Positions 1 through 64,000 of a stretch of 64,000 bases of DNA are shown one piece after another. The stretch spans positions 7,064-71,063 of the forward strand of contig VBAX01000049.1 in NCBI GenBank assembly GCA_005883075.1, read 5' to 3'. The DNA comes from Candidatus Bathyarchaeota archaeon. Its GTDB lineage: Archaea; Thermoproteota; Bathyarchaeia; 40CM-2-53-6. Made by a program: the position numbers and the translations under genes. Below the pieces are notes generated by a model. That model was not told where the DNA came from. It saw only the letters and a program-made list of their open reading frames with translations, and did no database searches. Numbering within the stretch: position 1 is the stretch's first letter; each line of letters starts with the position of its first letter.

Positions 1-627
1 TCTCGTAAGTCGCTTCTCCAAGGCCTGCTTCTCCTCGGGAAGCAAGTCTCGGGCAACATAGATGTCGATCGTCTGATGCTCCCGTTCGGCAAGTTGTTTC
101 AATCGAGTGTCTAAATAGCCTACGGCAGAGCGGAAGAAGTTGTGAGGAAGGTCTGGAAGCTCAACGTCAACGAGCGTAGTCGGATCCGCTCTGGCGCGCA
201 GCATTTCATAGAGCTCAGGAATATCAGGTATCTCGATCTTCAAGCGCTCATGATGAAATTCCTCGATGTTAAAGTCCATTCGTCCCCATCTCTGCCTCTT
301 CCATAGTCTTTGGTGATCGTAAGGCGAGAGGCCGCTACCAAAATCAGCGTATTCTAGTGTCACCTTCACGTTTTCCAGATATTCTGAACGTACGACCCTT
401 CCCTGGTGAACGTACCGGGCGGTCCCTGCAACGTCGGGGGATTTCCCGACATTGTCAATCGGTGCGATATTGTCTGTTATTTGATAAATGGCAACTTGGT
501 CGTTTGAGGGACTTGGGTAGCTGAGGAATCGTCGAACGGCGTTCTTCTGGTCTTCGAAGATTGCCGGGTCGGCGAAGAGGCGCTTGAATCGCAGCCGGAC
601 CCTGTAGAAATCGGCTTCAACTACCAT
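1..627 (-). CDS. hypothetical protein (C-terminal part runs off the window start)
   Basis: Minus-strand frame is open from ATG at 627..625 to the window edge. It is edge-truncated, so it is absent from the supplied track. Hand translation starts MVVEADFYRVRLRFKRLFADPAIFEDQKNAV. No family recognised. Confidence 0.5.
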   Translation of the reverse strand, partial: MVVEADFYRVRLRFKRLFADPAIFEDQKNAVRRFLSYPSPSNDQVAIYQITDNIAPIDNVGKSPDVAGTARYVHQGRVVRSEYLENVKVTLEYADFGSGLSPYDHQRLWKRQRWGRMDFNIEEFHHERLKIEIPDIPELYEMLRARADPTTLVDVELPDLPHNFFRSAVGYLDTRLKQLAEREHQTIDIYVARDLLPEEKQALEKRLTR

Positions 628-711
628 GAGGCCACCATCTCGCCGTTTCTCACCCTGGAGACTCACCCTATGCTTGCATATTCTTTAACTGATTCCAGCC
701 GGACCGTTTAG

Positions 712-1344
712 ATGTCCATGTCCCGCAAAGTACGAGATTACTTCGAACTCGTCTCTCCTCGGTGGGACATGGTGAGAAAGAGCTTCTACGGCGAGGAGGT
801 CCGGGAAGCTGTTCTGAACGCCGTTCATGTCAGCCCCAGCGATACAGTTCTAGACGTGGGCGCTGGAACAGGATTTCTAACAGAAGCGGCTGCGAAGATT
901 GCCGTGAAAGTCATCGCTCTCGATTTCTCCAGAGGGATGAGTGAAGAAGCGATTGCGAAGATGGGCAGAGGGAATGTGGAATTTCGAATCGGAAACGCTG
1001 AGAGTATGCCATTCCAGGACTCGTCGGTAGATGCAGTAGTTGCAAATATGGTCCTACACCACTGTCCTCATCCAGAGATTGCGATCTCGGAAATGTCTAG
1101 GGTGCTCAACACAGGCGGAAGAATCGCGATCTCGGACTTGCAGGAGCATAGCTACGAATGGTTGCGGAAGGAGCATGCGGACTTGTGGCTTGGGTTCAAG
1201 ATGGAAAATGTCGCCACGATGATGAAGGAAAGTGGATTAGACAACGTGAAGACCGGAACGTTGTCGTCCTGTTGTTCCAGCATGCAGGAAGGTCAGCGAG
1301 TCAAGATCCCAATGTTCCTAGCGTCGGCTCTGAAACTGGACTGA
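712..1344 (+). CDS. class I SAM-dependent methyltransferase
   Basis: 210-aa ORF with SAM-binding motif I VLDVGAGTGFLTE, followed by VIALDFS and VVANMVLHH, as in UbiE/ArsM-like methyltransferases. Confidence 0.85.
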   Translation: MSMSRKVRDYFELVSPRWDMVRKSFYGEEVREAVLNAVHVSPSDTVLDVGAGTGFLTEAAAKIAVKVIALDFSRGMSEEAIAKMGRGNVEFRIGNAESMPFQDSSVDAVVANMVLHHCPHPEIAISEMSRVLNTGGRIAISDLQEHSYEWLRKEHADLWLGFKMENVATMMKESGLDNVKTGTLSSCCSSMQEGQRVKIPMFLASALKLD

Positions 1345-1378
1345 AGAGAACGGAAATTTGCTGTTTGCAGAACGTGGG

Positions 1379-1777
1379 CTACGGGGTCAGTCCGCGTCTA
1401 TTGGTCAGCGCTTTCGGAGAGTGTGTTAGGGGCTTAAACCGGTTCTTCTCGTCGACAAAGACAATTTTCGGATTCCAGTGTTCGGCCTCTTTCTCGTTCA
1501 TCGATACGAAGGCTGTGATGATGATCTCGTCTCCCGGCTGTACTTTTCGTGCGGCTGCACCGTTGAGGGCGATGATTCCGGTTCGCTTCTCTGCGGGGAG
1601 GGCGTATGTGGAGAACCTGTCACCGGTGGTGATGCTCCAGATGTCTACTTTCTCGAAGGGAAGAATTCCAGCCGCTTCCATTAGAGATGAGTCTATCTCG
1701 ATGCTTCCCTCGTAGTTCAGGTCGGCACCTGTGACTCTGGCTCTGTGAATCTTGCCCTTGAGCATTCTCAGCTGCAA
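1379..1777 (-). CDS. panD: aspartate 1-decarboxylase (pyruvoyl-dependent)
   Basis: 132-aa ORF matches bacterial PanD along its length: MLKGKIHRARVT, self-cleavage site LNYEG|SIEID, RFSTYA, LNGAAAR. Confidence 0.9.
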   Translation of the reverse strand: MQLRMLKGKIHRARVTGADLNYEGSIEIDSSLMEAAGILPFEKVDIWSITTGDRFSTYALPAEKRTGIIALNGAAARKVQPGDEIIITAFVSMNEKEAEHWNPKIVFVDEKNRFKPLTHSPKALTNRRGLTP

Positions 1778-1938
1778 TCTTGCCGTTTCCTCTGCTTTTC
1801 CTACTAAGATGCCTGTGACTCGCTAGATTTGAACCGGGGCTACTGTCTCTCTAGAGAACTAAAGAGAAACACGTGTGTGGACTCGACTTAGTACTCTCAT
1901 TAAGTATAGATGGCTAAATTGAGAGGAGAGCTGGGGCG

Positions 1939-2526
1939 ATGAAGAAGTCGTTGGACCCGGCGGATACCATCCTTCGAGAAATTGAGGCGATCGGTAAACG
2001 CTCGTTTATCCCCTCCATTGGCCCCGTGAAGGGAAAGATCCTCGCGGAGATCTTGAAAGAGACAAGACCGAAACGAATTCTAGAGGTCGGAGCTCTTTAC
2101 GGATATTCCGCCATACTGATGGCCAAGAACTCACCCCCTAAAACTGAGATCATCTCGGTCGAGAAGAACCCTGAACATGTACGTATAGCCATGGAGAACA
2201 TCAGACGTGCCAACATGGAAGGGAGGATCAGGGTGGTTGAGGGAGATGGAAGGACAGAACTAGGGAAGCTCTCGGGAATCTTCGATCTAATCTTCTTGGA
2301 CGCTGAGAAGACACAATACTTCGCATATCTGAAGGCTGTAGAAAAGAATCTTCACAAGGGCAGCGTCATCGTCGCAGACAACGTGGGCATATTCAAGGAC
2401 CAGATGCAAGACTATCTAGAATATGTTAGAAAAAAGGGTCCCTACAAGAGCAGGACACTGGAAACCCTCTTGGAATTCTCAGACAGTACGAAAGACGCTA
2501 TGGAGATAAGCGAGAAACTAGCCTAG
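1939..2526 (+). CDS. O-methyltransferase, catechol-OMT-like (family 3)
   Basis: 195-aa ORF with ILEVGALYGYSAILMA (SAM motif), DLIFLDAEKTQY and VIVADNV. Confidence 0.8.
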   Translation: MKKSLDPADTILREIEAIGKRSFIPSIGPVKGKILAEILKETRPKRILEVGALYGYSAILMAKNSPPKTEIISVEKNPEHVRIAMENIRRANMEGRIRVVEGDGRTELGKLSGIFDLIFLDAEKTQYFAYLKAVEKNLHKGSVIVADNVGIFKDQMQDYLEYVRKKGPYKSRTLETLLEFSDSTKDAMEISEKLA

Positions 2527-2806
2527 AGGACCAGGAATTGGTGAGGAGCTAACGGGATTCCTCTTCTCATTCAGCTGGGCGTTATTCATCGTATTTGAAA
2601 AAGTGACCTTGCGGATGCCATGGCCACTCAAACATTTTCTGATCGGACAGTTCCCGGGCGAGTTTGAAGCACAACGTCAAGTCATGACAGTTAGAAGCGA
2701 AAAAGCGTCAAGATGAACGAGTTAGATCCTCAAGGACCCCATCTGCTAATCGGAGCTGATCGTCTCGATAGAAAGCAATAAGTCATTTCACTTGCGGTGG
2801 TAGCGC

Positions 2807-3997
2807 GTGAAGCTCGACAAATCCCCGATCAGGATGGAGTTTCTTAGGAAGAAGCTGAAGTGGATTCAGCAGGCGATGAGAGAGGAGGAGGTAGACATCT
2901 GGATCACTTTTACACGGGAGGGAAACGAGGATCCGCTTGCTCAGGATCTGAGGTTTGGCGATCTAACCTGGCGTTCCGCTGCAATTATCGACCACGATGG
3001 AACGAAGACAGCAGTTGTGGGCAGTCTAGAAGTCGAAACGATCAAGCAGAACAAGTTCTACGACGATGTCGTCGGGTACGCGAGCGAGGGCGCGGCTCCC
3101 AAGTTGAAACAGATCATCGCGAAAAGAAAGCCGAAGACCATTGCAATCAACACAAGTTACGACGAGGGTGCCGCAGACGGTCTAACGAGCGGAATGGAGA
3201 TGTATCTCAAACGGGCTCTGAAGGGATATTCCAAACGGTTCGTTTCTGGGGAGGACTTGGCTATTGCTCTTCGTGCGAGGCTCGTCCCGGAAGAAGTTGA
3301 ACTGGTAAAGAAGGCGATTGTCGAATGCGAAAAAATCTACGATGAAGTTGAGGATGCTATTAAACCCGGTAAGAAGGACAAGTATGTTCACCAGTTCGCT
3401 CACAAGCTTGTCGCTGAAAAGGGTCTATCGACAGCGTGGGCTTATGACCGCTGTCCCTCTGTGAATGTTGCCGGCAATCCCATGGGACACATAGGCTACC
3501 ACAACACAACCATCAGGAACGGTGATTTTGTCAAGCTAGACTTCGGAGTCAACTATGAAGGCTACTGCAGCGACATCCAACGAGTCTATTTCGTTGGGCC
3601 CGGAAACATTCCGAACTCGGTGAAGCGGATGTTCGAGACCGCAAGGGCTGCAAACGATGCCGCTCTCGTGACACTAAAGCCGGGAACGATAGGATACAAA
3701 GTCGATGGCGCTGGCAGAAAAGTAATCGTCAAGAGAGGCTATCCCGAATACAAGCATGCCCTGGGACATGTTCTGGGCCGGAGTACCCATGAGATCGGCC
3801 CTCTCCTAGGTCCAAGGTGGCCGAATAGATACGGCAAAAAGGTGGAGAAGCCGGTTCAGAAAGACATGGTCTTCACGATCGAACCCTCAGTCACAAGCAA
3901 GCTTGGAACGTGCAATCTGGAGCAAGATGTCTTGGTTACAGCGAACGGCTACGAACAACTCTCTAAGCCACAGGAAGAGATAATCAGGGTGGGATAA
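2807..3997 (+). CDS. M24 family metallopeptidase (Xaa-Pro aminopeptidase/creatinase-like)
   Basis: 396-aa ORF with GTG start. Pita-bread fold ligand pattern: DFGVNYEGYCSDIQR, HALGHVLGRSTHE, FTIEPS, LEQDV. Confidence 0.85.
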   Translation: MKLDKSPIRMEFLRKKLKWIQQAMREEEVDIWITFTREGNEDPLAQDLRFGDLTWRSAAIIDHDGTKTAVVGSLEVETIKQNKFYDDVVGYASEGAAPKLKQIIAKRKPKTIAINTSYDEGAADGLTSGMEMYLKRALKGYSKRFVSGEDLAIALRARLVPEEVELVKKAIVECEKIYDEVEDAIKPGKKDKYVHQFAHKLVAEKGLSTAWAYDRCPSVNVAGNPMGHIGYHNTTIRNGDFVKLDFGVNYEGYCSDIQRVYFVGPGNIPNSVKRMFETARAANDAALVTLKPGTIGYKVDGAGRKVIVKRGYPEYKHALGHVLGRSTHEIGPLLGPRWPNRYGKKVEKPVQKDMVFTIEPSVTSKLGTCNLEQDVLVTANGYEQLSKPQEEIIRVG

Positions 3998-4018
3998 CAC
4001 TCGGAACCGACCAAGACA

Positions 4019-4177
4019 TTGGAACAGACGACTCACACGTGTCCAGTCTGCGGGACTACGGGACCCTGCACTCGTTCGTCAGGGGAAACAGACGAGTTTA
4101 GGTATCACAACTGCCACGTTTGCGGGTCCACCTGGAAAGAACAGAAAAGCATCTCCAAACCAAACCCCGACAAGTAG
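4019..4177 (+). CDS. possible small zinc-ribbon protein (52 aa, TTG start)
   Basis: Hand-translated frame gives ..HTCPVCGTTGPCTRSSGETDEFRYHNCHVCGSTWKEQKSISKPNPDK*, with two CxxC pairs. It is too short for the track, and the start codon is uncertain. Confidence 0.3.
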   Translation: MEQTTHTCPVCGTTGPCTRSSGETDEFRYHNCHVCGSTWKEQKSISKPNPDK

Positions 4178-4268
4178 CGATTGCCTTTTCGTTCCCTTAC
4201 GCTTCGCTCTGGGCGTAGCCCGGACCCTGGCCTATCACCAAGAAGAAGCTCGCGTTCCGGACTCCTTT

Positions 4269-4347
4269 CCGTAACTTTCCCTCCAAAAATAAGCATGCTT
4301 TTTTCGACCCCCAGGGGGGTCGTTTTTCCCGCGCCCCACCCTTCGTG
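4269..4347 (-). repeat. dispersed intergenic repeat family 1, copy A (inverted relative to copy B)
   Basis: The minus strand reads CACGAAGGGTGGGGCGCGGGAAAAACGACCCCCCTGGGGGTCGAAAAAAGCATGC..GGGAAAGTTACGG. It aligns with 15799..15876. The core GAAGGG(T/C)GGGGCGCGGGAAAA(A/T)CGACC has 2 mismatches in 27 nt. It contains the palindrome CGACCCCC/GGGGGTCG. Confidence 0.6.
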
Positions 4348-4402
4348 AAAACAGCGGATCCGAAGGGTCGGATGGCAATCGCGCGCGACACCGTGGACCC
4401 GT

Positions 4403-5515
4403 TCACTCCTTGTCTCTAAGCGCCCGAAGGGCGTTCAGGGTCACCCAGGGATTAGCCTTTCCCACCTCGCCTATGCTTGAGTAAATGCTCGGAACCTCCA
4501 CTACCTTTCCCGTACTCTTGTAGATGTTCGAAAGTTCAATGCCTTCCTCCCTCACTGAGTGCCATTGTCCCGTCTTCTCATCTTTCACGAAATTCCGTCG
4601 CAGGGATCGAAGGTATGTCGCTTCCATCGGCCAGGTCCCGTCCGGCAGCCGTTTCGACAGCAACAAGTCCCGAGCATCCTTGGTCCTCTCATCTCCGCCA
4701 TACCCCAGCGCCGTTACAACCCTCAGGCCATGAAGGATATCGTAGAAGTAGAAGAGTGGAAAATGTAGCTGCGTCCACTCCTGCCGAATCACCTTGCCAG
4801 ACTTATCGCTCTTGAACAAGCGATGCATCAACAGAAACTCCACTCCTCTCTCGACCGCTTCGCGCCCACCACGCGGCCACTTCTGAGGCTCCAGGGAAGA
4901 AAACGCCCACAATGGCTCAATAGTCGACATGAACGAGCTATGATGAACTGCCTCACCCTCTCTCGAATCCTCAGTCTCGCAGTTCCATCCCCCATCATCC
5001 CGCTGGTACTTCACAAGCCATTCAAACATCTCTCGCACACGGGGATCATTCTCAAACCCGAACTCGGCAAGCGTCCGTGCCATGTTGCCGGTTACACATG
5101 GCTCCCAGACCAAACGCCATCCGCGCAAATCCTCTTCAGGATACTTCGGCGGGGGCCATGAGCGATCCTGCCCATCCATAACTCGCAGAAAATACTCCGC
5201 CCCTCTCTTGACCGAGGGATTCGTCCGCGGAGCTCCCAATTCAGCTAGTAATATCAGCGCCCAAACCGTCGCCTTCCACTTGGGCCAGTACACATCTTCT
5301 CCATCGCCCCAGTACCCGGCCGGGTGTTGCTCTCTCAGATACTCGGCTACCGGCCCCCAATATTCGATCCCGTTCAGAGCTGATACAACCTCGGCATCGC
5401 TCTGGGACCTTTCGAGAATATCCCTGAGGGTCCAATATCGAACACCTGGATTTTCACTCTTTAGGAGCCAGGCAACAGCCTGATCCCACTTTGCCACTTC
5501 GACAGTACTAGACAA
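4403..5515 (-). CDS. prenyltransferase/terpene-cyclase-like alpha/alpha-toroid repeat protein
   Basis: 370-aa ORF with repeated Trp/Gly-rich motifs (PAGYWGD, DDGGWNCE, LPDGTWPME) like the QW repeats of prenyltransferase/squalene-cyclase folds. Specific function unknown. Confidence 0.55.
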   Translation of the reverse strand: MSSTVEVAKWDQAVAWLLKSENPGVRYWTLRDILERSQSDAEVVSALNGIEYWGPVAEYLREQHPAGYWGDGEDVYWPKWKATVWALILLAELGAPRTNPSVKRGAEYFLRVMDGQDRSWPPPKYPEEDLRGWRLVWEPCVTGNMARTLAEFGFENDPRVREMFEWLVKYQRDDGGWNCETEDSREGEAVHHSSFMSTIEPLWAFSSLEPQKWPRGGREAVERGVEFLLMHRLFKSDKSGKVIRQEWTQLHFPLFYFYDILHGLRVVTALGYGGDERTKDARDLLLSKRLPDGTWPMEATYLRSLRRNFVKDEKTGQWHSVREEGIELSNIYKSTGKVVEVPSIYSSIGEVGKANPWVTLNALRALRDKE

Positions 5516-5632
5516 TACCTTGAAACTCCGCCAGGGGAACGGTTAGCATCCCGCCAATAAAAGCGAACCCTACAGAATCTATTTGGAACAAACCATACGA
5601 TCCAGAACTAGCCCATTGAGATAGAAGGGGTG

Positions 5633-6580
5633 TTAAGCCGAGTATTTCTGGTAGAACTCTTCAAGCTCCTTTCGGGTCGGGCTTCCTCTAGTTTCTGGCC
5701 TCCCAGCCTTAAGGGCTGCTGCCATGTTCCCATGCTTAAGCGCGTCGATGTCAGTTAGGCCCAGTACCTTGTAGGCTGCGAACGCTCCGACAAACGCGTC
5801 TCCACAACCAGTCGTGTTCACTATCTTCCGCCCCAATTTCGCCAAGTCAACACTCTTCATCTTCAACTGCTTCGCCTGATCATGAAACGCGAAGCCCTTA
5901 CTCCCCAGCGTAACGAGAGTTTTCATCTTTGGCGCGACCTTGTTGAAGGCGGCCACAGATTCTGCTAGACTACGCGCACCTGCGAACGCCAGCGCCTCAT
6001 GTTCATTCAAGACTAGGTAATCCAGACCCTCCATTTCTCCACTGAACTCCTCCAGTCCGAATCGTGTCAAAACACCCGGATGCCAGAGAACGGATCGTCG
6101 GAGACGGCGCCCTTCCGACAATATTCTCCCAGCGACGTGGCGTGGTGGGTCAATGACGACCATCATACGGCAGTTTCCGAAGAGGTTCTGGATCTCTGGG
6201 AGCATGATGTGGTCTCGTTTAAGCCCAGCATTCGCGCCGAAATGCGTCTCAATATTGTTCTTTCCCTTCTCATCAATTGTAATGTAGGCCTGGCCAGACT
6301 CGAGCTTGATCAGCGTCTGGACCGCGGAAACGTCCACTCCTTCCTCTTTGAGAATCGACAGTTGTTTCCTGCCGATCTCATCCTTCCCCACACAGGCCAG
6401 CAAGGCCACTTTTCTCTGTCCGAGAATCCGGGACGCTGCGACCGAAACATTCCCGCCTTTTCCGCCAGGAACCCGGTCGACCTTTTCTACAACAACCTCT
6501 TCCCCTGGGCGCGGAAGTCGTTTGACGAAGAGGTTGATGTCCCAGTTGAGGGCGCCTGTCACAACTAGGTCTAGCGGCAA
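5633..6580 (-). CDS. PfkB/ribokinase family sugar kinase
   Basis: 315-aa ORF with N-terminal GGKGGNVSVAASRILG and C-terminal NTTGCGDAFVGAFA, the PfkB signatures. It lies adjacent to prs. Confidence 0.85.
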   Translation of the reverse strand: MPLDLVVTGALNWDINLFVKRLPRPGEEVVVEKVDRVPGGKGGNVSVAASRILGQRKVALLACVGKDEIGRKQLSILKEEGVDVSAVQTLIKLESGQAYITIDEKGKNNIETHFGANAGLKRDHIMLPEIQNLFGNCRMMVVIDPPRHVAGRILSEGRRLRRSVLWHPGVLTRFGLEEFSGEMEGLDYLVLNEHEALAFAGARSLAESVAAFNKVAPKMKTLVTLGSKGFAFHDQAKQLKMKSVDLAKLGRKIVNTTGCGDAFVGAFAAYKVLGLTDIDALKHGNMAAALKAGRPETRGSPTRKELEEFYQKYSA

Positions 6581-6642
6581 ACTAAACCCGCCCCCGAGTT
6601 AGACCGGTCAACGTTGCATCTTCGGAATTGAAATTCGCTTTT

Positions 6643-7539
6643 TTAGCTCTTCAATGCAGCAGCTATGACTGGAGCGACGGTCACCTTGCTGATTGGACCG
6701 GGATAAGTGTCTGTTCCGATCACTTTCAGTACTCCAGCGGCTTTGATCCGTTTCAGTGCCCCCTCAGCGAGGACAGGGTGGGTGCAGACTACAAAAATGC
6801 GATTTGCGCCTCCCTTCTTGCAGGCTTTCGCAGCTTCTGCGATAGTTCCGCCTGTGCTGACGATGTCGTCGGCGAAGACCACATCTCGTCCTTTCACCTC
6901 AATGTCACCAGCGTCAACCTCAACCTTGGACGAGGTCATGCCCTCTTTTCGGACTCGTACCTTACGAAACGCCACATGCTCCGTGTCCAGTTCTTTTGCC
7001 ACCACGCTAGCCCACTGCTCTGCTTCCTCGTCAGGACCGATTACGATCGGGTTGCGTGGTTTGAAGTGTTCTCGAGCGTATTTTCCCAATTCATGCATCG
7101 CGGTGAGGTTGCGAGCGGGGATCTTGAACACTTTGGCGACGTCTCCGAGTCTGTGAAGGTGACAGTCGATTGTTAGGAACGAGGTTGTCCCAGCGTACTC
7201 GAGGAGTCGGGCTACGGATGCGGAGCTAACCGCTTCTCCTGGAAAGAAACGTGAGTCCTGTCTTGCATACGCGAGATAGGGTGCTACGGCTGTAATGGAG
7301 CGGGCTCCGAGGTCCCTGAGCGTATCATTCAGCAATAGAAGTTCGAAGATGTTCTCGTCAGGGGTTCGATAAAGTGATTGAATTGCCACCACGTCTTGGT
7401 CTTTGACCTCATTGTAGATTCGAAGGTATTTTTCGCCATCGGGAAAACGCTTTACCTCTAGGTGGCCAGGTTCCTGGCCGAGTTCTTTCGCGACCTTCTC
7501 TGCGAGTGGTTGGCTGGCGGAGCCACCTAGTATGAGCAT
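6643..7539 (-). CDS. prs: ribose-phosphate pyrophosphokinase (PRPP synthetase)
   Basis: 298-aa ORF with MLILGGSASQPLAEKVAKELG at the N-terminus and the PRPP-binding loop VVFADDIVSTGGTIAEAA. Confidence 0.9.
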   Translation of the reverse strand: MLILGGSASQPLAEKVAKELGQEPGHLEVKRFPDGEKYLRIYNEVKDQDVVAIQSLYRTPDENIFELLLLNDTLRDLGARSITAVAPYLAYARQDSRFFPGEAVSSASVARLLEYAGTTSFLTIDCHLHRLGDVAKVFKIPARNLTAMHELGKYAREHFKPRNPIVIGPDEEAEQWASVVAKELDTEHVAFRKVRVRKEGMTSSKVEVDAGDIEVKGRDVVFADDIVSTGGTIAEAAKACKKGGANRIFVVCTHPVLAEGALKRIKAAGVLKVIGTDTYPGPISKVTVAPVIAAALKS

Positions 7540-7626
7540 GGGAGAACGAGACTGACGACGCGGTGGTAATAAAACTGAGCGCTGTAGCCGTGAATATTAT
7601 AACCGCCAATTCGTTCTTCCAGTCAA

Positions 7627-8277
7627 ATGTCTCTACTCGGAAAATCGGGCCTCGACACGACGTCATGGGCCAAGAGCCTATGGTCCTCATCCCGCATCGC
7701 ACTGACCTGTGTCATTGGAATCATACTTGCGTGGCTGGTTCTACGAGTTGTCGCGCCCTCTGCGGACGGCAACATTGTCACAGCCCTATACAATACCACG
7801 TCAAGTAACATCTCCCTTCTCATCATCTACGGGATAGCAACGGTGGGCGATCTCATCTGGGCCCCACTTGTCTTCTGGCTCTACGTCTTCCGCAAAGACC
7901 GCAACGAATGGACCAGCTCGCTGATATTCGCCGTTGCGATAGTGACTGCAATGGCACTGACGGACGGGTTGAAAGCGGCTTTCAACCTTCCAAGACCGTT
8001 CCAGGTGCCTTCGCTCGGAATAGTGGCCCGTGGTGAAGTCCCCACCAATCCCGCATTCCCTTCAGGACATACGACAAACGCCTTTACAGTCGCCACAGTG
8101 ATATGGTCCAGGTATCCTGTTTGGCGAATTCCATTCACGCTTCTCGCGGTCGCTACCGGAGTCTCGATGATCATTCTGGGATTGCACTTTCCGAGTGATG
8201 TTATCGGTGGTGCTTTTCTAGGAGTCTTCTGCGGAACATTCGTTCTGGGCTTGGCCAAACTCCGGTCTAGCAAGTGA
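7627..8277 (+). CDS. PAP2 superfamily membrane phosphatase
   Basis: 216-aa multi-TM ORF with the three PAP2 motifs: KAAFNLPRP, PSGHT, LGLHFPSDV. Confidence 0.85.
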   Translation: MSLLGKSGLDTTSWAKSLWSSSRIALTCVIGIILAWLVLRVVAPSADGNIVTALYNTTSSNISLLIIYGIATVGDLIWAPLVFWLYVFRKDRNEWTSSLIFAVAIVTAMALTDGLKAAFNLPRPFQVPSLGIVARGEVPTNPAFPSGHTTNAFTVATVIWSRYPVWRIPFTLLAVATGVSMIILGLHFPSDVIGGAFLGVFCGTFVLGLAKLRSSK

Positions 8278-9134
8278 CGTTGTCACTTCCGGATAATGGT
8301 TCAAGTTACATGGCCCCTTTCGAACCAGAGTGCTTGTCTGCTGGACAAGGAGAACGGCGACCGTTGAAGTCATCCCCGGCGGATCACAGAGCGGAAGCGG
8401 TGCAGCCAACAGGCATCCCGATTCTCGACAAGGTCAGCGGAGGGGGAATCCCTCGACCCTCCAGCGTTGCGCTGATAGGTCCGATAGGAAGCGGGAAATC
8501 CGCTCTCGTCCGTGAGCTAGTGGCAAATTTTCTGCGACAGGGATGTCAACTTCTCTACTACTGCATTGATGATCCAGCCGATGTAGTCAAGTTAGGTCTT
8601 GAGGATCATCATATTGCGGTAACGAAGATCGAAGAGGAAGGGCGTCTAGAGTTTGTCGACATGTTCTCACTTGGGGCTCAGAAGCTTGCCGAGTCGCTTC
8701 CCAAAATGGACCCGGGTGATATCTTGGAGGAGACACTGAGGTTTCAAGACCTCCTCGCCTACGGGAGAAGCTTTGCCATGAAGCCGAGCGTTGGTCCCAA
8801 GGTGATCGTGATGGACTCAATCACGCCATTTTTCCTGCTGGCGGAGGCGAGGCGTGTCTACCAGTATGTTCAGGTAATGCGTTTTGCAACACAGATAGCG
8901 CGAGCGGTAACGATCTCAGTCTTGCACACCGAGGTTGTGGATGTGAACGTGGAAAACGCGACAGCTAACCTTGCGGATGGTGTAATCGAAATGAAGAAGC
9001 GACAGGGCGAGGTCTTGTTGAAGGGTGGAACGTTGAAGGTGTTGAGAGTCGGACGCAATCCAACCCCTTCAAGGGGATACTTCTACCAGATCACGCAACA
9101 GGGAATAGTGTTCTCCAACACGCCAATGTTCTGA
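8274..9134 (+). CDS. KaiC/RecA-superfamily ATPase
   Basis: 286-aa ORF with GIPILDKVSGGGIPRPSSVALIGPIGSGKSALV (Walker A) and VIVMDSITPF (Walker B-like). The start may be internal. It overlaps the PAP2 stop by 4 nt. Confidence 0.75.
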   Translation: MTLSLPDNGSSYMAPFEPECLSAGQGERRPLKSSPADHRAEAVQPTGIPILDKVSGGGIPRPSSVALIGPIGSGKSALVRELVANFLRQGCQLLYYCIDDPADVVKLGLEDHHIAVTKIEEEGRLEFVDMFSLGAQKLAESLPKMDPGDILEETLRFQDLLAYGRSFAMKPSVGPKVIVMDSITPFFLLAEARRVYQYVQVMRFATQIARAVTISVLHTEVVDVNVENATANLADGVIEMKKRQGEVLLKGGTLKVLRVGRNPTPSRGYFYQITQQGIVFSNTPMF

Positions 9135-10016
9135 ATGGCGTCGGGTAAGAATCTTTTAACGATAGGCTGGACGGCTTTTCTGAAGCCCTTGCCTGTAGAT
9201 GCAAAGAAACTGAGGATCGGATGCAGCGGCTGGTCCTACCAGGACTGGGTTGGCCCGTTCTATCCGAAAGACGCGAAGCCAGCTGATTATCTCCGCATGT
9301 ATTCGCAAGTCTTCAATGCTGTCGAGATTGATTCAAGCTACTATCGGACACCTTCGCCGTTCATGGTGTCCAATTGGAAACGCGTTACGCCTGAGGGCTT
9401 TCTTTTCACTGCCAAGTTTCCTAAGAAGATCACGCATGAGCTGAAGCTGCGAGACAGTCAGGCCCAGCTCGAACGGTTTTACAAGGCTATGTCCGAGTTG
9501 AGAGAGAAGCTTGGGGCTTTGGTGATCCAGCTTCCGCCGTCGTTCAACTACAAGAAGGATAGAGAGGCGCTGGAGACGTTTCTTGGCCAGACCGACAAAA
9601 AGTACGTGCACGCTATCGAGTTTCGTAACAAGTCATGGTTCAAACCTGACATCTACAAGCTTCTGGAGGCGAACAATATCAGTCTGGCTTGGTCAGAGAA
9701 CCAGTACGCATCAACTCCGCCCCAGGCCACGTCCGACGTAGCCTACCTTCGAATGGTGGGAGACCGTTCAATCACAAATTTTGGAGGGAAGCAACGGGAC
9801 CAGGGTGAAGTCATGCGAAAATGGTATACCGCTCTGGAGGAGAAGTCTAGCTTGTTCAAGCAGGGCTTCATCTTCTTCAACAATCACTTTGCTGGTTTCG
9901 GGCCTGGGTCGGTAAACGAGTTCCGACGGCTCGCAGGACTGGCCGAGCTTGATTGGAAAGAGTTGTCTAGGGAACCAGGACCTTTGCAGAGTAGCATGGC
10001 AGAGTTCCAGAAGTGA
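9135..10016 (+). CDS. DUF72 (UPF0759) family protein
   Basis: 293-aa ORF with the characteristic WSYQDW..FYP, YSQVFNAVEIDSSYYRTPS and IEFRNKSW strings. Confidence 0.85.
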   Translation: MASGKNLLTIGWTAFLKPLPVDAKKLRIGCSGWSYQDWVGPFYPKDAKPADYLRMYSQVFNAVEIDSSYYRTPSPFMVSNWKRVTPEGFLFTAKFPKKITHELKLRDSQAQLERFYKAMSELREKLGALVIQLPPSFNYKKDREALETFLGQTDKKYVHAIEFRNKSWFKPDIYKLLEANNISLAWSENQYASTPPQATSDVAYLRMVGDRSITNFGGKQRDQGEVMRKWYTALEEKSSLFKQGFIFFNNHFAGFGPGSVNEFRRLAGLAELDWKELSREPGPLQSSMAEFQK

Positions 10017-10219
10017 GTCCGTGACCCCCCTGTCTGCCGGATGCGGGTCACAATATTAGTTGCTTAGAGGCGACAGACTCTCTATTTCATGCACCACTTG
10101 AGCCTGAAACCTCAAGCTGGAGTTAGCGCTGTATATCTTGTACGGAACTGGACCCGAAACTGTTAAAAATTCTTCCCCAAGCTACTACCCCTCTACGGAC
10201 TTTCTAGGAGAATAGAATA

Positions 10220-11987
10220 TTGACCGACGAAACCGAAAACAACAATCACGAGACAACGACGAGGAGAAGGGTTTCAAGACGAGACTTTCTCAAGTACGGC
10301 GCAGGCGTGGCAGCTGTAGCCGCCGGAGCCAGCGGCTTACTGGGGAAAATCCCGTCCCTCCCATCACTTACAACGCCCACTTCGATCCACCAAGTCCCGC
10401 CCGACCCAGGCATCGAGGAGGTTACCATAGCACAACTTGAAGCACAATATGCGGCCGGAACATTAACCGCAACCTCCGTCGTGAACATGTACGAGACCCG
10501 GATTAGTGCTCTCGACCAGAGTGGCCCGAGGCTCAACTCGCTTCTTCAAGTGAACCCAGACGCATTGACAATAGCCCACCAGCTCGATGCACAAACCCTT
10601 CCGTTCCCTGGGATACTGCATGGCATACCCATCCTCTTGAAAGATAACATCGATACACACGACCAAATGCAGACAGCAGCAGGCTCACTAGCCCTGGTCG
10701 GGACGCCCGCCCTACAGGATTCAACCATTGCTGCACACCTACGTGCCGCAGGCGCAATAATCTTAGGCAAAACCAATTTGAGCGAGTGGGCAAACTTCCG
10801 CTCGTTCTTCTCATCCAGCGGCTGGTCCGGCCGCGGGGGCCAGTGCAACAACCCCTACGCGATCGACCGCAACCCGTGCGGCTCCAGTTCGGGATCCGGG
10901 GCGGCCGCTTCCGGAAACCTGACCACTGTTTCCATCGGAACTGAGACCGACGGTAGCATCGTCTGCCCAGCGAACGCTAACGGAGTCGTAGGCATCAAAC
11001 CAACTGTTGGCCTTGTTAGCCGAGCCGGCGTCATTCCCATCTCGCACACACAGGACACTGTCGGACCCCACGCTCGAACAGTTGCCGACGCAGCAACCGT
11101 ATTGACCGCTATTGTGCAGAGAACTCCCGACCCGCGCGACCCTGCTACCAGCACTAGCCCGCTCGGCATGCTCGGCCAACCAAGACCTGTTCTGCCGGCT
11201 GACTATCGGGCATTCTTGAACCCCAAAGGCCTCCGGGGCGCCAGAATAGGAGTTGTTCGAGACTTCGAAGGGTTCAGCCCCCATGCCGATGCAATCTTCG
11301 ACTCAGCAGTTACCGCGATTGGGAGTGCGGGAGCGACCCTGATAGACCCGGTATCCTTCCCGCACCTTGCCGATATCAACAGCGGCCTTGCAGAGTTCAC
11401 AGTGCTTCTCTTCGACTTCAAGATAGACATCGCAAACTATCTCAAGACCCGAACAGGCGTACCTATCGCCAGCCCAACCCTTCAAGCCCTAATCGACTTC
11501 AACAACGCCAACGCCACCCAAGAGATGCCATTCTTCGCACAGGAAATATTCGATCTGGCAAACATGTTCAGTTCGGACCCGAACGCCATACAACCCCTCG
11601 GCTTGTCATACAACGACTCGCTAGCCATTGACCAGAAGATTGGAGCGACTAATCGCAGGGACCGACAGCCCAGCATGGCCCACGGACCTAATCAATGGGG
11701 ACCATTTCACGTTCGGAACCTCGTCGCCGTGTGCTATCGCAGGCTATCCTATCATCAACGTCCCAGCGGGCATGAGCTTCGGCGTCCCAGTCGGCATCTC
11801 TTTCATGGGCACCGCTTTCAGCGAACCCACACTCATCAAGCTCGCCTCAGGCTTCGAAGCCGTCACACAGGCACGGCAGAAGCCACAGTTCCTGCAGACC
11901 CTACCGTTCAGCGGCCCATCACCGTTCAAAGTGAGAGGACGCGGACTCCTTCCGAAAAGAAATACCCCACTAGTCAGCGGACTTTAA
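10220..11987 (+). pseudogene. amidase-signature family amidase with twin-arginine signal, disrupted by a +1 frameshift near 11625-11645
   Basis: The N-terminus has RRRVSRRDFLKYGAGVAAVAAGA (Tat motif). The AS signature is CGSSSGSGAAAS, with GTETDGSIVCPA. After about residue 470 the 613-aa frame becomes Arg/His/Pro-rich nonsense. The conserved C-terminus (PAWPTDLINGDHF..SSPCAIAGYPIINVPAG..GVPVGISFMGTAFSEPTLIKLA) lies in the +1 frame, ORF 11628..11987. Confidence 0.8.
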
Positions 11988-12149
11988 CCACTCGTTCACC
12001 AACCCCTTTTTTCTATTGCCAACCAGCGGAGCTCATCGAGACTATCCAGTCATCGGCATAACTTCTCTGCTCGCTTCCAAACAGACGCGTCGAAGTGGAG
12101 AGAGCTGATATAGTCCGGACATGGATCTCTCTGAAAGAGTCGTGAGCAA

Positions 12150-12494
12150 TTGTTCTCCGAGAAAGAATTGGCCTACCTGAAATCTCAGCCACTGGCTAGA
12201 ATCGGGACCTCGTCCAAATCCGGAAGGCCGGATGTTGCCGCGGTCAGCTTCGACACCGACGGCGACTATATCTACGTGAGCGGCCGGGACGTCACGAACA
12301 CCATGAAGTACAAGAATGTCCTGGAGAACCCTAGAGCCTCGTTCGTTGTTGACGATCTGAAGACGATGAAACCTTGGGCTCCGCGGGGGATTAAGTTACA
12401 AGGAAAAGCTGACATCGTCAAGCATACTGGGTACATGGGTCCTGGAACTTACATTCGAATAAAGCCTGTGAATAAACGAAGCTGGAATATCTAG
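12150..12494 (+). CDS. PPOX-class (pyridoxamine 5'-phosphate oxidase-like, probably F420/FMN-binding) protein
   Basis: 114-aa ORF with TTG start: LAYLKSQPLARIGTSSKSGRPDVAAVSF..DGDYIYVSG..KYKNVLENPRASFVVDD, the split-barrel PPOX pattern. Confidence 0.75.
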   Translation: MFSEKELAYLKSQPLARIGTSSKSGRPDVAAVSFDTDGDYIYVSGRDVTNTMKYKNVLENPRASFVVDDLKTMKPWAPRGIKLQGKADIVKHTGYMGPGTYIRIKPVNKRSWNI

Positions 12495-12607
12495 CAGCTC
12501 GTTCTCAATTTTCCAACATGGCGTGCAGACTGCGAGTGTGAGATTCCAGTCTTGATAAGCTGAAAGAGAAGAAAAACGAGGGGATTTCTTGGGGTTCGTC
12601 TGTGCTC

Positions 12608-14503
12608 TTATGCGAGGCTGACTGAGCCTATTTCTAGGAGGTCTGAGAGACTGTTCATTTGGACCTTGTTGTTTGAGATGGTGTATAGCACATTTCCAAT
12701 GTAAAGCGTTTTGGTGATGAAGAGGTTGTTGTCTTGCCACGTCGGTAGTTGGCCGTTTTGCAGGTGTGTAATTCCGCCCTTGAAGATGATGCCGTTGTCC
12801 GGTGTGATGTTGAAGACATAGGCTCCTTGCCAGACCGGCTGGTACGAGTACAAGTACGTTGTATCTTGGGGTTGTGCGGTTATCTCGACTGGAATCACGA
12901 GGAGGCTGAGTGTCTTGTCGAAGAGGACTGCTTTGTGGTCGTTGATTGCCGGTGAGCTTGTTCCGGGACCGCCGATCAAGTATCTGCTAGTCTCCGTTGG
13001 CTGTTTGGGGTCTGTGACATTGAAGAGGCTGATCTTGAGACCTGTGAACCGGACCGCATTCTCCCATGCTACATCAGTGCCCGCCTGGCCGATGCCGACA
13101 AGATGCATCTCATCGTACGGTTGTAGGTAATCTGAGACGCCTGTTACGTCGAGCTGGCCGAGCACCGCGGGCCGAAAGGGGTCTTGTAGAGCGATGACAA
13201 AGAGCGGGTCCGTCCGCTTGTATGTAACAAGGTAGGCTTTGTCGCCCACGAACCGAGCAGAATAGATCTGCTCGCCTGGCGATAGCCCCTCTAGCTTTCC
13301 GGTACTGTGGAGGCTCCTGTCGAGAACATACACGTTTGTCTCCTGCTGGCTGACTGGCGCGTGTGCGAGTGGCATGGGACCGCCGCTCTGGCTACAGCAG
13401 TAGGTCGTTGCAATCCGAAGATATCCGTTGTACTCGTCCATGGAGAACTGGTTGAGAACGTGTCCGGGTACCGCTCCCGTAGCCTGATAGGTGATCGCGA
13501 GACCGTCGATGCTGATACGGTGCAATATCGTCTGCTGGCTCTGGCTCCATATCGGCTGTGTGAGATAGATGTCGTGCAGAGAAACATAGATTGTGCTCGT
13601 GGTTCCGATCAGATAGATCTTCGCGGAAGGACTGGGGTTGTTCCGTGTCGTGTCGAATCCTACGATGGTTGTGAAGCTGTAGCCTTGGTCGACAACGTCC
13701 GAGTGATAGACTTGTGTGGGCGTGGCCTTTACCACTTGGCCATTGACGATTTGCTCTGGGAGCAATATCTTGCCGTAGCAGAAGACTGGCTGTGTTGTGA
13801 CAAGGTAGACGTCGTTTCCGATTAGACGAGCACCGGCCAAGGTCCCGTTTACGTCAACCCTTGTTGTGATCATCGGGTTGGCGTGGTTGCTGATGTCAAA
13901 TACGAAGAGTGTGGTGGTCCCTGAGAATTGAATAGGGTATATCTTCGCAATGTTGCCGGGTTGAGAAGCACCTGTGCCTAGTGCAGGAAGCGGTGCGCCT
14001 CCGCTATAGTACGGATATGAGTATCCTGAAATCTCGCTTACGATGACAAGCCTGTTGCCGACCACAAATATTCCTTGCAAAGTCCCACTAACACTTACTC
14101 TGGAGAGAAGTCTGGCATCTGTTGCCGGATAAATTTGGACGATGGCGACGGTGTTGTTTGTTATCGTGTAGATATACTGGCCGTCGTTCTTGACATTGTC
14201 GAGTTCATCAACGCCAGACACCTGCTGATTCGTTTCAGAATGGGTGGGACTTTGGCTTGAAGCACTGTTCGAATTGGCGCCGAAGACTGATGTTGTTGGG
14301 CCGGGAGTAAGAGCGCCCCGATTGTAGAGCACAGGGGTCGAGCTACTGCAGCCGCTCGTGCGAATGAATGCTTGAACGTCTTGGTATGAGGTGAACGGGA
14401 TCAGCGCATGGGCTGTCGGAGTTGTGAGGTAGACTGAGACTGGGATGAGGGTGAGGCTGCTGAGGATGAGTAGGTATGCCACTGTTGCTCTGCGGGGTAT
14501 CAT
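12608..14503 (-). CDS. secreted beta-propeller domain protein (Pfam Beta_propel-like)
   Basis: 631-aa ORF with an N-terminal signal/TM (VAYLLILSSLTLIPVSVYL). The hallmark QQVSGVDELDNVKNDGQYIYTITNNTVAIVQ is followed by repeated beta-rich blades. Confidence 0.75.
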   Translation of the reverse strand: MIPRRATVAYLLILSSLTLIPVSVYLTTPTAHALIPFTSYQDVQAFIRTSGCSSSTPVLYNRGALTPGPTTSVFGANSNSASSQSPTHSETNQQVSGVDELDNVKNDGQYIYTITNNTVAIVQIYPATDARLLSRVSVSGTLQGIFVVGNRLVIVSEISGYSYPYYSGGAPLPALGTGASQPGNIAKIYPIQFSGTTTLFVFDISNHANPMITTRVDVNGTLAGARLIGNDVYLVTTQPVFCYGKILLPEQIVNGQVVKATPTQVYHSDVVDQGYSFTTIVGFDTTRNNPSPSAKIYLIGTTSTIYVSLHDIYLTQPIWSQSQQTILHRISIDGLAITYQATGAVPGHVLNQFSMDEYNGYLRIATTYCCSQSGGPMPLAHAPVSQQETNVYVLDRSLHSTGKLEGLSPGEQIYSARFVGDKAYLVTYKRTDPLFVIALQDPFRPAVLGQLDVTGVSDYLQPYDEMHLVGIGQAGTDVAWENAVRFTGLKISLFNVTDPKQPTETSRYLIGGPGTSSPAINDHKAVLFDKTLSLLVIPVEITAQPQDTTYLYSYQPVWQGAYVFNITPDNGIIFKGGITHLQNGQLPTWQDNNLFITKTLYIGNVLYTISNNKVQMNSLSDLLEIGSVSLA

Positions 14504-14648
14504 ACTTGTTCGTCATATGGCAGGGTGACGCGTTGGCTTAATCCCAGTGTTTAGAACATGGTGTTCGGAAATCTGAACGCCCTCGTTGTTGACGGGTAAG
14601 CTTGTATTGAACCAAGGAGTTCCCTCACGATCTGGAGATTGAGTACTC

Positions 14649-15095
14649 TTGGCAGAGGAACGGGAGAAAGTTATCGAGTCCGAGTTGAAGGGCGTGACTT
14701 TGCGTGTCTACTGGCACATTCTCGGATCAAAGAAACAGGTTGTCGGCGTCAGACCCGTCCAAAGGGCCTTGGGGTTGAGCAGTCCGAGTGTCGCTTTGCA
14801 TCATCTAGAGAAGTTGAGGGTTCTGGGCCTATTGGAGAAGGACTCGACTGGGGAATATCATCTGATCGAGCAGGTGAAGGTCGGGGTCTTGCAGAACTTT
14901 GTCGGAGTCTTGGGATTCATGCTTCCGCGATACTTGTTCTATTCGACCATGTTCACGGTGATGCTTGCCCTCTATCCGATTATTTACAAGCCAGATTTCT
15001 CCACGCACAATATCATGGCATTTGTCTTTGGCATATCTGCGGTTGCGGTCTCGTGGAGTGAGACTTGGCGAGCGTGGAGGTTGAAGCCGTTCTGA
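14649..15095 (+). CDS. winged-helix DNA-binding protein with C-terminal transmembrane helices
   Basis: 148-aa ORF. VRPVQRALGLSSPSVALHHLEKLRVLGLLEKDSTGEYHL is a wHTH pattern. Two hydrophobic helices follow. Confidence 0.6.
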   Translation: MAEEREKVIESELKGVTLRVYWHILGSKKQVVGVRPVQRALGLSSPSVALHHLEKLRVLGLLEKDSTGEYHLIEQVKVGVLQNFVGVLGFMLPRYLFYSTMFTVMLALYPIIYKPDFSTHNIMAFVFGISAVAVSWSETWRAWRLKPF

Positions 15096-15176
15096 TAGCG
15101 GATCGGGTTGTTCTAAGCTGTGGGATTATGCGGAGCCTAGGCCTATGAGTATCATGGAAGTAGCGCAGGAGAGAGC

Positions 15177-15509
15177 TTGACATTGAGACTCGGGAGAAGA
15201 GCCAGAGCTGGACTCAGTCTGACGCTGGCCGTACTGATCGGTTTCGGGCTCGTCATTCTTCCCGGGATTCTCACACCGTCGACTCAGACTTCGACTACAT
15301 CCGGATCCAATTCTAGGGAGACTTTCTCAGGTCAGTCAACGCAGCCGGGTAACCTAGGCAATCAGTCCACAGGGGGCTCAATCGGTACTACAGTGGGTTC
15401 AAAGCTGATCCTCGTCAGCCTGGTTCTGTTTCCTGCTATCGCCCTGTCCTTTCTGGCACGACATTGGACCTTGAAACAGGCGAAAGAACGCCTAGGTTTA
15501 GAAAATTAG
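15177..15509 (+). CDS. small membrane protein (2 TM, Ser/Thr-rich loop)
   Basis: 110-aa ORF with TTG start. Hydrophobic segments LSLTLAVLIGFGLVILPGIL and LILVSLVLFPAIALSFLA. No family recognised. Confidence 0.45.
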   Translation: MTLRLGRRARAGLSLTLAVLIGFGLVILPGILTPSTQTSTTSGSNSRETFSGQSTQPGNLGNQSTGGSIGTTVGSKLILVSLVLFPAIALSFLARHWTLKQAKERLGLEN

Positions 15510-15661
15510 TTCAGCCGTTTGGTTCTGGCGCACTCGGGACATATGGGAATGTTTGCGTAGAGGTTGGTGGTTGGTTTTCCGCAGAATCTGCACGCTTGGG
15601 CAATGGTCTCGGTGGGTGTGTGTGACCTTTTCTCTTCCTTGTCGATCTCTTGGCTCAACAC
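15506..15661 (-). CDS. possible small zinc-ribbon protein (about 50 aa, GTG/TTG start)
   Basis: Hand-translated minus frame gives (V)LSQEIDKEEKRSHTPTETIAQACRFCGKPTTNLYANIPICPECARTKRLN*, with CxxC...CxxC. This is a different frame from the listed 78-aa ORF 15498..15734. Confidence 0.3.
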   Translation of the reverse strand: MLSQEIDKEEKRSHTPTETIAQACRFCGKPTTNLYANIPICPECARTKRLN

Positions 15662-15798
15662 TCTGGGCTTCCAAGCCGATTATTTGGCCGTCGTAACGTA
15701 AAAATCGCATGTGTACAAATGAACACTTGATCATACTATTTTTTCCTAGAAATGATGTTACGGTTCATGCTTGGAGGTTAAGGGAGACAGGTGATGGC

Positions 15799-15876
15799 CC
15801 GTGAAGGGCGGGGCGCGGGAAAATCGACCACCCCGGGGTCACCATGAAAAAGAATGTTTGGGAAAAAAGTTACACC
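15799..15876 (+). repeat. dispersed intergenic repeat family 1, copy B
   Basis: CCGTGAAGGGCGGGGCGCGGGAAAATCGACCACCCCGGGGTCACCATGAAAAAGAATG..GGAAAAAAGTTACACC aligns with the reverse complement of 4269..4347. The spurious ORFs over both copies share KGGARE(K/N)RPP. Confidence 0.6.
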
Positions 15877-16064
15877 AGATTAGGATTGGTGTTCGTAAAA
15901 CAGTGAGATGTGGCCTTCGTATGCTTGCTTGGGTAGGGTACGTCTGCCCGCTAAACGGGGTTGTCCGAAGAACAGCAGGGTAACTCTCTTCTTGAGCTCT
16001 CACGGTTACAATTCCGTTTTGTGCAAGCAGAATCGATTTCTCCACAATACTAGTAGTTGATGAA

Positions 16065-16817
16065 ATGTCGTCAAGGCCTCTGCTACTTCTCGGCAATATA
16101 GCCGCGATAATCGTGACCATAGCCGCCTTTCTCCAGGCACTATCATGGCCCATCGCGGGCGTGCTAATACTTGTCTCTCTCGTATTTCCATTGCTGGCCA
16201 ACATCAGCCCGCCTAGAGGATCTATGACTTCAGACCCGGCTTCGAAGATTCCAGTGACAACTCGTCGATCACAAATTGAGACCAAGACTTCTCAACATCG
16301 GCCCCCTGAGAAACACACCACTCCAAACTATCAATCGTCGACAAAAATCGATCAAAGACCATCACCGAAACCGGAGTCAGTCAGAACACTCGGACCGAAA
16401 GCTAGCCCTAAACTAACCGCTTCTACGATCACCGCACCCAAACCTGGGGTACCAAATGTTGAATCCACCCCAAGACCCCCGGCTGCAAAGCTGGGACCTG
16501 ATTTCAACCCGACAATTGCCAAGGGCGACTATACAGAGTACGAGGTTGAACTAGACGCAGGAAAGGATTTCACAGGCGAGGTCACGGCGTCTGGACTCGT
16601 CAATGTCTATCTCCTTGATGACGATAATCTGGACAACCTAGATCAGGGCGAAGAATTCTGGAGCGAGACAGGCGAGGAAGGCGTTGAAAATGTGAAACTG
16701 GAATTTACGCCACCCTCGAAGGGAAAATGGTTCTTCGTCGTGGAGAATGCAGACGATCGCGCCGTCTCTGTCACCGTGAAGATTCAGAAGGGAACGGCTT
16801 CCCCAGTGCCGGCCTAA
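16065..16817 (+). CDS. membrane-anchored protein with Pro/Thr/Ser-rich linker and C-terminal beta-rich domain
   Basis: 250-aa ORF with N-terminal TM helices and a PT-rich stretch (TSQHRPPEKHTTPNYQSSTKIDQRPSPKPES...). The C-terminal domain reads DYTEYEVELDAGKDFTGEVTASGLVNVYLLDDD..GKWFFVVENADDRAVSVTVKIQ. Confidence 0.6.
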   Translation: MSSRPLLLLGNIAAIIVTIAAFLQALSWPIAGVLILVSLVFPLLANISPPRGSMTSDPASKIPVTTRRSQIETKTSQHRPPEKHTTPNYQSSTKIDQRPSPKPESVRTLGPKASPKLTASTITAPKPGVPNVESTPRPPAAKLGPDFNPTIAKGDYTEYEVELDAGKDFTGEVTASGLVNVYLLDDDNLDNLDQGEEFWSETGEEGVENVKLEFTPPSKGKWFFVVENADDRAVSVTVKIQKGTASPVPA

Positions 16818-16966
16818 GTAAGGCATGTCCACCAGCTGAAAGGAGATCGGCTTACTCCGAGGTTTCTATGAACATCCCTCTCTATCCACGGCTGTCGCCG
16901 AGGCTGATTTCTGGAAAAGTCATAAATCCTGATGCAGAAAGATACGAGAGCCACGGAGGTTTTAGT

Positions 16967-17539
16967 TTGAAAAAAATGTTGTCGATTGCTCTTCTCGTCT
17001 CTCTAGCGATCTTCGTAGTCACGGTCCAAGTAGCTCCCGCGCTTGCCGAACATCAAGGGCTTGAAACGTCAGACGAACACAATGAAATCCAGCAGGTTAC
17101 ATTCCACATCGATCTTACCGGGAGCCAGCAAGTAGGGCCGGTAACTACTGACGCATTTGGACTGGCGATGGTCAGGCTCATTGACAATGGCACCGCAATA
17201 TCGTTCCGAGTGATAGTATGCGACATCATCAACGTTACCGCCTCGCACATCCATGTCGGCGCGGCAGGAACGAATGGACCTGTTATCATTCCCTTCTTCC
17301 ATGGCCTCTTCTCGTCGCCACACGGATGCAAGACCCTCGCCGAAGGAACCAGGACAGCCGCAGACCTCAACACCCAAGCCAGCCCATCGATTACCAGCTG
17401 GAACGACTTCGTCAAAGCTCTCCTCGCGGGCAACACCTACGTCAACGTCCACACCACAGCGAACCCGGGTGGTGAGATCAGGGGCCAGCTAGTACACGAG
17501 CACGAGAGCGAGAACGAGAACGACCAAGGCGACGATTAA
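16967..17539 (+). CDS. secreted CHRD domain protein
   Basis: CHRD pattern: TASHIHVGAAGTNGPVIIPF ... NTYVNVHTTANPGGEIRGQL. The likely start is TTG 16967 or ATG 16976 (MKKMLSIALLVSLAIFVVTVQVAPALA signal), preceded by GGAGGT. The 16727 start in the track overlaps the upstream gene. Confidence 0.8.
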   Translation: MKKMLSIALLVSLAIFVVTVQVAPALAEHQGLETSDEHNEIQQVTFHIDLTGSQQVGPVTTDAFGLAMVRLIDNGTAISFRVIVCDIINVTASHIHVGAAGTNGPVIIPFFHGLFSSPHGCKTLAEGTRTAADLNTQASPSITSWNDFVKALLAGNTYVNVHTTANPGGEIRGQLVHEHESENENDQGDD

Positions 17540-17603
17540 CCCTCGGGACCCACTTCGCCGACTATCCCCTTTTTCTTGCAGGCCTAATTCACCAGCCCTG
17601 CGT

Positions 17604-17867
17604 TCAGCCTAGTTTTTCCTGTCCGTACTTTGTCAGGGTCCACCTGTTTCCCCGTCCAACAGCTGCGGAAGAGACGACTCTTTGTTTGAGAAGAAGTTTC
17701 AGGTGATGGCCCACGCAGCTCTCAGTGAGACCAGCTTTCTCGCTAATTTCGATGACTCGTGTTTTTCCCTTCTCCATGGCTTCGATGATTTTGGATCTGG
17801 ACGCTAGTCCTCGGTTGACGTTTCTCATTCCGGAAATGTAGGCTCGTGGGTGGTAGGGCGGTCTCAC
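17604..17867 (-). CDS. small ArsR/winged-helix transcriptional regulator
   Basis: 87-aa ORF with SKIIEAMEKGKTRVIEISEKAGLTESCVGHHLKLLLKQRVV..GRGNRWTLTKYG. An alternative start is the Met at 17828. Confidence 0.7.
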   Translation of the reverse strand: MRPPYHPRAYISGMRNVNRGLASRSKIIEAMEKGKTRVIEISEKAGLTESCVGHHLKLLLKQRVVSSAAVGRGNRWTLTKYGQEKLG

Positions 17868-17881
17868 GCTTGTCGCCCTTT

Positions 17882-20800
17882 CTAGGCGAAATCTCCCACC
17901 AAGAGCTTTGTCTGCGTCCGGTCTTCCTCAGCTGATCGGAACGTCTCGTCCAGTTCAACTTTGATCAGGTCAAGTCTCTGTCGGTAGTAATCGCCGACAC
18001 TGTACCGTTTGACCATATCAAAGGCAACTTGGAGATATTTCTCGACCCCTGCTTTGAATACGGTAGGTCCCAACTTGCCTCCGCATTTCACGCAGACTCC
18101 TTTCAAGGGTGCTCGGCGTGGTTTCCAATTGCACTTTGAGCATCGACATCTCTGCGACGTGAACGTTCGCAAGTTCCCTACCAAATCTCGTAGAATATGG
18201 GTTCCGAGGACTTTCCTAGCAACTTCTTCTCCTCTCACCGCCACGATCTTGTCCGCAAGATCGAGTTGCTCCTTGACTTTATCCAGCATCGTCGGTAGTT
18301 CCTTGTACGCGCTAGTCAATCGCGCGCGGTCTAGGTCTTCCGTAGGGTGGGTAAACCCGATGTTCCAGTTGCCCGACAAAGATTCCCGGGCGTTGTTCAG
18401 GGTCGGGACGAGGTCCTCGACTTCCTTGGGGCTCGCTCCGACTAGTGTTTTCTCGTAGAAAGCGAGGGGGAAAGTGGTGAGTGTTTCGATGTTGAACGCT
18501 TGTCGTGCGACTTCGGTCGCGTTTAGTAGTGGAGCGAGCAACAGCGGGGCGTCCATCAAACCACCAATCCTATCTGGAAGGTATTCTCTAGAGAAGTTCA
18601 ACAGTACATCGAGCAATAGCGATACCGAGTCCTCGTCTCCATCGCAGTCTCGCCGTTTTGCAGCGTGGTATAGGGGATGGGCATAGCAGACGCTCGCTTT
18701 GGTGAATCCGACGATTCTTGCCACTGCGCCAACGGATGTATGAGGCGATAACCCGACGACCAGATGCCCGATTAGGTCTTCCTTTTTCGATGCCTTGTAG
18801 AGCTTGTCCATTCCGTAGTACGAGTTGAGCAGGTCGTCTAGGAACCTGGTTACTTTCAACAGGTACTCGCCGCAAGCTTCCGAGACGACAAGGTCCTGTA
18901 TCTCCAGAGCGCACAACTGTCTCGGGTCCGAGAGCCCGTGACCGTCCATGTCCATGGTGTACCCTATCTCGCGGGCTTTCTCCAGGCTCAGCCCGATTTC
19001 CCCTGGTCTGAACTGGGTTAGTACAGCGTTTGACGCGTCAAACCGTAAGGTCCCGTCTTTGAACACTGAGACATCTGATTTCGCCCGTAACAATGCCTTC
19101 TCTAGGGGCTCGGGCATTCGGGTTTTGTTGATCAAACCTTTCACTCCTTTCACCGATCCTTCCATTTTTCCCAGCTTGAGCCTTCCAACTGCCTCTTCCA
19201 GCATTTCGACCAGGTTTACGTTGACGCTCCGATAGGCGACGAGGGAACCATTACAAGTGGATGACGAATCGTGCGATGTTTGGCCGCACTTGGGACAGTT
19301 CGTACTCATCTTCGTCTCTCGTCCACAGACTGGACACCTGAGTTTCGATTCCCAGCGACCGCATTGCAGACATGATCGATCCACCAGGCCCAACGCTACC
19401 ACGGATTTCCTCGATGCCTCTATCAAGTCACGGCGTGGGCCACCGGCTTGACCCGTTGGAAATAGCCCGTGGACCCGTGGAGTCATGATCCTCTCCTTCG
19501 CTTTTTCTGGGCGTCCCATGCGTGCCCCGACAAAGATCGGCGCCTTGTTCTTTATTGGAAATCCTGCTAGCAAGCTCAGAGCTTCCAGCGAGCTTTGTCC
19601 CTTGACCTGACTTGATGGAACTTCGAGATTCAGAATCGTCCGAAGAACCAGAGCATCATCGTCTCGGAGCTGGATGGCACCCGCCACCATCTTATGCGGC
19701 ATTCGAGCTTGCTCAAGAATGTCCTTCAACTTCTCATCGTAGGGTAGAACGCACGAGTCGTCGAGGTAGTGGATGAGTTTCTCGCGGAGATAGTGTACGT
19801 CTTGGATCGTCACGAGGCTCCAGAAGTAGGTGTAGGCTGGGTGTAGAGGAATTCCGAGTCTCTGGGATAATTCAATTGCCTCGCTGGCTCGCGGTTTGAC
19901 CGAGAACGGGTTGTTAGCGAATTCCCGCAATCGTTCCGGTGAGATATTCAGCAATTGTTGCGCTTTGTTGCTGTTTTCCGGGTCGCGGAGTCTCTCCTCC
20001 AGCAACTGTGCCCACCACGACTCGACAAACCCCGACGGGACAAGCGCTCGATTGTTTTCGAGAAATTCCCCGTATCCTACCATCAGGTCGCCGAGAAACA
20101 GTATCTTCTGAATCTTGTCTCGCAGTGCCTTTGCTTCTTGAGGCGAGTCTACCCTCATCACAGAGCCATCGACGAGCTTCACGACAGGAGGCTCGATGCT
20201 GTCGACCGCATTGACGATCCCAGCCTTCCCTGGCCTTTCCAGTCTCATCTGGACGCCTACCGCAAGAAATCCACCCAGAATTTCCATGGTAGCTGGGTGA
20301 ACACCGACCGATGCCATGCCAGTGTTTCGTGAGCGGCCGTATCGTATTCTGAAACCTCCGGCTGCTCCGGGGAAGGCGAATATTGGGCGTCCGCCGACAA
20401 CGTCTTCCATGAACATGAATTCTTTCGCCTCTTCTCCTTCTGATGACGAGGTCTTCATCATAGCCAACCACCCCCAGCCTTCCAATCCTAGCTTCTCAAC
20501 GATCTTCAGAACCTTGGTTGATCGTCCGAGCAATCCATCATTTACAACTCGTAATGCTCCGCCTCTGACTCTGTTCGTCTCGATCCGCATCAGATTCCGG
20601 TTGACCGCTACTTCGACGGGGTCTGTTTCCACGCCGTTCGGCTCAACGGTCAGGCGCATGATCGCGTCTTTGAGTACGCTGTCCGGGTTCCGGTATTGAA
20701 AGCGGGCGATGGATCGTTCGTAGAGGCGTAGTTCTTCGACGAATCTCATCGCTTCCTGTTCAGACGCGTGATACGGGGGAATGTTCAGTTGCCGACGGAC

Positions 20801-21334
20801 GTAATCGGCAACAATCATCGTCAAACCCATCTCTGTCCCGCCGGCCGATCGCATCGGGCCAGCGAAGTATACGGCTAGGTGCTTTGATCCATCTACGTTT
20901 GTTCGGATCTTGACATCGTGGATTCCCTGTATCGGCGCCACGGTTACCGCCTCATCCAACACTGCTAGCGCCGTACGAACCGCTTGCTCAGCAGCATCCT
21001 CGGGCTCAAGGCTCCCGAAATGGCCCAGAACAATGTCCTCGCTGATTTTCAGCGCTGTTTCTTCGCGCGAGACTAGTTTGCTCAACTCTCGGATTCTAGC
21101 CGCAACCCCGCCTGGTCCAACCGATTTCTCAACTCGCTCAGCTAGATCATAGGTTGTCTGTGATTCGACTTTCCATGAAGGGTCGAGTCCTTTCGACCGG
21201 GCCTCCGAGGCTATCGCGTACTGCCGGTTGTATTCTTCCTCTAATCTCTTCGCATAAACATGGTTTGGCCGGTTCTCTAGGACTTGCACAGCGAGCCTTC
21301 GACTACCCGCCACCGTAAAAGGATTAATGATCAA
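17882..21334 (-). CDS. polC: DNA polymerase D (Pol II) large subunit DP2
   Basis: 1150-aa ORF with DP2-typical length and N-terminus (YAKRLEEEYNRQYAIASEARSKGLDP). It has Cys clusters CLQCGRWESKLRCPVCG..CPKCG and CSKCNWKPRRAPLKGVCVKCGG, and the catalytic region HAAKRRDCDGDEDS. No intein is apparent. Confidence 0.95.
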   Translation of the reverse strand: MIINPFTVAGSRRLAVQVLENRPNHVYAKRLEEEYNRQYAIASEARSKGLDPSWKVESQTTYDLAERVEKSVGPGGVAARIRELSKLVSREETALKISEDIVLGHFGSLEPEDAAEQAVRTALAVLDEAVTVAPIQGIHDVKIRTNVDGSKHLAVYFAGPMRSAGGTEMGLTMIVADYVRRQLNIPPYHASEQEAMRFVEELRLYERSIARFQYRNPDSVLKDAIMRLTVEPNGVETDPVEVAVNRNLMRIETNRVRGGALRVVNDGLLGRSTKVLKIVEKLGLEGWGWLAMMKTSSSEGEEAKEFMFMEDVVGGRPIFAFPGAAGGFRIRYGRSRNTGMASVGVHPATMEILGGFLAVGVQMRLERPGKAGIVNAVDSIEPPVVKLVDGSVMRVDSPQEAKALRDKIQKILFLGDLMVGYGEFLENNRALVPSGFVESWWAQLLEERLRDPENSNKAQQLLNISPERLREFANNPFSVKPRASEAIELSQRLGIPLHPAYTYFWSLVTIQDVHYLREKLIHYLDDSCVLPYDEKLKDILEQARMPHKMVAGAIQLRDDDALVLRTILNLEVPSSQVKGQSSLEALSLLAGFPIKNKAPIFVGARMGRPEKAKERIMTPRVHGLFPTGQAGGPRRDLIEASRKSVVALGLVDRSCLQCGRWESKLRCPVCGRETKMSTNCPKCGQTSHDSSSTCNGSLVAYRSVNVNLVEMLEEAVGRLKLGKMEGSVKGVKGLINKTRMPEPLEKALLRAKSDVSVFKDGTLRFDASNAVLTQFRPGEIGLSLEKAREIGYTMDMDGHGLSDPRQLCALEIQDLVVSEACGEYLLKVTRFLDDLLNSYYGMDKLYKASKKEDLIGHLVVGLSPHTSVGAVARIVGFTKASVCYAHPLYHAAKRRDCDGDEDSVSLLLDVLLNFSREYLPDRIGGLMDAPLLLAPLLNATEVARQAFNIETLTTFPLAFYEKTLVGASPKEVEDLVPTLNNARESLSGNWNIGFTHPTEDLDRARLTSAYKELPTMLDKVKEQLDLADKIVAVRGEEVARKVLGTHILRDLVGNLRTFTSQRCRCSKCNWKPRRAPLKGVCVKCGGKLGPTVFKAGVEKYLQVAFDMVKRYSVGDYYRQRLDLIKVELDETFRSAEEDRTQTKLLVGDFA

Positions 21335-21428
21335 TTTCTTGTTGAGATACCCGAAACTGTTTCCAGGTTAGGTGATTACGCTGATTTGTGAAGAGCGAAT
21401 CTTAAGAGTCAGATGCGGATAACCTGAG

Positions 21429-21941
21429 ATGCGACACGCGATGAGTGATCGTTCGCGAGTCGGGAACACGGGAAGACGTTCTGCCTGGGATAACAGAACA
21501 TCGGTACGTCGGCTTCACGGTATCGAATATCGAATGCTCGAGGACTCAGATGACATCCATGATTTCGTCAACACCGAGGTACGGAAGGAACTGGACGCAG
21601 ACTTCGAGAGCATGGGTGAAGATCCCCGACATGACGCTCTCCTCAACTCGCTGGCGAAGCGGAAATGGAAGTTGGAAATTGTCGGTGTTGACGAGATTCG
21701 GATGAATCCTTTGATCCTGAACTCCGCTGACCTCAAGACTGGTCGAAAGTTCGTGGAGAGATTGAGAGAACGTCGGTCAGAGCTTCGTAAGGCGTTGGAG
21801 ACCGGTGGAACGGTTATCTGGCCCATAGTCCTCCTGCGTGAACAACAACTACTTGTCGATGGATATTGTCGCCATTCTACCCTTCAGGAAATGAATATTC
21901 CCGAGGCATATGGCTACGTAGGACGCTTCGTCGACAAGTGA
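21429..21941 (+). CDS. ParB/sulfiredoxin-like domain protein
   Basis: The C-terminal half reads IVGVDEIRMNP....VIWPIVLLREQQLLVDGYCRHSTLQEMNI, which fits the ParB N-domain pattern (..NPR.. / ..lvDGhHR..). The true start may be the Met at 21534. Confidence 0.55.
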   Translation: MRHAMSDRSRVGNTGRRSAWDNRTSVRRLHGIEYRMLEDSDDIHDFVNTEVRKELDADFESMGEDPRHDALLNSLAKRKWKLEIVGVDEIRMNPLILNSADLKTGRKFVERLRERRSELRKALETGGTVIWPIVLLREQQLLVDGYCRHSTLQEMNIPEAYGYVGRFVDK

Positions 21942-22149
21942 ACCGATCCGTCTGAATATGACTTGGGTCGCCACGCTCGAACTCGAGTCGTACAACCCGT
22001 ATTTACACGGCTAGATTTCACCTATCAAGTATTCTACTACATGTTGCTCTGAAGCTTATTTGCTAGGAACCTCTATTCTATTGTCGGTTCAAGTCGTGTC
22101 CACTGCGTTCACCAGGGTGCTGGTCAAAGGCGAAAAGGGACAGAGGGAT

Positions 22150-22467
22150 ATGCAAAGAATTCCAATTGACACCAGTGCTTTCTTCACGATTCTGCCCTCC
22201 GAAATCCTCTTCGAGATAGGGGCATACCCCGAGGACTTGAAAGCAAGGCTCGAACTTGAACGGGGAGATTCTCTGGAAGCCCGGGTCTATTCTGTCGTCG
22301 TCGCCGCTCAGGGACGAGAGGACGTTACCCTCGCCGTCACCTTCGAAGGTGCCCAGCCAGTTCTGGGCGCAAAGTTTCTGGAAGATCTTGGCCTGGACGT
22401 CGATTCTGAATCTGGCCTATTGGAGCCATCGGGGCATCATGTCTTCGCTTTCAACTACGAACCTTAG
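22150..22467 (+). CDS. retropepsin-like (clan AA) aspartic protease-like protein
   Basis: Starting at the internal Met gives about 105 aa. MQRIPIDTSAFFTILPSEIL contains the D-T/S-G/S-A active-site-like triad, and the C-terminal part reads VLGAKFLEDLGLDVDSESGLL. This is a weak, motif-level call. Confidence 0.5.
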   Translation: MQRIPIDTSAFFTILPSEILFEIGAYPEDLKARLELERGDSLEARVYSVVVAAQGREDVTLAVTFEGAQPVLGAKFLEDLGLDVDSESGLLEPSGHHVFAFNYEP

Positions 22468-22470
22468 AAA

Positions 22471-23553
22471 ATGTCCTCTAGCACTCGTGCCAGGATCATA
22501 CTGCACTGTGACTTGGACGCTTTCTATCCCTCGTGCGAGATTCACCGGGACCCTTCACTGAAGGGCAAGGCATTGATCGTGGGCGCGGACCCGAAGAATG
22601 GCAAAGGGCGTGGCGTTGTCACGTCTTGCTCGTATGAGGCGAGGAAGTTTGGGGTTCGATCTGGAATGCCGATTAGTATGGCCTGGAAGCTTTGTCCCCA
22701 AGGGATCTTTGTGCCGCCTGATTTTGAACTCTATGGTGAAACCTCGGAAAGAGTGATGGATATCATGCGTGGCTTTGCGGATATTTTCGAACAGACCAGT
22801 ATCGACGAGGCCTACATGGACGTCAGCAAGAGATGCAAGACCTACGATGACGCAAAAGTTCTAGCTTCCAATCTGAAAGAGACTCTGAAGGAGCGAGAGG
22901 GTCTCACTGTAAGCGTTGGGATCTCGCCTAGCAAGTCGATCTCTAAGATGGCCTCGGACATGCAGAAACCAGACGGGCTTACCCTTGTTCAACGGGAAGA
23001 GGTCGACAAGTTTCTCGAACCGTTACCTGTCAATAAGATCAGCGGAGTAGGCAAGAAGACAACTGAATTTCTCCAGAGCAAGGGAATCGGGTCTATTGGT
23101 CAATTGCGCAAAGTAGAGGCGAAAAAGCTCACGGACTGGTTTGGAAAAGGCGGGGTATGGCTTTGGGCAATCGCCAACGGGATCGAGGAGACACCTGTGG
23201 AAGAGAGAGGACTACGAAAGTCAATTAGTGTGGAACAAACATTCGAGAGAGACATCCAGAACAAGACGATGGTCCGGGACGCCTTAGAGTCTCTGAGTCA
23301 CGAGGTTCACAACAGGCTGCTGGGTGAAGGATTGTGGTATCGCACTGTTGGCATCAAGGTACGATTCGAAGGGTTCATAACGTTTACCCGAGAAAAAACT
23401 CATACGGGATATGTAGATGACCTCGGGGTCATCCGGGAGTACGTAACATTGCTGTTCAGAGAGTTCGAGAAAGACCGGCGGAAGATGAGGCTAGTGGGGG
23501 TTAGGCTTTCTGACCTAAAGCCATCTGAAGGTAAGCAGGTAAAACTCGCCTGA
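22471..23553 (+). CDS. dinB: Y-family DNA polymerase IV (Dpo4/DinB)
   Basis: 360-aa ORF with ILHCDLDAFYPSCE, SYEARKFGVRSGMP, SIDEAYMDVS and SVGISPSKSISKMASDMQKPDG. Confidence 0.9.
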   Translation: MSSSTRARIILHCDLDAFYPSCEIHRDPSLKGKALIVGADPKNGKGRGVVTSCSYEARKFGVRSGMPISMAWKLCPQGIFVPPDFELYGETSERVMDIMRGFADIFEQTSIDEAYMDVSKRCKTYDDAKVLASNLKETLKEREGLTVSVGISPSKSISKMASDMQKPDGLTLVQREEVDKFLEPLPVNKISGVGKKTTEFLQSKGIGSIGQLRKVEAKKLTDWFGKGGVWLWAIANGIEETPVEERGLRKSISVEQTFERDIQNKTMVRDALESLSHEVHNRLLGEGLWYRTVGIKVRFEGFITFTREKTHTGYVDDLGVIREYVTLLFREFEKDRRKMRLVGVRLSDLKPSEGKQVKLA

Positions 23554-23557
23554 CAAT

Positions 23558-24208
23558 CTATTGGTTGCGATTGGTTTCGTAAATCTGCAGACCCCACGAT
23601 TTGAAGAGGTCTAGACTCCTTGCTCTTCCGATGATGTTGAGAAGCACAAAGCCGCCGATGTTTATCGCTACCACTTCTCCCGCGAGAATCCCTAGGATCG
23701 ACAGGGCTAGTGGTATAGAGAAAGCAACGCTGAGGTAGCCTCCTACCACCACAGAAATCAGCGCCGTCTCGACAAGAGTAGCAACGAACCAGCTCATATT
23801 CCAATTTCTAATCTTCCAACCTCGTTGGCCGATCTTCCATGCTAGGAATCCGGTGAGAAGATTGACAAAGCTTCCACCCGCAATATCCAGTCCGATCGAG
23901 GCTGAAGGGAATCCTGTTATCGAATCCGCAGCGAAATTACCCACCACGGTTCCAATTCCCAGTCCGAGGATTGCAGGCCATCCGAAAAGGATGGCGAGAG
24001 GCATCAGGGCGTCTGCAACCCTCACCTGAATCGGAAGATTGCTGATTGGAGCGAATCCAATGACGAGCGCTGAGTAGAGTGCTCCAAATACGGCTGCTAG
24101 TGCGAGGTTCCTAGAACGGGAAACTGTGATTCTATCTTTGGTTTCTCTTCTCATTTGCCTCCCTACTCCGGGGTTTCTATGGCGCAACGGGTGGAAGGCC
24201 CCACTCAC
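23558..24208 (-). CDS. multi-pass membrane protein, QueT/ECF S-component-like
   Basis: 216-aa ORF with 5-6 hydrophobic helices. FAPISNLPIQVRVADALMPLAILFG resembles the QueT family. The call is tentative, and an internal start is possible. Confidence 0.45.
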   Translation of the reverse strand: MSGAFHPLRHRNPGVGRQMRRETKDRITVSRSRNLALAAVFGALYSALVIGFAPISNLPIQVRVADALMPLAILFGWPAILGLGIGTVVGNFAADSITGFPSASIGLDIAGGSFVNLLTGFLAWKIGQRGWKIRNWNMSWFVATLVETALISVVVGGYLSVAFSIPLALSILGILAGEVVAINIGGFVLLNIIGRARSLDLFKSWGLQIYETNRNQ

Positions 24209-24290
24209 GCGCCGGTTGATTTCAACGAATAAGGCGGCGTTGTTTTAAGACTTGCTAGGATTCCTGAGGATCCGTTTGTTAGAACAATTC

Positions 24291-24542
24291 CTAAGACGAG
24301 CTAGCTAGTTCTGGACTGAAGGCTTGAGTGAGCGTCATCAGTCTATCGTAGGCTATCCGGTGCCGCAGAGTAATCTTCTCTGGTTTTCCTTCCTCCGGTG
24401 AAATTACGATATGACCTGTTCCCAGTAGGCCTGGTTTTTGAGTTCTATTGACAAGAAAATCGTTCCCGGACCAGAGCATTTGTCCGATTAGGTTATGGAG
24501 GCCCGAGTTCAAAATTCTTTGGTAGTTAGGATGTGTGGGCAA
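24291..24542 (-). CDS. hypothetical protein
   Basis: 83-aa ORF with no recognised motif. Retained only because it fills an otherwise empty co-directional gap. Confidence 0.3.
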   Translation of the reverse strand: MPTHPNYQRILNSGLHNLIGQMLWSGNDFLVNRTQKPGLLGTGHIVISPEEGKPEKITLRHRIAYDRLMTLTQAFSPELASSS

Positions 24543-24603
24543 TCGGGTCGCTCGTTGGATGCGCGAAATAAAGGAGGGATAGTTTCCGAAGAGGTCTCTA
24601 CGA

Positions 24604-24819
24604 TTAGGCCTGTATTGTTGCTTCCACGGAGACGGCCCGTGCTAGGGCCTGTTCTGGAGTAAGATCCATGCTGTGGATGTCTTTCGCATGAAGCTGGACA
24701 TGTTTCACTAGCTCATCGTCAGATGGGGTCCGTAGCATGAAACCACAGTCGCAAGTTACTTGTTTCGTCAAGTTTGCTCGCCTTGGCTCGTTCGTAGTCG
24801 TCCCTAATAAAATGGCCAC
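24604..24819 (-). CDS. DUF1059 family small metal-binding protein
   Basis: KQVTCDCGFMLRTPSDDELVKHVQLHAKDIHSMDLTPEQ matches the DUF1059 pattern (C.C.f.v...de.el...v..H....H). The start is probably internal or an alternative codon. Confidence 0.6.
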   Translation of the reverse strand: MAILLGTTTNEPRRANLTKQVTCDCGFMLRTPSDDELVKHVQLHAKDIHSMDLTPEQALARAVSVEATIQA

Positions 24820-24850
24820 TATCGGTCTAGATGCGATTCGTAGCTTTGCG

Positions 24851-25114
24851 TCAGCGACGTGGTCTGATAGAGGGCCAGTTGTCGGCGACTATTCCTCGGG
24901 GGGTCTCCTTTACCCAGTCTGGGATAATCACGGCTCGCAGAAGTTCTTGCACGGAAATTCCTCGGTCTATTGCAGCGCCGGTTAGGACGCGATAGTTCTC
25001 GTCGCGAAGCGACATCATGAATTTTGTCAAAATAATACCACCTCCCATCGCCGCCGCCCCTAATAGAGTCATGTTCCGAGTCCTTATTTTTGCAGCCTCT
25101 TCAAACCTCGACAA
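24851..25114 (-). CDS. hypothetical protein with one TM helix
   Basis: 87-aa ORF with the hydrophobic segment MTLLGAAAMGGGIILTKFMM. No family recognised. Confidence 0.35.
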   Translation of the reverse strand: MSRFEEAAKIRTRNMTLLGAAAMGGGIILTKFMMSLRDENYRVLTGAAIDRGISVQELLRAVIIPDWVKETPRGIVADNWPSIRPRR

Positions 25115-25278
25115 CTCAGGAGAGGAGAATCGTGATTCTCAATGAGGAGAGATATCCACACGCTGGCGGGATAGCATTACTATGCGGTCTTCTCCAAAGA
25201 TTCTGGTAGGAGAAGTTCCTGGTTGCTCTGGAATAGGCTAATAATCGCGACCTAACGAACCAGTTTCAGGATCCGGTA

Positions 25279-25659
25279 ATGAGGCTTAGCAAGTTATCTT
25301 ATGTGACGCTCTGGGCAGTTCATTTCGATCAGGTCAAGGATCTCTACAAGGAAACTCTCGGTCTTCCCGTTGCCCAGGAGAATGAGAACTTCGTCATGTT
25401 CGATACGAAAGGGTCAGGGCTCGCGTTCCACCGGCTCACCAAAGCTCCGCCGCTCTCCCGCTCAACTGTCGAAGTGCACTTGGAGGTGAACGATGTCGAT
25501 AAAGTCTACTCGTCTCTCAAGTCTAAAGGCGTGAAGTTCGACGGTCCTCCTGCGAACCGGCCCTGGGGCACTCGATCAGCGGGCTTCAAGGACCCCGAGG
25601 GGTTCGTGGTGGAGATCGTGGGTCCCTTGAAACCAGGCGAGCCCTCGAAGGGCAACTAG
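25279..25659 (+). CDS. VOC family protein (glyoxalase/bleomycin-resistance fold)
   Basis: 126-aa ORF with LSYVTLWAVHFDQVKDLYKETLGLPV, VEVHLEVNDVDKVY and FKDPEGFVVEIV. Confidence 0.8.
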   Translation: MRLSKLSYVTLWAVHFDQVKDLYKETLGLPVAQENENFVMFDTKGSGLAFHRLTKAPPLSRSTVEVHLEVNDVDKVYSSLKSKGVKFDGPPANRPWGTRSAGFKDPEGFVVEIVGPLKPGEPSKGN

Positions 25660-25669
25660 CGCCCCATGT

Positions 25670-26044
25670 TTACTCGTGCTTATGTTTCGGCTTGGCCTTC
25701 TTTTTCTCCGGCGTTAGAACCGGTGTTTGTGGGAACAAGTACGGGGTTGTTTGAGCCGCAGTCGGTGGCGAGCCTACACGTTCCGGTAGGTTCACTTCAT
25801 GCTTCTCAGGCGAGGTAACCTCTAGGATCCCACTCTGGCTTAGGACTCTGTAGTGGTTTAGGCCTTGGTGGTGGAGGAACTTGTGGAGTAGTAGTTTGAC
25901 TTGTTTGGTTTTTGCCCCCTCGATCTGAAGTTGCGTGCCCTTGGTTCTCATCTTGCCCTCGACCTTCGATTTCAGGAACTGGGTTGCTTCGCTCGCTCGG
26001 TCATGCAATTCTTTCAGCTCGACTGTCAGCACGGTTTTCGGCAT
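25670..26044 (-). CDS. hypothetical small basic protein
   Basis: 124-aa ORF with an ATG start and a Lys-rich C-terminal tail (PEKKKAKPKHKHE). No family securely recognised. Confidence 0.55.
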   Translation of the reverse strand: MPKTVLTVELKELHDRASEATQFLKSKVEGKMRTKGTQLQIEGAKTKQVKLLLHKFLHHQGLNHYRVLSQSGILEVTSPEKHEVNLPERVGSPPTAAQTTPYLFPQTPVLTPEKKKAKPKHKHE

Positions 26045-26164
26045 GCTAAATCATACCGGAAGTCTTGACCGTTTAAGACTAGAGCATATTCTATCGCATA
26101 CGACCCCGGATATCGCCCATTTTAACCCCTGATTCCGAATCTGAGCCCACGAGTTCTAGAACAT

Positions 26165-26270
26165 GATCTTCCACGCTTATCCTTAGGGGAATCCACGGGG
26201 ATCGAAAAAGGCAAAACAGGCCGATAACATACCCGTCTCAAAGAAACAATCGCAAATCTGGTTCAGACAG
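26165..26270 (+). repeat. dispersed intergenic repeat family 2, copy X
   Basis: Aligns by hand with the reverse complement of 35361..35465. Exact blocks are TTCCACGCTTATC (13), TCCACGGGGATC (12), GCCGATAAC (9) and ACCCGTCTC (9). Identity is roughly three quarters over about 105 nt, with weaker similarity continuing on both sides. Confidence 0.65.
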
Positions 26271-26674
26271 GAAACGGGTCATAGAAAAATGACCCAGATT
26301 GTGTTGAAGGTTCCGCGACGCAAGAGCGGTTGAAGGGAAACCTCTGATCCACGAAATCGCCCATTATCAGCCCTGATCGCGATTCTAGGACCCCCTCCAA
26401 CTCTCCCCTGAAAATCGTTCGGGTTTGGCCGACATAATGGCGAGTTTCGCCTTGCGATCTAAGCCTGGAGTACGCCTGGAATGCAGAGACTCGCCCAGAA
26501 TCAATACCAGACAGCAAGTCACTCATCCAAAAAAGGGGGTATTAGCCAAGCATCTCGCGACTCACAAGCGGTTTCTGCGTTCTTTGTTCTTACTATTGTT
26601 CCGTGAGAAACTCGGGTCAGCATTATAGCCACATATTCCGTTCCATATCTTGTGATTGATGCTGTAGTGCTGGT

Positions 26675-26890
26675 ATGCTCAAGACCAAGATAGTCGCCTT
26701 CCTCGGCCTCGCCCTGACACTCTCGTCTCTCCTGTTAGGTTCCCAGACGCTCGGATACTCACGATCAGTCCTCAGTCTACAACTCGGCGGCTTATTCCTC
26801 GTTCTTGGCGGATTCTTTAGATTATTCGACAACCACAGTATACAAGGTGTCCTCGCAGGCCTGTATGACCTTGAGGCGACGATGCGCTAA
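26675..26890 (+). CDS. possible small membrane protein
   Basis: 71-aa ORF with two hydrophobic helices (IVAFLGLALTLSSLLLG, LGGLFLVLGGFF). No other support. Confidence 0.35.
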   Translation: MLKTKIVAFLGLALTLSSLLLGSQTLGYSRSVLSLQLGGLFLVLGGFFRLFDNHSIQGVLAGLYDLEATMR

Positions 26891-26903
26891 AGGTTTCTCG
26901 ATT

Positions 26904-27353
26904 CTAAGCTTCGTCCTTGTAGAACTTCGCTAGGTCTAGCGATTCCCGCGTCTGCTTCTCTAATTCCTCCATCGTCGGGTACACTGCCCTGTAAACCTCC
27001 AGAACACCCTTCTTCGATCTCACATGCACCAAATACGTTGGATACGCAGCATGCCGAAACACCTTCTTGCTCTCCCAGGACTCTGCCCGGTCATCCTCTG
27101 TAAAGCGAACATGAACGTTCGCGAAATGCACCCTTCCGCCAAGATCCAAGTTCATTTTTTGCGCAAGCTCCCGAAACAGCGGCTTCTGTTCCATACAACC
27201 TGAACATCCGTCCCTAGTGAGCGCAGTCACATAGACGACGCCTGACTCTTTCACGAGAGCTTCAACCGCCCCGTCATCCGCTAATCCCTTCAATCGTTGA
27301 AAATCGATCACTTCCACGCTTTTGCCAGAAATGACCTGGCTAGAAACCGTCAA
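26904..27353 (-). CDS. thioredoxin-fold protein (CxxC)
   Basis: 149-aa ORF with VYVTALTRDGCSGCMEQKPLF, a CSGC redox motif in a thioredoxin-like context. Confidence 0.65.
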   Translation of the reverse strand: MTVSSQVISGKSVEVIDFQRLKGLADDGAVEALVKESGVVYVTALTRDGCSGCMEQKPLFRELAQKMNLDLGGRVHFANVHVRFTEDDRAESWESKKVFRHAAYPTYLVHVRSKKGVLEVYRAVYPTMEELEKQTRESLDLAKFYKDEA

Positions 27354-27449
27354 AGCGACTCTCTAGAAAACCAGTCATATGTTCGATATAAGAATAAACT
27401 CTGTAGCCATCGCGGTTCAGTGGACAAAAAAGAGGGACGTGGTCCCTGT

Positions 27450-28244
27450 TTAGGGACCAGAACTTACCCAGGTAACTGAAAAGCTAGTGCTGTCGCTGGA
27501 CGGGTTCGAGGGTGAGGCTTTTGTCGCGCCGCCGCTGGTCACCATCGTTATCTTTTGAACGTTCGAGCCGAACGTTCCAAAGGCTGCCGTGGTCACACCA
27601 ATCGTCGCATAGCAAGTGCTGCCGACTCCTGTATTGTCGAGTCCGAATCTGACTGTCCCGAAGTTTGCAAGCGGGAGGATACCACCGCTGCTCGAGGGGG
27701 CCTCGGCGATCCATTCTGCTGAAGACTGTTGTGCCCTATGAACCATTGACGAGGTGCTAAAGCTCTGGCCCGTCGTAGTGTCAGAAATGCTGACGGTGAA
27801 TTTTCCATTGCCCAACGCATGTGCTTCTGCAGATATCACGTCTCCCGGATGAACAGAGATGCCGTTGATGAGAAAAGATGGATGCGGAAAGAACTCGTAC
27901 CAAGCATAGTACGTGGGGACGCCGTTCTGACAGTCAGAATCGGTACCTGTTTGCTCTACAGTGCCTGAACTGTACCCGTCGATTCCGACCCAGAAGCTAG
28001 AGTACTGGTCAGTGTTCGGACAATTGCCCTGTATCGTCGGGACCACCCATGATCCCTTTGCGTCGCTGACGGATCCGGCAGAGCCTGTCACGGCGAATCC
28101 GCTCCAGTTTGTGCTGCTAACGCTTCCGTGGTGAATGCGTGGTGCGACGACTATCGATGGTGTTGGGAGAGCCGCGGCAAAGCTGAGAGTTGATAGGAAG
28201 ACAATAGCGAATGTTGCAAGGGTTGTTGTGAAGAAGTGTCGCAT
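27450..28244 (-). CDS. secreted glutamic peptidase, family G1 (eqolisin / peptidase A4-like)
   Basis: SSTNWSGFAVTG, SSFWVGIDGYSSGTVEQTG, YYAWYEFFP and SAEWIAEAPS match the G1 core with its catalytic Gln/Glu context. I chose the Met at 28244 (MRHFFTTTLATFAIVFLSTLSFAAA signal), because the longer 28451 start overlaps the neighbouring gene. Confidence 0.8.
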   Translation of the reverse strand: MRHFFTTTLATFAIVFLSTLSFAAALPTPSIVVAPRIHHGSVSSTNWSGFAVTGSAGSVSDAKGSWVVPTIQGNCPNTDQYSSFWVGIDGYSSGTVEQTGTDSDCQNGVPTYYAWYEFFPHPSFLINGISVHPGDVISAEAHALGNGKFTVSISDTTTGQSFSTSSMVHRAQQSSAEWIAEAPSSSGGILPLANFGTVRFGLDNTGVGSTCYATIGVTTAAFGTFGSNVQKITMVTSGGATKASPSNPSSDSTSFSVTWVSSGP

Positions 28245-28380
28245 TGACAATTTTTCCTCGAGCATTTCTGCGAAAGCGGAATCAAAATAAGCCTTGTGGG
28301 GATCTTTGCTGGCCATTCTTGCGCGCGCCAAAATAGCCCCGTTAGGAGGATCTAGATTCCAGAGGCGAGACCTAGGGGAG

Positions 28381-28743
28381 CTATTTCTGCAGGACTCCGG
28401 GTTCGGGTCGGAGTTCCACGATGAGTCCATCGCTCCATTGGTACTTTGCATCCATCAGGTCCGACACCTTATTAGCCAGTTCGGGCTCTTCAGATGAATC
28501 GATAATCCGGCCCAGTCCCACGTACTTGTCGCTGTCCACCTCGAACGAGATTCCAGGATGGTTCTTGATGTTCCGAACCCAATGAGCCTCCTCACGGTAT
28601 TGCGAGACGAGATAGAATCGTCCCTCATGTCGGATGTACCAGATTTCGATTCTGTGGGGTGCCTTAGTCTTCCAGCCTTCAGTAGTGAGATAGAGAAACT
28701 GGTGTTTGCGGTCCTTCAGAAACCACCCCTCTGAAAACCACAC
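28381..28743 (-). CDS. deazaflavin-dependent nitroreductase/DUF385-like split-barrel protein
   Basis: 120-aa ORF with TTEGWKTKAPHRIEIWYIRHEGRFYLVSQYREEAHWVRNIKNHPGISFEV, the DUF385/F420H2-dependent reductase pattern. Confidence 0.65.
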   Translation of the reverse strand: MWFSEGWFLKDRKHQFLYLTTEGWKTKAPHRIEIWYIRHEGRFYLVSQYREEAHWVRNIKNHPGISFEVDSDKYVGLGRIIDSSEEPELANKVSDLMDAKYQWSDGLIVELRPEPGVLQK

Positions 28744-28750
28744 CTAATTG

Positions 28751-29143
28751 TTACTTCCTCCGCTTCTCTGGGACATAAGCTATGCCCTGAATCTCCACCT
28801 TCATCCCAAATAGCAGGTCGCCAGCCTGGACAGTCGTCCTTGCAGGCTTGGGATCATGGAAGAAACTGGAGTAGGCCTCGTTCATTCCAGAATAATCTGA
28901 TAGATCTTTTAGATAGACTGTTGTCTGGAGGACGCAGTCCATATTGGATCCCGCAGCCTCCAAGATCCTCTTGAAGTTCTCCAGAGTAGCTTTCGTCTGG
29001 GCTCTAATATCTCCTGGAGTGACTTTCCCGTTCTTGTCGATTGGCCCCTGTCCTGAGACAAACAATAATCCTCCAAACTTGACTGCAGGGGAAAAGGGAA
29101 GACCCAGCGGTGCAGGTCTCGTTTTCACAACTTTCTTCTTCAT
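28751..29143 (-). CDS. ridA: RidA/YjgF/L-PSP family reactive-intermediate deaminase
   Basis: 130-aa ORF with FSPAVKFGGLLFVSGQGPID, TTVYLKDLSDYSGMNEAY, PARTTVQAGDL and VEIQGIA. Confidence 0.9.
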   Translation of the reverse strand: MKKKVVKTRPAPLGLPFSPAVKFGGLLFVSGQGPIDKNGKVTPGDIRAQTKATLENFKRILEAAGSNMDCVLQTTVYLKDLSDYSGMNEAYSSFFHDPKPARTTVQAGDLLFGMKVEIQGIAYVPEKRRK

Positions 29144-29213
29144 ACCAATCGGGTGGTCATTCCCCGTTCTCGGTGTTTAAGAGTTGAGAGATAACATGGT
29201 GGAATGAATTGTC

Positions 29214-30200
29214 ATGCGGGAAAAGGCAGATTCAGGTTCAGAAATTCTCGGCCCAATACCTCTGAAACTAATCGAGGAGGCCGGAGAACGCATCAAAGGC
29301 GCAGCTCTACGAACTCCTCTCGTCCGCTTGAACGTTGACGAAGCACCTGCAGAAATCTTTCTGAAACTAGAGAATTTGCAACCTACCGGCTCCTTCAAAG
29401 TTCGGGGCGCAAGCAATGCAATCGCTCTTGCGGGTCCAGAGGCGAAGAAGCGTGGAGTATACACCTGTAGCGCTGGAAATATGGCTCAGGCGCTCGCCTG
29501 GCAGGCTCGCCAAAACAAGATTCCATGCACCGTAATCGTTCCGGACAACGCTCCGGAGACGAAGCTAGAAGCTATCCGAAGGTTCGGAGCAAAGATCATC
29601 CAGGTGTCGTTTGATGAAGTCTGGAAAGTCGTCGTTACTCATCATTATCCTCCCCTCGACGGCTCGGTGTTCATCCACCCATTTGCAGATATCCGAATGA
29701 TGGCAGGCAATGGAACCGCTGGACTTGAGGTCTTGGAAGATCTGCCCGACGTTGACTCGGTTGTGATACCGTTCGGTGGTGGAGGGCTATCCGTAGGTAT
29801 CGCCTCAGGGACACGTGCGAAAAGGCCCCAGACTCGGGTCTACGCTGTAGAGCCAGAAACAGCGGCGCCATTGTCTGCCTCTTTCGCAGCTGGTTCAGCC
29901 CAAGAGATCGAGAGGGTTCCCAGTTTTGTTGATGGTATCGGTGGAAAGAGTGTTCTGCCCGAGATGTGGGAACGCGCTAGGACCCTGCTTGTACCCCTCG
30001 TCGTTTCTCTCTCGGAGATCGCTGCAGCCATCAAGCTCTTGATAGAGCGCAACAGGATCGTTGCTGAAGGCGCTGGCGCGGCATCTGTCGCTGCAGCCAT
30101 GACGGGCAAGGCTGGGTCGGGAAAAATTGTCTGCATCGTATCCGGCGGCAATATTGACTCTTCAAAGCTGGGAAAGATTCTCGCGGGTAGCGTTCCGTAG
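29214..30200 (+). CDS. threonine/serine dehydratase-like PLP enzyme (fold type II)
   Basis: 328-aa ORF with the PLP-lysine motif ENLQPTGSFKVRGASN, a glycine loop IPFGGGGLSVGIA, and CIVSGGN. It lies divergently adjacent to ridA. Confidence 0.85.
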   Translation: MREKADSGSEILGPIPLKLIEEAGERIKGAALRTPLVRLNVDEAPAEIFLKLENLQPTGSFKVRGASNAIALAGPEAKKRGVYTCSAGNMAQALAWQARQNKIPCTVIVPDNAPETKLEAIRRFGAKIIQVSFDEVWKVVVTHHYPPLDGSVFIHPFADIRMMAGNGTAGLEVLEDLPDVDSVVIPFGGGGLSVGIASGTRAKRPQTRVYAVEPETAAPLSASFAAGSAQEIERVPSFVDGIGGKSVLPEMWERARTLLVPLVVSLSEIAAAIKLLIERNRIVAEGAGAASVAAAMTGKAGSGKIVCIVSGGNIDSSKLGKILAGSVP

Positions 30201-30203
30201 CTG

Positions 30204-30833
30204 CTAGGTCACTAGCTTCAGAACGTAGGACCCGAGGATTTTACTCGCCAGGATTACGAGAATTCCTAGGACCACCATTTTCAGCGCTGACTTTGTTGCT
30301 GACTGTTTGAGTGTGACTCCTCGGAATGCTCCAAGCAAGAAGAGCATCATGACTCCGATGATTATGGACGCTGTCACAGCGTATGTGTCCGGAAAGAGGA
30401 CCAAAGGAAACAACAATACAAGCGAGGCCAGGGCGGAAGTAATCGCTGTGACAATTCCCGACCCTAAGGCCCTTCGATTGATCTTTCCCAACAATCGATG
30501 GACCTTCGGATGTTCCGTTGTAATAGGGACATGCCTTTTCTTGTTGAGGTTTGTTTGTCTTGACCGCTGGCGATTCGTCCGCGTTATCGCCTCCAGCAAC
30601 TGCGTCTTCTTCTCATGCGTTTCCGAGAGGTAGACTGCTGCGAAAACAGATAGCGCGCCTGCCACCGCTCCGCCTACGCCCGTTGCGAAGATCTGGACTG
30701 GTATCAGCGCTGCAGAGCCTGCGGCTGATATGATTCCGAGCACTGAGAATAGGCCGTCTATGGAGCCGAAGACGAGTTCGGCGCTTCGACTCCCTGTCTC
30801 TTCAACTACTAGCTCTGTGCTCTGTACTGCCAA
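30204..30833 (-). CDS. VIT1/CCC1 family iron/manganese transporter
   Basis: 209-aa ORF with ELVFGSIDGLFSVLGIISAAGSA, a central charged region, and C-terminal TM helices typical of VIT1. Confidence 0.8.
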   Translation of the reverse strand: MAVQSTELVVEETGSRSAELVFGSIDGLFSVLGIISAAGSAALIPVQIFATGVGGAVAGALSVFAAVYLSETHEKKTQLLEAITRTNRQRSRQTNLNKKRHVPITTEHPKVHRLLGKINRRALGSGIVTAITSALASLVLLFPLVLFPDTYAVTASIIIGVMMLFLLGAFRGVTLKQSATKSALKMVVLGILVILASKILGSYVLKLVT

Positions 30834-30979
30834 GTCGCGTCATCCCCGGAGGGGCATGCGACATGACTCTGTTCCCCGGCATGAGCATGCTGTTACTGGA
30901 CGATAGCCTGACCAAGAATCGTCGCTGGGGTTCTCCAAGTGTTTCCTTTGTAGAGTTCCTGTTTTGTGGTTGGTGTCAG

Positions 30980-31576
30980 TTATGAGCGATTAGTTGCTGC
31001 TGGAATAGGCTGGGGTCCCGGATTCTTCTCCGGAGTCTTTCGTGTTTTGGCGTTCTTGGCAGTGACAGCCGCGGCAAGAAGGATCTTGGCCGTGTCCTCT
31101 ATAGAGCCAAAACTCGTATCGAGGATTAAGTGGTAAATCGACCAGTCATCGACGCTGAATCCATAATGCTTCCGATATCTCTCAGCTTGCACGGCTTCCC
31201 TGTGCAATGTCTGTCTCCTCGCCTCCTCGAGACTAATGTGGTCTCGCGCGGCAATCCTCTCCAGCCTCACTACTAGAGGAGCGGTCAACAAGATCCTCAG
31301 GTCGGAAATCTCCTTCAACACCCACCCGGCTAGCTGCCCATCAACCACCACGTCACCACTCTCCGCTTCCATCATGGTCCTTTCATCTACTAAGCGGTCA
31401 ATGCCTGGATCGGCGGCAGCCATCTCCTGGAATTTTTCTAGTGAAACCTTTCCTTCTTCAGCTAGCTTTCTGAACAGCATGCCAGCGGACACATGACGGA
31501 GACCGAGTGATCCCGCGAGTTTCGCTGCGTATGTGGACTTGCCTGACCCGTGTGGCCCGCTAACAGTCACAATCAA
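30980..31576 (-). CDS. cmk: cytidylate kinase, archaeal type
   Basis: 198-aa ORF with MIVTVSGPHGSGKSTYAAKLAGSLGLRHVSAGMLFRKLAEE. It overlaps L34e by 4 nt. Confidence 0.9.
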   Translation of the reverse strand: MIVTVSGPHGSGKSTYAAKLAGSLGLRHVSAGMLFRKLAEEGKVSLEKFQEMAAADPGIDRLVDERTMMEAESGDVVVDGQLAGWVLKEISDLRILLTAPLVVRLERIAARDHISLEEARRQTLHREAVQAERYRKHYGFSVDDWSIYHLILDTSFGSIEDTAKILLAAAVTAKNAKTRKTPEKNPGPQPIPAATNRS

Positions 31577-31845
31577 TCCATGGAACCTGACGCGCGAGCA
31601 ACTCGTCTAATCTCAGACGCCAAACAGTTGCCACACAGCACTCCGGCAAATAGGCGCGAGGGAACGCGCGAGCTCTTAGCCACTCCGACCGGTCTTCCCG
31701 TGACCACTCCGTGCAGCTCAGCTCCGCATCGGGAACACTGCGGGGTTCTGTGCGCCTTGGCTTCAAAGTGGATCGCTCGAACACCAGAGGGCAACGTAAG
31801 CACCTTTTTTCGGCGCCCGCTAGTTCTCTGCGACGGTCGCGTCAA
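31573..31845 (-). CDS. rpl34e: 50S ribosomal protein L34e (eL34)
   Basis: 90-aa ORF with RPSQRTSGRRKKVLTLPSGVRAIHFEAKAHRTPQCSRCGAELHGV. Confidence 0.9.
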   Translation of the reverse strand: MTRPSQRTSGRRKKVLTLPSGVRAIHFEAKAHRTPQCSRCGAELHGVVTGRPVGVAKSSRVPSRLFAGVLCGNCLASEIRRVARASGSMD

Positions 31846-32396
31846 CTAGATTCTCCTGTTGTTGGAGTCATCGAGAACGAGGACTGGACTCCAAACAATC
31901 TTGACAATGGAATGCTCAGAGTGAATGAGCAGATTAGATACCAGTAGAACAGGGACAGTACTGAGAACATACCGTTGCTTGTTGTTGTTGTGAATGGTAG
32001 AGCGAGCGGCGCGTAGGCCACGGGAATCGAGCCAATCGCCGTGACGACGGTGTAGTAGATCAAGAGAAAAGGTATGATCGTGATCGGGTATGTCTTAAAC
32101 TGCTCGAAGGTCGATCGCGAGCTCATCTTCATCATAGCAGACTGTCGTCTCATCAACTTCTCGAGCGCTTTCTCGTCTCCCTCTTTCTTGGCTTTCCGCA
32201 CTGCACTTGTCCAGGCCATATACTCCCGTCTTGAGTTAGCAATCATCTTGTAATTCACGAGAAACCGGTTGGCAGACATTGTAATTAGCGAGAGAACGAT
32301 GGCCGCGCCTAGCACCATGAGGGTCGCGGAGGGGGGATGACTATACTGACGAAGAGGCGCAGCCAAGGTGTTCAGAATGTCGTCGATGAAAGTCAT
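31842..32396 (-). CDS. DUF106 (EMC3/TMCO1/Oxa1-superfamily-like) membrane protein
   Basis: 184-aa ORF with TM1, a charged coiled-coil (RKAKKEGDEKALEKLMRRQSAMMKM), then TM2-3. It occupies the canonical archaeal position between adk and L34e. Confidence 0.8.
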   Translation of the reverse strand: MTFIDDILNTLAAPLRQYSHPPSATLMVLGAAIVLSLITMSANRFLVNYKMIANSRREYMAWTSAVRKAKKEGDEKALEKLMRRQSAMMKMSSRSTFEQFKTYPITIIPFLLIYYTVVTAIGSIPVAYAPLALPFTTTTSNGMFSVLSLFYWYLICSFTLSIPLSRLFGVQSSFSMTPTTGESS

Positions 32397-32983
32397 TGTA
32401 GGGTCCGCTTCTGGATCAGCGCCAAAAGGTCTTCTGCCGCTCGCCTCTGATGCCCATCAGGATTCAATACTATTTGGATGGGAGCACCCGCCAAGACAGC
32501 ATTAGCGCTCGCCATGTATCTCGACCATTCAAGGTCTGAACGAGCCTCGTCTACAGTCTTGCTGTCTCTTTCGCGCGTTCGGTCGGCATTCCTTCTCCTG
32601 GCAATGTCCTCGGGATCGGCTTCGATTAGGATAATCAGACCAGGATCAAGTGCTTCCAAGACTCTTCGAGGCGTTCCCGGCCATATGCCATCTTTGGTCC
32701 TGACGAACATGTGAGTGTCAACTACGAGGGCCGTTTTGCCTCCTGTCTTTCCGATCTTGCGTGCAGCTTGTTCTTGCACCTTGGTCTGGAGTTCGAGGTC
32801 TTGGCGGCGCATGTGGTCACGGTGGACTGTTTTTCCCCGCTTTTTGAAGAGCTCGTTCATTACGTTTCCAAAGTTGATGATCTTCAATGGGATGTTCTTT
32901 TCGTGTGCGACGGTTTCCAGTTCTTGTAGAACGGTGGTCTTGCCTACCCCGGGTATCCCTGCTACTATGATGGTGCGTGACAA
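32393..32983 (-). CDS. adkA: adenylate kinase, archaeal type
   Basis: 196-aa ORF with IIVAGIPGVGKTTVLQEL (P-loop). It sits in the canonical position downstream of secY. Confidence 0.9.
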   Translation of the reverse strand: MSRTIIVAGIPGVGKTTVLQELETVAHEKNIPLKIINFGNVMNELFKKRGKTVHRDHMRRQDLELQTKVQEQAARKIGKTGGKTALVVDTHMFVRTKDGIWPGTPRRVLEALDPGLIILIEADPEDIARRRNADRTRERDSKTVDEARSDLEWSRYMASANAVLAGAPIQIVLNPDGHQRRAAEDLLALIQKRTLQ

Positions 32984-32992
32984 TTCGCTGGC

Positions 32993-34477
32993 TCACTGTC
33001 CGAGGAATCCCTTGACTCCAGGGTATATCTCGGTAATCCTCTCTTTCACCAGTATCTCATAGTACTGTTCGATGATGCCTACCGTAAGCAGTATTCCTGT
33101 TCCTGTGCCGAAAGCGCCGAGAAAGTCTGCGCCTGCCGCGATTGTGCCAATGACGATTCCACCGATAACGGTTACCGTTGGTATGTAGCGGTCGAGGATC
33201 TGTCGTATCGTGGTGCCGGAGCGTCGGAATCCTTCGACTTGCATTCCGGAGTCGATCAGTTGCTTCGCGACTGTCTTCGAATCCATGCCGCCTACCTCGA
33301 CCCATGTGACCGCGAAGAAGACGCAGGCTAGGACGAAGATCCCCATGTAGACTGCCGCTCTAATGGGATCTTCAAGGACAACTGTAATGGATCTGGGGGC
33401 GAAGGTGTAGTATGCGAGGCCTTTGCTGGGGACGAGCTGTTGGTTGGTTGAGCTGGTGGGTACGAAGCAGCCTGGGAATAGGCTTAGCCAGAAGTTTAGT
33501 CCCGTGCTTGAGCACGTGGGGTTGTATCTTTGGAAGAGTAGTTGTCCGATAAAGAAGATGTTTCCGAAGAGGGCGGCTGCGAAGATGACGGGTATGTTGG
33601 ATACGTAGAAGAACTTGATTGGGAAGCGTCCTCTGAAACCTCGATATCTGGCGTATGAGACTGGGACTTCGACACGCAACCCGTTGAGGTAGATTATGAG
33701 GATGAATACGCCTAGTGTTGTGAAGAGTCCGACCATGTCTGGTAGCCCGCTTCCTCCTCGGTAGAGGGCGCTCTGCCATGCGGAGAAGCTTCCCGGGTTG
33801 GATAGGACTGGTCCTATGGACTGGGCGAAGGCGAAGATCGCGCCGAGGGTTTTCTGATCTGAAACAGGTCCTATTGGCCCGATGGTGCTCCATACTATGG
33901 AGAGGCAGACGCCGGCGGCGATGAACAGGCTTATTCCGCTGCCGAATCCCCATTTTTTCTGCAGCATCTCGTCGAGTAGGATGATGACGACTCCTGCGAC
34001 TACGAGCTGGACGAGGATCAGGAACTGAGATTGTATGCTAGGCGTGACTAGCTGTCCGGCGCTGTTTGTGACGTTGTATGCTCCTCCTATCAGGAAGGCT
34101 ATTCCTTCGAAGATCGTCATGAATACCGAGAGTACTTTGCTGGCGCCGGTGAACAGGGCTCGGTCCGCTGGATTCGAGAAGTCGACATTGATCATCTTCG
34201 AACCGGAGAGCACTTGGAGGATTAGACCGGCTGTGACTATTGGCCCGATTCCGAGTTCGACTAGTGTTCCACGGTTGGATGCGAAGATGACTCGCAGGGG
34301 GCCGAACTGATCGTTGATGTTGCCGGTGTGGGTGATTCCGTAGATCGGGGTCTCAGCCATTATCAGATAAACGACGAGCGTGATCGCGGTCCAGATCAGC
34401 TTCTCGGTGAAGCCGACGTCTCTCGTTGGTGATCTGACGCCGGGGAGTATTCTGGTCAGGGGTTGGAATAGTTCTAT
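32993..34477 (-). CDS. secY: preprotein translocase subunit SecY (start codon non-canonical or unresolved)
   Basis: The 455-aa track ORF starts at ATG 34360. The same frame upstream, back to the L15 stop, encodes the conserved SecY N-terminus FIELFQPLTRILPGVRSPTRDVGFTEKLIWTAITLVVYLIM (TM1). It contains no ATG/GTG/TTG, so I provisionally used ATA 34477..34475. Confidence 0.85.
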   Translation of the reverse strand: MELFQPLTRILPGVRSPTRDVGFTEKLIWTAITLVVYLIMAETPIYGITHTGNINDQFGPLRVIFASNRGTLVELGIGPIVTAGLILQVLSGSKMINVDFSNPADRALFTGASKVLSVFMTIFEGIAFLIGGAYNVTNSAGQLVTPSIQSQFLILVQLVVAGVVIILLDEMLQKKWGFGSGISLFIAAGVCLSIVWSTIGPIGPVSDQKTLGAIFAFAQSIGPVLSNPGSFSAWQSALYRGGSGLPDMVGLFTTLGVFILIIYLNGLRVEVPVSYARYRGFRGRFPIKFFYVSNIPVIFAAALFGNIFFIGQLLFQRYNPTCSSTGLNFWLSLFPGCFVPTSSTNQQLVPSKGLAYYTFAPRSITVVLEDPIRAAVYMGIFVLACVFFAVTWVEVGGMDSKTVAKQLIDSGMQVEGFRRSGTTIRQILDRYIPTVTVIGGIVIGTIAAGADFLGAFGTGTGILLTVGIIEQYYEILVKERITEIYPGVKGFLGQ

Positions 34478-34495
34478 GAACCTGACCGTTAGCGA

Positions 34496-34942
34496 TCAGT
34501 CCTCTTTCTTCTTTGTTGGGAGGACAATTTCTCCGCCTGCCCTTCCTATCTTTTCTTGGGCACGTTCGGAGGTCTTTGCGACAATTATTCTTAGCGGCTG
34601 GCTTATCCCGCCGTTTCCCAGTAGTTTCTGGTATCCTGCTTTTCCGAGGTCAACTTCGACCATGTTACCGGCTTGTTTCGCGGAGCCCTCTTCTATCAGC
34701 CGGTCTAGCTGGAGAACTAGGTCGCTTACGTTGATCGCGTTAGTTATCTTTTGCCTGACGGGGTGGAAGCCTCTGCTTCCCATCTGCAGGTCGTAGCGTA
34801 TGACCGCGGACCATTTGTGGCGTTTCCAGCCTGCGTTGCCGTGTCCGCCTAGCATTCCTGAGTCTCGGTGTTGGCCTGAGCGTCCCCATCCGTGGCATCG
34901 GGAGCCTCGGAGTTTTCGTGTTTTTCTCTTTGCGGTGGTCAT
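34496..34942 (-). CDS. rpl15: 50S ribosomal protein L15 (uL15)
   Basis: 148-aa ORF with KTRKLRGSRCHGWGRSGQHRDSGMLGGHGNAGWKRHKW. Confidence 0.9.
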   Translation of the reverse strand: MTTAKRKTRKLRGSRCHGWGRSGQHRDSGMLGGHGNAGWKRHKWSAVIRYDLQMGSRGFHPVRQKITNAINVSDLVLQLDRLIEEGSAKQAGNMVEVDLGKAGYQKLLGNGGISQPLRIIVAKTSERAQEKIGRAGGEIVLPTKKKED

Positions 34943-35135
34943 GGCTGGGGGTTCACGTGTATGGTTTTTTGGCTGCTAGAGCATGCTCTAGTCTGAGCGT
35001 TTGTGGGGACCGGTCGCGGCGGAATTAAACGTTTTTCCAGTGCTCTTGATCGAGACGCGGTTTGTGTGGATGCGGGGAAAGCCAATTAGGGCCTTGCATC
35101 TGCTCCGTTGCGTTGCGGGCAGGGACTTGGTATTG

Positions 35136-35250
35136 CGGGAGTTGCCAAGCCAGGTCAAAGAGACCCTTTGATTCGAGGGTCGTGGAAGCGCAGGCCTGAG
35201 GCGCCTGTCCCGTAGGGGTTCGTGGGTTCGAATCCCACCTCCCGCACCAA
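35136..35250 (+). tRNA. tRNA-Leu(GAG), class II, with a 27-nt intron in the D-arm and encoded CCA
   Basis: Hand fold: acceptor GCGGGAG/CTCCCGC, discriminator A, CCA encoded. D-arm GCC-AAGCCAGGTCAAA-G|GC is completed only after removing 35162..35188. Anticodon arm is CAGGC-CTGAGGC-GCCTG (anticodon 35199..35201). Long variable arm is TCCCGTAGGGGTTC and T-arm is GTGGG-TTCGAAT-CCCAC. Confidence 0.85.
35162..35188 (+). other. putative tRNA-Leu intron (non-canonical position, D-arm)
   Basis: AGACCCTTTGATTCGAGGGTCGTGGAA contains the hairpin GACCC/GGGTC. Removing it restores the D-stem and the normal 85-nt class II length. Boundaries are inferred from tRNA architecture, not from a verified BHB fold. 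Confidence 0.65.
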
Positions 35251-35360
35251 ACCAACAAACACTCCGAAGCTTTTCGTTCTTTCAGACTTTTGTCTCTCGC
35301 CTACTCTCGCACACGGGGACTACGCAAAAGTTATACGAATTTATTTTCCGGATCCTCTTT

Positions 35361-35465
35361 CTGTCCGGGGGGAATCCGCGCTTGTTTTTTCGAGACGGGT
35401 TCGTTATCGGCTTATCCAGGATTTCTTGATCCCCGTGGAATCCCCGAGTGATAAGCGTGGAAATC
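35361..35465 (-). repeat. dispersed intergenic repeat family 2, copy Y (inverted relative to X)
   Basis: The reverse complement GATTTCCACGCTTATCACTCGGGGATTCCACGGGGATCAAGAAATCCTGGATAAGCCGATAACGAACCCGTCTCGAAAAAACAAGCGCGGATTCCCCCCGGACAG aligns with 26165..26270. Confidence 0.65.
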
Positions 35466-35516
35466 TATGCTCTCAAAATCGCCTGCTTGGAATCGAGATC
35501 TGGGCTGACTATCGGC

Positions 35517-35912
35517 TTATCTTAGCTGATAAGCCCGAAATTCGCGGACTTTATCCCTGCTCTTGGGTTTCTGATCTCTTGGCGGGCTCAGCGAAGGTTG
35601 GGTACATGTAGCCTGGTGGAGGTTTTGTTCCGGTTTCTTTTCGAAGACCTCTTTCTTGATGACGAACATTTCATTCTCCATGGATTCAAGGCTCATACTC
35701 CTCAAAATCGCGTCCTTGTACCAGATCAACTGACCTGCAAGACGGGTCCACCTGATCCTCTCGCTTGCTGGAGCGCGCTTGGACTTTGCCATCCTCGAAG
35801 CCTCGTCAATCAGATCCCTTAACGCCGCGATCATGTTATGCCTCTCGGACTGGCGCCACTTAGACATCAATGGATACGGATCTTTCTCCACATCATAGGG
35901 GGGATCCGACAT
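35517..35912 (-). CDS. hypothetical protein
   Basis: 131-aa ORF with an ATG start and no recognised family. Its 3' end overlaps the GGCTTATC-N6-GATAAGCC palindrome. Confidence 0.45.
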   Translation of the reverse strand: MSDPPYDVEKDPYPLMSKWRQSERHNMIAALRDLIDEASRMAKSKRAPASERIRWTRLAGQLIWYKDAILRSMSLESMENEMFVIKKEVFEKKPEQNLHQATCTQPSLSPPRDQKPKSRDKVREFRAYQLR

Positions 35913-36155
35913 TTCTCAAAAAGCCTAGGACTAAATCCTCTCAACAAGTATATTCACAAGAGAGCAGCACGAAGGTCCGAGCGGGAAGAGACATTCGGCA
36001 GGGGAGAGGAATTGATTTGGCTCGTCCTGATTTTTAGGATGGCGCCGTGAGTAGCATAGGAGCTGGAACCTGTGGTTCCACGCTTTTCGCAATAATTCTT
36101 GTTCATCCCACTCAAGAATGCATTTTAGACCGAATGGGATTGGCCCAGCAGCGTG

Positions 36156-36367
36156 AGAGATGTAGAGGGAGCGCTTAGATTCACTTCAAGAGAGCGCTGG
36201 CGGAAATGGCTTGAAAAAAACATGCCACCAAAATTGCGGCGCTGTTAGTAGTCTACAAGCGGCCCCCGAAGAACGAAAAATTTCCATCTCGTCATGCTCG
36301 CAGAGGGCCTGGAAGCTATGCTAACAATGGGGAACAATCTCCGGATGATAGACAATCTCCAACATAG
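36156..36367 (+). pseudogene. decayed remnant of a YdeI/OmdA-like gene (frameshifted at an A7 run)
   Basis: One frame gives RFTSRERWRKWLEKN. After the A7 run at 36214..36220 the next frame gives EKKHATKIAALLVVYKRPPKNEKFPS. Together these resemble the N-terminus of YdeI/OmpD-associated family proteins (..F.s..ewr.WLekNH....lWl.fyKk..gkPs). The downstream part is unrecognisable. Confidence 0.3.
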
Positions 36368-36635
36368 ATTAGGTATTCTCCGCGAAGAGGTTTGACGCGT
36401 GCAATTTCCTCCAGTAGATGGCTACTAGAAGAGTCCAGAAGCTTCACTATGCCTTCATCCCGTACAACGGGATGTCTCTGCGGCGAAGCTGGACGTCTAA
36501 AGACCCCCTTGAGCATCAATTCTCGTCCATTAGAATGTCTGCAATGATGGCACAACTGTCAGCTACGGGCCCGCCAAATACTCTTATCTGGGACGACTAC
36601 TCCCCGCCGTACACCTCGAGTAACGGATCGTAAGC

Positions 36636-37238
36636 GTGAGGCTGGAAAAAATGGGTCCTGATGGCGTCGTGACAGATTCGTCTCTAGAAAAGAAGCCAGA
36701 GGAGAAAGAGAGTCTTCCAATCGCGACCAGGGCTATACGGCTTGATGGAGATATTGACCGTGCGCTAGAAGCGATTGCAAAGCAAGAAAACCAGAGTGTC
36801 AGTCTCATCATGAACAAGGCCCTTCTCAGGTACGTAGACTGGGAACACCCGGCCGGAAGATTTGGCCTGATACCAGTGTCGGCTAGCGTCATGAGGAAGC
36901 TGTTCGAGCTATTGACTCTTGACCAAGCTAGGACTTTCGGCAAGGAGGCCGGAGCCCAATTCCTTTCCGAGTTCGTAAATTTCCGGTTTAAGGTCTTGAA
37001 CTTCAACGCACTCCTCAAAGCACTCGACTTCTTGGGAGACCGGTATGCCAGAGAATTCCATTTCGACCAGAGCTTTGATGGCAAAGTCCACACCATCATA
37101 ATAAAGCACGATAGAGGATCTGCTACGTCAGCATACTACGCTGAGGCATTGAAAGCCCTTCTCGAGCGCTTAGGTCTCAGAGCAGACACGGTCGAAAGCG
37201 ATCAACAGGTCACCATCACCGTCCGCGGTCATGATTGA
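36636..37238 (+). CDS. ribbon-helix-helix (CopG/Arc-like) domain protein with conserved about 130-aa C-terminal domain, paralogue 1
   Basis: 200-aa ORF. The RHH pattern is TRAIRLDGDIDRALEAIAKQENQSVSLIMNKALLRYVDWE. The C-terminal domain is shared with 38573..39148 (FGKEAG..SEFVNFRFKVLNF..LKALDFLGDRYAREFHFDQSFDGKVHTIIIKHDRG..SAYYAE..DTVESDQQVTITVR). Confidence 0.75.
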   Translation: MRLEKMGPDGVVTDSSLEKKPEEKESLPIATRAIRLDGDIDRALEAIAKQENQSVSLIMNKALLRYVDWEHPAGRFGLIPVSASVMRKLFELLTLDQARTFGKEAGAQFLSEFVNFRFKVLNFNALLKALDFLGDRYAREFHFDQSFDGKVHTIIIKHDRGSATSAYYAEALKALLERLGLRADTVESDQQVTITVRGHD

Positions 37239-37369
37239 AAGAATGAACACAGGTCGCCACGCAATAAGGGTCTCATATCGGACCGGCCATCGAAGTCAAT
37301 CCTCCTCTCCACATCTGCCACTGACAGGCCTATTTGGCCGATAAGTTCGGTCAGAGAACGGAGAGCTGT

Positions 37370-38155
37370 TTAGGAAATATTGCTCAGTTCGATCACCTTG
37401 GGCCTTTTCCGGATCATTCGCGCAATCGGGGAGGAGTCCGAGGACTTGTATGCTTGCCGTTCTCTTCGACTCAAGGGTAGGTGCGCACGCTCGAATCTCT
37501 CATCGCCGGGAGGCTGTAGGTTCTTCAACGGGTCCATCGAAATCTCTGCCACGACTTGGTTGTCCGTGCTGGTCAAACTGAACCGTTTGACCTCGCCTTC
37601 GAAGCTCTCTCTGATCATAGTTTCCAACATTCCTTCATAGAAGAGGGACCATTTCTTCCCCATGCCATGCAGAAGCGTCAACATTCGCGTGGAGCCAGTT
37701 GTGGCTTGGTCGAAATGGAACATTCTTCCGTATCGGCCGAACAGTTCAAGGACGCGGATACGAGGCACGATGCCATGCTCCCGAGAATAGGATGTGGCAA
37801 CAGTCCTCCACTCGTGGAGCCACTGCGACTTCCCAAGCTCGCGGACATGCTCCTCTGGGACCCACATCATCAGTTTGACGAGAAGCGAGGAGAATGTCGA
37901 CGCAACCCGGAACCTCTCGCTAACCACATCCCACTCCACGTATTTCCTCAACGCACGGTTAGCGATGACGTTTACACTGAGACCTTGTTGTTCGGCCTCC
38001 TTAGTGAGTCTTTCAATGGTGTCGGTTTCCAAATGAAAAGTGAAGGTCTTCGACTTGACTCGACGCGATCGGTTTGAAGAAGACAAAATTCTCGATCCCC
38101 TCTGAAGGAGGCTCCTCGACCCAGGGGTGTTGGTCCTGAGAACTAGCGAAAACAT
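37370..38155 (-). CDS. RHH domain protein, paralogue 2 (most divergent, C-terminal extension)
   Basis: 261-aa ORF. The RHH pattern is KTFTFHLETDTIERLTKEAEQQGLSVNVIANRALRKYVEWD. The same C-domain layout follows (VRELGKSQ.., LELFGRYGRMFHFDQATTGSTRMLTLLHGMG). Confidence 0.7.
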   Translation of the reverse strand: MFSLVLRTNTPGSRSLLQRGSRILSSSNRSRRVKSKTFTFHLETDTIERLTKEAEQQGLSVNVIANRALRKYVEWDVVSERFRVASTFSSLLVKLMMWVPEEHVRELGKSQWLHEWRTVATSYSREHGIVPRIRVLELFGRYGRMFHFDQATTGSTRMLTLLHGMGKKWSLFYEGMLETMIRESFEGEVKRFSLTSTDNQVVAEISMDPLKNLQPPGDERFERAHLPLSRRERQAYKSSDSSPIARMIRKRPKVIELSNIS

Positions 38156-38572
38156 TCACATTTAAACCAACACTTTTGGCCAAAGAACAAGAATAGCCCG
38201 CAATCATTAGAATCCCGCCACAAACTAGCCCTGCGGATATTAGGAGACGACCGGAACAATGCAGCGCTGGCTTGAGATGGATACATCAACACGAAAGGAT
38301 GGTTCCAAAGTCAGTGGGTTCCAAGTCTTGGATTCCCGTTATCGGGTTCAGCACAGCATGTTCAAGTCGGCGGTCTCAGCTCTGCGATCATCCTTCGTTA
38401 GTGAAATGAAGGTGAGGCATCTGAACAACGCACTGACGTGTTGGCCTTGATCCAACATCGCTGCCATCCCACGACATGCGCTCCGCGTTGAAGACCGGTG
38501 TGTCAAGCGGCGCTTGACAGCATAACCCTTTGCCTGATCAGGCCGAGTGAGCCGTCGTTATTACTACCTTAC

Positions 38573-39148
38573 CTAATTCCGAACTGTGATCGTAACCTGT
38601 TGATCGCTCTCGACCGTGTCCACTTTAAGATTCAAACGATTGAATAGAACCTTCGCCATCTCGGCGTAGTATGCTGACGTCATAGGTCCTCTATCGTGTT
38701 TGAAAATGATTGTGTGCATGCTCCCATCGAAGCTGTGTTCGAATCTGAAAGATCGGGCGTACTCGCTACCCAGAAGTTCCAAGGCCTTTACCGTAGTGTC
38801 AAAGTCAATCTTCTTGAACCAGAAGTTGATAAACTCAGAATACTCGTTCTCAGCCGACTGTCTGCCTAATTCCCTAGCTTCCGCGTCAGTGAGGCTCTCG
38901 TATATTCTCCTCATCTTGGCAGTAAACACCATCATGAACCCAAACTTCTCCGCATAGATCTCCCACTCAACATGTCTCCTGAGTGCTTTGTTAATTATGA
39001 AACTAATACTCACGTTTTCTTGATTCGCAAGCTCCTCCAACTTGAATAGAATGTCACCCTCAAGTCTTATGGTACGCGTCTCGCTCGAGACACGCGCGGG
39101 TTCAGCCTTCTCGGTTTCAAGCAATAGTTCGGTCAAGGAGTTTACCAT
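38573..39148 (-). CDS. RHH domain protein, paralogue 3
   Basis: 191-aa ORF. The RHH pattern is TRTIRLEGDILFKLEELANQENVSISFIINKALRRHVEWE. The C-terminal DTVESDQQVTITVR is identical to paralogue 1, and the coding DNA there is also near-identical. Confidence 0.75.
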   Translation of the reverse strand: MVNSLTELLLETEKAEPARVSSETRTIRLEGDILFKLEELANQENVSISFIINKALRRHVEWEIYAEKFGFMMVFTAKMRRIYESLTDAEARELGRQSAENEYSEFINFWFKKIDFDTTVKALELLGSEYARSFRFEHSFDGSMHTIIFKHDRGPMTSAYYAEMAKVLFNRLNLKVDTVESDQQVTITVRN

Positions 39149-39175
39149 GATTGGCTACCTGCGCCTGGTCGGCGG

Positions 39176-39886
39176 TCATCCTCCATAGGAAATGGGGATT
39201 TCTTGGTGCATTCGAGTCTCAGATGGTTGCCTACGGTATGATTCTGACCAGGTTGGCTTGCCTATTTCACGGGGAGTCTTTAGACGGATTACTACTTGGT
39301 CTTCGGTGCGTTCGGACTCTGGATCTAGATTCAGAAGGCCCTTGAATATGCTGGTCAAAAATTGTTCGTTGAAAACGGACCCTTTTGCGCCAAGTCCGTG
39401 TTTCACTATTATTGTATGCACTCTGCCATCGAAGGTGTGTTGCAGGCTGAAAATTCGGGCGTACCGGGAGCCGAGTAACCTTAGAGTTTCGAGAACAGTG
39501 TCCAGGCTTAGCTTCTTGAACCGGAAGAGTATGAAATCTCTCCCAAAGTTCTTTGCCGCCCATTCGCCTAGTTCCCTCGCTTGTTCGACTGTAAAATAAC
39601 TGTACATTTTCGCGTGCAGGAATCCTGGTATGGCGACGAAGCCGAATTTTTCCGCCGCGATATCCCATTCAGTAAGCTTTTGGAGAGACGAGGTCACGAG
39701 ATAGTTGACGCTGACACGCTCTTGTCTGGCCAGTTGTTGTAGCTCCAGATCGACTTGGGGGCTAAGCCGTATCGTCCTTGTAATCGTTTCGCGTGGCGTA
39801 AGGGTTCCCTGGTGGTACAACTGGTATTGGCAGGTGCGTATATTACTGTTCTGTGGTCTAATCCAATCACTTAGAACACCGCCCAC
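39176..39886 (-). CDS. RHH domain protein, paralogue 4
   Basis: 236-aa ORF. The RHH pattern is TRTIRLSPQVDLELQQLARQERVSVNYLVTSSLQKLTEWD. The C-domain reads ARELGEWAAKNFGRDFILFRFKKLSLDTVLETLRLLGSRYARIFSLQHTFDGRVHTIIVKHGLG. It lies 27 nt upstream of paralogue 3 on the same strand. Confidence 0.75.
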   Translation of the reverse strand: MGGVLSDWIRPQNSNIRTCQYQLYHQGTLTPRETITRTIRLSPQVDLELQQLARQERVSVNYLVTSSLQKLTEWDIAAEKFGFVAIPGFLHAKMYSYFTVEQARELGEWAAKNFGRDFILFRFKKLSLDTVLETLRLLGSRYARIFSLQHTFDGRVHTIIVKHGLGAKGSVFNEQFLTSIFKGLLNLDPESERTEDQVVIRLKTPREIGKPTWSESYRRQPSETRMHQEIPISYGG

Positions 39887-40392
39887 TCTGGTGGATATCT
39901 ATTCCTACACTTTTCTCTCCTGCGATTTCCCGAGTACGGCTTGATTGGTGCTGTCGATTGCAGTCAGCTTGTTAACGATGGCGGCGAGATATTACATGTG
40001 AGCACGACAGAACGTTTCGGATGCTCTTCGACTATATATCGAATGGTCTCCCTCCATTTGGCACCTTGTCCACCAAATCCAATGACCACAAGATGTAAGC
40101 GAGTATTTCGCAAGCAAAACCAGCCAAGTGAATTGGACGAATTTCCACCATTACACGTTGGAAGAGCTTTGGCTCTAGACACCTGACTCTTATCAAATTC
40201 TAACTCAACACCGTCCAACACGTTTCTTCTGTCGCCAGCTGGAAGCGTATTCGCGTCACATGATCAATTATCGCAGATTGACTTGCCAATTGAGTTGCGA
40301 TCATTTCCTCTGTTGTTGTTCGTAAACGTCCAGGCTATATGCAACAACGGTACTTACTCAGTAATCTCGGGATAGCTACGGAGTGAAAGTAG

Positions 40393-40620
40393 ATGCCAGT
40401 AGAATTTGAGATGCGAAAATGGTGCGCGATCGTAAAGCTCGAAGGATACACGACTCCCGCTAGCGCACGAGCACTAGTTCAAAAGTTTCACAATATCGTC
40501 GAGGGCTTCCGAGATGAGGGGGTCGACCTTGACGTCTTCATGCTCGTGGAGGATGAAAACGAGCTTCGATCAGTGGACGAATCTGTTACCCGCAAACCCG
40601 ACAGGACGAAGGAAAGGTAA
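40393..40620 (+). CDS. hypothetical small protein (first gene of the co-directional array)
   Basis: 75-aa ORF with an ATG start and an acidic C-terminal half. No family recognised. Confidence 0.45.
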   Translation: MPVEFEMRKWCAIVKLEGYTTPASARALVQKFHNIVEGFRDEGVDLDVFMLVEDENELRSVDESVTRKPDRTKER

Positions 40621-40667
40621 GTTCTCACACTAGAGTATCGAATTGAGGGTGAACGCGCATTAAGTCT

Positions 40668-42098
40668 TTGATGTTAACTTGGGAATTCCCGCCGAGAATC
40701 ATAGGCGGCATTTCGACTCACGTCTACCACCTTTCAAGGGCTCTGGTGGAAAAGGGAACCTCGGTTCGCGTGATAACCTGCGATTTTCCCAATGCCCCTG
40801 CCGAAGAGATTATTGACGGGGTCCCGGTATCGCGAGTCGATAGCGGCCGGGTTCCTGAGTCCAACTTTCTCCTCTGGATCTATCATCTGAACTCCCAGAT
40901 GATCTCGAAAGCTACTGAGCTATTCGAGACTGAGAGATTCGACTTGATACACGCCCATGACTGGGTTGTGGGAAGGGCGGCTGTGGAACTCAAGAATCGG
41001 CTTGGTCTTCCGCTAATCTCTACAATTCATGCGACCGAGATTGGAAGGGGAGGTAGCTTAGACGGTGAGTATCGCAGGAAAGTGAGGGACATCGAGCGGC
41101 TACTGGTAGAGCAGAGCGACGGGATTATCTGCTGCAGCAACTACATGCTCGACCATATCCAATATGTACTCGGTGCAGTGAAAACCAAGATCCGCGTTAT
41201 TCCAAACGGTGTCGAAGCATCTCGGTTCAATAACGGCCGCCAGCCACAACTCATTCCGACTGGAGTTTCCGAAGACAGAAAAACCATACTCTACGTCGGC
41301 CGGATTGTTCGCGAAAAGGGTATCTTCACACTCCTGGATGCTTTTGAGAAACTGCGAAAGCAGGGGAAGGATGTCAGCCTCGTCCTCGTAGGTGAAGGCC
41401 CACTCAAAGAGGATTTGGCCAAGGAAGTCCTCCGGAGGAAACTGAACGACCGTGTTAAGCTCGCAGGATTCGTTGACGAAAAGAAACTAGTCTCCCTCTA
41501 CAATTCAAGCGATGCCTTTGTCCTACCATCCCACTACGAACCCTTTGGAATGGTCGCACTCGAAGCAATGGCGTCACGGGTCCCTGTAGTGGTCTCAGAC
41601 GTCGGAGGACTCTCCGAAATAGTTGAGGATGGAATAACAGGCGTGAAGGTTCCAGCCGCTAACCCAAGCACCCTCGCAGAAGGTATTCTTCGAGTGCTCG
41701 AGGATCGAGAACTCTCAGAGCAGTTGAAGGAGAACGCCTACCGAGCAGTGCAAGAGAGATACAGGTGGGATATGATTGCTGAGAAGACAATCGAAGCCTA
41801 TAGAATCAGTTTTGCCAAACCATCACCGTCTTCGAGAGCGGTAGAAGATGCTGAATTTCTCAGCGACCCAGCATTAGTACAATTCCTCTTGACGATAGGT
41901 GCAACAGACGGGGAGGGAGCCATAAGCGCCGGAGAGATAGCGTCTTTAATCAAATCCCCCGAAACTCCTGTGAAGCTCAGCCTTGGAAGGCAGGCCTCGC
42001 TGGGATATGTGTCAACAAAGCTCACCCCAGACTCAGCGAGAGTTCGCTACCACTTGAGTCCAGTCGGCATAATCAAAGCCTGCAGTGACATGTCATGA
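40668..42098 (+). CDS. GT4 family glycosyltransferase (glycogen-synthase/GlgM-like) with C-terminal winged-helix-like extension
   Basis: 476-aa ORF with LTWEFPPRIIGGISTHVYHLSRAL at the N-terminus and the GT-B C-domain EPFGMVALEAMASRVPVVVSDVGGLSEIVEDGITG. An extra about 90 aa at the C-terminus reads ISAGEIASLIKSPETPVKLSLGRQASLGYVSTK..RYHLSPVG. Confidence 0.85.
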   Translation: MMLTWEFPPRIIGGISTHVYHLSRALVEKGTSVRVITCDFPNAPAEEIIDGVPVSRVDSGRVPESNFLLWIYHLNSQMISKATELFETERFDLIHAHDWVVGRAAVELKNRLGLPLISTIHATEIGRGGSLDGEYRRKVRDIERLLVEQSDGIICCSNYMLDHIQYVLGAVKTKIRVIPNGVEASRFNNGRQPQLIPTGVSEDRKTILYVGRIVREKGIFTLLDAFEKLRKQGKDVSLVLVGEGPLKEDLAKEVLRRKLNDRVKLAGFVDEKKLVSLYNSSDAFVLPSHYEPFGMVALEAMASRVPVVVSDVGGLSEIVEDGITGVKVPAANPSTLAEGILRVLEDRELSEQLKENAYRAVQERYRWDMIAEKTIEAYRISFAKPSPSSRAVEDAEFLSDPALVQFLLTIGATDGEGAISAGEIASLIKSPETPVKLSLGRQASLGYVSTKLTPDSARVRYHLSPVGIIKACSDMS

Positions 42099-42213
42099 AA
42101 AACGATCAACTTCTGTCTTCATCTTCTCTCCATCAGATCATCATCAGTTACTCTCTACTCATCAGCAGACTCAGTCTCGAAGGAACTGCAAAGGACTCAA
42201 ATCAGGATCAGCG

Positions 42214-44751
42214 ATGAAGACTGAAAACAAGCGTAGAAGCAGAATCATCAGGCTGGTCCTCCTGACGGCAGTCTTGGCTGCTTCGCAGACCATCGGCTTC
42301 GAAACATCATGGAAATTGCAGACGGTCAATGCAACTCTATCGAGCAGTTCTGCTTTCCAGTACATAGTCACGATCTTAATGGAGAACAACGGGCTCTGCG
42401 ACGTCACTCCAACCGTTGTCTCTGGTTGTAGCTCCTCGTCAATACCCGCACCATACCTGACTACACTGGCTCAGACTTACGGATTCAGCACTCACTACAC
42501 GGCTGTAGATCATCCCAGCGAGCCTAACTATGTTGCGTTGTTCGGGGGAAGCACCTTCGGCTACACCTCTGACGGCTACTGTTGTTTCCAACTTAATGCG
42601 CCAAATCTTGTTGACCGACTAGAGACGGCAGGGCTCACCTGGAAGGCTTTTGCCGAGGACGCTTCAGGTTCTGGAACATGTAACTTCATGCCGCCCAGGT
42701 GGGGAGATCATTATCCGTTCATCGGCTTCAGCGACATGAAAACATCCGCGCGATGCGCCGACATGCTCACCACAACATCGCCCCTCGACCCAGAGTTCGT
42801 AGGCGCACTCAACGGAGCAACACTACCGAACTATGTCTGGCTCACTCCCAACGACACTGACAACATGCACAGTTCTTCAGTTGCCGTAGGCGACGCCTAC
42901 CTAGCAACCCTAGTCCCGCTGATCCTGTCCAGCAGAATGTTCACCACCCAGAAAGCGGCACTATTCATCGTATTCGACGAGGGAAACGACTTTTGCCCAA
43001 CAGGCAACAGCAGCAGTGACTGTGTCGTCGCAGAATGGTCCGGCCCAGCAGTGAAAAAAGCCTATAGCTCAAGCACGTTCTACAACCACTATTCGTACCT
43101 CTCAACTCTCGAAGCAAACTGGAATCTTCCAAGTCTAACTTCCAACGATGCGTCAGCCACTCCCATGACAGAGTTCTTCGGAGCCTCGCCACCACCCGCG
43201 CTCTCAGCTAGCTTCACCTACGGTCCATCTTTCCCCCAGACAGGACAGACCGTTTCGTTCACCGGCTCAGTTTCAGGAGGAAGCCCTCCCTACAGTTATT
43301 CTTGGAGCTTCGGTGATGGATCGACTGGAATAGGATCGTCTGCGCAGCACACCTACTCTTCTACGGGAACACTCACCGTGGCCCTCACAGTGAAAGATAA
43401 TGGCTCGCCCCAGCAGACCACGACATCTCAGCAATCCCTAACCCTCTCGGGTGCGCCTCCTCCGCTGACCGCTAGCTTCGCCTACAGTCCTTCTTCGACC
43501 CAGGCAGGACAACCGGTCACGTTCACAGCGAGCGCCAGCGGTGGGACGTCTCCTTTCACTTTTAGCTGGTCCTTCGGAGACGGATTGACCGGAACAAGCT
43601 CTCCTGTAACGCACACGTACTCGTCGGCAGGATCATACACGACTGCTCTGACGGTCAAGGATAGCAGTATCCCACAGCAGACAGCTACCTCTCAGAAGGC
43701 AGTCTCTGTTACTCACCCGCCCCCTCCCATATCTGCGACCTTTACAGTCAGTCCGTCTTCGTCTGACGTTAGACAATCTATCTCGTTTACAGCCTCTGCT
43801 TCCGGAGGGGCTCCGCCTTACAGTTACTCGTGGAGCTATGGAGATGGTTCTGCGGGGACAGGTCTCCAAGTGACCCACACTTACAATAGTGATGGAACCT
43901 ACCAGGTCACACTGACAGTCGCGGACTCACTGGGCAATGCCGGGACAGGATTATCGCCGGTCGTTATTGGAATGGCTTCCCTGCAAGATGGATTCACGTA
44001 TAGTCCTACTAGCCCGCAACCAAGTGATAGTATCAACTTTACAGCGTCTGCGAGAGGCGGGACTCCACCATACTCCTACTCTTGGGATTTTGGAAACGGA
44101 GCCTCAGCCTCGGGAGGCTACGCAACCTACTCCTATGCATCGGCCGGATCCTACACAGTGACTCTGACCGTCATCGATTCTGCGAACCGTTCGAATAACA
44201 CTTCTCAGAGGCTAACCATTTACTCGCCCGCTCAGCCAGATTTCAGGCTGAACACGGGTCAGTCGACCCTCAACGCTCAACCGGGTTCTGACCAATCACT
44301 AGCTATCACGGTAACGAACGACGGGGGTCCTTCGGGAACAATCATGTTCAACGCAACGATCTCACCAGCTGGGCCTCAGATCTCGCTCAACCCAGCAAGC
44401 ATTACTCTATCACCTGAAGGTTCAGGCTCTACCAGTCTGAACGTAAACGTCGCTCCAAACACTACTCCCGGACCTTACTGGATACAAGTGAATGCTACCA
44501 ACGGATCCGTAACGCATTCTGTCACTGTACAAGTCGATGTCGCTCAGCATAGCCAGCCGCCCACGTCAAGTCAGCCGTGCCAGTTCTGCCTCGTCTCAAC
44601 TGCAATCATTACCAGCTTGGTAGTTGCAGGCACGGCAACACTTGTCACCCTTCAAATGCGCAGACGAAGAATCCCAACGTTTCGAGTCAGCACAACGAGC
44701 GAACACGATCCAAACAGAGCTGGTCAGCGTCTAGGGAGGCCGCTTCAGTAG
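42214..44751 (+). CDS. membrane-anchored surface protein: phosphoesterase (PLC/AcpA-like) domain + 5 PKD domains + C-terminal TM anchor
   Basis: I chose the Met at 42214 (MKTENKRRSRIIRLVLLTAVLAAS signal/anchor). The phosphoesterase pattern is YIVTILMENNG, EPNYVALFGGSTFG, NYVWLTPNDTDNMHSS, ALFIVFDEGN. There are five W.FGDG PKD units (e.g. PPYSYSWSFGDGSTG) and a C-terminal LVSTAIITSLVVAGTATLVTLQMRRRR. Confidence 0.85.
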   Translation: MKTENKRRSRIIRLVLLTAVLAASQTIGFETSWKLQTVNATLSSSSAFQYIVTILMENNGLCDVTPTVVSGCSSSSIPAPYLTTLAQTYGFSTHYTAVDHPSEPNYVALFGGSTFGYTSDGYCCFQLNAPNLVDRLETAGLTWKAFAEDASGSGTCNFMPPRWGDHYPFIGFSDMKTSARCADMLTTTSPLDPEFVGALNGATLPNYVWLTPNDTDNMHSSSVAVGDAYLATLVPLILSSRMFTTQKAALFIVFDEGNDFCPTGNSSSDCVVAEWSGPAVKKAYSSSTFYNHYSYLSTLEANWNLPSLTSNDASATPMTEFFGASPPPALSASFTYGPSFPQTGQTVSFTGSVSGGSPPYSYSWSFGDGSTGIGSSAQHTYSSTGTLTVALTVKDNGSPQQTTTSQQSLTLSGAPPPLTASFAYSPSSTQAGQPVTFTASASGGTSPFTFSWSFGDGLTGTSSPVTHTYSSAGSYTTALTVKDSSIPQQTATSQKAVSVTHPPPPISATFTVSPSSSDVRQSISFTASASGGAPPYSYSWSYGDGSAGTGLQVTHTYNSDGTYQVTLTVADSLGNAGTGLSPVVIGMASLQDGFTYSPTSPQPSDSINFTASARGGTPPYSYSWDFGNGASASGGYATYSYASAGSYTVTLTVIDSANRSNNTSQRLTIYSPAQPDFRLNTGQSTLNAQPGSDQSLAITVTNDGGPSGTIMFNATISPAGPQISLNPASITLSPEGSGSTSLNVNVAPNTTPGPYWIQVNATNGSVTHSVTVQVDVAQHSQPPTSSQPCQFCLVSTAIITSLVVAGTATLVTLQMRRRRIPTFRVSTTSEHDPNRAGQRLGRPLQ

Positions 44752-44752
44752 C

Positions 44753-45805
44753 TTGAGAGTGTACATGGAGCAGCTTCGGCCCGACACTCTTGAAAACCTG
44801 GCTACGAGTTACAGACTGGGTAGCGCTATCCAGTCCGGAAAGCCTGCGAAAGGCGCACACTACGTTGTGTATCGACTCCGCACGCCGCGTGGTGATTTTG
44901 CCCTACTCAAGCCGCGACCACTCTCGATCAACGAATCGTACGGAACAAGCCTTCTGGAGGAACTCCGCCGAGCGAACAGGATCTTTCATCATCTTGCCCG
45001 CCACGGATTTCCCGCGCCCGCTCCTCTGTTAACGAGAGCAGGTTCGACGATAGTGACGATCAAGGGAGAACACCATGCTGTCTATCCCTATGTTCACGGC
45101 CGGGCCATGGTGAGAGGTAATATTCGCCAAGTAGCAAAGGCCGGTGTAACCCTTGGTTCTTACCACCGCATAATGGCAGACTACCCGAAGAGAATGAGTC
45201 GATCCGAAGAGCCGTTCCCCAGCCGATTCCAAGACCGAGTGGACTTGTTCACCGAAAACGTCGAGGCCCTGGACGGACAACCCTCGGCTCTTGGGATAGA
45301 GGCGAGTCTGGACTACTTCAAGGACAGTCTGCTGGACATCGAGTTATCGCTGCTGAGGCTTTCGTATGAAAATCTGCCGCAGCTGACAATCCATGGAGAC
45401 TACAGACGCCAGAACATTCTGTTCGAAGGGGACAGGCTAGCCGCGGTCATAGACTTCCATCGCTCTAGGATTGAAGTTCGGTCCTTGGACCTTGCAATAG
45501 CGCTCGCGGACATTCTACCGAGCACGAGTAATGGGCACGCTCTGGGCCTGGCTCGTAGTTTCATCAATTCCTACGAGAAAGTCCAGCAATTGTCGAATGA
45601 CGAGCAAGAAGCTCTCCCTGTCCTGGTAGAGGCGAGAGTTGCTTGGAGAGCTCTTCGCAGGATTCGCAGAATCGTCAATACCAAAGACAAGAAGAAGATG
45701 CTGAGACGAGCTCGAAAGTTTCAGCTCTACGTCAGTCATCTTCGTAGGGTCAGGATGATCCGGTCAAGCTGGAAGCAGATATTCGCGGAGGAAAGTAGCC
45801 GGTGA
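44753..45805 (+). CDS. APH/CotS-like phosphotransferase-fold kinase 1
   Basis: 350-aa ORF with the catalytic loop LTIHGDYRRQNILF and AAVIDFHRSRIEVRSLDLA (HGD..N / DF motif of the aminoglycoside/choline/maltokinase fold). Confidence 0.75.
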   Translation: MRVYMEQLRPDTLENLATSYRLGSAIQSGKPAKGAHYVVYRLRTPRGDFALLKPRPLSINESYGTSLLEELRRANRIFHHLARHGFPAPAPLLTRAGSTIVTIKGEHHAVYPYVHGRAMVRGNIRQVAKAGVTLGSYHRIMADYPKRMSRSEEPFPSRFQDRVDLFTENVEALDGQPSALGIEASLDYFKDSLLDIELSLLRLSYENLPQLTIHGDYRRQNILFEGDRLAAVIDFHRSRIEVRSLDLAIALADILPSTSNGHALGLARSFINSYEKVQQLSNDEQEALPVLVEARVAWRALRRIRRIVNTKDKKKMLRRARKFQLYVSHLRRVRMIRSSWKQIFAEESSR

Positions 45806-47751
45806 TGAATACGGCCGTAACCGTTCAACGCGAAGTCGCTGCTCTAGCAATAGTCCACCACGCAAACCAGTACGTGGTCACGGATGGTTATGATAACCGG
45901 GTCGGAATATCAGGGATCGTCGGAACCTCCTCGTCTCAAACGGGTCTCCTTCGAGTCCTGAAACTCCACGAACGATACAGAGTCCCATTTAGCCTCCATA
46001 TTAGCGGCACCTTTCTCGAATCTCTAGCATGGCACAGCCCTGAGTTCCTCTCGGAGGTGAATCGGCTGGCTGGGCTTGGGCTGGTGGACCTCTTAGGCGG
46101 CGCCTACGCCCAGAATATGACACGATTCTTCTCCCCAGAGCATAATCTGAGACAGATGAACGAGGAGCTCCTCCTCTACGAGAGCCTCATCGGCTGGGAC
46201 CCGAAGAAGATCACAACATTCTGGCCAACAGAGCGCCTCTGGGAAACTGAAGCAATGGCGCCTCTCCTGACAAGCTGCGAACTACTCAATGGAGGCTATC
46301 AGCATGTTGTGATAGACGATAGGCTGCTCCATTCTACGACAGGAAGCCCCAGTCCTCGCCAACTCTACGACTACGACCACGCTTGGAACCCGGTCAACTT
46401 CCAGATGCACCGTATCAAGAATGGCCTGGGACTCTGCGCGCTCCCAATCTCGTTTGGACTCCGCCGAAACATTCCTCCGCGAACACGAGAAGACCTGGAG
46501 AAAACCCAGGCTCAGCTGGAATGGATTCTTGACATTAGCTCCGACTATGACAATCAGCTCGTCGCAATCTATGCGGACGACATGGAGAAGGTCGCCGGGG
46601 TAGGCTGGGACGCAAGGGGTCCCCTCCAGTTCGAGGCGACGCTCAGATGGCTCTCCGAAAACCCATTCCTCCAGCCTGTCAAGCTAGCCGAATGGGCTGC
46701 CACGCACAGGGCAGGATCCGAGAGACAGATCGACACGGGTGCATACGCAGAGCTTGTCGATGAGTTCGGGGCTGGTGAGAACTACGAGTCTTGGTATTAC
46801 GACCCGCGATGGTCCCTCTACCGCAACTACTATGCCTGGTCAGAAGAGAGAGTGCGAGAGCTCGACTCTAGTGGAGCCGACCCGGCTCTCATGCAACTCG
46901 CCTGGAAAACTCTGCTGGCAACGACATGGCAGACGGCATGGCACACTCCCCGGACCGGGGCCCATGGAGAAAATCTAAGCGATGAGGGGCCCAGCGCTTG
47001 GACCCGGGCTATAGCCAGTCATAGTCGGATCGCAGCAATAATTGCTGAAGCAGCCTACTGGATGACTCACAAGAGTGGCCGGGCCCAGGCTGATCTTAGG
47101 GATCTGGACTCAGACGGGGAAGACGAGCTTGTTCTCAAGAATGACAAACTATTCGCGGTTTTCTCTCCAAGGCATGGCGGTCGCCTGGTCTACCTGTTCA
47201 CTGTCAGCAATCCGCCGGGCAGACTGGTGATCGGGAACCCCATCGACGATTGGAATCTACTAGAAGATCTCCACGCATACATGGATGCTCCACCCAATCA
47301 TCCAGGAGCACTCGCAGATGTTGGATACGAGCATGACCACTACACCACAGAGCTACGCGTACCGTATGGAGACACCGTATGGGCAAGACTCTCAAACTCC
47401 GAGAAGAAGAGCACCGGCTTTGGAATACTGAAGAATCTCAGCCTCGGAAAGGGCGAGAGTACAATCCGCACAGAGTACAGCCTCCCGAACTCTCTACCCA
47501 GACTGTCCACAGAGATAGGATTCTCACCAGATTATCAGCAACTCCTCAGAATGGGACCATCAGCCGTCGAAGAATGTTCTCCCGCCAAGAGCATCAGAGG
47601 ATGGTCCAACGAAGGAGTGACCGTTGGGGCCCGGCTCGACGGAGGATTCGCGATATGGGATAAGCCGAGACAGGATCGGTTCGGACATGGTTACCTCTTG
47701 AGAGTGACAGGATTCCGTGGTTTCACTGTCTGGATAGGAGCGGAGGACTAG
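45802..47751 (+). CDS. GH57 family-like glycoside hydrolase/glucanotransferase
   Basis: 649-aa ORF with IVHHANQYVV (region I-like), FWPTERLWETE (region III W..ER.W with nucleophile Glu) and IYADDMEKVAGVGW (region IV DD.EK..G with catalytic Asp). Its start overlaps the kinase-1 stop. Confidence 0.7.
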   Translation: MMNTAVTVQREVAALAIVHHANQYVVTDGYDNRVGISGIVGTSSSQTGLLRVLKLHERYRVPFSLHISGTFLESLAWHSPEFLSEVNRLAGLGLVDLLGGAYAQNMTRFFSPEHNLRQMNEELLLYESLIGWDPKKITTFWPTERLWETEAMAPLLTSCELLNGGYQHVVIDDRLLHSTTGSPSPRQLYDYDHAWNPVNFQMHRIKNGLGLCALPISFGLRRNIPPRTREDLEKTQAQLEWILDISSDYDNQLVAIYADDMEKVAGVGWDARGPLQFEATLRWLSENPFLQPVKLAEWAATHRAGSERQIDTGAYAELVDEFGAGENYESWYYDPRWSLYRNYYAWSEERVRELDSSGADPALMQLAWKTLLATTWQTAWHTPRTGAHGENLSDEGPSAWTRAIASHSRIAAIIAEAAYWMTHKSGRAQADLRDLDSDGEDELVLKNDKLFAVFSPRHGGRLVYLFTVSNPPGRLVIGNPIDDWNLLEDLHAYMDAPPNHPGALADVGYEHDHYTTELRVPYGDTVWARLSNSEKKSTGFGILKNLSLGKGESTIRTEYSLPNSLPRLSTEIGFSPDYQQLLRMGPSAVEECSPAKSIRGWSNEGVTVGARLDGGFAIWDKPRQDRFGHGYLLRVTGFRGFTVWIGAED

Positions 47752-47759
47752 TACCAGGT

Positions 47760-48794
47760 ATGACTCAGACGAATCGAAACTATCTTAACAGTGGATCTTT
47801 CAACGAGCCCATCCTCCATGGGCTGACCGAGGTCGAATTCGTAAAGGACATCCTAACCACCGAGGCATTCGACCCACGGTTACAGCAGCCGCTGGAGGGG
47901 TTCGAGACGCGAATCCTGAAGAGGCATCTACGCAAGGTAATAATCGACTACACTCTAAAATTCAAGGACTCGACCAGAAACTACATCGGCCTATACAGAG
48001 AATCAGACCAGCGTCTCGGACATACTTTCTCAGTCATGAAGACCCTGAGGTCAAACGGATTCGGACAAGAAAGCAATCTAAGAGTACCTAGCCCTGTTCT
48101 CTACATACCCCCACTTTCATTCCTCATGATGGAGCAGGCTGAGGGTCAGCCACTTCGTGAAATGTTCGAAAGCAGAATGGATTCAGGGCCTTACGTGAAG
48201 GGCGCGGCAAGATGGCTCGCAAAACTGCACAACAGCAACATTGGACTGGACGGCGAGTTCTCCCGTGATGATGAGATCGAAGCCTCTCGGAGATATGCGA
48301 GAGCTGGATCGTGGCTCCTTCCCACTCTAAAATCGGATATACAATCGATTTCAAACCAGCTGATCGACGCGCAGAAAACCCTCCCGCTCCACGCGAGGAA
48401 GCCCATTCATGGAGACTACCATCCGAGGAACATCATCGTCTCGCACGATCTGACAACCGTCATAGACTTCGAAGAAGCCAGGATGGGCGATCCTGCCTTT
48501 GACGTCGGCTATTTCGTAGCTCAGACCAAGATGACCCATGGACTGGGAGACGCCACTTTCGAAGCCGTCGAAGCATTCATCCAAGAATATCAAGAAAACC
48601 AGCCAAGCATAGACCCGGATCTTACGCAGCGAGCAGCAGTGTTCGAAGCACAGACATACCTTCAAAGAATCTACCACACCTACTACCTACTCGCCCTCAG
48701 GCCAGACTTTGATCTCATCTCGAATTGGCTGAACGAGTGCGAGGGTTGCATTCGAAAAGCACAGAGTAGTCGCCTGGAAACGGGGAAGCACTAG
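47760..48794 (+). CDS. APH-like phosphotransferase-fold kinase 2
   Basis: 344-aa ORF with PIHGDYHPRNIIVSHDLTTVIDFEEARMGDPAFDVGYF, the canonical HGD.H..N ... IDFE..G.P..D pattern. Confidence 0.8.
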   Translation: MTQTNRNYLNSGSFNEPILHGLTEVEFVKDILTTEAFDPRLQQPLEGFETRILKRHLRKVIIDYTLKFKDSTRNYIGLYRESDQRLGHTFSVMKTLRSNGFGQESNLRVPSPVLYIPPLSFLMMEQAEGQPLREMFESRMDSGPYVKGAARWLAKLHNSNIGLDGEFSRDDEIEASRRYARAGSWLLPTLKSDIQSISNQLIDAQKTLPLHARKPIHGDYHPRNIIVSHDLTTVIDFEEARMGDPAFDVGYFVAQTKMTHGLGDATFEAVEAFIQEYQENQPSIDPDLTQRAAVFEAQTYLQRIYHTYYLLALRPDFDLISNWLNECEGCIRKAQSSRLETGKH

Positions 48795-48874
48795 GACTAA
48801 TGATCTCTTCAATAATTCGAAGCGGGAATGCACCAGCCTCCAGACTCTCAGTCCGGGCAACTCGCAACAAGCGA

Positions 48875-49915
48875 ATGACAGGGAAGATCCTGACAATATT
48901 AGTCCTCTGCGTAGCTCTAATCCCACTGGTACAGCAGAACAACATTCTCTCCCCGTATGGGAGCCCAGCTGCTTCCACAACTGGAGACGAATTGCACCCT
49001 AGCATTACAAACCCGATGTTTCCTGCTGCGATGCAGCCCACAGCAGCCATCACATTCAGCCCGTCTAGCCCTGCAGCCGGATACCCCGTTACTTTGAACG
49101 TCACGTCTAGCGGCGGAACAGCACCCTACACTTTCTCATGGACGTTCGGAGATGGGACAAACGGGACCGGCAACCCGGCCATCCACACATTCGCAAGCTG
49201 GAGCTTGGGGTACAATGTCACGGTGACCATCAAGGACGGCACTGGAGCTGCCGTCTGGACGTATATTATCCTCAGTGTCAAGAACGACGTGCCTCCCGTA
49301 CCAAAGTTCACCTGGACACCTACAATAGTCTTCACTGGAGAAACAGTATTCTTCGACGGCTCCACTAGCTCTGACCCCGACGGAGCAATCGTGGACTATG
49401 TGTGGGACCTCGGAGAGGGAGCCCCCCAGACAGGGATCGGTGTTCTTCACACCTACTCCTCCCCGGGAGTATACGAGGTCAGTCTCTCGGTAACAGATGA
49501 CAGCGGAGTCACCGTGATCATGCCGATGGCAGTCTGGGTTCATCCCGCGCTGGCCCTAACCGCCTCCTCCAACGCAACCCAAGGACTCGCTCCGATGGGC
49601 ATCTCGGTCAGCACACAGGTCTCCGGCGGACAGTATCCATATACTTATTCGTGGGACTTTGGAGACGGCCTAACATCTACCCGTCCAAACCCGATCCACA
49701 ACTATACGATTCCCCGCGTTTATCGAGTTGAGGTGACAGTGACTGACTCGCTAGGCCACGCTGCCTCGCAAGTCATGAACATAACAGTCATCGCTCGGCC
49801 AGTCGAACTCACCTTTCTCGGACTCTCAGAGACCACCCTCAAAGTCGGAGGCTTTCTCACGGCGATGAGCGCGTTCCCACTGATGATCTTCATGATCGTA
49901 CGGCGTAGGAAATAG
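48875..49915 (+). CDS. membrane-anchored PKD-repeat protein (3 PKD units)
   Basis: I chose the Met at 48875 (MTGKILTILVLCVALIPLV). The PKD units are APYTFSWTFGDGTNG, VDYVWDLGEGAPQTG and YPYTYSWDFGDGLTS. The C-terminal TM plus basic tail is FLTAMSAFPLMIFMIVRRRK. Confidence 0.8.
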   Translation: MTGKILTILVLCVALIPLVQQNNILSPYGSPAASTTGDELHPSITNPMFPAAMQPTAAITFSPSSPAAGYPVTLNVTSSGGTAPYTFSWTFGDGTNGTGNPAIHTFASWSLGYNVTVTIKDGTGAAVWTYIILSVKNDVPPVPKFTWTPTIVFTGETVFFDGSTSSDPDGAIVDYVWDLGEGAPQTGIGVLHTYSSPGVYEVSLSVTDDSGVTVIMPMAVWVHPALALTASSNATQGLAPMGISVSTQVSGGQYPYTYSWDFGDGLTSTRPNPIHNYTIPRVYRVEVTVTDSLGHAASQVMNITVIARPVELTFLGLSETTLKVGGFLTAMSAFPLMIFMIVRRRK

Positions 49916-50046
49916 TGGGGGCTGAGATTCTTCAGACGATCAGGATTCGCCGTGAGGGGCCATACCCGGGCCGCTAAGAGAGTCTCTGGCCGTTCGTACA
50001 AGCCAGACCCCGTCTACGGCTGCGCACACCAGGGAGACCAGTCGAA

Positions 50047-53000
50047 GTGGGAGCCAGATTCAAGGTCTTAGTTCTGGGGCTCTGCCTCGTGTTCGGAATT
50101 CTGATAGCATCTTTTGCGGTGTCGACGGACCACGACAGGAGAAGCTATCCTGCAATCCAGGCAACACCCCCCGGCCAGGCCTCTTTCGACTACATAGTCG
50201 TCATCGTCATGAACAACGCTAGCGCAAAACAGGTCTACGGGTCCTCGGCCACCCCCTACCTGAACTCTCTAGCAAGCACCTACGGGTATGCCACTGCCTA
50301 TTCCGATGTCGAAGCGGCTGTTAGTGATCCCAACTATCTTGCTCTCATCGGCGCCAGTACTTTTGGTCTGACAGCCGACTGCTACCCGACCCAGTGCAGT
50401 GTCAGCGACGTGAGCATTGTTGACAGTATAGAGGGAGCGGGACTGACCTGGAATGCCTGGGCTGAAGACTATCCCGTATCCCAGGGCTGCAGCCTCTTAC
50501 CGTCGAACGCCGAGTACAACTCTAAACACTTCCCTTTCCTCTACTTCGAAAACATCGTCAACGATCCCGCAAGATGCGACAACCTGCTCAGGGCAAACTC
50601 GGTGGTCACGTCCAGCATTGAGACAGACGATCTGTTCCTCAAATCCCTCGGTTCCACCTCCTCGGCTGCGAATTACAACTGGCTCACACCCAACCAGTGC
50701 GACGACATACACGACTGCCCCCTCTCAACCGGAGACAAGTACCTCTCACAACTCGTCCCGAAAATACTGAGCAGCACCGTCTTCACGACCCAGAACGCAG
50801 CACTCTTTATCACATTCGCCGAGTCAACTGGCTCATCAGTTGGTAATGTCCCAGCCATCTGGGCAGGACCCGTTGTCAAGACAAAATTCCAGTCATCAAA
50901 ATCATACAACCACTACTCGGTACTCACCACCCTCGAAACCGCATGGGGCCTCCCGCCTCTAACCTCCGAAGACAGCTCCGCATCCGCCATGACCGAATTC
51001 TTCAAAAACCTAGCACCGCAAACAAGTCTCTCATACGCCCCGACTCACCCGGTGGTGGGGGACTCGATCAGTTTCAACTCCACCGCCACAGGCGGAATTC
51101 CCCCGTATACATTCAGCTGGAACTTTGGCGAATCTCCGAGCAACGTGCGTGGAGGGACCGGCCTTCCCAACACGATGACCCACACATACACCAAGGCCGG
51201 AACCTATACCGTGACAGTGAACGCTACTGATACAAATGGCAAGATTGGCTCGGCATTAGCTACGGTCACTGTTGCCGCTCCTCTAACCCTGACGGTTAGT
51301 GGTTCCTCCTCTGGTATCATTGGAACCAGTATCAGCTTTTCGGCTGCGGCCTCAGGCGGCACTTCTCCCTACTCATTCTCTTGGAACTTTGGCGACGGAA
51401 CCAGCCTCGCTACCGGCAGCACGGCTTCCCACAAATACGCCGTCGCAGGAGCCTATACCGTACGAGCGAACGCTACTGACGCCAAAGGGAGACTCGCCTC
51501 AGCATCTGCGAGCATCACCATTAATGCTCCCCCCTTGACTGTAACTGTCACCGCCTCCGGTTCAAGCGAGGTTGGCCTGGCAGTGAACCTCATGGCGACA
51601 GCTTCCGGTGGAACACAACCATACGTTTCATTCATCTGGGACTTCGGCGACGCCTCTAGCGGCTCAGGTAACTCAGTCGCGCACGTCTATACGGCGTCTG
51701 GGTCATACAGCGTGACGGTCACAGTGAAGGACTCCGCAGGAATTACCGCGACCTCGTCATCCCGTTCCCTTGCCGTGTCTGCTAGATTACAAGTCTCTTC
51801 TGTCCATGCCGTTCCCAACCCGACCGAGACTGGTTATTCCATCAGTCTCTCGGCGACGACCTCAGGCGGCGTATCCCCAGTCTCGTGCAACTGGAACTTA
51901 GGCGACGGCTCTCCACCCTCCTTCGGATGCTCCATCACGCACGTCTATGCTATTGCCGCGGACTACATCGCGACAGTGACTGCAACAGACAATCTAAGCG
52001 TGACCGCAACAAATAGCATGACCATAACTGTCAGCCCCAAACTGACAGTAACTGTTAGCACCAGTACGCCTAACCCTGTAGTTGGACAGAGCCTCACCTT
52101 CACCGCCACGACCGCCAACGGCGTTGGTGTAGCCACGTGTAGCTGGAACTTTGGCGATGGTTCCACGGGCAGCGGATGCTCCAAAACCCACGCGTACACC
52201 ACTCAGGGAACCTTCACGGTCAAAGTCACAGCAACTGACACTCTCATCGTCACTGCTACGGCCTCGGTTACCGTCGATGTTGTATCTACACTCGGCGTAA
52301 GCCTGAATGCCAATCCGAGCACAACAGAGTCCTCTGTAAGTATCAGTTTTACGGCTGCAGCTGCTGGTGGAACGCCTCCTTACACGTCATACAGTTGGAC
52401 CTTCGGTGACGGCACGACAGCGACTACAACCGTGGCCACTACGATCCACACTTACAATTCGACGGGGCTATTCAGCGTAGAGGTAACGGTCACCGATTCG
52501 GCCGGCAAGACAGCGGCATCTAGCTTCTCAGTAACTGTCAATGCGAGGTTGACCGTAACCGCAGTCGCTACTCCGAACCTAACCGAGGTTAGCGTTGCGG
52601 TCGGCTTTACGGCGCCCACTACAGGTGGTCTTGGCACAGCGACTTGCAAGTGGACCTTTGGAGATAGCGGTACCGCTAACGTATGTTCTGCAAGCCACAC
52701 CTATACTAGTGCCGGAACATTCACAGCCATTGTCACCGCGACTGATGCTCTGGGCGTGACCGCGACAAACAACACGACCATAACTGTCAGCCCCAAACTG
52801 ACAGTGACTGTGACTACGAGTACGTCTAACTCTGTAGTTGGACAGAGCCTCACTTTTACCACCACTCCCTCTGGTGGTGTGGGCACTGCGACTTGCACCT
52901 GGAACTTTGGTGATAACACTACTGGTTTTGGCTGCTCGACTACCCACACTTACACAACTAGCGGGACCTTCGCCGCCACGGTCACTGCCACGGATATTCT

Positions 53001-56000
53001 CGCCGTCAATGCTACCACGTCGGTTACCTTCAATGTTGGATCGGCCCTTGCTGTGATTCTGGTCATCAGTGCAAATCCGACGGAGCTTGCAGTCAGCACG
53101 ACCTTCACTGCCAGGGCCACGGGAGGGTCGCCCCCATTCGCTTCGTACAACTGGACCTTTAGCGACGGCACGACTGCAACAACCACAACGGCTACTACCA
53201 ACCACATCTACAACGCAACAGGAACATTTAGTGCAATGGTAGCAGTCACCGACTCAACCAGCGTGACTGCAATGTCGACCGCAGTTTCAGTAGCTGTCAA
53301 TCCTAGATTGAGTGTTACGGCTGTTGCCGGTCCAAACCCCACCGAGATGAGCAAAGCGACGAGCTTTACCATTATGCCTGCTGGTGGTGCTGGTGCCATC
53401 GTCTGCAGCTGGACTTTTGGTGATACCACTACTGGTTCTGGCTGCTTGACGACTCACACCTATGCTGCCACTGGTTCGTTCACTGCCAACGTTACAGCGA
53501 TCGATGGTCTTGGTGTGACCGCGACCAGTAGTGTCTCACTGACCGTCAATGCGAAGTTGAGTGTTACCGTTGCAGCCAGTCCTAATCCAGCCGAGGTTGG
53601 CTCGGTCATCGGTTTTACCGCACATGCAACACGTGGAGTTGGTGTAGCGACTTGCAACTGGACTTTTGGTGACGGAACCACGGGCACCGGATGCATCACG
53701 ACCCACGCCTACGCCAGCCAAGGAACGTTCACTGCAAGTGTTACCGCCGCTGATACTGTCAACGTGACAGCGACCACTGACATCTCTGTAGCCGTCAATG
53801 CGAAGCTTGCCGTTACGTCTGTTGCTAGTCCGAGGCCTACTGAGGTCGGGAAAGCGGTGAGCTTTACTAGTACACCTGCCGGTGGTGTTGGTACTATCAC
53901 TTGTAGCTGGGCCTTTGGTGATACCACTACTGGCACTGGCTGCTCGACGACCCATGCTTACGCTAATAGCGGAACTTTCACTGCCGCTGTCACCGCCACC
54001 GATAGTCTTGGCATGAACGCGACGGCTAGTAACACAGTAGCCGTCAATGCGAAGCTTGCTGTTACGGCCTATACGAGTCCTAATCTGGCAGAGGTTGGTG
54101 CTCTGGTCGACTTTACCGCTCCTACAACCGGTGGTGTTGGTACGGCGACATGCAGCTGGGCCTTTGGTGATGGTGGCACCGCTAACATATGCTCTGCAAG
54201 TCACACTTACATCACTAGTGGACCATTCAATCCCACTGTTACTGTCACTGATGCTCTCAGTGTGACCGCTTCGAGTAGCGTGTCTGTAACTGTCAACGCT
54301 AGATTGACCCTTACTGCGACCGCTGGGCCAAACCCGACTGACGATGGTGTCCGAGTAGGCCTTGCTCCCGTAACGGCCAGTGGTGTCGGTGCCATCACCT
54401 GCAGTTGGGACTTCGGCGACACGGCTGGCGCCACCGGATGTTCAACATCTCATACCTACACCGGTACCGGAACTTTCACAGCCACTGTCACTGCGACTGA
54501 TGAGGTCGGCGTCACTACGGCAGCCAGCGTTACGATAACTGTGAATTCTTTGCCTGGAGTTAACTTCAGCTTTGGGCCAGATAAGCCGATGGCTGGCGAG
54601 TCCGTGAATTTCACGACAACAACAACCGGCGGTTCGGGCCCGTACAGCTTCAACTGGAACTATGGCGACGGTGGCTCGGGGTCAGGCAATCCTGCCAATC
54701 ACTCATTCGTTGCTTCTGGAACATTCAACGTGACCGTAACAGTCACGGATGTGGTGGGCGAGACCGCCACTGTGACCCACTCCGTGGCTGTGACTCAAAG
54801 CCTCGCCGTTAGCATAACATCTATCACCCCATCTCCCTCGGAGATCGGAGTATCCACCAGTTACTCTGCCACCGCGACAGGTGGCACGCCGACTTACATG
54901 TTCAGCTGGGACTTCGGAGATGGATTGCAAGCGATCGAAGGCAGCCAGGTGGCCCACACGTACACTGCTACTGGAACATTCTCTGTGACAATTAGCGCGG
55001 CTGATTCTGCAAATCACACGGCAACGGCCACCCAAACCCTAGTGGTCAATTCAAGACTCGCGGTCACGGCCGCGGCCAGTCCGAACCCGGCGGACGCAGG
55101 AGTCCCTGTAAGCTTCGCTCTCGTATCCACGGGTGGAGTTGGTAGTCTAGACTGCAACTGGAGTTTCGACGATGGCTGGTCAGCCAGCAAATGCAATACA
55201 ATTCACACATACGCTACGACAGGTTCGTTTACTGCCAGTCTTACTGCAACCGATACCCTGGGTGTAGCAGCATCGATCTCTCTCCAGATCAGCGTCGCTG
55301 TTGCCCCTACTGTCAACTTCGCATCCAGCCCTGCTGCTCCAACGACTGGTCAGTCTGTGACCTTCACAGCCACAACCAACGGCGGTGGGAGTCCCTTCAC
55401 GTTCAGCTGGAATTATGGGGATGGTTCTCCAGACGACAATGGTAGCCCAGCCACCCATACATATGCAGCCTCCGGAATCTTCATGGTCAACCTGACGATC
55501 AACGACGCCAACGGCGCCAACATGGTTACGACGCTATTCGTAAGCGTGGTGGAGAATAGGCCCCCAGTCTTTTCCAGCCAATCAGGGTTCCTGCCAGTAA
55601 GTGTCGGCCAGTCTCTGACCTTCACTGTAGCAGCATCCGATCCCGAAGGGGGTCCTGTGTCCATTGCTGCACATAACCTTCCAACAGGAGCAAGCTTCGA
55701 CTCAAGCACAGGAGAGTTCGTTTGGACGCCGTCATCAGACGAGACGGGAAACTACTCTATCACGTTCACTGCTTTAGACAGTGGTACTCCTCCAATGGAG
55801 GTTCGTCAGACGATAATCATACAAGTTAGAGCGGGTACCGGTCAGATTTGCCTGACCTGCTACCGGACCTTTGGTCTGCCCTTGGACGATGGGGTCATAG
55901 CGAGCCTGGGTTTCCTGGGCTTGATATCTGCCCTCGTGGCTGCAATCTATGTCGGGATGAGGGGCAGAGGCGAGCCCGATTCAGTCAGTCCCGCGACCAG

Positions 56001-56085
56001 CAACGTTTCTTGGGAAGGTGCTCGCGAGGACAGCCTTCCAGGCCAGAATCAATTCGTTGAGTGGATGGAGGACGCATCCTCTTGA
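50047..56085 (+). CDS. giant surface protein: phosphoesterase domain + 18 PKD domains + cadherin/He_PIG-like Ig domain + C-terminal TM anchor
   Basis: 2012-aa ORF with GTG start and the N-terminal anchor VLVLGLCLVFGILIASFAV. The phosphoesterase pattern is paralogous to 42214..44751 (YIVVIVMNN, DPNYLALIGASTFG, NYNWLTPNQCDDIHD, ALFITFAES). I counted 18 W.(F/L/Y)(G/S/D)(D/E) PKD cores. An Ig-like unit reads PPVFSS..LTFTVAASDPEGGPVSIAAHNLPTGASFDSSTGEFVWTPS. The C-terminal TM is LGFLGLISALVAAIYVGMRGRG. Confidence 0.9.
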   Translation: MGARFKVLVLGLCLVFGILIASFAVSTDHDRRSYPAIQATPPGQASFDYIVVIVMNNASAKQVYGSSATPYLNSLASTYGYATAYSDVEAAVSDPNYLALIGASTFGLTADCYPTQCSVSDVSIVDSIEGAGLTWNAWAEDYPVSQGCSLLPSNAEYNSKHFPFLYFENIVNDPARCDNLLRANSVVTSSIETDDLFLKSLGSTSSAANYNWLTPNQCDDIHDCPLSTGDKYLSQLVPKILSSTVFTTQNAALFITFAESTGSSVGNVPAIWAGPVVKTKFQSSKSYNHYSVLTTLETAWGLPPLTSEDSSASAMTEFFKNLAPQTSLSYAPTHPVVGDSISFNSTATGGIPPYTFSWNFGESPSNVRGGTGLPNTMTHTYTKAGTYTVTVNATDTNGKIGSALATVTVAAPLTLTVSGSSSGIIGTSISFSAAASGGTSPYSFSWNFGDGTSLATGSTASHKYAVAGAYTVRANATDAKGRLASASASITINAPPLTVTVTASGSSEVGLAVNLMATASGGTQPYVSFIWDFGDASSGSGNSVAHVYTASGSYSVTVTVKDSAGITATSSSRSLAVSARLQVSSVHAVPNPTETGYSISLSATTSGGVSPVSCNWNLGDGSPPSFGCSITHVYAIAADYIATVTATDNLSVTATNSMTITVSPKLTVTVSTSTPNPVVGQSLTFTATTANGVGVATCSWNFGDGSTGSGCSKTHAYTTQGTFTVKVTATDTLIVTATASVTVDVVSTLGVSLNANPSTTESSVSISFTAAAAGGTPPYTSYSWTFGDGTTATTTVATTIHTYNSTGLFSVEVTVTDSAGKTAASSFSVTVNARLTVTAVATPNLTEVSVAVGFTAPTTGGLGTATCKWTFGDSGTANVCSASHTYTSAGTFTAIVTATDALGVTATNNTTITVSPKLTVTVTTSTSNSVVGQSLTFTTTPSGGVGTATCTWNFGDNTTGFGCSTTHTYTTSGTFAATVTATDILAVNATTSVTFNVGSALAVILVISANPTELAVSTTFTARATGGSPPFASYNWTFSDGTTATTTTATTNHIYNATGTFSAMVAVTDSTSVTAMSTAVSVAVNPRLSVTAVAGPNPTEMSKATSFTIMPAGGAGAIVCSWTFGDTTTGSGCLTTHTYAATGSFTANVTAIDGLGVTATSSVSLTVNAKLSVTVAASPNPAEVGSVIGFTAHATRGVGVATCNWTFGDGTTGTGCITTHAYASQGTFTASVTAADTVNVTATTDISVAVNAKLAVTSVASPRPTEVGKAVSFTSTPAGGVGTITCSWAFGDTTTGTGCSTTHAYANSGTFTAAVTATDSLGMNATASNTVAVNAKLAVTAYTSPNLAEVGALVDFTAPTTGGVGTATCSWAFGDGGTANICSASHTYITSGPFNPTVTVTDALSVTASSSVSVTVNARLTLTATAGPNPTDDGVRVGLAPVTASGVGAITCSWDFGDTAGATGCSTSHTYTGTGTFTATVTATDEVGVTTAASVTITVNSLPGVNFSFGPDKPMAGESVNFTTTTTGGSGPYSFNWNYGDGGSGSGNPANHSFVASGTFNVTVTVTDVVGETATVTHSVAVTQSLAVSITSITPSPSEIGVSTSYSATATGGTPTYMFSWDFGDGLQAIEGSQVAHTYTATGTFSVTISAADSANHTATATQTLVVNSRLAVTAAASPNPADAGVPVSFALVSTGGVGSLDCNWSFDDGWSASKCNTIHTYATTGSFTASLTATDTLGVAASISLQISVAVAPTVNFASSPAAPTTGQSVTFTATTNGGGSPFTFSWNYGDGSPDDNGSPATHTYAASGIFMVNLTINDANGANMVTTLFVSVVENRPPVFSSQSGFLPVSVGQSLTFTVAASDPEGGPVSIAAHNLPTGASFDSSTGEFVWTPSSDETGNYSITFTALDSGTPPMEVRQTIIIQVRAGTGQICLTCYRTFGLPLDDGVIASLGFLGLISALVAAIYVGMRGRGEPDSVSPATSNVSWEGAREDSLPGQNQFVEWMEDASS
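52024..53535 (+). repeat. intragenic tandem supra-repeat: two copies of a 756-nt (three-PKD) unit
   Basis: ATAACTGTCAGCCCCAAACTGACAGT(A/G)ACTGT... occurs at 52024 and again at 52780, a period of 756 nt or 252 codons. The encoded blocks ITVSPKLTVTV(S/T)TST(P/S)N(P/S)VVGQSLTFT... are collinear through three PKD units. Confidence 0.8.
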
Positions 56086-58166
56086 GACAGTACACAACGA
56101 AGCCAGAAAAGAAGACTGGAAGCCGAGGTGGCATACGAGAGGAAAGGCTCAGAGAACGTTTGATATTGCGTATCGCAAGGGCATTCACAATTCTGCAGTG
56201 GGTTGCAATCATCTCGCTGCTGAACTATGTCACATTCGTGAGCCAGGCGAATCCGGCTCTGAAGAACTCGCTCGTAGCTAGGTATGGGTTCCTCTCAATT
56301 CTGTTAGACCCACTGGTGGTTCTCAGCATCAGCGTTCTGGGAGTCGGCATCATCTCGTTGATGGTTCTATCAAAACCGAAGGGTACACTGCGCAAGCTGT
56401 TTTCCTACCTCAAGCCACACTGGCCCTATGTTTTGGCGATTGGAATCGCCATGGCAGCTAGTGACGCTCTGAACTTGGCACAGCCCTGGATCATTGGCTT
56501 TCTCCTATTCGGGAATGTTATCGCGCTTCGCAATATAGCATTCTTACCCACCGTGATAGCTATGCTGGGTGGGGCCTTCTTCGCAAAGCAGATACTTGAT
56601 TTTGTCGACCAGTACCTAACGGAAATTCTCGCCTCAAAGACTGTTCACGGACTACGGACACAGGTCTACCAGCACATACAGCATCTTCCAGTACAATTCC
56701 TAGACCACAGCCGTTCCGGTGAACTCATCTCCAGAGTCATGAGCGATACAAACGAGATCGAGAGCGTTCTGACATCGGACCTCAGCGCTCTGGGCGCGAA
56801 TTTCGGCATGGTGGCCGGAGCATCCGTCCTTCTCTTCTACGCCAGCCCGAGGATTGCCCTCACGGTCGTTCCTTTCATAATTGGCATGGTCATTGTCGTG
56901 AACTTGTTCAAACGGAGGATCAAAAGAGCGTCGAGGAGAATCAGAGAGGCTGTAGGTGACCTTTCCGCGAGAGCCTATGAAGTGATGAGCAACCTACGCA
57001 TAGTAAAGAGCTTCACGATGGAAGAAGAAGAAACTAAAGATTTTCGCAACAAATCCCTAGCAATTGTAAAATCCAACATTGGCCTGGCCAAGCTAAGCTC
57101 GGTATACGGATCCGCCGTGGACGCAGTTACTACCTTAGCACTACTGACCCTCATCGTCGTCGCTGTTCCAGATGTGCTGAATGGAGCCTTGACACTGGGA
57201 GCACTCGTCGCATTTCTCGGATTACTCGACAAGATGTTCTCACCTCTAATAGCGTTGAGCAAATCAAACTTCAAATTCCAAAAAGCCACCGCGGCAGGGG
57301 ACAGAATCTTTGAAATTACAGAGACAAAGCCTGAAGTCCTCGATGTGCCGGGAGCGTTTGCCCCACCCGAGATACTAGGACGGATAGAATTCGACGGAGT
57401 CTCGTTCAAGTACGAGCGCAACCAGACCGTCCTTGACAACTTTAGCTTGACAATCAACCCCGGTGAGACGATAGCAATAGTCGGTCCCAGTGGTGCCGGA
57501 AAATCTACCATAGTCCACCTACTGTTGCGCTTCTACGAGCCGGATTCCGGAGCCATCCGAATTGACGGCTACCCCATCAACATGCTGAAACTGTCCTACT
57601 TGAGAAAGAACATTGGACTCGTTGTCCAAGATCCGATCCTGTTCTCCGGCAGCGTACGTGACAACATCGCCTATGGCAAGCCTGGGGCGAGCCAAGAAGA
57701 GATCATCCAAGCAGCAAAAGCGGCCAACGCTCACGAGTTCATACTTGCTCTCCCAGATGGGTATGCTACGGAGATCGGCGAACGAGGCGTAACTATCTCA
57801 GTTGGCGAGAGACAGCGAGTCTCCATCGCCCGAGCACTCATCAAAGATCCCAAGATACTGATAATGGACGAGGCGACGTCGAACGTTGATTCAAAGTCTG
57901 AAGCGCTCATTCAAGAAGCCATAGGACGAATGACAGGAGAGCGGACCACGATCGTCATCGGTCACCGACTCTCGACAGTGATGGACGCCGACAGAATAGT
58001 CGTCCTCGAAGAGGGGGGAATCGCAGAGATCGGTACTCACCGCGGGCTGCTGCAGCGCCAGGGAGCCTACACGCAGCTCTACCAGAACCAGCTGCAAGCC
58101 CAAACACAGGTCATCCACTCACAATTCCGCGGACACAAGTATCTGAAGAGTGAGGAGAAACCGTAA
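56082..58166 (+). CDS. ABC transporter, fused permease/ATPase exporter (MsbA/type I exporter-like)
   Basis: Six-TM domain (LRKLFSYLKPHWPYVL..), then an NBD with Walker A GPSGAGKST, signature ISVGERQRVSIARAL and Walker B ILIMDEATSNVD. Start candidates are GTG 56061 or TTG 56082. The latter overlaps the giant gene's TGA as TTGA. Confidence 0.9.
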   Translation: MRQYTTKPEKKTGSRGGIREERLRERLILRIARAFTILQWVAIISLLNYVTFVSQANPALKNSLVARYGFLSILLDPLVVLSISVLGVGIISLMVLSKPKGTLRKLFSYLKPHWPYVLAIGIAMAASDALNLAQPWIIGFLLFGNVIALRNIAFLPTVIAMLGGAFFAKQILDFVDQYLTEILASKTVHGLRTQVYQHIQHLPVQFLDHSRSGELISRVMSDTNEIESVLTSDLSALGANFGMVAGASVLLFYASPRIALTVVPFIIGMVIVVNLFKRRIKRASRRIREAVGDLSARAYEVMSNLRIVKSFTMEEEETKDFRNKSLAIVKSNIGLAKLSSVYGSAVDAVTTLALLTLIVVAVPDVLNGALTLGALVAFLGLLDKMFSPLIALSKSNFKFQKATAAGDRIFEITETKPEVLDVPGAFAPPEILGRIEFDGVSFKYERNQTVLDNFSLTINPGETIAIVGPSGAGKSTIVHLLLRFYEPDSGAIRIDGYPINMLKLSYLRKNIGLVVQDPILFSGSVRDNIAYGKPGASQEEIIQAAKAANAHEFILALPDGYATEIGERGVTISVGERQRVSIARALIKDPKILIMDEATSNVDSKSEALIQEAIGRMTGERTTIVIGHRLSTVMDADRIVVLEEGGIAEIGTHRGLLQRQGAYTQLYQNQLQAQTQVIHSQFRGHKYLKSEEKP

Positions 58167-58287
58167 CAGCGGTTTACACATGCACGACAGAAAAGGGGAT
58201 CTTCCCTCGAGACGGGAGCATATCATCCCGTCAAGTCTTCATGGGTATGTCAAAAATGAAACGAGAAAAGATGAGGTACAACCTTCC

Positions 58288-60387
58288 ATGAAGCTGAGAA
58301 GCTTCAGGGTCCGGAACTACAGGTGCATAGACGACTCCGGCGAAGCACCTGTCGAGCATATCAAAGCCCTAGTGGGAAAAAACGAGAGCGGAAAGACAAG
58401 CATCCTAAAGGCTCTGCACAAGTTCAACCCGGCTACTCCGGAGCCCTTCAATGGACTGAAGGAATTTCCGCGCAGACGATTTCACGAGTACGAGGACAAG
58501 GCCACGGTAGTCGAGCTGAAAGTCTCGCTAGACCACGATGAGATGGATGAGCTCGCCCAGATCGACCCGCGCCTCGCGGAAGTATCCGGTGCATCGGTCA
58601 CAAGAGACTACGCAGGACGGTACGCTGTCGAGCTACTGCCCGATATACAAACTCCATCCCCAAACCTGAAAGGAGTCTTTCCCTTCCTCATCCAGCTCCG
58701 AGGCACAATAGACAGACTCGATGATACGACCCTAGGACGAGAGGGAGGCGTCCGCTGGAAGCTCCTCGACGCTCTAAGCAGAGTGGGAACAGGCATTGTA
58801 GAGGAGACAGACCTTTCCAATGCATCCTCCTCCAGAGAGGCCTTCATCAGACAGCTTCAAGAAATCCAAGTCGTTCTGGAGAAGAGCACGGATGAGGGAT
58901 CGAAGAAGACTATCCGAGACATCGTAAGGCTCATACTAAACACGATCGACTGGCCGAGCATCGACACCCGAATCAACAAATACATAGTCGAAAGGCTTCC
59001 GGTTTTCGTATACTTCGAAAACTATGCAATCCTCTCCGGCAGAATCCACCTTCCATCTTTCGTGGAACGGTTCATTGCTGGCGAGCTCAACCCGGAAGAG
59101 AACACTGCCAGAATGCTGCTATCATTCCTAAAACTAGACCCGGAGAAGCTGGTCAAGCTGGGAACACATGAAGGAAAGTCCTCGCAGGAGGTGCAGGAAG
59201 CATTCGATACAAGAGCACTCATGGTTGACAGAGCAGCCTTATCCGTCTCCGGTCTCCTAGCCGACATCTGGCAGCAAAGAAAGGCCCGGTTGGACCTTGC
59301 GATCGACGGAGAGTATCTGAGACTCTGGGTAGCCGACGCCGATGGTTCCAGGGTCGAGCTGGAACAGAGCAGTAAAGGATTCCAGTGGTTCCTCTCCTTC
59401 TACATCGTATTCATGATGGAATCCCTCCAAGGAAAGGACACGGTGCTTCTCTTGGACGAGCCTGGGCTCCACCTCCACCCTGCTGCACAACAGGACCTTC
59501 TCCGAGTCCTCGGCAAGCTATCCGAAAAGAACCAGGTCATCTATTCGACCCACTCCCCCTTCATGATCGACCTGGACCACATCGATACTATCAGCGTACT
59601 GGCCGAAACTCCGAAAGGCACGAAGATTTCCGAGCCTACAAAGACCACCGACAAGACAGCCCTATTCCCGCTCCAGGCCGCCTTGGGGTATGCCCTGTCA
59701 CGCGGCTTGTACACTGGACAGTACAGCCTGCTCGTGGAAAACATTACTGACCTATGGATACTCTCGACAATCTCGCAACATTTCAGAGAATCAAGCCACG
59801 GCTCCATAGATGATGATATAGTAATCACGCCCTCCGGCGGCGGCCAGAAATCCGCTCTATTTGCCACAATGCTCAGCGGACAGAATATGGGCGTATCAGT
59901 GCTGCTGGACTCAGACGTCGAAGGAATCAGCGTCAAGAAGCAGCTGATTGAGAGCCCGATAGCGAGAGAGACAAACGTACTTTTCGTAAACGATGCTACC
60001 CAGGAATCTGGACGGGTGATGGAGCTGGAGGACCTCCTGCCCCCCAGCCTCTATCTCAGATTCGTAAACGATGCCTATTCTGGAGAGCTGGGCAAGAACC
60101 GTTTGGGCAACGAGGCACTCGCAAAAGATGTGCAGATCCGGAGATACGTGGAGGCAGAGCTGGAGAAGAGAGGAGTTAGCTTCTCAAGATTCCGGGTTGC
60201 CAGGCAGATCATGAACGATTTGCCAAACATTCCGTTCAGCCAGTTTCCCCCGGAGTTTGTCCAGAACATGGAACGCTTGTTCTTATACATCAACAGAATC
60301 AAGCCAGAGCATACCGCCCAGCCAATCATAGCAAGATCTTCGCGTCACTCTTCCCTGAGAGCCATCTTCTCCAGAAGCCGATCATAA
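58288..60387 (+). CDS. OLD-family nuclease (ABC-type ATPase + C-terminal Toprim), stand-alone
   Basis: I chose the Met at 58288 (MKLRSFRVRNYRCIDD). Walker A is GKNESGKTS, and the Walker B/D-loop is VLLLDEPGLHLHPAAQQDLL. The Toprim-like C-terminus has LLVENITDLWIL (Glu) and VSVLLDSDVEG (DxD). Confidence 0.8.
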   Translation: MKLRSFRVRNYRCIDDSGEAPVEHIKALVGKNESGKTSILKALHKFNPATPEPFNGLKEFPRRRFHEYEDKATVVELKVSLDHDEMDELAQIDPRLAEVSGASVTRDYAGRYAVELLPDIQTPSPNLKGVFPFLIQLRGTIDRLDDTTLGREGGVRWKLLDALSRVGTGIVEETDLSNASSSREAFIRQLQEIQVVLEKSTDEGSKKTIRDIVRLILNTIDWPSIDTRINKYIVERLPVFVYFENYAILSGRIHLPSFVERFIAGELNPEENTARMLLSFLKLDPEKLVKLGTHEGKSSQEVQEAFDTRALMVDRAALSVSGLLADIWQQRKARLDLAIDGEYLRLWVADADGSRVELEQSSKGFQWFLSFYIVFMMESLQGKDTVLLLDEPGLHLHPAAQQDLLRVLGKLSEKNQVIYSTHSPFMIDLDHIDTISVLAETPKGTKISEPTKTTDKTALFPLQAALGYALSRGLYTGQYSLLVENITDLWILSTISQHFRESSHGSIDDDIVITPSGGGQKSALFATMLSGQNMGVSVLLDSDVEGISVKKQLIESPIARETNVLFVNDATQESGRVMELEDLLPPSLYLRFVNDAYSGELGKNRLGNEALAKDVQIRRYVEAELEKRGVSFSRFRVARQIMNDLPNIPFSQFPPEFVQNMERLFLYINRIKPEHTAQPIIARSSRHSSLRAIFSRSRS

Positions 60388-60596
60388 CCCACACCTAGGA
60401 ACGAAATAATGGGCTGGATAGAGCAACGTCGCTGATCGACTGATCGCACCAGAACCTCGGACGCTAAGAATGGAAGAGGCGAACAAATTTGCTCGACGAA
60501 AACCAGGAGGGCAACTCCTGCCGCATCTGAAACGGACAACTATTTTGGCGCCGGGAGTGGGATTTGAACCCACGCGGCCCGCAAGGACCACAGGCT

Positions 60597-60611
60597 AACA
60601 GGAGCCTATTT
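60597..60611 (-). other. putative tRNA-Ser intron 2 (canonical 37/38 position)
   Basis: AAATAGGCTCCTGTT (15 nt) follows CTGGAA of the anticodon loop. Removing it gives the 7-nt loop CTGGAAA closed by TAGGC/GCCTG. Confidence 0.55.
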
Positions 60612-60622
60612 TTCCAGGCCTA

Positions 60623-60644
60623 GGCCCACGTTTCTAGTGGACTG
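60623..60644 (-). other. putative tRNA-Ser intron 1 (non-canonical, between D-arm and anticodon stem)
   Basis: CAGTCCACTAGAAACGTGGGCC (21-22 nt) contains the hairpin GTCCAC/GTGGGC. Boundaries are +/-1-2 nt and are inferred from tRNA architecture only. Confidence 0.55.
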
Positions 60645-60726
60645 CCCTGTACCAGGCTCAGGAATCCCGGCCCAGTCTTGTTCTTGGCCGTGGGAGTATT
60701 TTCCCCTTTTGACAGACACAAAAAAA

Positions 60727-60900
60727 GCCCAGCGAGACAGTGATCGTTCGAGAACTAGGAACTAGAGTGGCGGTGGGTGCGGGCCAGCCGTCAACCCTTA
60801 ACGGGCGAATGGCAGTGTCCGCGCCCGGGGGACGCCACCCTTGAATCGGCCAAGTCGTGAGACACGATTCTAAGCTTCGCGTAACCGACCTACCCACACA
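60727..60900 (-). ncRNA. unassigned structured-RNA candidate (strand tentative)
   Basis: GC-rich intergenic segment with nested complementary pairs: 60767-60772 GTGGCG / 60833-60838 CGCCAC; 60780-60784 CGGGC / 60823-60827 GCCCG; 60787-60791 GCCGT / 60801-60806 ACGGGC. A T7 tract on the minus strand (60720..60726) lies just downstream, before the tRNA-Ser promoter region. No known RNA family motif recognised. Confidence 0.3.
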
Positions 60901-60969
60901 GTCGTTACTACGAAATAATCCCTCTCAGGCACGATTTTAAGTGGGCAAGCAAACAATCACTGGACAATC

Positions 60970-61839
60970 ATGGAACGCTGCGCCGTCTGCGGGGCGGAAG
61001 AATTCATCCCCTACATATGCAGATACTGCGACCGCGTCCACTGCGTCCTCCACAGACTCCCCGAAAACCATGAGTGCCCCAACATCCAACAAGCACGAGC
61101 GCCGAAGCCTATTATCCGGGTCGAAGGACGCCAGAGCGGAGCGACCCTCAGAGTGATTCGCGCTCCAAGGTTGTCGACGATCTCTAATCGTGAGTTAACA
61201 GCTCTTCTTACGGCGTTAATGGTTCTTGGAATTAGTTTCTCAACGAGATACATGTTCTCCGGTTTGGTCGCTGCAAGTCCCGTAGCGTTTCTCGAGGTAT
61301 TTCTTCTAACACTCATAGTGATAGGAACAGGATTCATAGGACATGAATTGGCCCACAAATTCGTGGCTCAGAGATTTGGATGTTGGGCTGAGTTCAAACT
61401 ATGGACGGTTGGGGCTGTTATGGCTGTTCTTTTCGCGTTTGTCCCACCTGGAAACCTTGTCTTTGCTGCTCCAGGCGCTGTTTACATCGCATCAAGATCC
61501 AGCTATTTCGGTGAAGGAGTAGATAGGAAGGCGAACGGTGTAATTTCCCTCGTAGGTCCACTGGTTAACATTGGTGCAGCGGGACTCTTTGGGCTGGCAT
61601 TTCTGATCAGTTCACTTGCAGGCCTTGGCGATATCGTCATTAGCTCAGGCTCCGGGCTGGCTTTCAAGTTCCTGCAGGAGGGTGTGGCCATCAATCTTTG
61701 GCTAGGGGCATTCAACATGATACCGTTTTTCATACTCGACGGGCAGAAAGTTTTCACATGGGACCGTAGGGTTTGGGCCGCAGTCGCGATTCCGCTCTGG
61801 GCGGCTACCATAGCAATCTGGGTGCTACTTTTCGTCTGA
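60970..61839 (+). CDS. AN1-type zinc finger fused to M50 (site-2 protease) family metalloprotease
   Basis: 289-aa ORF. The AN1 finger is CAVCGAEEFIPYICRYCDRVHCVLHRLPENHEC. The TM domain has HELAHKFVAQRFG (HExxH) and FNMIPFFILDGQKV (the N..P...LDG motif of M50). Confidence 0.85.
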   Translation: MERCAVCGAEEFIPYICRYCDRVHCVLHRLPENHECPNIQQARAPKPIIRVEGRQSGATLRVIRAPRLSTISNRELTALLTALMVLGISFSTRYMFSGLVAASPVAFLEVFLLTLIVIGTGFIGHELAHKFVAQRFGCWAEFKLWTVGAVMAVLFAFVPPGNLVFAAPGAVYIASRSSYFGEGVDRKANGVISLVGPLVNIGAAGLFGLAFLISSLAGLGDIVISSGSGLAFKFLQEGVAINLWLGAFNMIPFFILDGQKVFTWDRRVWAAVAIPLWAATIAIWVLLFV

Positions 61840-61994
61840 ATTGCTTCTGAACCTCAAGACACTCTGTCCAAAAAAGCGATATTGTTGGCCGCACTTTGGG
61901 CATACAACCTCATTTTCCTTGTTAGGATCGACTTCGACACTGATCTCGTCTCCGCAGTTGCAGACGAAAGTAACGTTGTTCGAGCTCAAGCTTG

Positions 61995-63037
61995 TCAATT
62001 CAACTGGCTTACCACGGGACGACTATGCTTCGGTTTCCAGAGCTTGGGATATGCGTCGGTGGGCATGATCACCCTAACTGTCTTCGCGGCAAGCCCTCGT
62101 TCATCCTTCATCATCTGCTCTGTTCCCATGAGTGCTCTTGATAACCCGACGAGTTCTCCTTTGAGCGTGAAAACTGCGATCGCAGTCTTGGGACGTATTC
62201 CCTCAGTTAGCTTGACTATCCCTGGAATAGCAAGGTCAGCGCCGTGGCATATTGAACTGACCGCGGAGTCACGAATGTAGATTCGCGGAACATAGTCAAA
62301 AGCGGCCTCCATAGGCCTAACGATTTGCCGGACCATCTCTTCCCTCTCGCTCGGGGAAGCTTGAGAAAGTTTGAAGACATCGTAGAGAGAGTGGATGCCC
62401 TTTTCAGTAAAAGATCCAGATCTTGTTCTTCGGAGCTCTCGCATGTGCGCGCCTACTTCGAGAACTTCCCCGACATCGTAGACAAGTTTCCGGATGTAAG
62501 TTCCCGCTTGACAAGCGACACGGAAGAGAACTTGTCGTCCATCAACTTCCACTTCATCGATCGAGTAGATTGTTCTTTTCCGTACTTCCCTCTTGACCGC
62601 AGCTCTCACAGGAGGCTTCTGAAATATGTCACCGACAAACTCCTCCAGTACACCGCGGAGTCTTGTCTCATCGACGTCGCCGTGCATCGTCATTAGGCAG
62701 ACGTACTCCTTCCCGGTGAGGAGGAATACCTGGATCGTCTTCGTAGCGTCTTCGAGAGCTAGCGGAAGAACACCGGTGACCATTGGATTACTCCGGCCCC
62801 GAACCGGACCTCTAGAGTTCCACCGTGGCCAGCGTGGCGCAACCGCAGGAGACGTTTGACCCATGCAACGACTTCGTGGCTTGACGGACCTGAAGGCTTG
62901 TCCAGGTTGATCAAGCCGAATCTGATGTGCTGATCAATCGTCCTTTTCTCTGGCGGACACCCTAAAGCCGGGTCCGTCTCGTCATCGAGTTTGATGAGCA
63001 GTTTCTGTGACTTATTCCAGGGAGCCTGTTGTGACAT
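61995..63037 (-). CDS. cbf5: H/ACA RNP pseudouridine synthase Cbf5, interrupted by a 23-nt insert (exon 1 63037..62811, exon 2 62787..61995)
   Basis: Track ORFs 62759..63037 and 61995..62864 carry the N- and C-parts. Joined after removing 62788..62810, they give 339 codons with [49 protein letters not shown] and a C-terminal PUA domain ([15 protein letters not shown]). Confidence 0.9.
62788..62810 (-). other. putative mRNA intron in cbf5 (splicing-endonuclease type)
   Basis: Minus-strand GGTCCGGTTCGGGGCCGGAGTAA. Its length is not a multiple of 3. Excision fuses GA|T into GAT (Asp) within GTLDP. It contains the stem TCCGG/CCGGA. The boundary can slide 1 nt without changing the product. Confidence 0.7.
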
Positions 63038-63153
63038 CCGATTTTTTCTCCAGCAGAGACGGAGCGGTTTCTGGTTCTTAAACTGTCATAGCCGAAGAAC
63101 TCGCCGGTCCGTACCAGTAAGGATAGGATCGGCTGATCTTTGACGGGTTCGCT

Positions 63154-63450
63154 CTACGCTGCCACGCTTATCTCTTTGATTGTGACGATCTCTTTCAGGT
63201 AGTTCGTCTTCTTCGCCTTTTCCGCTACCTTGGCGACATCCTCGTCAGCTGCACCCTTCTTGATCTCGATGGTTTCCGCAGTCGGTTCCACATGTTTAAC
63301 ATTGGTTCGGCGGCGACGGACTCCGTTCACTTTCTTCGGTCCAGTAATTAGAACAAAGTTCTTGTCGATGACGTCGACTATGACGCATTTGTGGCCGGCT
63401 TCCCGTCCGTTGAGTTTGACGCAGACGCGTCCGACTTCGATTGTTGGCAC
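63154..63450 (-). CDS. rpl14e: 50S ribosomal protein L14e (eL14)
   Basis: 98-aa ORF with MPTIEVGRVCVKLNGREAGHKCVIVDVIDKNFVLITGPKKVNGVRRRRTNVKHVEPT. Confidence 0.9.
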   Translation of the reverse strand: MPTIEVGRVCVKLNGREAGHKCVIVDVIDKNFVLITGPKKVNGVRRRRTNVKHVEPTAETIEIKKGAADEDVAKVAEKAKKTNYLKEIVTIKEISVAA

Positions 63451-63571
63451 AGTCTCACTTCTGGGGCTTCGTCAAGCGCCGATAGAATACTTCATTTAAG
63501 GTTTCGTCGTTGCGCTCACTCGGCAAGCCGAGCTAATCGCGTCCGTTGAAAAAAATGTTCTAAGAAACTGT

Positions 63572-63994
63572 CTAGTGCTTGAGAGTTGGACGCGACCTTG
63601 CGACTATCTCTCTCGCGGCCATAACCTGGCGCGGATACTCCTTACCTCTTCCCGATAGTCTCTTGTCCGCCTTGTGGGCCTCCAGCTTCGATGTAATGTA
63701 GTTGACAGCCTTGTGTATGTCGAATTGCTTGCAGCTGAAAATGTCCATGAACGCATGCTTGTTGTCTGGGAAGGTATGAATACTGATGTGGCTCTCTGCA
63801 ATGATCACGAAGCCACTGATCCCCCACTCTGTCGGATTCCCCTTCGGTTTGTACACGAATACGTACGGCGCGGTGATCTTGTGCATGTCGATCACATCCG
63901 GAAGCTCGTCTAGGAGATCGTAGATGTAAGAAAGGTCAGAGAGCCTTTCAGGATTACACTCTGACAAATCCAGTGTAAGATGAGGTCCGAACAT
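63572..63994 (-). CDS. speH: pyruvoyl-dependent S-adenosylmethionine decarboxylase proenzyme (SpeH type; the arginine-decarboxylase paralogue cannot be excluded)
   Basis: 140-aa ORF with FGPHLTLDLSECN and the self-processing site ISGFVIIAE|SHISIHTFPD, then AFMDIFSC. Confidence 0.85.
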   Translation of the reverse strand: MFGPHLTLDLSECNPERLSDLSYIYDLLDELPDVIDMHKITAPYVFVYKPKGNPTEWGISGFVIIAESHISIHTFPDNKHAFMDIFSCKQFDIHKAVNYITSKLEAHKADKRLSGRGKEYPRQVMAAREIVARSRPTLKH

Positions 63995-64000
63995 TTCTGG

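Follow-up and report, generated by a model that had tools for sequence, protein, structure and literature searches.

Four ancient ribbon-helix-helix paralogues of a Bathyarchaeia archaeon as candidate one-component regulators with an uncatalogued C-terminal domain

Ribbon-helix-helix (RHH) proteins need two chains to form the two-stranded ribbon that reads DNA. NikR is the textbook example of an RHH unit joined on one chain to a C-terminal ligand-binding domain; the RHH of NikR dimerises to read DNA under the control of the C-terminal domain, which has an ACT-like beta-alpha-beta-beta-alpha-beta fold with His/Cys nickel ligands. Type II RHH antitoxins have about 70-100 aa, a toxin-binding tail and an adjacent cognate toxin. 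H-NOX is a sensor module coupled to an output, and its YxSxR sequence is the heme-propionate motif; the Cys cluster of V4R lies at the equivalent junction. Bet3/TRAPP proteins function in eukaryotic vesicle tethering and BcsD/CesD are bacterial cellulose-synthase scaffolds, and these proteins have no DNA-binding domains. To our knowledge, hardly anything has been explored of how Bathyarchaeia and soil Thaumarchaeota control transcription, since most of these abundant archaea have not been grown in culture. V4R includes stand-alone archaeal proteins and the phenol-sensing domains of XylR, DmpR, PoxR and MopR. It is thought to bind hydrophobic ligands and to signal in cis or in trans, either by itself or joined to regulatory domains (PMC2253512), and in general fold class it goes with Bet3 and H-NOX (PMC2253512, PMC5847659). 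HNOB and V4R are handled as related domains, and ATC hydrolase is an enzymatic relative of them (PMC5847659). CdrS and aCcr1 consist of an RHH alone and are connected with ftsZ2 (PMC7439475).

The window analysed here is a stretch of 64,000 nt from Candidatus Bathyarchaeota archaeon (40CM-2-53-6; GCA_005883075.1, contig VBAX01000049.1, positions 7,064 to 71,063, forward). The source is a soil archaeon of the Bathyarchaeia. A family HMM search found exactly four copies in the window. These are the four open reading frames of the original prediction; they are present where it placed them and are homologous over their full length.

36636..37238, plus strand: p1, protein with RHH and predicted H-NOX-like-fold domain, 200 aa as listed (ORF list)
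37370..38155, minus strand: p2, the most divergent paralogue, 261 aa as listed (ORF list; family HMM E 3e-56)
38573..39148, minus strand: p3, paralogue of 191 aa, reference for the structure model (ORF list)
38951-39079: RHH of p3, about residues 24-66
38576-38923: C-terminal domain of p3, about residues 76-191
39176..39886, minus strand: p4, paralogue, 236 aa as listed (ORF list; family HMM E 1e-67)

The array runs p4-p3, then p2, then the convergent p1. A gap of 27 nt separates p4 from p3, which follows it on the same strand, and the two are therefore probably co-transcribed as an operon; the short spacing is kept in three other loci (L001, L003 and L007). p1 (family HMM score 192, E 6e-58) probably starts at ATG 36651, giving 195 aa, because its orthologues begin MSPDG. 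For p2 and p4 the start positions are uncertain, the listed N-termini being ambiguous.

The RHH unit predicted at the N-terminus is supported at the family level by Pfam, PDB and PHROGs matches. Among the 95 diverse family members used for the conservation and Pfam statistics, 45 matched RHH_1 (PF01402) and 51 matched HicB (best E 1e-5), and many other RHH families were matched too; the window copies score 15.3-18.8 bits on RHH_1, below the 20.5 cut-off. Against PDB sequences the family profile matches CopG, NikA, AvtR and MazE7 via the RHH. In the AF2 model of p3 an extended segment at residues 24-30 (pLDDT block 84) is followed by helices 31-44 and 48-69; the RHH strand itself is unassigned in the monomer, as expected. 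Conserved R25 (85%), T26 (65%) and R28 (96%) lie on the strand, S47-x-N49 (85% and 88%) caps helix B, and a conserved linker (E-W-D...F-G) joins the RHH to the C-terminal domain. By profile and modelled topology p1-p4 belong to the RHH superfamily (CopG/Arc/MetJ), and they are predicted to bind DNA as dimers. The p3 RHH also has a weak NCBIfam match to aCcr1 (E 0.07). Identity with CdrL as defined in PMC7439475 was rejected, with no DZR match, no Cys and no ftsZ nearby.

An exhaustive search found 1703 clusters of this family at E<=1e-3 and 929 at E<=1e-10, counted at 50% identity. The matches mostly span the full profile, which indicates a constant architecture. The family occurs in Bathyarchaeia and Thaumarchaeota, and the source annotations of its members are all 'hypothetical' or evidently wrong.

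Over their full length p1 and p3 share 51-52% amino acid identity, p3 and p4 37-40% and p1 and p4 34%, whereas p2 is 24-28% identical to the other three (BLASTP E 1e-14 to 1e-20). The consensus strings first ascribed to all four proteins hold for p1, p3 and p4 and fail for p2, which has neither FWFKK nor ARELG. p2 retains W62, F69, G95, H151, G154 and S158, and ends in a basic, Ser-rich tail of about 50 aa. The tail shared by p1 and p3 had been described as near-identical in DNA and taken as a sign of recent duplication or gene conversion. In fact 36 of 42 nt are identical at DTVESDQQVTITVR, and the six differences are all synonymous. The recent origin is contradicted by the synonymous sites of the paralogues, which are saturated (pS 0.73-0.83), and by clustering in four genomes, where p1 and p3, whether whole or by their 3' third, follow the orthologue and not the genome. 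The DTVESDQQVTITVR motif is also conserved in orthologues from other genomes, and protein-level selection therefore explains the shared tail. The duplications that gave p1-p4 are ancient. All four genes are under purifying selection (dN/dS 0.06-0.28). The p1 orthologues in L001, L003, L004 and L007 are 70-86% identical (dN/dS 0.06-0.17), the p2 orthologues in L003, L004 and L007 74-87% (0.21-0.28) and the p4 orthologues 65-94% (0.12-0.17); dN/dS of the p3 orthologues is 0.09-0.18.

The same four-copy array, in the same order and next to the 75-aa and glycosyltransferase genes as here, is found in L003, L004 and L007. L001 and L002 carry a three-copy array with no p2 orthologue and the same neighbours, and array orthologues across loci are 65-94% identical. 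The array had been regarded as a local amplification in an accessory region. Since its synteny is conserved in at least five other loci, it is not in an accessory region, and it is a stable part of the chromosome of this Bathyarchaeia lineage. The synteny, the saturated synonymous sites and the clustering by orthologue also argue against p1-p4 being RHH antitoxins, or mobile-element or plasmid copy-control proteins (CopG/RelB-like), recently amplified in a tRNA-adjacent accessory island. Weak matches to RelB-like, CopG_antitoxin and HicB models, a tRNA gene 1.4 kb from p1 and a slightly lower GC at 38-40 kb (0.487) would fit such an island. But there is no adjacent toxin partner and no PADLOC match, PHROGs matches only the generic RHH unit (Arc-like/CopG-like, best 3.6e-5), and neither an integrase nor an att-like duplication was found. 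At 191-261 aa, p1-p4 are also twice the typical antitoxin length and have a folded second domain. This explanation is largely refuted and we consider it hardly credible.

The C-terminal domain of about 120 aa had been reported as unrecognised, and sequence comparison bears this out: none of the 95 members has a Pfam match there, NCBIfam and PDB sequences gave none, and no confident match of the whole protein to a characterised family was found in these three collections. AF2 modelled full-length p3 with pLDDT 82 and the domain alone with pLDDT 88 and pTM 0.83, and predicted the topology alpha-alpha-alpha-beta-beta-alpha-beta-beta. In Foldseek the best natural structural match of the isolated domain was H-NOX (TMq 0.61-0.68, rmsd 3.7-4.5 A, about 138 columns, probability 1.00), with Tt H-NOX (1U4H/3NVR) among the examples; BcsD/CesD (TMq 0.50-0.57) and TRAPP (0.56) ranked below it. 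The full-length p3 model returned the same natural families, H-NOX, BcsD/CesD and Bet3/TRAPP. This structural evidence is weak, with E-values no better than 1e-3 to 1e-2 and de novo designed proteins ranking above H-NOX. The ranking points to a simple, idealised topology, and the likeness to H-NOX could be convergent. TMt against H-NOX is only 0.43-0.50, because its distal N-terminal helices are uncovered. The model suggests a core topology that is the same as the core of H-NOX, V4R and Bet3, a resemblance at the fold level.

The original guess of a V4R-like ligand-sensing module survives at that level only, through H-NOX, BcsD/CesD and Bet3/TRAPP, and membership of V4R or H-NOX does not. The hhalign probability of the domain profile was 0.5% against Tt H-NOX (its sequence confirmed as 1U4H), and 0.2% each against one V4R protein and a 3-sequence V4R profile. 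HNOB (PF07700) and V4R (PF02830) each match 0/95 members, and the top 50 fold matches in PDB include no V4R entry. Across the alignment of 95 members there is no YxSxR motif and no conserved His on the helix before beta1 (the alphaF equivalent), the sole near-invariant His being H151. Heme binding is therefore not expected.

Conservation in the 95 members peaks at Y130 (86%), H151 (96%), G154 (94%) and S158 (91%), and the motif H-x-x-G-x-(K)-(W)-S lies at the beta2/loop/helix junction. The most conserved residues of the domain (Y, H, S) are polar and clustered. With H151 and S158 near-invariant and Y130 highly conserved, the domain might be a small hydrolase or transferase in a PutA-style enzyme-regulator fusion, and ATC hydrolase provides an enzymatic precedent among HNOB/V4R relatives (PMC5847659). 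But a conserved acidic third residue is missing (D152 is not kept family-wide), no profile matches any enzyme family in Pfam or NCBIfam, the Cys cluster of ATC hydrolase and V4R is absent, and the domain is small. An enzymatic role is thus very improbable.

The region between p4 and its divergent neighbour, and those before p2 and p1, contain the following elements.

40393..40620, plus strand: gene of a 75-aa protein, divergent from p4; conserved neighbour, function unassigned by Pfam/PDB
40277..40345, no strand: conserved non-coding block between the divergent p4 and 75-aa genes (cross-locus alignment)
40277-40290: palindrome ATTGACTTGCCAAT within the conserved block, perfect in L003 and L004
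40336-40343: TATA-like CTATATGC within the conserved block
38160..38177, minus strand: TATA-like TTTAAAT with flanking block, directly upstream of the listed p2 start
36582..36594, plus strand: TCTTATCTGGGAC element; the probable start of p1 follows about 60 nt further on

Orthologues of the 75-aa protein occupy the same position in L001, L003, L004 and L007 (62-97% identical), and 84-aa relatives adjoin family members in L005 and L015, with different flanking genes. The 75-aa protein has no Pfam or PDB match, and neither it nor the neighbouring 131-aa protein matches Pfam or PADLOC. The 75-aa gene is a candidate regulated target or partner of the array. A GT4/GT5-GH57-kinase (alpha-glucan) cluster lies next to the array, downstream of the 75-aa gene, and this GT/GH57 cluster shares in the synteny. 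Elsewhere, members of one subfamily invariably lie divergent to an orthologous V4R gene, and the genes on either side of the pair differ; the neighbourhoods of distant members revealed no common target.

Compared with the four loci, L001 among them, positions 40304-40343 show 90-97% identity; the figure for 40284-40323, which overlap them, is 72-95%. In contrast to the 40277..40345 block, synonymous sites between the window and L001 are near saturation. The block may serve the 75-aa gene as promoter and operator, and the RHH proteins may bind it. Its palindrome ATTGACTTGCCAAT occurs once in the window and is absent from the paralogues' own promoters. The 38160..38177 element is invariant in the aligned window, L007, L003 and L004, and TCTTATCTGGGAC, a candidate TATA-box or promoter element, is conserved in all five aligned loci. 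The motifs TATCGGCTTATC and GATAAGCC, earlier put forward as binding sites, cluster at 35405-35537, just downstream of the tRNA and >1.1 kb from the nearest paralogue start, and occur in none of the four promoters.

Our preferred reading, to which we give a probability of about 60%, is that p1-p4 are ancient paralogues of an uncatalogued family of archaeal one-component transcription regulators that would sense a ligand or a partner protein. Two chains would join their RHH units into the DNA-reading ribbon. The C-terminal domain would take up a small ligand, probably a hydrophobic one, or contact a partner protein, putatively at Y130, H151, G154 and S158, and occupancy of this site would alter DNA binding. 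The most likely targets are the promoters of the paralogues themselves and the neighbouring, divergently oriented 75-aa gene, whose upstream region has the unusually conserved block and palindrome; the downstream glycosyltransferase/GH57 cluster is possibly co-targeted. Mixed dimers or tetramers are possible because the four paralogues share one RHH type. A bolder version is doubtful in our opinion: the domain would be a hitherto unrecognised cysteine-free, heme-histidine-free branch of the H-NOX/V4R/Bet3 fold, specific to Thermoproteota-type archaea (Bathyarchaeia, Nitrososphaeria) that recognises a new ligand class via the Tyr-His-Ser site, and mixed RHH dimers or tetramers would integrate several signals at one operator for the 75-aa gene and the alpha-glucan (GT4/GT5-GH57-kinase) cluster.

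Instead of a ligand sensor, the C-terminal domain might be a Bet3/BcsD-like oligomerisation or protein-protein scaffold, which we regard as unlikely. It could build higher-order or mixed RHH assemblies, or dock the 75-aa protein or, in one subfamily, the stand-alone V4R protein; these roles too seem unlikely to us. The place of Bet3/TRAPP and BcsD/CesD among the best natural fold matches, the homo- or heterodimers of Bet3-family proteins (PMC2253512), the joint retention of four paralogues, the constant V4R pairing of one subfamily and the co-occurrence of a small 75-84-aa protein in two lineages are consistent with a scaffold. But the clustered polar residues resemble a binding or catalytic site more than a hydrophobic interface, H-NOX outscores Bet3 and BcsD in Foldseek, and dimerisation is already supplied by the RHH fold.

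Under the regulator reading, defining the family would add a new domain family for catalogues, give a handle on one-component signalling in Bathyarchaeia and Thaumarchaeota, and widen the H-NOX/V4R/Bet3-type fold by an RHH-coupled form. The four-gene array with its strongly conserved non-coding block is a concrete, testable candidate for a regulator-operator pair.

Compared with known systems, NikR shares the layout of N-terminal RHH and C-terminal control domain, but its fold differs from the alpha-alpha-alpha-beta-beta-alpha-beta-beta domain, and its C-terminal domain was not matched in Pfam (NikR_C) or PDB sequences. CdrL/CdrS and aCcr1 are likewise archaeal chromosomal RHH transcription factors (cell-cycle regulators), but the RHH-only build and ftsZ2 link of CdrS and aCcr1 are both absent from p1-p4. 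The V4R Cys cluster RCVFC...GC...CGKDxC is seen in the V4R neighbours, whereas the median Cys count per protein in the family is 0 and p3 has none. Bet3/TRAPP and BcsD/CesD are small alpha/beta domains forming dimers or oligomers, with 8-12% sequence identity to the family; Bet3 and BcsD match almost as well as H-NOX, yet they are scaffolds and not sensors. H-NOX has the same order of elements (helix, beta1, beta2, helix, beta3, beta4), and its YxSxR sits at the beta2-to-helix junction like the most conserved motif of the family, a correspondence of secondary-structure order and not of residue-level superposition. Only about two-thirds of H-NOX is covered, its distal N-terminal helices being absent from the domain, and unlike H-NOX as compared here the domain is RHH-fused and archaeal. 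The design of a DNA-binding domain with a sensor domain is well known, and the finding therefore widens a known theme and opens no new one; what is new, as judged by sequence comparison, is the second domain, which lies outside the Pfam, NCBIfam and PDB entries.

The original prediction of four ORFs sharing one architecture was borne out. An N-terminal RHH unit (domain 1) and a C-terminal domain of about 120 residues (domain 2) make up four paralogues, p1 to p4, which align over their full length and lie where they had been predicted:

36636-37238, + strand: p1 ORF
37370-38155, - strand: p2 ORF
38573-39148, - strand: p3 ORF
39176-39886, - strand: p4 ORF

Pairwise protein identity is 51-52% for p1 and p3, 37-40% for p3 and p4, 34% for p1 and p4, and 24-28% between p2 and the other three, with BLASTP E-values of 1e-14 to 1e-67. 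In the 64-kb window the family HMM found these four copies and no others. p2 is the much more divergent paralogue; the consensus strings first proposed for all four describe p1, p3 and p4, but p2 retains only the core invariant residues. Orthologues of p1 begin with MSPDG, which suggests that its true start is the ATG at 36651; it is uncertain where p2 and p4 begin.

p1 and p3 share a tail of 14 residues, and near-identical DNA at this tail had been read as recent duplication or gene conversion. The DNA is identical at 36 of 42 nt, and all six differences are synonymous. Synonymous sites are saturated between every pair of paralogues (pS 0.73-0.83). A comparison of p1 with p3 in four genomes, over the whole gene and its 3' third, grouped the genes by orthologue (0.67-0.88 nucleotide identity) and not by genome (0.64-0.74 for p1 against p3), and in the 42-nt tail the identity of p1 and p3 was no higher inside a genome than between genomes. 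On this clustering, recent conversion between p1 and p3 was rejected, and with the synonymous saturation it contradicts a recent origin of either kind. The tail motif (T/A)VESDQQVT also occurs in orthologues from other metagenomes; selection at the protein level accounts for the tail, so that recent duplication or conversion is unnecessary. Purifying selection acts on all four genes (dN/dS 0.06-0.28), and these ratios are the best evidence available here for regarding p1-p4 as expressed, functional genes. The four are probably ancient, sub-functionalised paralogues, which may also form mixed oligomers.

The array had also been assigned to an accessory region, whereas it was found in conserved synteny in related loci from other genomes and metagenomes, namely L001/L002 (GCA_040961345.1), L003, L004 and L007 (GCA_009787555.1). 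The order is a divergent 75-aa gene, p4, p3, p2 and then the convergent p1, with all four copies in L007, L003 and L004 and without p2 in L001/L002. p4 and p3, 27 nt apart, probably form an operon. In every case the 75-aa gene and a GT4/GT5-type glycosyltransferase adjoin the array, and phosphoesterase-PKD, APH-type kinase and GH57 genes come next. The far flank past p1 varies, with tRNA/L15/SecY in the window and a copper ATPase in L001. Orthologues are 65-94% identical across loci and paralogues inside a genome 25-55%. This synteny and divergence make it scarcely credible that p1-p4 are antitoxins or come from a mobile element and were recently amplified, the more so as there is no toxin and the PADLOC and viral searches were empty. 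A defence-system or phage origin was rejected, as PADLOC gave only Csa3 at a meaningless E-value of 0.024 and PHROGs only generic RHH proteins; no entry of the viral fold library matched at E ≤ 1e-3.

By its named relatives and the titles of the loci, the organism falls in Bathyarchaeia. L003 (DASPWZ010000018.1) is titled 'Candidatus Dormiibacterota bacterium' and L004 (DASPWY010000044.1) 'Candidatus Bathyarchaeia archaeon'; the two are collinear, with nearly identical genes in this region, and the L003 contig is probably mis-binned. Beside the array, window positions 40668-48794 (+) encode a glycosyltransferase of GT4/GT5 type (starch-synthase-like), a phosphoesterase carrying four PKD domains, a pair of APH-type kinases and a GH57 enzyme. 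The same genes adjoin the array in L001 and L007, and the cluster suggests alpha-glucan or glycogen-type metabolism.

The RHH assignment of domain 1 is upheld at the family level. The window copies score 15-19 bits on Pfam RHH_1, just under the threshold of 20.5, and among 95 diverse family members RHH_1 matched 45 and HicB 51 (best E 1e-5), along with many further RHH families. The family profile matched CopG, NikA, AvtR and MazE7 among PDB sequences, and Arc-like and CopG-like repressors in PHROGs. In the AlphaFold2 model of p3, the reference for residue numbers, residues 24-30 are extended and two helices follow. The most conserved residues of domain 1 in the 95 members are R25, T26 and R28 on the strand and S47-x-N49 opening helix B, which are the positions expected for an RHH. 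The linker to domain 2 (E-W-D...F-G) is also conserved, which suggests rigid coupling of the two domains.

Domain 2 is not recognised by sequence, as had been noted. None of the 95 members has a Pfam match in the C-terminal ~120 residues, and searches of NCBIfam and PDB sequences gave no match. That p1-p4 are enzyme-regulator fusions is very improbable. Source annotations of family members are all 'hypothetical' or evidently spurious. The JGI names of the members P0065, P0344 and P0348 ('predicted AlkP superfamily phosphohydrolase/phosphomutase', 'uncharacterized protein YxeA') are backed by no domain search and look like annotation errors.

AlphaFold2 modelled full-length p3 with pLDDT 82 and domain 2 alone with pLDDT 88 and pTM 0.83, and predicted three helices followed by beta-beta-alpha-beta-beta. 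In a PDB fold search with domain 2 the best E-values belonged to de novo designed proteins. The recurring natural matches were H-NOX (TMq 0.61-0.68, rmsd 3.7-4.5 A, ~138 columns, probability 1.00) and, lower, BcsD/CesD (0.50-0.57) and Bet3/TRAPP subunits (0.56). In the literature V4R and Bet3 count as a single fold, and HNOB is regarded as a relative of V4R (PMC2253512, PMC5847659). The guess of a V4R-like sensor thus finds support in the modelled fold but fails as V4R membership. hhalign gave domain 2 a probability of 0.2% against both a genuine V4R protein and the V4R profile, and 0.5% against Tt H-NOX, whose sequence was first confirmed as 1U4H; sequence-level homology to either was rejected on these values. 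The family lacks the V4R cysteine cluster (median Cys per protein 0) and the H-NOX signatures, namely the His on the alphaF-equivalent helix and the YxSxR motif. The likeness of the modelled fold to H-NOX/V4R may be due to convergence, because the topology is simple and designed proteins rank high.

Domain 2 could also be a scaffold or oligomerisation module, which we consider unlikely. Its conservation among the 95 members peaks at Y130 (86%), H151 (96%), G154 (94%) and S158 (91%), with the consensus H-x-x-G-x-K-W-S, and these residues fall where helix 3 ends and at the junction from beta2 to helix. By secondary-structure order, not superposition, this junction would be the place of YxSxR in H-NOX and of the Cys cluster in the V4R neighbour of one subfamily. 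A ligand- or partner-binding site at the conserved junction is therefore favoured.

An exhaustive HMM search of 1.84 billion representatives found 1703 family clusters at E ≤ 1e-3, 929 at ≤ 1e-10 and 104 at ≤ 1e-30. Most matches are 170-230 aa long and cover the whole profile, which indicates the same two-domain architecture across the family. Named members belong to Bathyarchaeota and Thaumarchaeota/Nitrososphaeria; the locus search used a narrower alignment and reached loci of two GTDB species only, a thin phyletic survey of named genomes. Distant members have widely different gene neighbourhoods, as would be expected of regulators that have diversified. Two neighbours recur. A protein of 75-84 aa adjoins family members in the window lineage and, among different flanking genes, in the L005/L015 lineage. 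The 75-aa protein of the window, with the pattern KW.A..KL.G.T...GVD...VE and no database match, is a candidate target or partner of the RHH regulators; it and its relatives lie as follows:

40393-40620 in the window, + strand: 75-aa protein
9534-9788 in L005: 84-aa relative
7452-7706 in L015: 84-aa relative

In the subfamily of P0362, P0368 and P0384 (~61% mutual identity), the divergent partner is always a Cys-rich V4R protein, orthologous across the loci (166-167 aa, 55-60% identical), and the outer flanks vary:

2065-2568 in L011, - strand: V4R partner
5371-5871 in L013, - strand: V4R partner
5379-5879 in L014, - strand: V4R partner

This pairing suggests that a true V4R protein and an RHH protein of V4R/H-NOX-like fold are functionally linked. 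The conserved V4R partner is limited to this subfamily. A universal divergent partner of ~155-167 aa was rejected, since the neighbours in L008, L010 and L011 (membrane, secreted beta-rich and V4R proteins) are mutually unrelated.

Candidate cis elements lie in the 506 bp that separate p4 from the 75-aa gene, where a block at 40284-40343 is conserved. Identity to all four loci, L001 among them, is 90-97% for its part 40304-40343, and the overlapping part 40284-40323 has 72-95%, although the window and L001 are almost saturated at synonymous sites. A TATA-like CTATATGC lies ~50 nt upstream of the 75-aa start codon. The region also contains the palindrome ATTGACTTGCCAAT, of which L003 and L004 have the perfect version ATTGACAAGTCAAT; the palindrome ATTGRCAAGTCAAT has no further copies in the window above chance. 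The non-coding block with palindrome and TATA-like element spans 40277-40345, where Rfam gave no match. Conserved TATA-like elements also lie upstream of p2 (TTTAAAT) and p1 (TCTTATCT).

The motifs TATCGGCTTATC and GATAAGCC, once proposed as binding sites, do exist, and GATAAGCC is over-represented, with 6 matches in the window where 1.45 are expected. They are clustered at 35405-35537, directly downstream of a tRNA, and were not found in the p1-p4 promoters; nothing ties them to p1-p4, and they were rejected as operators. The cluster contains two direct copies of TATCGGCTTATC, two inverted copies of GATAAGC(C/G) and the 8-bp inverted repeat GGCTTATC-N6-GATAAGCC. It is kept in L007 (about 11610-11740), with an identical G-to-A change in both direct copies. 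The tRNA is located between the L15/SecY ribosomal-protein cluster and the array:

35135-35246, + strand: tRNA gene with insertion, 112 nt (Rfam, 40.7 bits)

The insertion is presumably an archaeal intron; ARAGORN called no tRNA here. A 131-aa ORF at 35517-35912 (-) has no database match. Its L007 counterpart (11308-11580) has 90 aa, is 89% identical over the common part and differs at the C-terminus, so the last ~35 residues of the window ORF, which overlap the motif cluster, may not be coding.

Our preferred reading, with a probability of about 60%, is that p1-p4 regulate transcription as one-component RHH proteins. A ligand or partner at the domain of H-NOX-like fold would modulate how the dimeric ribbon binds DNA. 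The proteins would probably control their own genes and the 75-aa gene next to them; the glycosyltransferase/GH57 cluster may be a further target. Neither the domain 2 sequence family nor an RHH joined to an H-NOX/V4R-type fold was found in Pfam, NCBIfam, PDB or the literature searched. One archaeal 'long RHH' regulator, CdrL, was found in the literature, and its C-terminal domain differs from domain 2; identity with CdrL/CdrS was rejected because CdrL carries a double-zinc-ribbon domain and occurs in Halobacteria alone. The regulator family that p1-p4 would represent is sizeable and unnamed and comes from uncultured archaea of ecological importance, and it offers a concrete test system. The regulatory principle that we infer for this family is familiar. 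NikR likewise joins an RHH to a sensor domain, and the V4R-containing regulators XylR/DmpR likewise combine a sensor with a DNA-binding or activator domain.

What the first reader, a model, noticed from the sequence alone, without database searches (positions are those of the whole stretch)
40393..49915. Co-directional array mixing alpha-glucan-type enzymes (GT4, GH57-like, two APH-fold kinases) with PKD surface proteins
From 40393 to 60387 every gene is on the plus strand with tiny gaps or overlaps (44751/44753, 45805/45802, 47751/47760, 56085/56082). The cytoplasmic enzymes are a GT4 glycosyltransferase, a GH57-like enzyme with W..ER.W and DD.EK..G catalytic regions, and two divergent kinases of the aminoglycoside/maltokinase fold. 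In actinobacteria a GT4 enzyme (GlgM) and an APH-fold maltokinase (Pep2) feed the maltose-1-phosphate/GlgE alpha-glucan route. No GH13 GlgE is present here, so a GH57-based variant of a phospho-sugar-dependent glucan or compatible-solute pathway is conceivable. It is odd that these enzymes are interleaved with membrane-anchored phosphoesterase-PKD proteins. That may indicate a coupled surface system, such as scavenging or remodelling of phosphorylated glycans. I know of no described system with this composition.
Basis: inference. Interest (0 to 1): 0.65.

Follow-up and report, generated by a model that had tools for sequence, protein, structure and literature searches.

The report
Conserved phospho-glucan synthesis-and-export gene cassette
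This soil archaeon carries an undescribed gene cassette, shared with at least six bacterial phyla, that most likely builds a short alpha-glucan, adds phosphate (sulfate in some bacteria) and pumps it out of the cell, where surface phosphatases are positioned to act on it.

Summary

Relatives of the GH57-like enzyme sit in the same neighbourhood in Bathyarchaeia, Nitrososphaeraceae, Acidobacteriota, Actinomycetota, Bacillota, Chloroflexota, Myxococcota and Geobacteraceae.

- **Core genes:** glucan synthase (GT4 or GT5), a 4-alpha-glucanotransferase-type GH57, one to five APH-fold kinases, and an MsbA-like ABC exporter.
- **Gene fusions:** GlgA~GH57 and GH57~kinase fusions tie the parts together.
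- **Sulfate variant:** in some bacteria the kinases are replaced by, or sit beside, sulfotransferases, in one locus next to PAPS-pathway genes.
- **Outside phosphoesterases:** unrelated families recur beside the cassette (PF04185 in archaea; Metallophos and DSP-type phosphatases in Acidobacteria).

The maltose-1-phosphate/GlgE reading is not supported. Neither kinase resembles maltokinase and there is no GlgE.

My best reading, which is inferred and not shown, is cytoplasmic synthesis, anionic decoration and export of an alpha-gluco-oligosaccharide. I found no description of such a system in the searched literature.

The parts
40393..40620 (+). Small conserved ORF (75 aa) heading the array; function unknown
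   Evidence: ORF. It is 63% identical to a called 75-aa gene at the same position in L001. tblastn hits lie upstream of the transferase in L006 (75%) and L086 (41%). No Pfam hit.
40668..42098 (+). Cytoplasmic retaining glycosyltransferase (GT4/GT5 border), the putative alpha-1,4-glucan synthase, with a ~90-aa C-terminal extension found only in archaea
   Evidence: Pfam GT4 domains plus a Glyco_transf_5 N-terminal hit. Best PDB matches are sucrose-phosphate synthase 6kih, GlgM 6tvp and Pyrococcus GlgA. In Actinomycetota this position is taken by a true GT5 GlgA fused to the GH57 domain (TIGR02095, 443 bits against a 328-bit cut-off). The C-terminal extension is conserved in the archaeal cassettes L001, L002/L003, L006, L008, L086 and L087, with no hit in any bacterial locus.
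42085..44751 (+). Membrane-anchored surface protein: PF04185 phosphoesterase domain with its motifs intact, four PKD domains and a C-terminal TM helix. The likely true start is near 42214.
   Evidence: Pfam. The motifs MENN / HPSEPNY / TPND..MH / FDEG are retained. The hydrophobic N- and C-terminal segments are visible in the translation.
44753..45805 (+). APH-fold kinase K1 (homoserine-kinase-II/YtaA/NahK-like subfamily), catalytic motif intact
   Evidence: Pfam APH 1e-22. The family profile hits 2ppq at 7e-32, YtaA at 7e-17 and NahK at 6e-14. The motif HGDYRRQN...IDF is present.
45802..47751 (+). Cytoplasmic two-domain GH57 enzyme of the 4-alpha-glucanotransferase type; the anchor gene of the cassette
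   Evidence: PF03065. AF2 model with pLDDT 88. Best Foldseek hit is the T. litoralis 4-alpha-glucanotransferase 1k1x at E 1e-24. E144, D260 and K263 are invariant. More than 200 homologues.
47760..48794 (+). APH-fold kinase K2, the catalytic kinase that accompanies the GH57 gene in nearly all loci
   Evidence: Pfam APH 2e-19. The motif HGDYHPRN...IDFE is present. A K2-type gene lies next to GH57 across phyla and is fused to it in Pyrinomonadaceae and in P0083. The model's nearest folds are PsiK, MTR kinase, choline kinase and APH enzymes.
48800..49915 (+). Membrane-anchored surface protein with three PKD domains and no enzyme domain
   Evidence: Pfam. Orthologues sit at the same position in L006, L007 and L009, and similar genes follow the exporter in L001 and L042.
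50047..56085 (+). Giant surface protein (2012 aa): N-terminal PF04185-like domain with degenerate motifs, about 20 PKD repeats, a He_PIG domain and a C-terminal TM helix
   Evidence: Pfam. The motif positions read MNNA / SDPNY / FAES in place of MENN / SEPNY / FDEG, and the L001 orthologue shows the same changes.
56061..58166 (+). Half-size ABC exporter (TMD-NBD, MsbA-like), a core member of the cassette
   Evidence: Pfam ABC_membrane plus ABC_tran. It sits below every NCBIfam equivalog cut-off. An orthologous exporter lies on the same strand beside GH57 in 39 of 52 bacterial loci with enough flank, and in archaeal loci L001, L002, L008, L042, L086 and L087.
58150..60387 (+). OLD-family ATPase/nuclease; its start overlaps the exporter's stop. 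Probably a passenger defence gene and not part of the pathway.
   Evidence: Pfam AAA_15/AAA_21. PADLOC 'Old' at 5e-30. A homologue also lies inside the cassette region of L042 but is absent from all other loci.

Best explanation
The window holds the Bathyarchaeial version of a widespread, uncharacterised cassette that makes, decorates and exports an anionic alpha-gluco-oligosaccharide.

Proposed steps:
1. The GT4/GT5 transferase polymerises NDP-glucose into a short alpha-1,4 chain.
2. The GH57 4-alpha-glucanotransferase-type enzyme re-cuts and transfers the chain (disproportionation, trimming or cyclisation) into a defined product.
3. Kinase K2, here together with K1, O-phosphorylates that product with ATP.
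4. The MsbA-like ABC half-transporter exports it.
5. Outside the cell, the membrane-anchored PF04185 phosphoesterase-PKD proteins bind it and dephosphorylate or remodel it.

Shown: the family assignments, intact catalytic residues, conserved linkage, fusions, substitution by sulfotransferases, and the recurrence of outside phosphoesterases. Inferred: the substrate, the product, the order of steps and the direction of transport.
For: **1. Conserved linkage.**
- All 52 bacterial loci with enough flank have a kinase or sulfotransferase on the same strand beside the GH57 gene.
- 39 of those 52 have the ABC exporter and 31 have a glucan-synthase-type transferase.
- The archaeal loci L001, L002, L008, L086 and L087 show transferase, GH57, APH kinases and ABC exporter in that order.

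**2. Fusions.**
- GT5 GlgA~GH57 occurs in 19 of 19 Actinomycetota loci.
- GH57~kinase occurs in six Acidobacteriota loci, several of them Pyrinomonadaceae, and in P0083.
- K1~K2 occurs in L064.

**3. Alpha-glucan chemistry.**
- The GH57 catalytic Glu and Asp are invariant.
- The protein carries the Lys at CSR-4 position 23 that PMC6037648 gives as the 4-alpha-glucanotransferase fingerprint.
- Its best structural match is T. litoralis 4-alpha-glucanotransferase.

**4. Decoration, not activation.**
- Sulfotransferases occupy the kinase slot in L014, L015, L019 and L032, and sit beside kinases in L011, L048 and L079.
- L032 also has an APS kinase and a PHP phosphatase next to them.

**5. Export.** The transporter has exporter topology (TMD then NBD), and no binding-protein gene was seen beside it in the Pfam-annotated loci.

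**6. Outside phosphoesterases from unrelated families.**
- PF04185 accompanies the cassette in 8 of 10 archaeal loci, joined to PKD or to fn3.
- Signal-peptide Metallophos proteins lie upstream in 5 Acidobacterial loci.
- CX5R DSP phosphatases lie directly after the exporter in 6 loci.

**7. Active kinases.** Both window kinases keep the HGD...N...D motif.

**8. No storage-glycogen genes.** None of the six Pfam-annotated contexts contains glgB, glgC, glgP or glgX.
Against: - No product or activity has been measured, so every chemical step is inferred.
- Most Acidobacterial cassettes lack a transferase of their own (1 of 16). They must draw on glucan made elsewhere, or the GH57 enzyme acts on another substrate.
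- Bacillota cassettes lack the exporter (9 of 10).
- Exporter-fold ABC proteins occasionally import.
- Many kinase paralogues lack the catalytic Asp (84 of 168 scored), so some have non-catalytic roles that this model does not explain.
- The link to PKD proteins is confined to Bathyarchaeia and could partly reflect shared ancestry.
- APH-fold enzymes also phosphorylate peptides and amino acids, and the GH57 enzyme is only about 15% identical to its nearest solved relative.
Confidence: 0.45

Rival explanations
1. Ordinary storage-glycogen genes. The transferase is the archaeal glycogen synthase and the GH57 enzyme is its branching or amylase partner, as proposed for TACK archaea. The kinases, exporter and PKD proteins are unrelated neighbours.
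For: GT4 or GT5 plus GH57 'amylase' clusters are discussed as candidate glycogen genes in archaea that lack a classical branching enzyme, and a Sulfolobus GH57 mutant loses glycogen (PMC11046441). The transferase resembles Pyrococcus GlgA, and in Actinomycetota it is a true GlgA.
Against: The kinases and exporter stay linked to GH57 across at least seven phyla, and kinases are fused to it. No glgB, glgC, glgP or glgX gene lies in any annotated context. Structurally the enzyme ranks with 4-alpha-glucanotransferase, ahead of the GH57 branching enzymes.
Confidence: 0.12
2. One reading: a GH57-based variant of the maltose-1-phosphate/GlgE route. An APH-fold kinase makes a sugar-1-phosphate donor that is then polymerised.
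For: The best NCBIfam hit of the transferase is the GlgM family model TIGR02149, and GlgM 6tvp is its second-best PDB hit. Several APH-fold kinases, such as MTR kinase and NahK, phosphorylate the anomeric carbon, and these are among the nearest relatives.
Against: TIGR02149 scores 180 bits against a 302-bit cut-off. No maltokinase appears among the profile or structural hits of either kinase. No GlgE or GH13 was seen in the cassette. Sulfotransferases substitute for the kinases. The conserved exporter has no role in this model.
Confidence: 0.07
3. A small secondary-metabolite cluster for a bioactive gluco-oligosaccharide, for example an amylase or glucosidase inhibitor. The compound is kept inactive inside the cell by phosphorylation, exported, and activated outside by a phosphatase. 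This is the logic of streptomycin-6-phosphate with StrK and of acarbose-7-phosphate (known from the literature; not tested here).
For: The triad of kinase, exporter and extracellular phosphoesterase recurs with non-homologous phosphatases. The nearest kinase folds include antibiotic kinases for amicoumacin, corramycin, hygromycin and aminoglycosides. Carriers are soil organisms.
Against: No cyclitol, aminotransferase, deoxysugar or other tailoring genes lie in the cassette. The sulfated variants have no obvious activation step. This reading overlaps the best explanation and differs only in the purpose assigned to the product.
Confidence: 0.12
4. A scavenging system. Surface phosphoesterase-PKD proteins strip phosphate from environmental phospho-glycans, the ABC protein imports the sugar, and the kinases and GH57 enzyme catabolise it.
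For: PF04185 enzymes are typical phosphate-scavenging exoenzymes (general knowledge). They are linked to the cassette in archaea.
Against: The transporter has exporter architecture and no binding-protein gene was seen beside it. A biosynthetic glucan synthase is fused to the GH57 domain. PAPS-dependent sulfotransferases are anabolic.
Confidence: 0.06
5. A conflict or defence system, or a peptide-modifying (RiPP-like) cluster, in which the kinases act on proteins or peptides.
For: Weak hits to the TCAD9 and GT4-conflict Pfam models and to the LxmK lanthipeptide kinase. An OLD nuclease lies adjacent. Half-size ABC exporters often export peptides.
Against: The TCAD9 hits are below threshold (20-25 bits against 40). 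The GT4-conflict hit is one of several overlapping GT4-superfamily matches and ranks below the general GT4 models. No cassette enzyme matches any PADLOC model. No precursor-peptide, dehydratase or cyclase genes were seen. The GlgA fusion points to glucan.
Confidence: 0.04

Closest known systems
Thermococcus litoralis GH57 4-alpha-glucanotransferase (PDB 1k1w/1k1x)
   Same: Same two-domain architecture: a (beta/alpha)7 barrel with helical bundle, then a C-terminal beta-sandwich. It is the best sequence and structure match. The catalytic Glu and Asp and the diagnostic Lys in CSR-4 are conserved.
   Different: Only about 15% identity over the structural alignment. The T. litoralis enzyme is a stand-alone enzyme of maltodextrin metabolism. 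The window's family is always linked, and sometimes fused, to kinases, a glucan synthase and an exporter.
Mycobacterial methylglucose lipopolysaccharide cluster (Rv3030-Rv3032: methyltransferase, GH57 branching enzyme, GT4 alpha-1,4-glucosyltransferase); from my own knowledge
   Same: A GT4 glucosyltransferase and a GH57 enzyme encoded side by side make a short decorated alpha-1,4-gluco-oligosaccharide and not storage glycogen.
   Different: There the decoration is methyl and acyl, and the product stays in the cytoplasm. Here the decorating enzymes are kinases or sulfotransferases and an exporter is present. The GH57 enzyme here ranks with the 4-alpha-glucanotransferase type, not the branching-enzyme type.
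Cyclic beta-glucan and osmoregulated periplasmic glucan systems (NdvB/Cgs synthase with the NdvA/ChvA ABC exporter; anionic substituents); from my own knowledge
   Same: An oligomeric glucan is made in the cytoplasm, exported by a half-size ABC exporter and carries anionic substituents. The window's exporter scores 377 bits on the glucan-exporter model PRK13657.
   Different: Those glucans are beta-linked, made by GT84 synthases and decorated in the periplasm. The exporter here scores no better on glucan-exporter models than on MsbA models. The linkage and decoration enzymes are unrelated.
Export of phosphorylated pro-forms in antibiotic producers (streptomycin-6-phosphate with StrA/StrK; acarbose-7-phosphate with AcbK); from my own knowledge
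   Same: The logic of a cytoplasmic kinase, an exporter and an extracellular phosphatase. The acarbose cluster also uses a glycogen-synthase-like transferase and an amylomaltase.
   Different: No aminocyclitol or other tailoring genes are present here, and the kinases and phosphatases are not orthologous. The resemblance is functional only.
GlgE pathway (GlgM GT4, Pep2/Mak maltokinase, GlgE GH13)
   Same: A GT4 transferase and an APH-fold kinase act in alpha-glucan metabolism.
   Different: The transferase is below the GlgM model cut-off, the kinases are not maltokinase-like and there is no GlgE.
Bacillus spore-coat pair CotSA (GT4) and CotS/CotI/YtaA (APH-fold spore kinases)
   Same: A GT4 gene lies next to an APH-fold kinase gene. 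The K1 family profile hits YtaA at 7e-17. Bacillota cassettes are arranged GT4, kinase, GH57 without an exporter.
   Different: The CotS model TIGR02906 scores 53 bits against a 173-bit cut-off for K1 and gives no hit at E<=1e-5 for the Bacillota kinase. The B. subtilis operon has no GH57 gene (my own knowledge).

Membership tests
CAZy GH57 | Pfam PF03065 match above the gathering score | tested here: met
   45.3 bits against a 21.2-bit cut-off, E 9e-12. Homologues carry the same domain.
CAZy GH57 | Catalytic nucleophile Glu in CSR-3 and proton-donor Asp in CSR-4 | tested here: met
   E144 aligns with E123 and D260 with D214 of the T. litoralis enzyme. Both are invariant in 22 homologues.
CAZy GH57 | (beta/alpha)7-barrel catalytic domain followed by a helical bundle | tested here: met
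   AF2 model with pLDDT 88. The top Foldseek hits are GH57 structures: 1k1x, 1ufa, 3p0b, 7e1y, 5wu7, 3n8t, 4cmr and 2b5d.
GH57 4-alpha-glucanotransferase subgroup | Lys at CSR-4 position 23 (fingerprint given in PMC6037648) | tested here: met
   The sequence ADDMEK has K263, which is invariant. The criterion was read.
GH57 4-alpha-glucanotransferase subgroup | C-terminal beta-sandwich domain as in 1k1w | tested here: met
   The model is all-beta from residue 428 to 648. There is a full-length alignment to 1k1x and a weak PF09095 hit at 4e-4.
GH57 4-alpha-glucanotransferase subgroup | Disproportionating or cyclising activity on alpha-1,4-glucans | not testable with these tools
   Needs an enzyme assay.
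GlgE (maltose-1-phosphate) pathway | GlgM-type GT4 (NCBIfam TIGR02149 above cut-off) | tested here: not met
   180.5 bits against a 302.4-bit cut-off. BshA and MshA models score almost as well.
GlgE (maltose-1-phosphate) pathway | Mak/Pep2-type maltokinase | tested here: not met
   No maltokinase structure appears among the PDB hits of either kinase or either family profile at E<=0.01, nor in the top 50 Foldseek hits for K2.
GlgE (maltose-1-phosphate) pathway | GH13 GlgE maltosyltransferase in the locus | tested here: not met
   No such gene was seen in the window array or in the six Pfam-annotated related loci.
Classical glycogen operon | glgC, glgB, glgP or glgX next to the synthase | tested here: not met
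   Absent from all annotated contexts and from the other large ORFs of the window that I scanned.
APH/choline-kinase-fold small-molecule kinases (PF01636) | Pfam match plus the catalytic HxD....N loop and the metal-binding D of the IDF motif | tested here: met
   K1 scores 81 bits and K2 71 bits. The motifs are HGDYRRQN..IDF and HGDYHPRN..IDF.
CotS/YtaA bacterial spore kinases | NCBIfam TIGR02906 above cut-off | tested here: not met
   K1 scores 53 bits and K2 21 bits against a 172.7-bit cut-off.
PF04185 phosphoesterase (acid phosphatase / phospholipase C family) | Pfam match and retention of the conserved EN.., S.PN, D..H and DE motif positions | tested here: met
   This holds for the 888-aa protein, at 88.6 bits with motifs intact. 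The 2012-aa protein matches at 57.8 bits but has E->N and D->A changes at these positions. Which residues are catalytic rests on my own knowledge.
Type IV (MsbA-like) ABC exporters | ABC_membrane transmembrane domain followed by an ABC_tran nucleotide-binding domain in one chain | tested here: met
   PF00664 covers residues 125-395 and PF00005 covers 458-607. No NCBIfam equivalog cut-off is reached, so the substrate class is undefined.
Known anti-phage defence systems | PADLOC model hit for the cassette enzymes | tested here: not met
   The transferase, K1, GH57 and K2 give no hits. Only the trailing OLD gene and the generic ATPase domain of the ABC protein match.

The most novel reading that the evidence does not exclude
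The cassette makes a cyclic or short alpha-1,4-glucan (cycloamylose-like) that is multiply phosphorylated, or sulfated in some bacteria, and is then exported. This would be an alpha-linked, anionic counterpart of the cyclic beta-glucans and osmoregulated periplasmic glucans, shared by soil archaea and bacteria. The conserved non-catalytic kinase paralogues (HGQ and HGR types) would form a glucan-holding complex around the one active kinase. The surface phosphoesterase-PKD or -fn3 proteins would edit the product at the cell surface.
Probability: 0.15. Interest if true: 0.85.

Novelty: new variant of a known kind. Interest (0 to 1): 0.7.

Why it matters
- It would add a new branch to prokaryotic alpha-glucan metabolism: an exported glucan decorated with phosphate or sulfate. 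This differs from storage glycogen, from GlgE-derived capsule and from cyclic beta-glucans.
- It would assign a role to a GH57 subfamily, to two APH-kinase subfamilies and to their conserved pseudokinase paralogues, all now annotated only generically.
- The cassette crosses the archaea-bacteria divide in soil organisms and occurs in cultured bacteria (Pseudarthrobacter, Arthrobacter, Nocardioides, Neobacillus, Paenibacillus, Acidobacteriaceae KBS 96). The hypothesis can therefore be tested directly by genetics and biochemistry.
- It may also explain what the abundant phosphoesterase-PKD surface proteins of Bathyarchaeia act on.

Tried and rejected
- **Literature.** Nine full-text searches combined GH57 with phosphotransferase, kinase, sulfotransferase, maltokinase, ABC transporter, glycogen synthase fusion, Bathyarchaeota, Acidobacteria or CotSA/CotS. 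None described the cassette. The 2024 Chem Rev review mentions only GT4+GH57 clusters as possible archaeal glycogen genes.
- **Maltokinase idea.** Rejected after single-sequence and profile PDB searches and a Foldseek search.
- **CotS/CotSA spore-coat idea for the Bacillota version.** The kinase gives no CotS-model hit at E<=1e-5. The neighbours of L041 are housekeeping genes (SelB, PanK, SbcC), not spore genes.
- **Defence-system idea.** PADLOC gave no hits for the enzymes.
- **PDB search with the phosphoesterase domain.** Only a marginal phospholipase C hit at E 0.49, so its classification rests on Pfam.
- **Bacterial promoter/terminator scan.** The call failed on the size limit. I did not repeat it because sigma-70 consensus does not apply to an archaeon.
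- **Structure prediction with alignment A2.** I redid it with database homologues as alignment A4.
- **My own greedy ORF caller.** It produced spurious antisense ORFs in high-GC Actinomycetota. I replaced it with HMM hits on six-frame ORFs for the counts.
- **First catalytic-loop regex.** It was too strict and miscounted HGD....H variants. I corrected it.

Full report
**1. What is in the window**

The window is chromosomal DNA of a soil Bathyarchaeia archaeon.
- It carries PolD large subunit, SecY and an intron-containing tRNA.
- The closest public loci are Bathyarchaeia/Bathyarchaeota MAGs, 90-93% identical at protein level.

From 40393 to 60387 ten ORFs lie head to tail on the + strand, separated by gaps of a few bases or by short overlaps. 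The largest gap is 131 bp. Pfam and NCBIfam give the following:

| Coordinates | Product |
|---|---|
| 40393-40620 | 75-aa ORF, no family hit |
| 40668-42098 | GT4-type retaining glycosyltransferase with a starch-synthase-like N-terminal signal |
| 42085-44751 | PF04185 phosphoesterase, four PKD domains, TM anchor |
| 44753-45805 | APH-fold kinase K1 |
| 45802-47751 | GH57-like enzyme |
| 47760-48794 | APH-fold kinase K2 |
| 48800-49915 | three-PKD membrane protein |
| 50047-56085 | 2012-aa protein: PF04185-like domain, about 20 PKD repeats, TM anchor |
| 56061-58166 | MsbA-like ABC exporter |
| 58150-60387 | OLD-family ATPase/nuclease |

**2. The GH57-like enzyme**

- It passes the Pfam gathering score.
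- Its only sequence match in the PDB is the Thermococcus litoralis 4-alpha-glucanotransferase.
- An AlphaFold model (pLDDT 88) matches that structure best (E 1e-24), ahead of the GH57 branching enzymes, amylopullulanase and maltose-forming amylase.
- E144 aligns with the nucleophile and D260 with the proton donor. Both are invariant in 22 homologues, as is K263.
- K263 occupies the CSR-4 position that Martinovicova and Janecek give as Lys in 4-alpha-glucanotransferases (PMC6037648).
- The protein has no signal peptide.

I conclude it is a catalytically competent cytoplasmic GH57 enzyme of the glucanotransferase type, about 15% identical to its nearest solved relative.

**3. The neighbourhood is conserved across two domains of life**

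More than 200 homologues exist in the 90%-clustered database. An exhaustive profile search finds 189 clusters at 50% identity with E<1e-30.

A scan of one genome per species returned 80 loci. They come from:
- Bathyarchaeia and Nitrososphaeraceae;
- Acidobacteriota, Myxococcota, Geobacteraceae and Chloroflexota;
- Actinomycetota (Arthrobacter, Pseudarthrobacter, Pseudonocardia, Nocardioides, Modestobacter, Geodermatophilus, Cellulomonas, Rubrobacter);
- Bacillota (Bacillus, Neobacillus, Peribacillus, Paenibacillus, Oceanobacillus, Shimazuella).

On the same strand next to the GH57 gene:
- 52 of 52 have a kinase or a sulfotransferase (49 have a kinase, 6 a sulfotransferase);
- 39 of 52 have the ABC exporter;
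- 31 of 52 have a glucan-synthase-type transferase.

Contexts carrying precomputed Pfam annotation agree. Examples:
- L001: GT4, GH57, APH, ABC, PKD, PKD, phosphoesterase-PKD.
- L086: GT4, GH57, APH, ABC, APH, phosphoesterase-fn3, YdjM, phosphoesterase.
- L002 and L087: two paralogous cassettes in one archaeal genome, each GT4, GH57, four or five APH-domain genes, ABC.
- L004 (Acidobacteriia): Metallophos, GH57, three APH, ABC.

A rough neighbour-joining tree places all archaeal GH57 sequences in one clade, nested among Acidobacteriota, Myxococcota and Desulfobacterota-like bacteria. This suggests a single transfer between the domains.

**4. Fusions**

- In all 19 Actinomycetota loci with enough flank, the GH57 domain has a GT5 domain directly upstream. 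In most it lies in one ~1170-1280-aa reading frame, confirmed for L068 (TIGR02095, 443 bits against a 328-bit cut-off; Pfam Glyco_transf_5 plus PF03065).
- In six Acidobacteriota loci, several of them Pyrinomonadaceae, and in protein P0083, GH57 is fused to a K2-type kinase.
- In L064, K1 and K2 are fused.

These fusions link synthase, GH57 and kinase into one process that starts from an alpha-1,4-glucan.

**5. The kinases**

K1 and K2 belong to two distinct subfamilies, each conserved across phyla.
- The K1 profile is closest to type II homoserine kinase (7e-32), YtaA and N-acetylhexosamine 1-kinase.
- The K2 profile is closest to methylthioribose kinase, the ACAD11 kinase domain and aminoglycoside or macrolide kinases.
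- The nearest folds to the K2 model are PsiK, MTR kinase, choline kinases and antibiotic kinases.
- No maltokinase appears in any of these lists.

Both window kinases keep the HGD....N loop and the IDF aspartate.

Across loci, 68 of 71 kinase-bearing cassettes have at least one paralogue with the catalytic Asp. This is usually the K2 gene next to GH57. In 40 of 71 cassettes there are extra paralogues without it. These fall into recurring types (HGQ.R, HGR.H, and in bacteria K1-types HGS or HGG) found in Acidobacteriota, Myxococcota, Actinomycetota and one archaeon. The window's cassette is a reduced form with two apparently active kinases.

**6. Sulfotransferases stand in for, or sit beside, the kinases**

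- In L014, L015, L019 and L032, two Sulfotransfer_3 genes (one seen at each contig end in L016 and L021) lie directly after GH57, where the kinases normally sit. In L011, L048 and L079 a sulfotransferase lies beside kinases.
- L032 also has an APS kinase and a PHP phosphatase next to them.
- L002 has an ATP sulfurylase downstream.
- The GH57 proteins of these loci are as similar to the window's (48-50%) as those of the kinase-type Acidobacterial loci.

When a PAPS-dependent sulfotransferase replaces an ATP-dependent kinase, the shared job is most simply to put an anionic group on a hydroxyl of the product. Making an activated sugar-1-phosphate donor is a less likely shared role.

**7. Phosphoesterases outside the cell**

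- In 8 of 10 archaeal loci a PF04185 phosphoesterase accompanies the cassette. It is fused to PKD repeats in the window, L001, L006, L007, L009 and L042. It is fused to fn3 repeats in L086, which also has a stand-alone copy. L087 has a fragment.
- The gene order differs between these loci at 57-66% protein identity, yet the association persists.
- The 888-aa window protein keeps the conserved motif positions. The 2012-aa protein and its L001 orthologue have substitutions at them, so that domain may only bind.
- In Acidobacteriota two unrelated families appear. A signal-peptide Metallophos protein lies directly upstream of GH57 in L004/L005, L018, L031 and L054. A signal-peptide CX5R DSP-type phosphatase lies directly after the exporter in L013, L017, L020, L033, L035 and L039.
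- A Chloroflexota locus (L048) has FG-GAP/dockerin surface proteins interleaved with its cassette.

**8. Most likely mechanism**

The steps below are inferred.
1. The transferase makes a short alpha-1,4-glucan from an NDP-glucose.
2. The GH57 enzyme reshapes it by transglycosylation.
3. K2, with K1 here, phosphorylates it.
4. The ABC half-transporter exports it.
5. The surface phosphoesterase and Ig-like-repeat proteins bind and dephosphorylate or remodel it.

The purpose could be any of three things: a phosphate 'handle' or pro-form for export, as in streptomycin-6-phosphate; an anionic surface or matrix glucan; or an analogue of osmoregulated glucans.

Bacillota cassettes (small kinase-like gene, GT4, K2, GH57, HipA-like kinase) lack the exporter. 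I cannot explain this. Deposition on a spore surface inside the mother cell is one speculation, but the neighbouring genes give it no support.

**9. Comparison with known systems**

Membership of GH57 and of its glucanotransferase-type subgroup passes the sequence and fold tests. Enzymatic activity is untested.

The cassette is not any of the following:
- a GlgE pathway (GlgM model below cut-off, no maltokinase, no GlgE);
- a classical glycogen operon (no glgB, glgC, glgP or glgX);
- a CotS/CotSA pair (model below cut-off);
- a known defence system (no PADLOC hits).

It resembles three systems in logic only:
- the mycobacterial MGLP cluster (GT4 plus GH57 making a decorated oligoglucan);
- cyclic beta-glucan/OPG systems (glucan plus ABC exporter plus anionic groups);
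- phosphorylated pro-form export in antibiotic producers.

Nine literature searches found no description of the cassette.

**10. Verdict**

The specific maltose-1-phosphate analogy is not.
- The chemistry remains inferred, so my confidence in the mechanism is moderate (0.45).
- I classify it as a new variant of a known kind (gene clusters for synthesis, decoration and export of oligosaccharides). Interest is 0.7, because the cassette is widespread, spans both prokaryotic domains and can be tested in cultured strains.

Noticed in passing
window 58150-60387 (+): An OLD-family ATPase/nuclease (PADLOC 'Old' 5e-30; AAA_15/AAA_21). Its start overlaps the stop of the ABC exporter. A homologue also sits inside the cassette region of another Bathyarchaeota MAG (L042:5091-7232). 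It is probably a defence gene riding in the operon.
   Followed up: partly
window 35135-35246 (+): A 112-nt tRNA found by Rfam (40.7 bits) but missed by ARAGORN. This is consistent with an archaeal intron-containing tRNA.
   Followed up: no
window 36584-39886 (-): Four paralogous genes of about 170-260 aa lie just upstream of the array on the opposite strand. One has a weak ribbon-helix-helix hit. Paralogues of the same family occupy the same upstream position in L001 and L006. They could be regulators of the cassette.
   Followed up: partly
window 41820-42098 (+), C-terminus of the glycosyltransferase: A ~90-aa C-terminal extension with no Pfam hit. It is conserved in the archaeal cassettes tested (L001, L002, L006, L008, L086, L087), with no tblastn hit in any bacterial locus. 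From the sequence pattern alone it looks like a winged-helix domain.
   Followed up: partly
window 50047-51150 (+) and L001:17713-18780: The phosphoesterase-like domain of the giant PKD protein has substitutions at conserved PF04185 motif positions (MENN to MNNA/MHNA, FDEG to FAES/FAEG). The 888-aa paralogue keeps them. The giant protein may therefore be a binding protein and not an enzyme.
   Followed up: partly
L002 and L087 (both from GCA_030157145.1): One archaeal genome carries two paralogous cassettes, each with four or five APH-domain kinase genes. One is followed by an ATP sulfurylase gene.
   Followed up: no
Many loci, e.g. L068:14903-18119, L035:13339-16428, L017:12174-14329: Kinase paralogues that lack the catalytic Asp fall into recurring types (HGQ.R, HGR.H, HGS/HGG) conserved across phyla. 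This suggests pseudokinase subunits with a conserved non-catalytic role.
   Followed up: partly
L048:1966-8989 (Chloroflexota): Large FG-GAP repeat/dockerin surface proteins and a sulfotransferase are interleaved between the exporter and the kinase-GH57 pair. This parallels the PKD proteins of Bathyarchaeia.
   Followed up: no
Proteins P0194-P0198: Distant K2 relatives of about 510 aa, at least one of which (P0198) combines PHP phosphoesterase domains with the APH kinase domain; JGI names two of them as phosphoesterase or nucleoside-bisphosphate phosphatase. This would be a kinase-phosphatase fusion of unknown role.
   Followed up: no
L040-L065, Bacillota loci, e.g. L041:7154-7804, 11955-12728, 12811-13434: The Bacillota cassettes are flanked by a HipA-like kinase (PF20613) and two copies of a ~215-aa protein with no family hit, and they lack the ABC exporter.
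   Followed up: partly
window 60970-61839 (+): A gene combining an AN1-type zinc finger with a Peptidase_M50 (site-2 protease) domain lies just downstream of the array.
   Followed up: no

Follow-up and report, generated by a model that had tools for sequence, protein, structure and literature searches.

How can a gene yield an active enzyme when the codon of its catalytic residue is interrupted? This question is raised by cbf5, which encodes the RNA-modifying enzyme Cbf5, in the stretch of DNA analysed here (64 kb, hereafter the window), where the gene lies on the minus strand (63037..61995) and is split by a 23-nt insert within the codon for the catalytic Asp. An initial, sequence-only reading of the window had taken the insert for an intron that interrupts a protein-coding gene, a class of element that is almost unknown in archaea. 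We followed up this proposal by examining the restored protein, the predicted RNA fold around the insert, and the corresponding site in related loci.

The split gene and the restored Cbf5

Two minus-strand ORFs each hold part of the protein. The first (63037..62759, 92 aa) follows Cbf5 up to AGHGGTL and then continues with 17 unrelated codons and a TAG stop, and the second (62864..61995, 289 aa) resembles Cbf5 only from PMVTGVLP onward. Deletion of 62788–62810 (leaving GA/T) or, equivalently, of 62789–62811 (leaving G/AT) yields a 1020-nt ORF of 339 codons plus stop, in which the catalytic Asp is back in place within the motif GHGGTL-D-PMVTG. The sequence-only reading had reported the 23-nt split of the Asp codon and the 339-codon ORF gained by its deletion, and both the layout and the frame repair were re-derived here. 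It had also assigned TruB and PUA parts to the spliced product, which the domain searches bear out: matches to DKCLD, TruB_N, TruB_C_2, and PUA all exceed the Pfam cut-offs, and an end-to-end alignment with Pyrococcus abyssi Cbf5 (2AUS, E = 2e-111) covers residues 11–326 with no gap at the junction. The product of spliced cbf5 is a 339-aa Cbf5 with a complete domain set. The features of the locus are collected in Table 1.

Table 1. Features of the cbf5 locus and of the fold predicted around the insert (window coordinates; L numbers denote individual loci)
Feature	Position	Strand	Evidence
cbf5 exon 1: ATG at 63037, 75 codons (DKCLD and start of TruB_N), then G of the Asp codon at 62812	62812..63037	−	dN/dS versus L002 0.12
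Predicted 23-nt bulge-helix-bulge (BHB) intron, AGGUCCGGUUCGGGGCCGGAGUA	62789..62811	−	Ends set by BHB cleavage rule; identical insert in L001, L096–L099
cbf5 exon 2: AT of the Asp codon, PMVTGVLP onward, TruB_N, TruB_C_2, PUA; stop at 61995–61997	61995..62788	−	dN/dS versus L002 0.08
Outer helix, 5' strand UGGA (Gly-Gly codons); A 62818 unpaired in best register	62819..62822	−	RNAalifold; 85% paired in shifted versus 65% in canonical register
Central 4-bp helix, 5' strand CUCU; exon bases, Thr-Leu codons ACU CUA	62814..62817	−	Paired in 32/32 distinct relatives; 2/4 pairs covary with synonymous codon changes
Bulge 1, AGA; predicted 5' cut after base 2, 62812/62811	62811..62813	−	MFE fold, RNAalifold; cut rule from PMC2738675
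Inner helix, 5' strand GGUCC	62806..62810	−	Three pairs nearest the central helix: all with compensatory changes, 99% paired
Terminal loop GGUUCG; varies freely among relatives	62800..62805	−	Comparison of loci
Inner helix, 3' strand GGGCC	62795..62799	−	MFE fold, covariation, RNAalifold
Central 4-bp helix, 3' strand GGAG; intron bases	62791..62794	−	Covariation, RNAalifold
Bulge 2, UAA; predicted 3' cut after base 2, 62789/62788	62788..62790	−	MFE fold, comparison of loci, RNAalifold
Outer helix, 3' strand UCCA; exon 2 (T of the Asp codon, Pro codon, first base of the Met codon)	62784..62787	−	RNAalifold, shifted-register test

A predicted bulge-helix-bulge fold at the junctions

The MFE fold of 62840..62760 places both junctions inside 3-nt bulges separated by a 4-bp helix. 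Archaeal BHB motifs are cleaved between the second and third bulge residues (PMC2738675). Cuts after base 2 of each bulge would remove 62811..62789 and bring ...CUAG next to AUCCA..., which restores GAU. The placement of the insert at 62788–62810 with a GA/T junction, as originally proposed, gives the identical mRNA and is sound to that extent; the BHB rule, however, shifts the intron by one nucleotide to 62789–62811 and the junction to G/AT. The TCCGG/CCGGA stem described in the same reading is not a conserved pairing, and the conserved helices are instead GGUCC/GGGCC (inner) and CUCU/GGAG (central).

A fold check for a BHB or relaxed motif had been proposed, and it places both junctions in 3-nt bulges with a relaxed outer helix. 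In the canonical register the outer helix of the window consists of one base pair (A-U) followed by an A.C mismatch, and it reaches 4 bp if one A is left unpaired. Since the outer helix needs this unpaired A, the predicted BHB motif of the window's clade is relaxed, not strict; the strict motif, with a 4-bp canonical outer helix, occurs in 10/32 relatives. The fold energy of the insert region, taken as a single sequence, is not unusual (MFE z-score −0.79), and loose BHB-like motifs occur in the window at chance frequency (about 104, versus 73–110 in shuffles). The motif alone is therefore neither evidence nor a usable means of finding further mRNA introns. By our own arithmetic, the chance of a loose BHB motif at one given position and length is about 2e-5. 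The finding stands above chance because the register is exact and repairs the frame and, most of all, because the motif is conserved and covaries in relatives.

Conservation and covariation among relatives

A scan of one genome per GTDB species gave 12 loci with 73–94% amino-acid identity, all of which carry an insert at the same site (23 nt in eleven, 20 nt in one). A metagenome scan added 80 loci, and both flanking motifs could be located in 87 loci overall. The insert is present in 62 of these 87, from soil Bathyarchaeota genomes and metagenomes, always at the same phosphodiester and with a length of 18, 20, 21, 22, 23, 24, or 33 nt. Every one of the 62 shares the register, a central helix with 4/4 pairs, two 3-nt bulges, and an inner helix of 2–6 bp. 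Cutting after bulge base 2 regenerates GAY in 62/62 loci, and also in the more distant loci L100 and L102–L106 described below.

The exon strand of the central helix varies by synonymous codons (ACU CUA, ACC CUA, ACC CUU, and ACC UUA), and the intron strand changes in step with them (GGAG, AGAG, GGGG, AGGG, and AAGG). Covariation was scored on 32 distinct sequences in a loop-trimmed, gap-free alignment, in which the three inner pairs next to the central helix were kept for equal row length. Pairing is 100% in the central helix, where two pairs show double changes and U-A to C-G exchanges track ACU/ACC, and 99% in the inner helix, where each of the three tested pairs has double changes. Overall, double changes affect 5–7 pairs, and the covariation score is 0.34–0.41 against 0.17–0.22 in shuffles, none of 500 of which reach the observed value. 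When the partner strand is slid by 1–3 columns, pairing drops to 30–60% and the score to 0.15 or less. A separate RNAalifold run on the 23-nt introns returned the same structure with compensatory changes at 7 of 13 pairs. The predicted BHB fold is maintained by selection.

Both exons are likewise under purifying selection. In comparison with the nearest relative, exon 1 has a dN/dS of 0.12 and exon 2 one of 0.08; for most of the intron-bearing loci farther away, dS has reached saturation, and dN is 0.09–0.43. Introns whose length is a multiple of three contain an in-frame stop in every case, within 2–6 codons, so that the insert is never read into the protein. An assembly artefact, which the sequence-only reading had named as grounds for rejecting its proposal, was checked, and the identical 23-nt insert was found in four independent soil assemblies from different samples. 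A full-length query of 5.8 billion proteins returned no intron-less gene above approximately 62% identity, and the intron is therefore fixed in the window's clade. Full-length and junction-centred queries of the protein collection returned no junction-spanning protein or cDNA at an identity of at least 85%; the best junction-spanning matches, P0356 and P0359 (75–78%), belong to other, intron-less lineages.

In public protein sets, a truncated product of 262 aa forms a cluster with 309 members, and an exon-1 product of 78 aa forms one with 108. Gene callers have thus split or truncated Cbf5 in hundreds of public records, which distorts marker-gene sets and functional inference. The Met that follows Asp-Pro was considered as an internal start and rejected, being missing in many intron-bearing lineages and present in intron-less ones.

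Alternative explanations for the insert

Three other accounts of the 23 nt were weighed. The reading frame is lost within the catalytic codon, as after a disabling insertion, and the gene could accordingly be dead or mis-assembled. Archaea can live without Cbf5, a cbf5-deleted Haloferax strain being reported (PMC5029457). Such a pseudogene or artefact is nevertheless extremely unlikely, given the identical insert in four independent assemblies and the inserts at the same phosphodiester in 62 diverged loci. Moreover, each exon has a dN/dS of about 0.1, most of the more remote intron-bearing lineages are separated by saturated dS, and the RNA helices covary; a dead gene would keep neither the protein nor the fold. 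The two ORFs could instead be translated apart, as a 92-aa exon-1 product and a 262-aa protein starting at the ATG after Asp-Pro, and assemble into the enzyme. Gene callers return just these two ORFs in hundreds of contigs, and the window's clade does have an ATG after the junction. The catalytic Asp, however, lies in neither piece, and the exon-1 ORF ends in a tail that is not conserved. The sequence at the supposed start is PKVTG, without a start codon, in many of the intron-bearing lineages, and in locus L090 the first usable start would drop about 35 conserved residues. DPM also occurs in intron-less relatives, so that the Met is no adaptation to a split, and a covarying BHB would serve no purpose in a two-piece enzyme. 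We regard a split Cbf5 as very unlikely.

Ribosomal recoding, by translational bypassing or frameshifting over the 23 nt, would restore the protein without RNA splicing. It draws some appeal from the hairpin in the gap, which recalls the one in the gap of phage T4 gene 60, a known case of bypassing. The gap nevertheless starts and ends inside a codon (G/.../AT), with no matching take-off and landing codons, and its length ranges from 12 to 33 nt across loci; these two properties exclude ribosomal bypassing. What the loci conserve, namely a pair of 3-nt bulges at a distance of 4 bp and the pairing of exon with intron, characterises a BHB and not a bypass signal, and spliced cDNAs have been sequenced for the homologous crenarchaeal inserts (PMC2738675). 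Recoding is accordingly held to be extremely improbable. The reading that we favour, with high though not complete confidence, is that the cbf5 pre-mRNA contains an archaeal BHB intron, namely these 23 nt. Every prediction of the original splicing-endonuclease proposal that can be posed at the sequence level holds, namely the bulges, the GAT rule, covariation, selection on the exons, and recurrence in four assemblies.

Proposed splicing mechanism

In the proposed mechanism, cbf5 would be transcribed as one unit. The 4-bp central helix between bulges AGA and UAA would form by pairing of CUCU in exon 1 with GGAG, which lies at the 3' end of the intron. The hairpin GGUCC/GGGCC would cap this helix on its inner side, and a short helix between the two exons would close it on its outer side. 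EndA, the tRNA splicing endonuclease, would then cut after base 2 of each bulge (62812/62811 and 62789/62788), and RtcB would ligate ...CUAG to AUCCA..., thereby creating the catalytic GAU codon and the 339-codon frame. The spliced mRNA is predicted to join ...GGAACTCTAG directly to ATCCAATGG... at the junction. We infer excision and ligation of the cbf5 intron from these sequence features.

The EndA involved is expected to be of the heteromeric (alpha-beta)2 form, which accepts relaxed motifs outside tRNA. This expectation follows from two reports: (alpha-beta)2 EndA is widespread in the TACK superphylum (PMC5829648), and relaxed motifs outside tRNA need an (alpha-beta)2 or epsilon2 enzyme (PMC5829648, PMC2738675), the former having been shown to cut them. 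A scan of 20 window ORFs detected neither EndA nor RtcB. With regard to other possible intron-containing RNAs, the sequence-only reading had counted two intron-bearing tRNAs in the window. ARAGORN reports no tRNA in the window at default settings and three with the -i option, one of them probably false, and the count of two is plausible.

The products open to an unspliced mRNA are the 92-aa N-terminal fragment or a C-terminal fragment without the Asp, and active Cbf5 would therefore depend on splicing. Negative regulation has been proposed for the crenarchaeal cbf5 intron by Watanabe et al. A regulatory role in the present case, such as negative regulation or the coupling of Cbf5 output to RNA-processing capacity, is speculative.

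Host lineage and distribution of the intron

The nearest genomes are soil MAGs of Candidatus Bathyarchaeota (86–94% amino-acid identity), and the 12 genome loci are labelled Candidatus Bathyarchaeota, Bathyarchaeia, or, in older soil records, 'Crenarchaeota archaeon 13_1_40CM'. The window ORF at 17882–21334 encodes the PolD large subunit DP2, as the sequence-only reading had recognised. The host is, on these sequence comparisons, a soil Bathyarchaeon. The placement of the intron outside the Crenarchaeota sensu stricto, also advanced in that reading, agrees with the near-identical contigs, which come from Candidatus Bathyarchaeota soil MAGs.

In a neighbour-joining tree of the spliced proteins, which is indicative only, one intron-bearing group unites the window's clade with a sister clade whose introns measure 21 nt. 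A gene next to cbf5 in the sister clade is labelled Candidatus Bathyarchaeota; the neighbouring cytidylate kinase of the L034 clade falls into one cluster, at 90% identity, with a protein of this label. The same indicative tree nests a second intron-bearing clade (L075, L084, L085, L087, L088, L090, and L092) and the single intron-bearing loci L042 and L070 among intron-less sequences. Furthermore, about 10 of the best 150 cluster representatives at 50% identity start at, or within about 10 residues of, the first residue of exon 2.

Beyond these groups, Tardisphaera (CP117708.1, cbf5 junction near position 481,200), a cultured member of the class Tardisphaeria in the Thermoproteota, has a 17-nt intron at the same cbf5 site. 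Two further lineages carry still shorter ones: 14 nt with a single inner-helix pair in L104, and 12 nt in L106, where a 5-nt loop caps the central helix with no inner helix in between. These mini-introns of 12–14 nt, lacking a real inner helix, represent a predicted minimal natural mRNA substrate for the splicing endonuclease. Tardisphaera, as a cultured non-crenarchaeal host, offers an experimental handle on the cbf5 intron.

With a fragment of the published S. solfataricus alignment row as bait, we retrieved contig L100. Its 23-nt insert is arranged as GGGA CCCU (AGA) GCCCC-loop-GGGGC GGGG (AGA) CCCC, with the bulges in parentheses, and the contig looks Sulfolobales-like by the signatures HEVAYW and MQVHC, known from the published alignment. 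L102 and L103 (GCA_015522635.1), which by their sequence signatures probably derive from a Desulfurococcales-like genome, have a 30-nt insert arranged as CCCU (AGA) GGAA-loop-UUCC GGGG (AAA). Over all loci fetched, insert lengths span 12–33 nt.

The predicted cbf5 intron is not peculiar to the window's genome; a large clade of Bathyarchaeia is fixed for it, and several other lineages carry it as well. No paper linking Bathyarchaeota or Tardisphaera with a cbf5 intron turned up in full-text searches, and the distribution is much wider than in the literature searched.

Evolutionary history of the cbf5 intron

The published scenario holds that the intron was gained once, in the ancestor of two thermophilic orders, the Sulfolobales and Desulfurococcales. 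Its occurrence in abundant mesophilic soil Bathyarchaeia, other Bathyarchaeia-like clades, Tardisphaera, and two more lineages conflicts with this single gain. The Asp-codon intron may be an ancient feature of the Thermoproteota/TACK archaea, possibly older still, that persisted in Bathyarchaeia, Tardisphaeria, Sulfolobales, Desulfurococcales, and further lineages but disappeared repeatedly in others; we hold this history tentatively, with a confidence somewhat short of even. The data also allow repeated site-specific insertion of mini-introns at one phosphodiester. In the comparison bearing on common descent, register and layout match between the window and both L100 and L102/L103, the inner helices and loops share nothing, and the distribution on the tree is patchy. 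The bases that are shared with L100 and L102/L103, GGGG/GGAG and the A-rich bulges, are dictated by the need to pair with conserved exon codons.

If the ancient history were true, no older intron would be known from a protein-coding gene of a prokaryote. Its persistence would then imply a selected function, such as coupling the synthesis of Cbf5 to the activity of tRNA and rRNA splicing.

Comparison with known splicing systems

The crenarchaeal cbf5 pre-mRNA intron was reportedly described by Watanabe in 2002 and Yoshinari in 2006. In the Sulfolobales and Desulfurococcales these introns measure 16–44 bp and have mostly unconventional BHB motifs, with splicing confirmed by cDNA in several species (Yokobori 2009, PMC2738675). 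The same survey found no cbf5 intron in Thermoproteales, Cenarchaeum, Nitrosopumilus, or Korarchaeum (PMC2738675). The insert of the window lies in the same host gene and at the same G/AT junction as defined there (PMC2738675), so that the comparison of insert positions suggested by the sequence-only reading ends in agreement. The cut rule is also the same (behind base 2 in both 3-nt bulges), and the BHB is often relaxed in Crenarchaeota, as it is in the window. In size, the 23-nt insert, which holds no ORF, belongs to the same class, the loci compared here spanning 12–33 nt against the published 16–44 bp. The Sulfolobales-like L100 and the Desulfurococcales-like L102/L103 share the layout CCCU(AGA)...GGGG(ARA), the same design as in the bathyarchaeal loci. 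In contrast, the host is a PolD-carrying soil Bathyarchaeon instead of a member of the Sulfolobales or Desulfurococcales, and splicing, proven by cDNA in several Crenarchaeota, is deduced from sequence in the Bathyarchaeia. By every structural criterion the window's intron belongs to the crenarchaeal cbf5 family, and only the taxonomic one sets it apart. That criterion, a host among the Sulfolobales or Desulfurococcales, reflects sampling and not mechanism.

In pre-tRNA, the hBHBh' model has exon bases, those of the anticodon loop, forming the 5' strand of the central helix; the model is said to be that of Marck and Grosjean (2003). The predicted cbf5 motif has the same polarity, with exon bases as the 5' strand. 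It also shares with the archaeal tRNA and rRNA introns, which are cut by EndA and joined by RtcB, the succession of helix, 3-nt bulge, 4-bp helix, 3-nt bulge, and helix. It differs from them in lying in a protein-coding mRNA, without a tRNA body.

Eukaryotic HAC1/XBP1 mRNA undergoes unconventional splicing, in which Ire1 cleaves and tRNA ligase or RtcB joins. As in the mechanism proposed for cbf5, a short mRNA intron is released by an endonuclease acting on stem-loops and the exons are sealed by a tRNA-type ligase, and its removal shifts the frame. The two systems differ in that HAC1/XBP1 uses Ire1, not EndA, and twin 7-nt loops, not a BHB, and is stress-regulated; no evolutionary link between them has been shown. 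The link between RtcB and XBP1 is mentioned in PMC8718801.

A paper of 2020 treats crenarchaeal cbf5 as the only archaeal BHB intron beyond tRNA and rRNA, besides the 5'-UTR intron that it reports itself (PMC7714728). The latter, in HVO_1309 of Haloferax volcanii (PMC7714728), resembles the cbf5 intron in being an mRNA substrate of the splicing endonuclease, as is predicted for the window. The HVO_1309 intron, however, lies in a 5' UTR, whereas the cbf5 intron interrupts a codon.

Annotation and gene neighbourhood of the split cbf5

The two open reading frames that overlap the interrupted cbf5 are by-products of its intron. The longer, of 289 aa, begins by reading exon 1 out of frame and then continues into exon 2, and an equivalent out-of-frame exon-1 leader is included in the protein calls of two relatives (P0032 and P0043). 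Truncated or split Cbf5 products of this kind are widespread in public annotation, as revealed by the protein collection, where the cluster of the 262-aa exon-2 product has 309 members and that of a 78-aa exon-1 product 108. Many of these truncated or split entries carry the names "H/ACA ribonucleoprotein complex subunit 4" or "tRNA pseudouridine55 synthase". The order of the genes neighbouring cbf5 in the window is repeated in four independent soil contigs, and lineages further removed have cmk, L14e and cbf5 in that order. The L14e-like assignment in the window is predicted from resemblance in sequence to the gene located upstream of cbf5 in all relatives.

Features of the window around cbf5 and candidate intron-containing tRNA genes
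Feature	Position	Strand	Basis or remark
ORF, 289 aa	61995-62864	-	by-product of cbf5 intron
ORF	62759-63037	-	by-product of cbf5 intron
Ribosomal protein L14e-like gene	63154-63450	-	resemblance to gene upstream of cbf5 in relatives
AdoMet decarboxylase gene	63572-63994	-	neighbour of cbf5
zf-AN1/peptidase M50 membrane protein gene	60970-61839	+	neighbour of cbf5
tRNA-Gly(CCC)	35135-35249	+	Rfam tRNA match spanning 112 nt, 40.7 bits
tRNA-like gene, 126 nt	60546-60671	-	ARAGORN -i; 1.3 kb downstream of cbf5
"tRNA-Val", 778-nt intron (probable false positive)	11968-12839	-	ARAGORN -i

Candidate intron-containing tRNA genes in the window

With introns allowed, ARAGORN identified the tRNA matched by Rfam as tRNA-Gly(CCC) and gave it a 38-nt intron. 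This putative intron is placed before the anticodon, on its upstream side, instead of at 37/38, and is probably of the non-canonical BHB type. The tRNA-like gene near cbf5 was read by ARAGORN -i as tRNA-Pro(AGG) containing an intron of 31 nt, and the extra arm in this model is too long to be plausible. The gene yielded no Rfam match at the gathering threshold. This putative gene may contain two introns. The "tRNA-Val" call is probably a false positive because its stems are weak.

cbf5 introns in Tardisphaera and in metagenomic lineages

Tardisphaera, a cultured archaeon of the Thermoproteota (class Tardisphaeria), carries a 17-nt insert at the phosphodiester that the intron occupies in the window's cbf5 (CP117708.1, at about 481,200; 1474-1494 in locus coordinates). 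Its BHB is canonical, CCCU[UGA]GG-loop-CC GGGG[AAA] (bulges in square brackets), with an outer helix of 4 bp. The Tardisphaera genome paper leaves this insert unmentioned, and RefSeq holds the Cbf5 only as a truncated protein of 249 aa. The epimerase/dehydratase gene adjoining cbf5 in this locus (2335-3750, minus strand) shows a weak Pfam match to Intein_splicing.

The identical cbf5 site is also occupied by mini-introns in two metagenomic loci, of 12 nt in L106 (ENA ERZ27237478 k141_602338) and 14 nt in L104 (Logan SRR22387874), from lineages with approximately 40-44% identity to the window's Cbf5. Directly downstream of the intron-bearing cbf5 in L106 lies a LAGLIDADG_3 homing-endonuclease-like ORF (2269-2955). 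In both mini-introns, the outer helix comprises 4 bp and a 5-nt loop closes the 4-bp central helix almost directly; the inner helix is absent from L106 and consists of one pair in L104. The two mini-introns are shorter than the shortest published cbf5 intron, which measures 16 bp.
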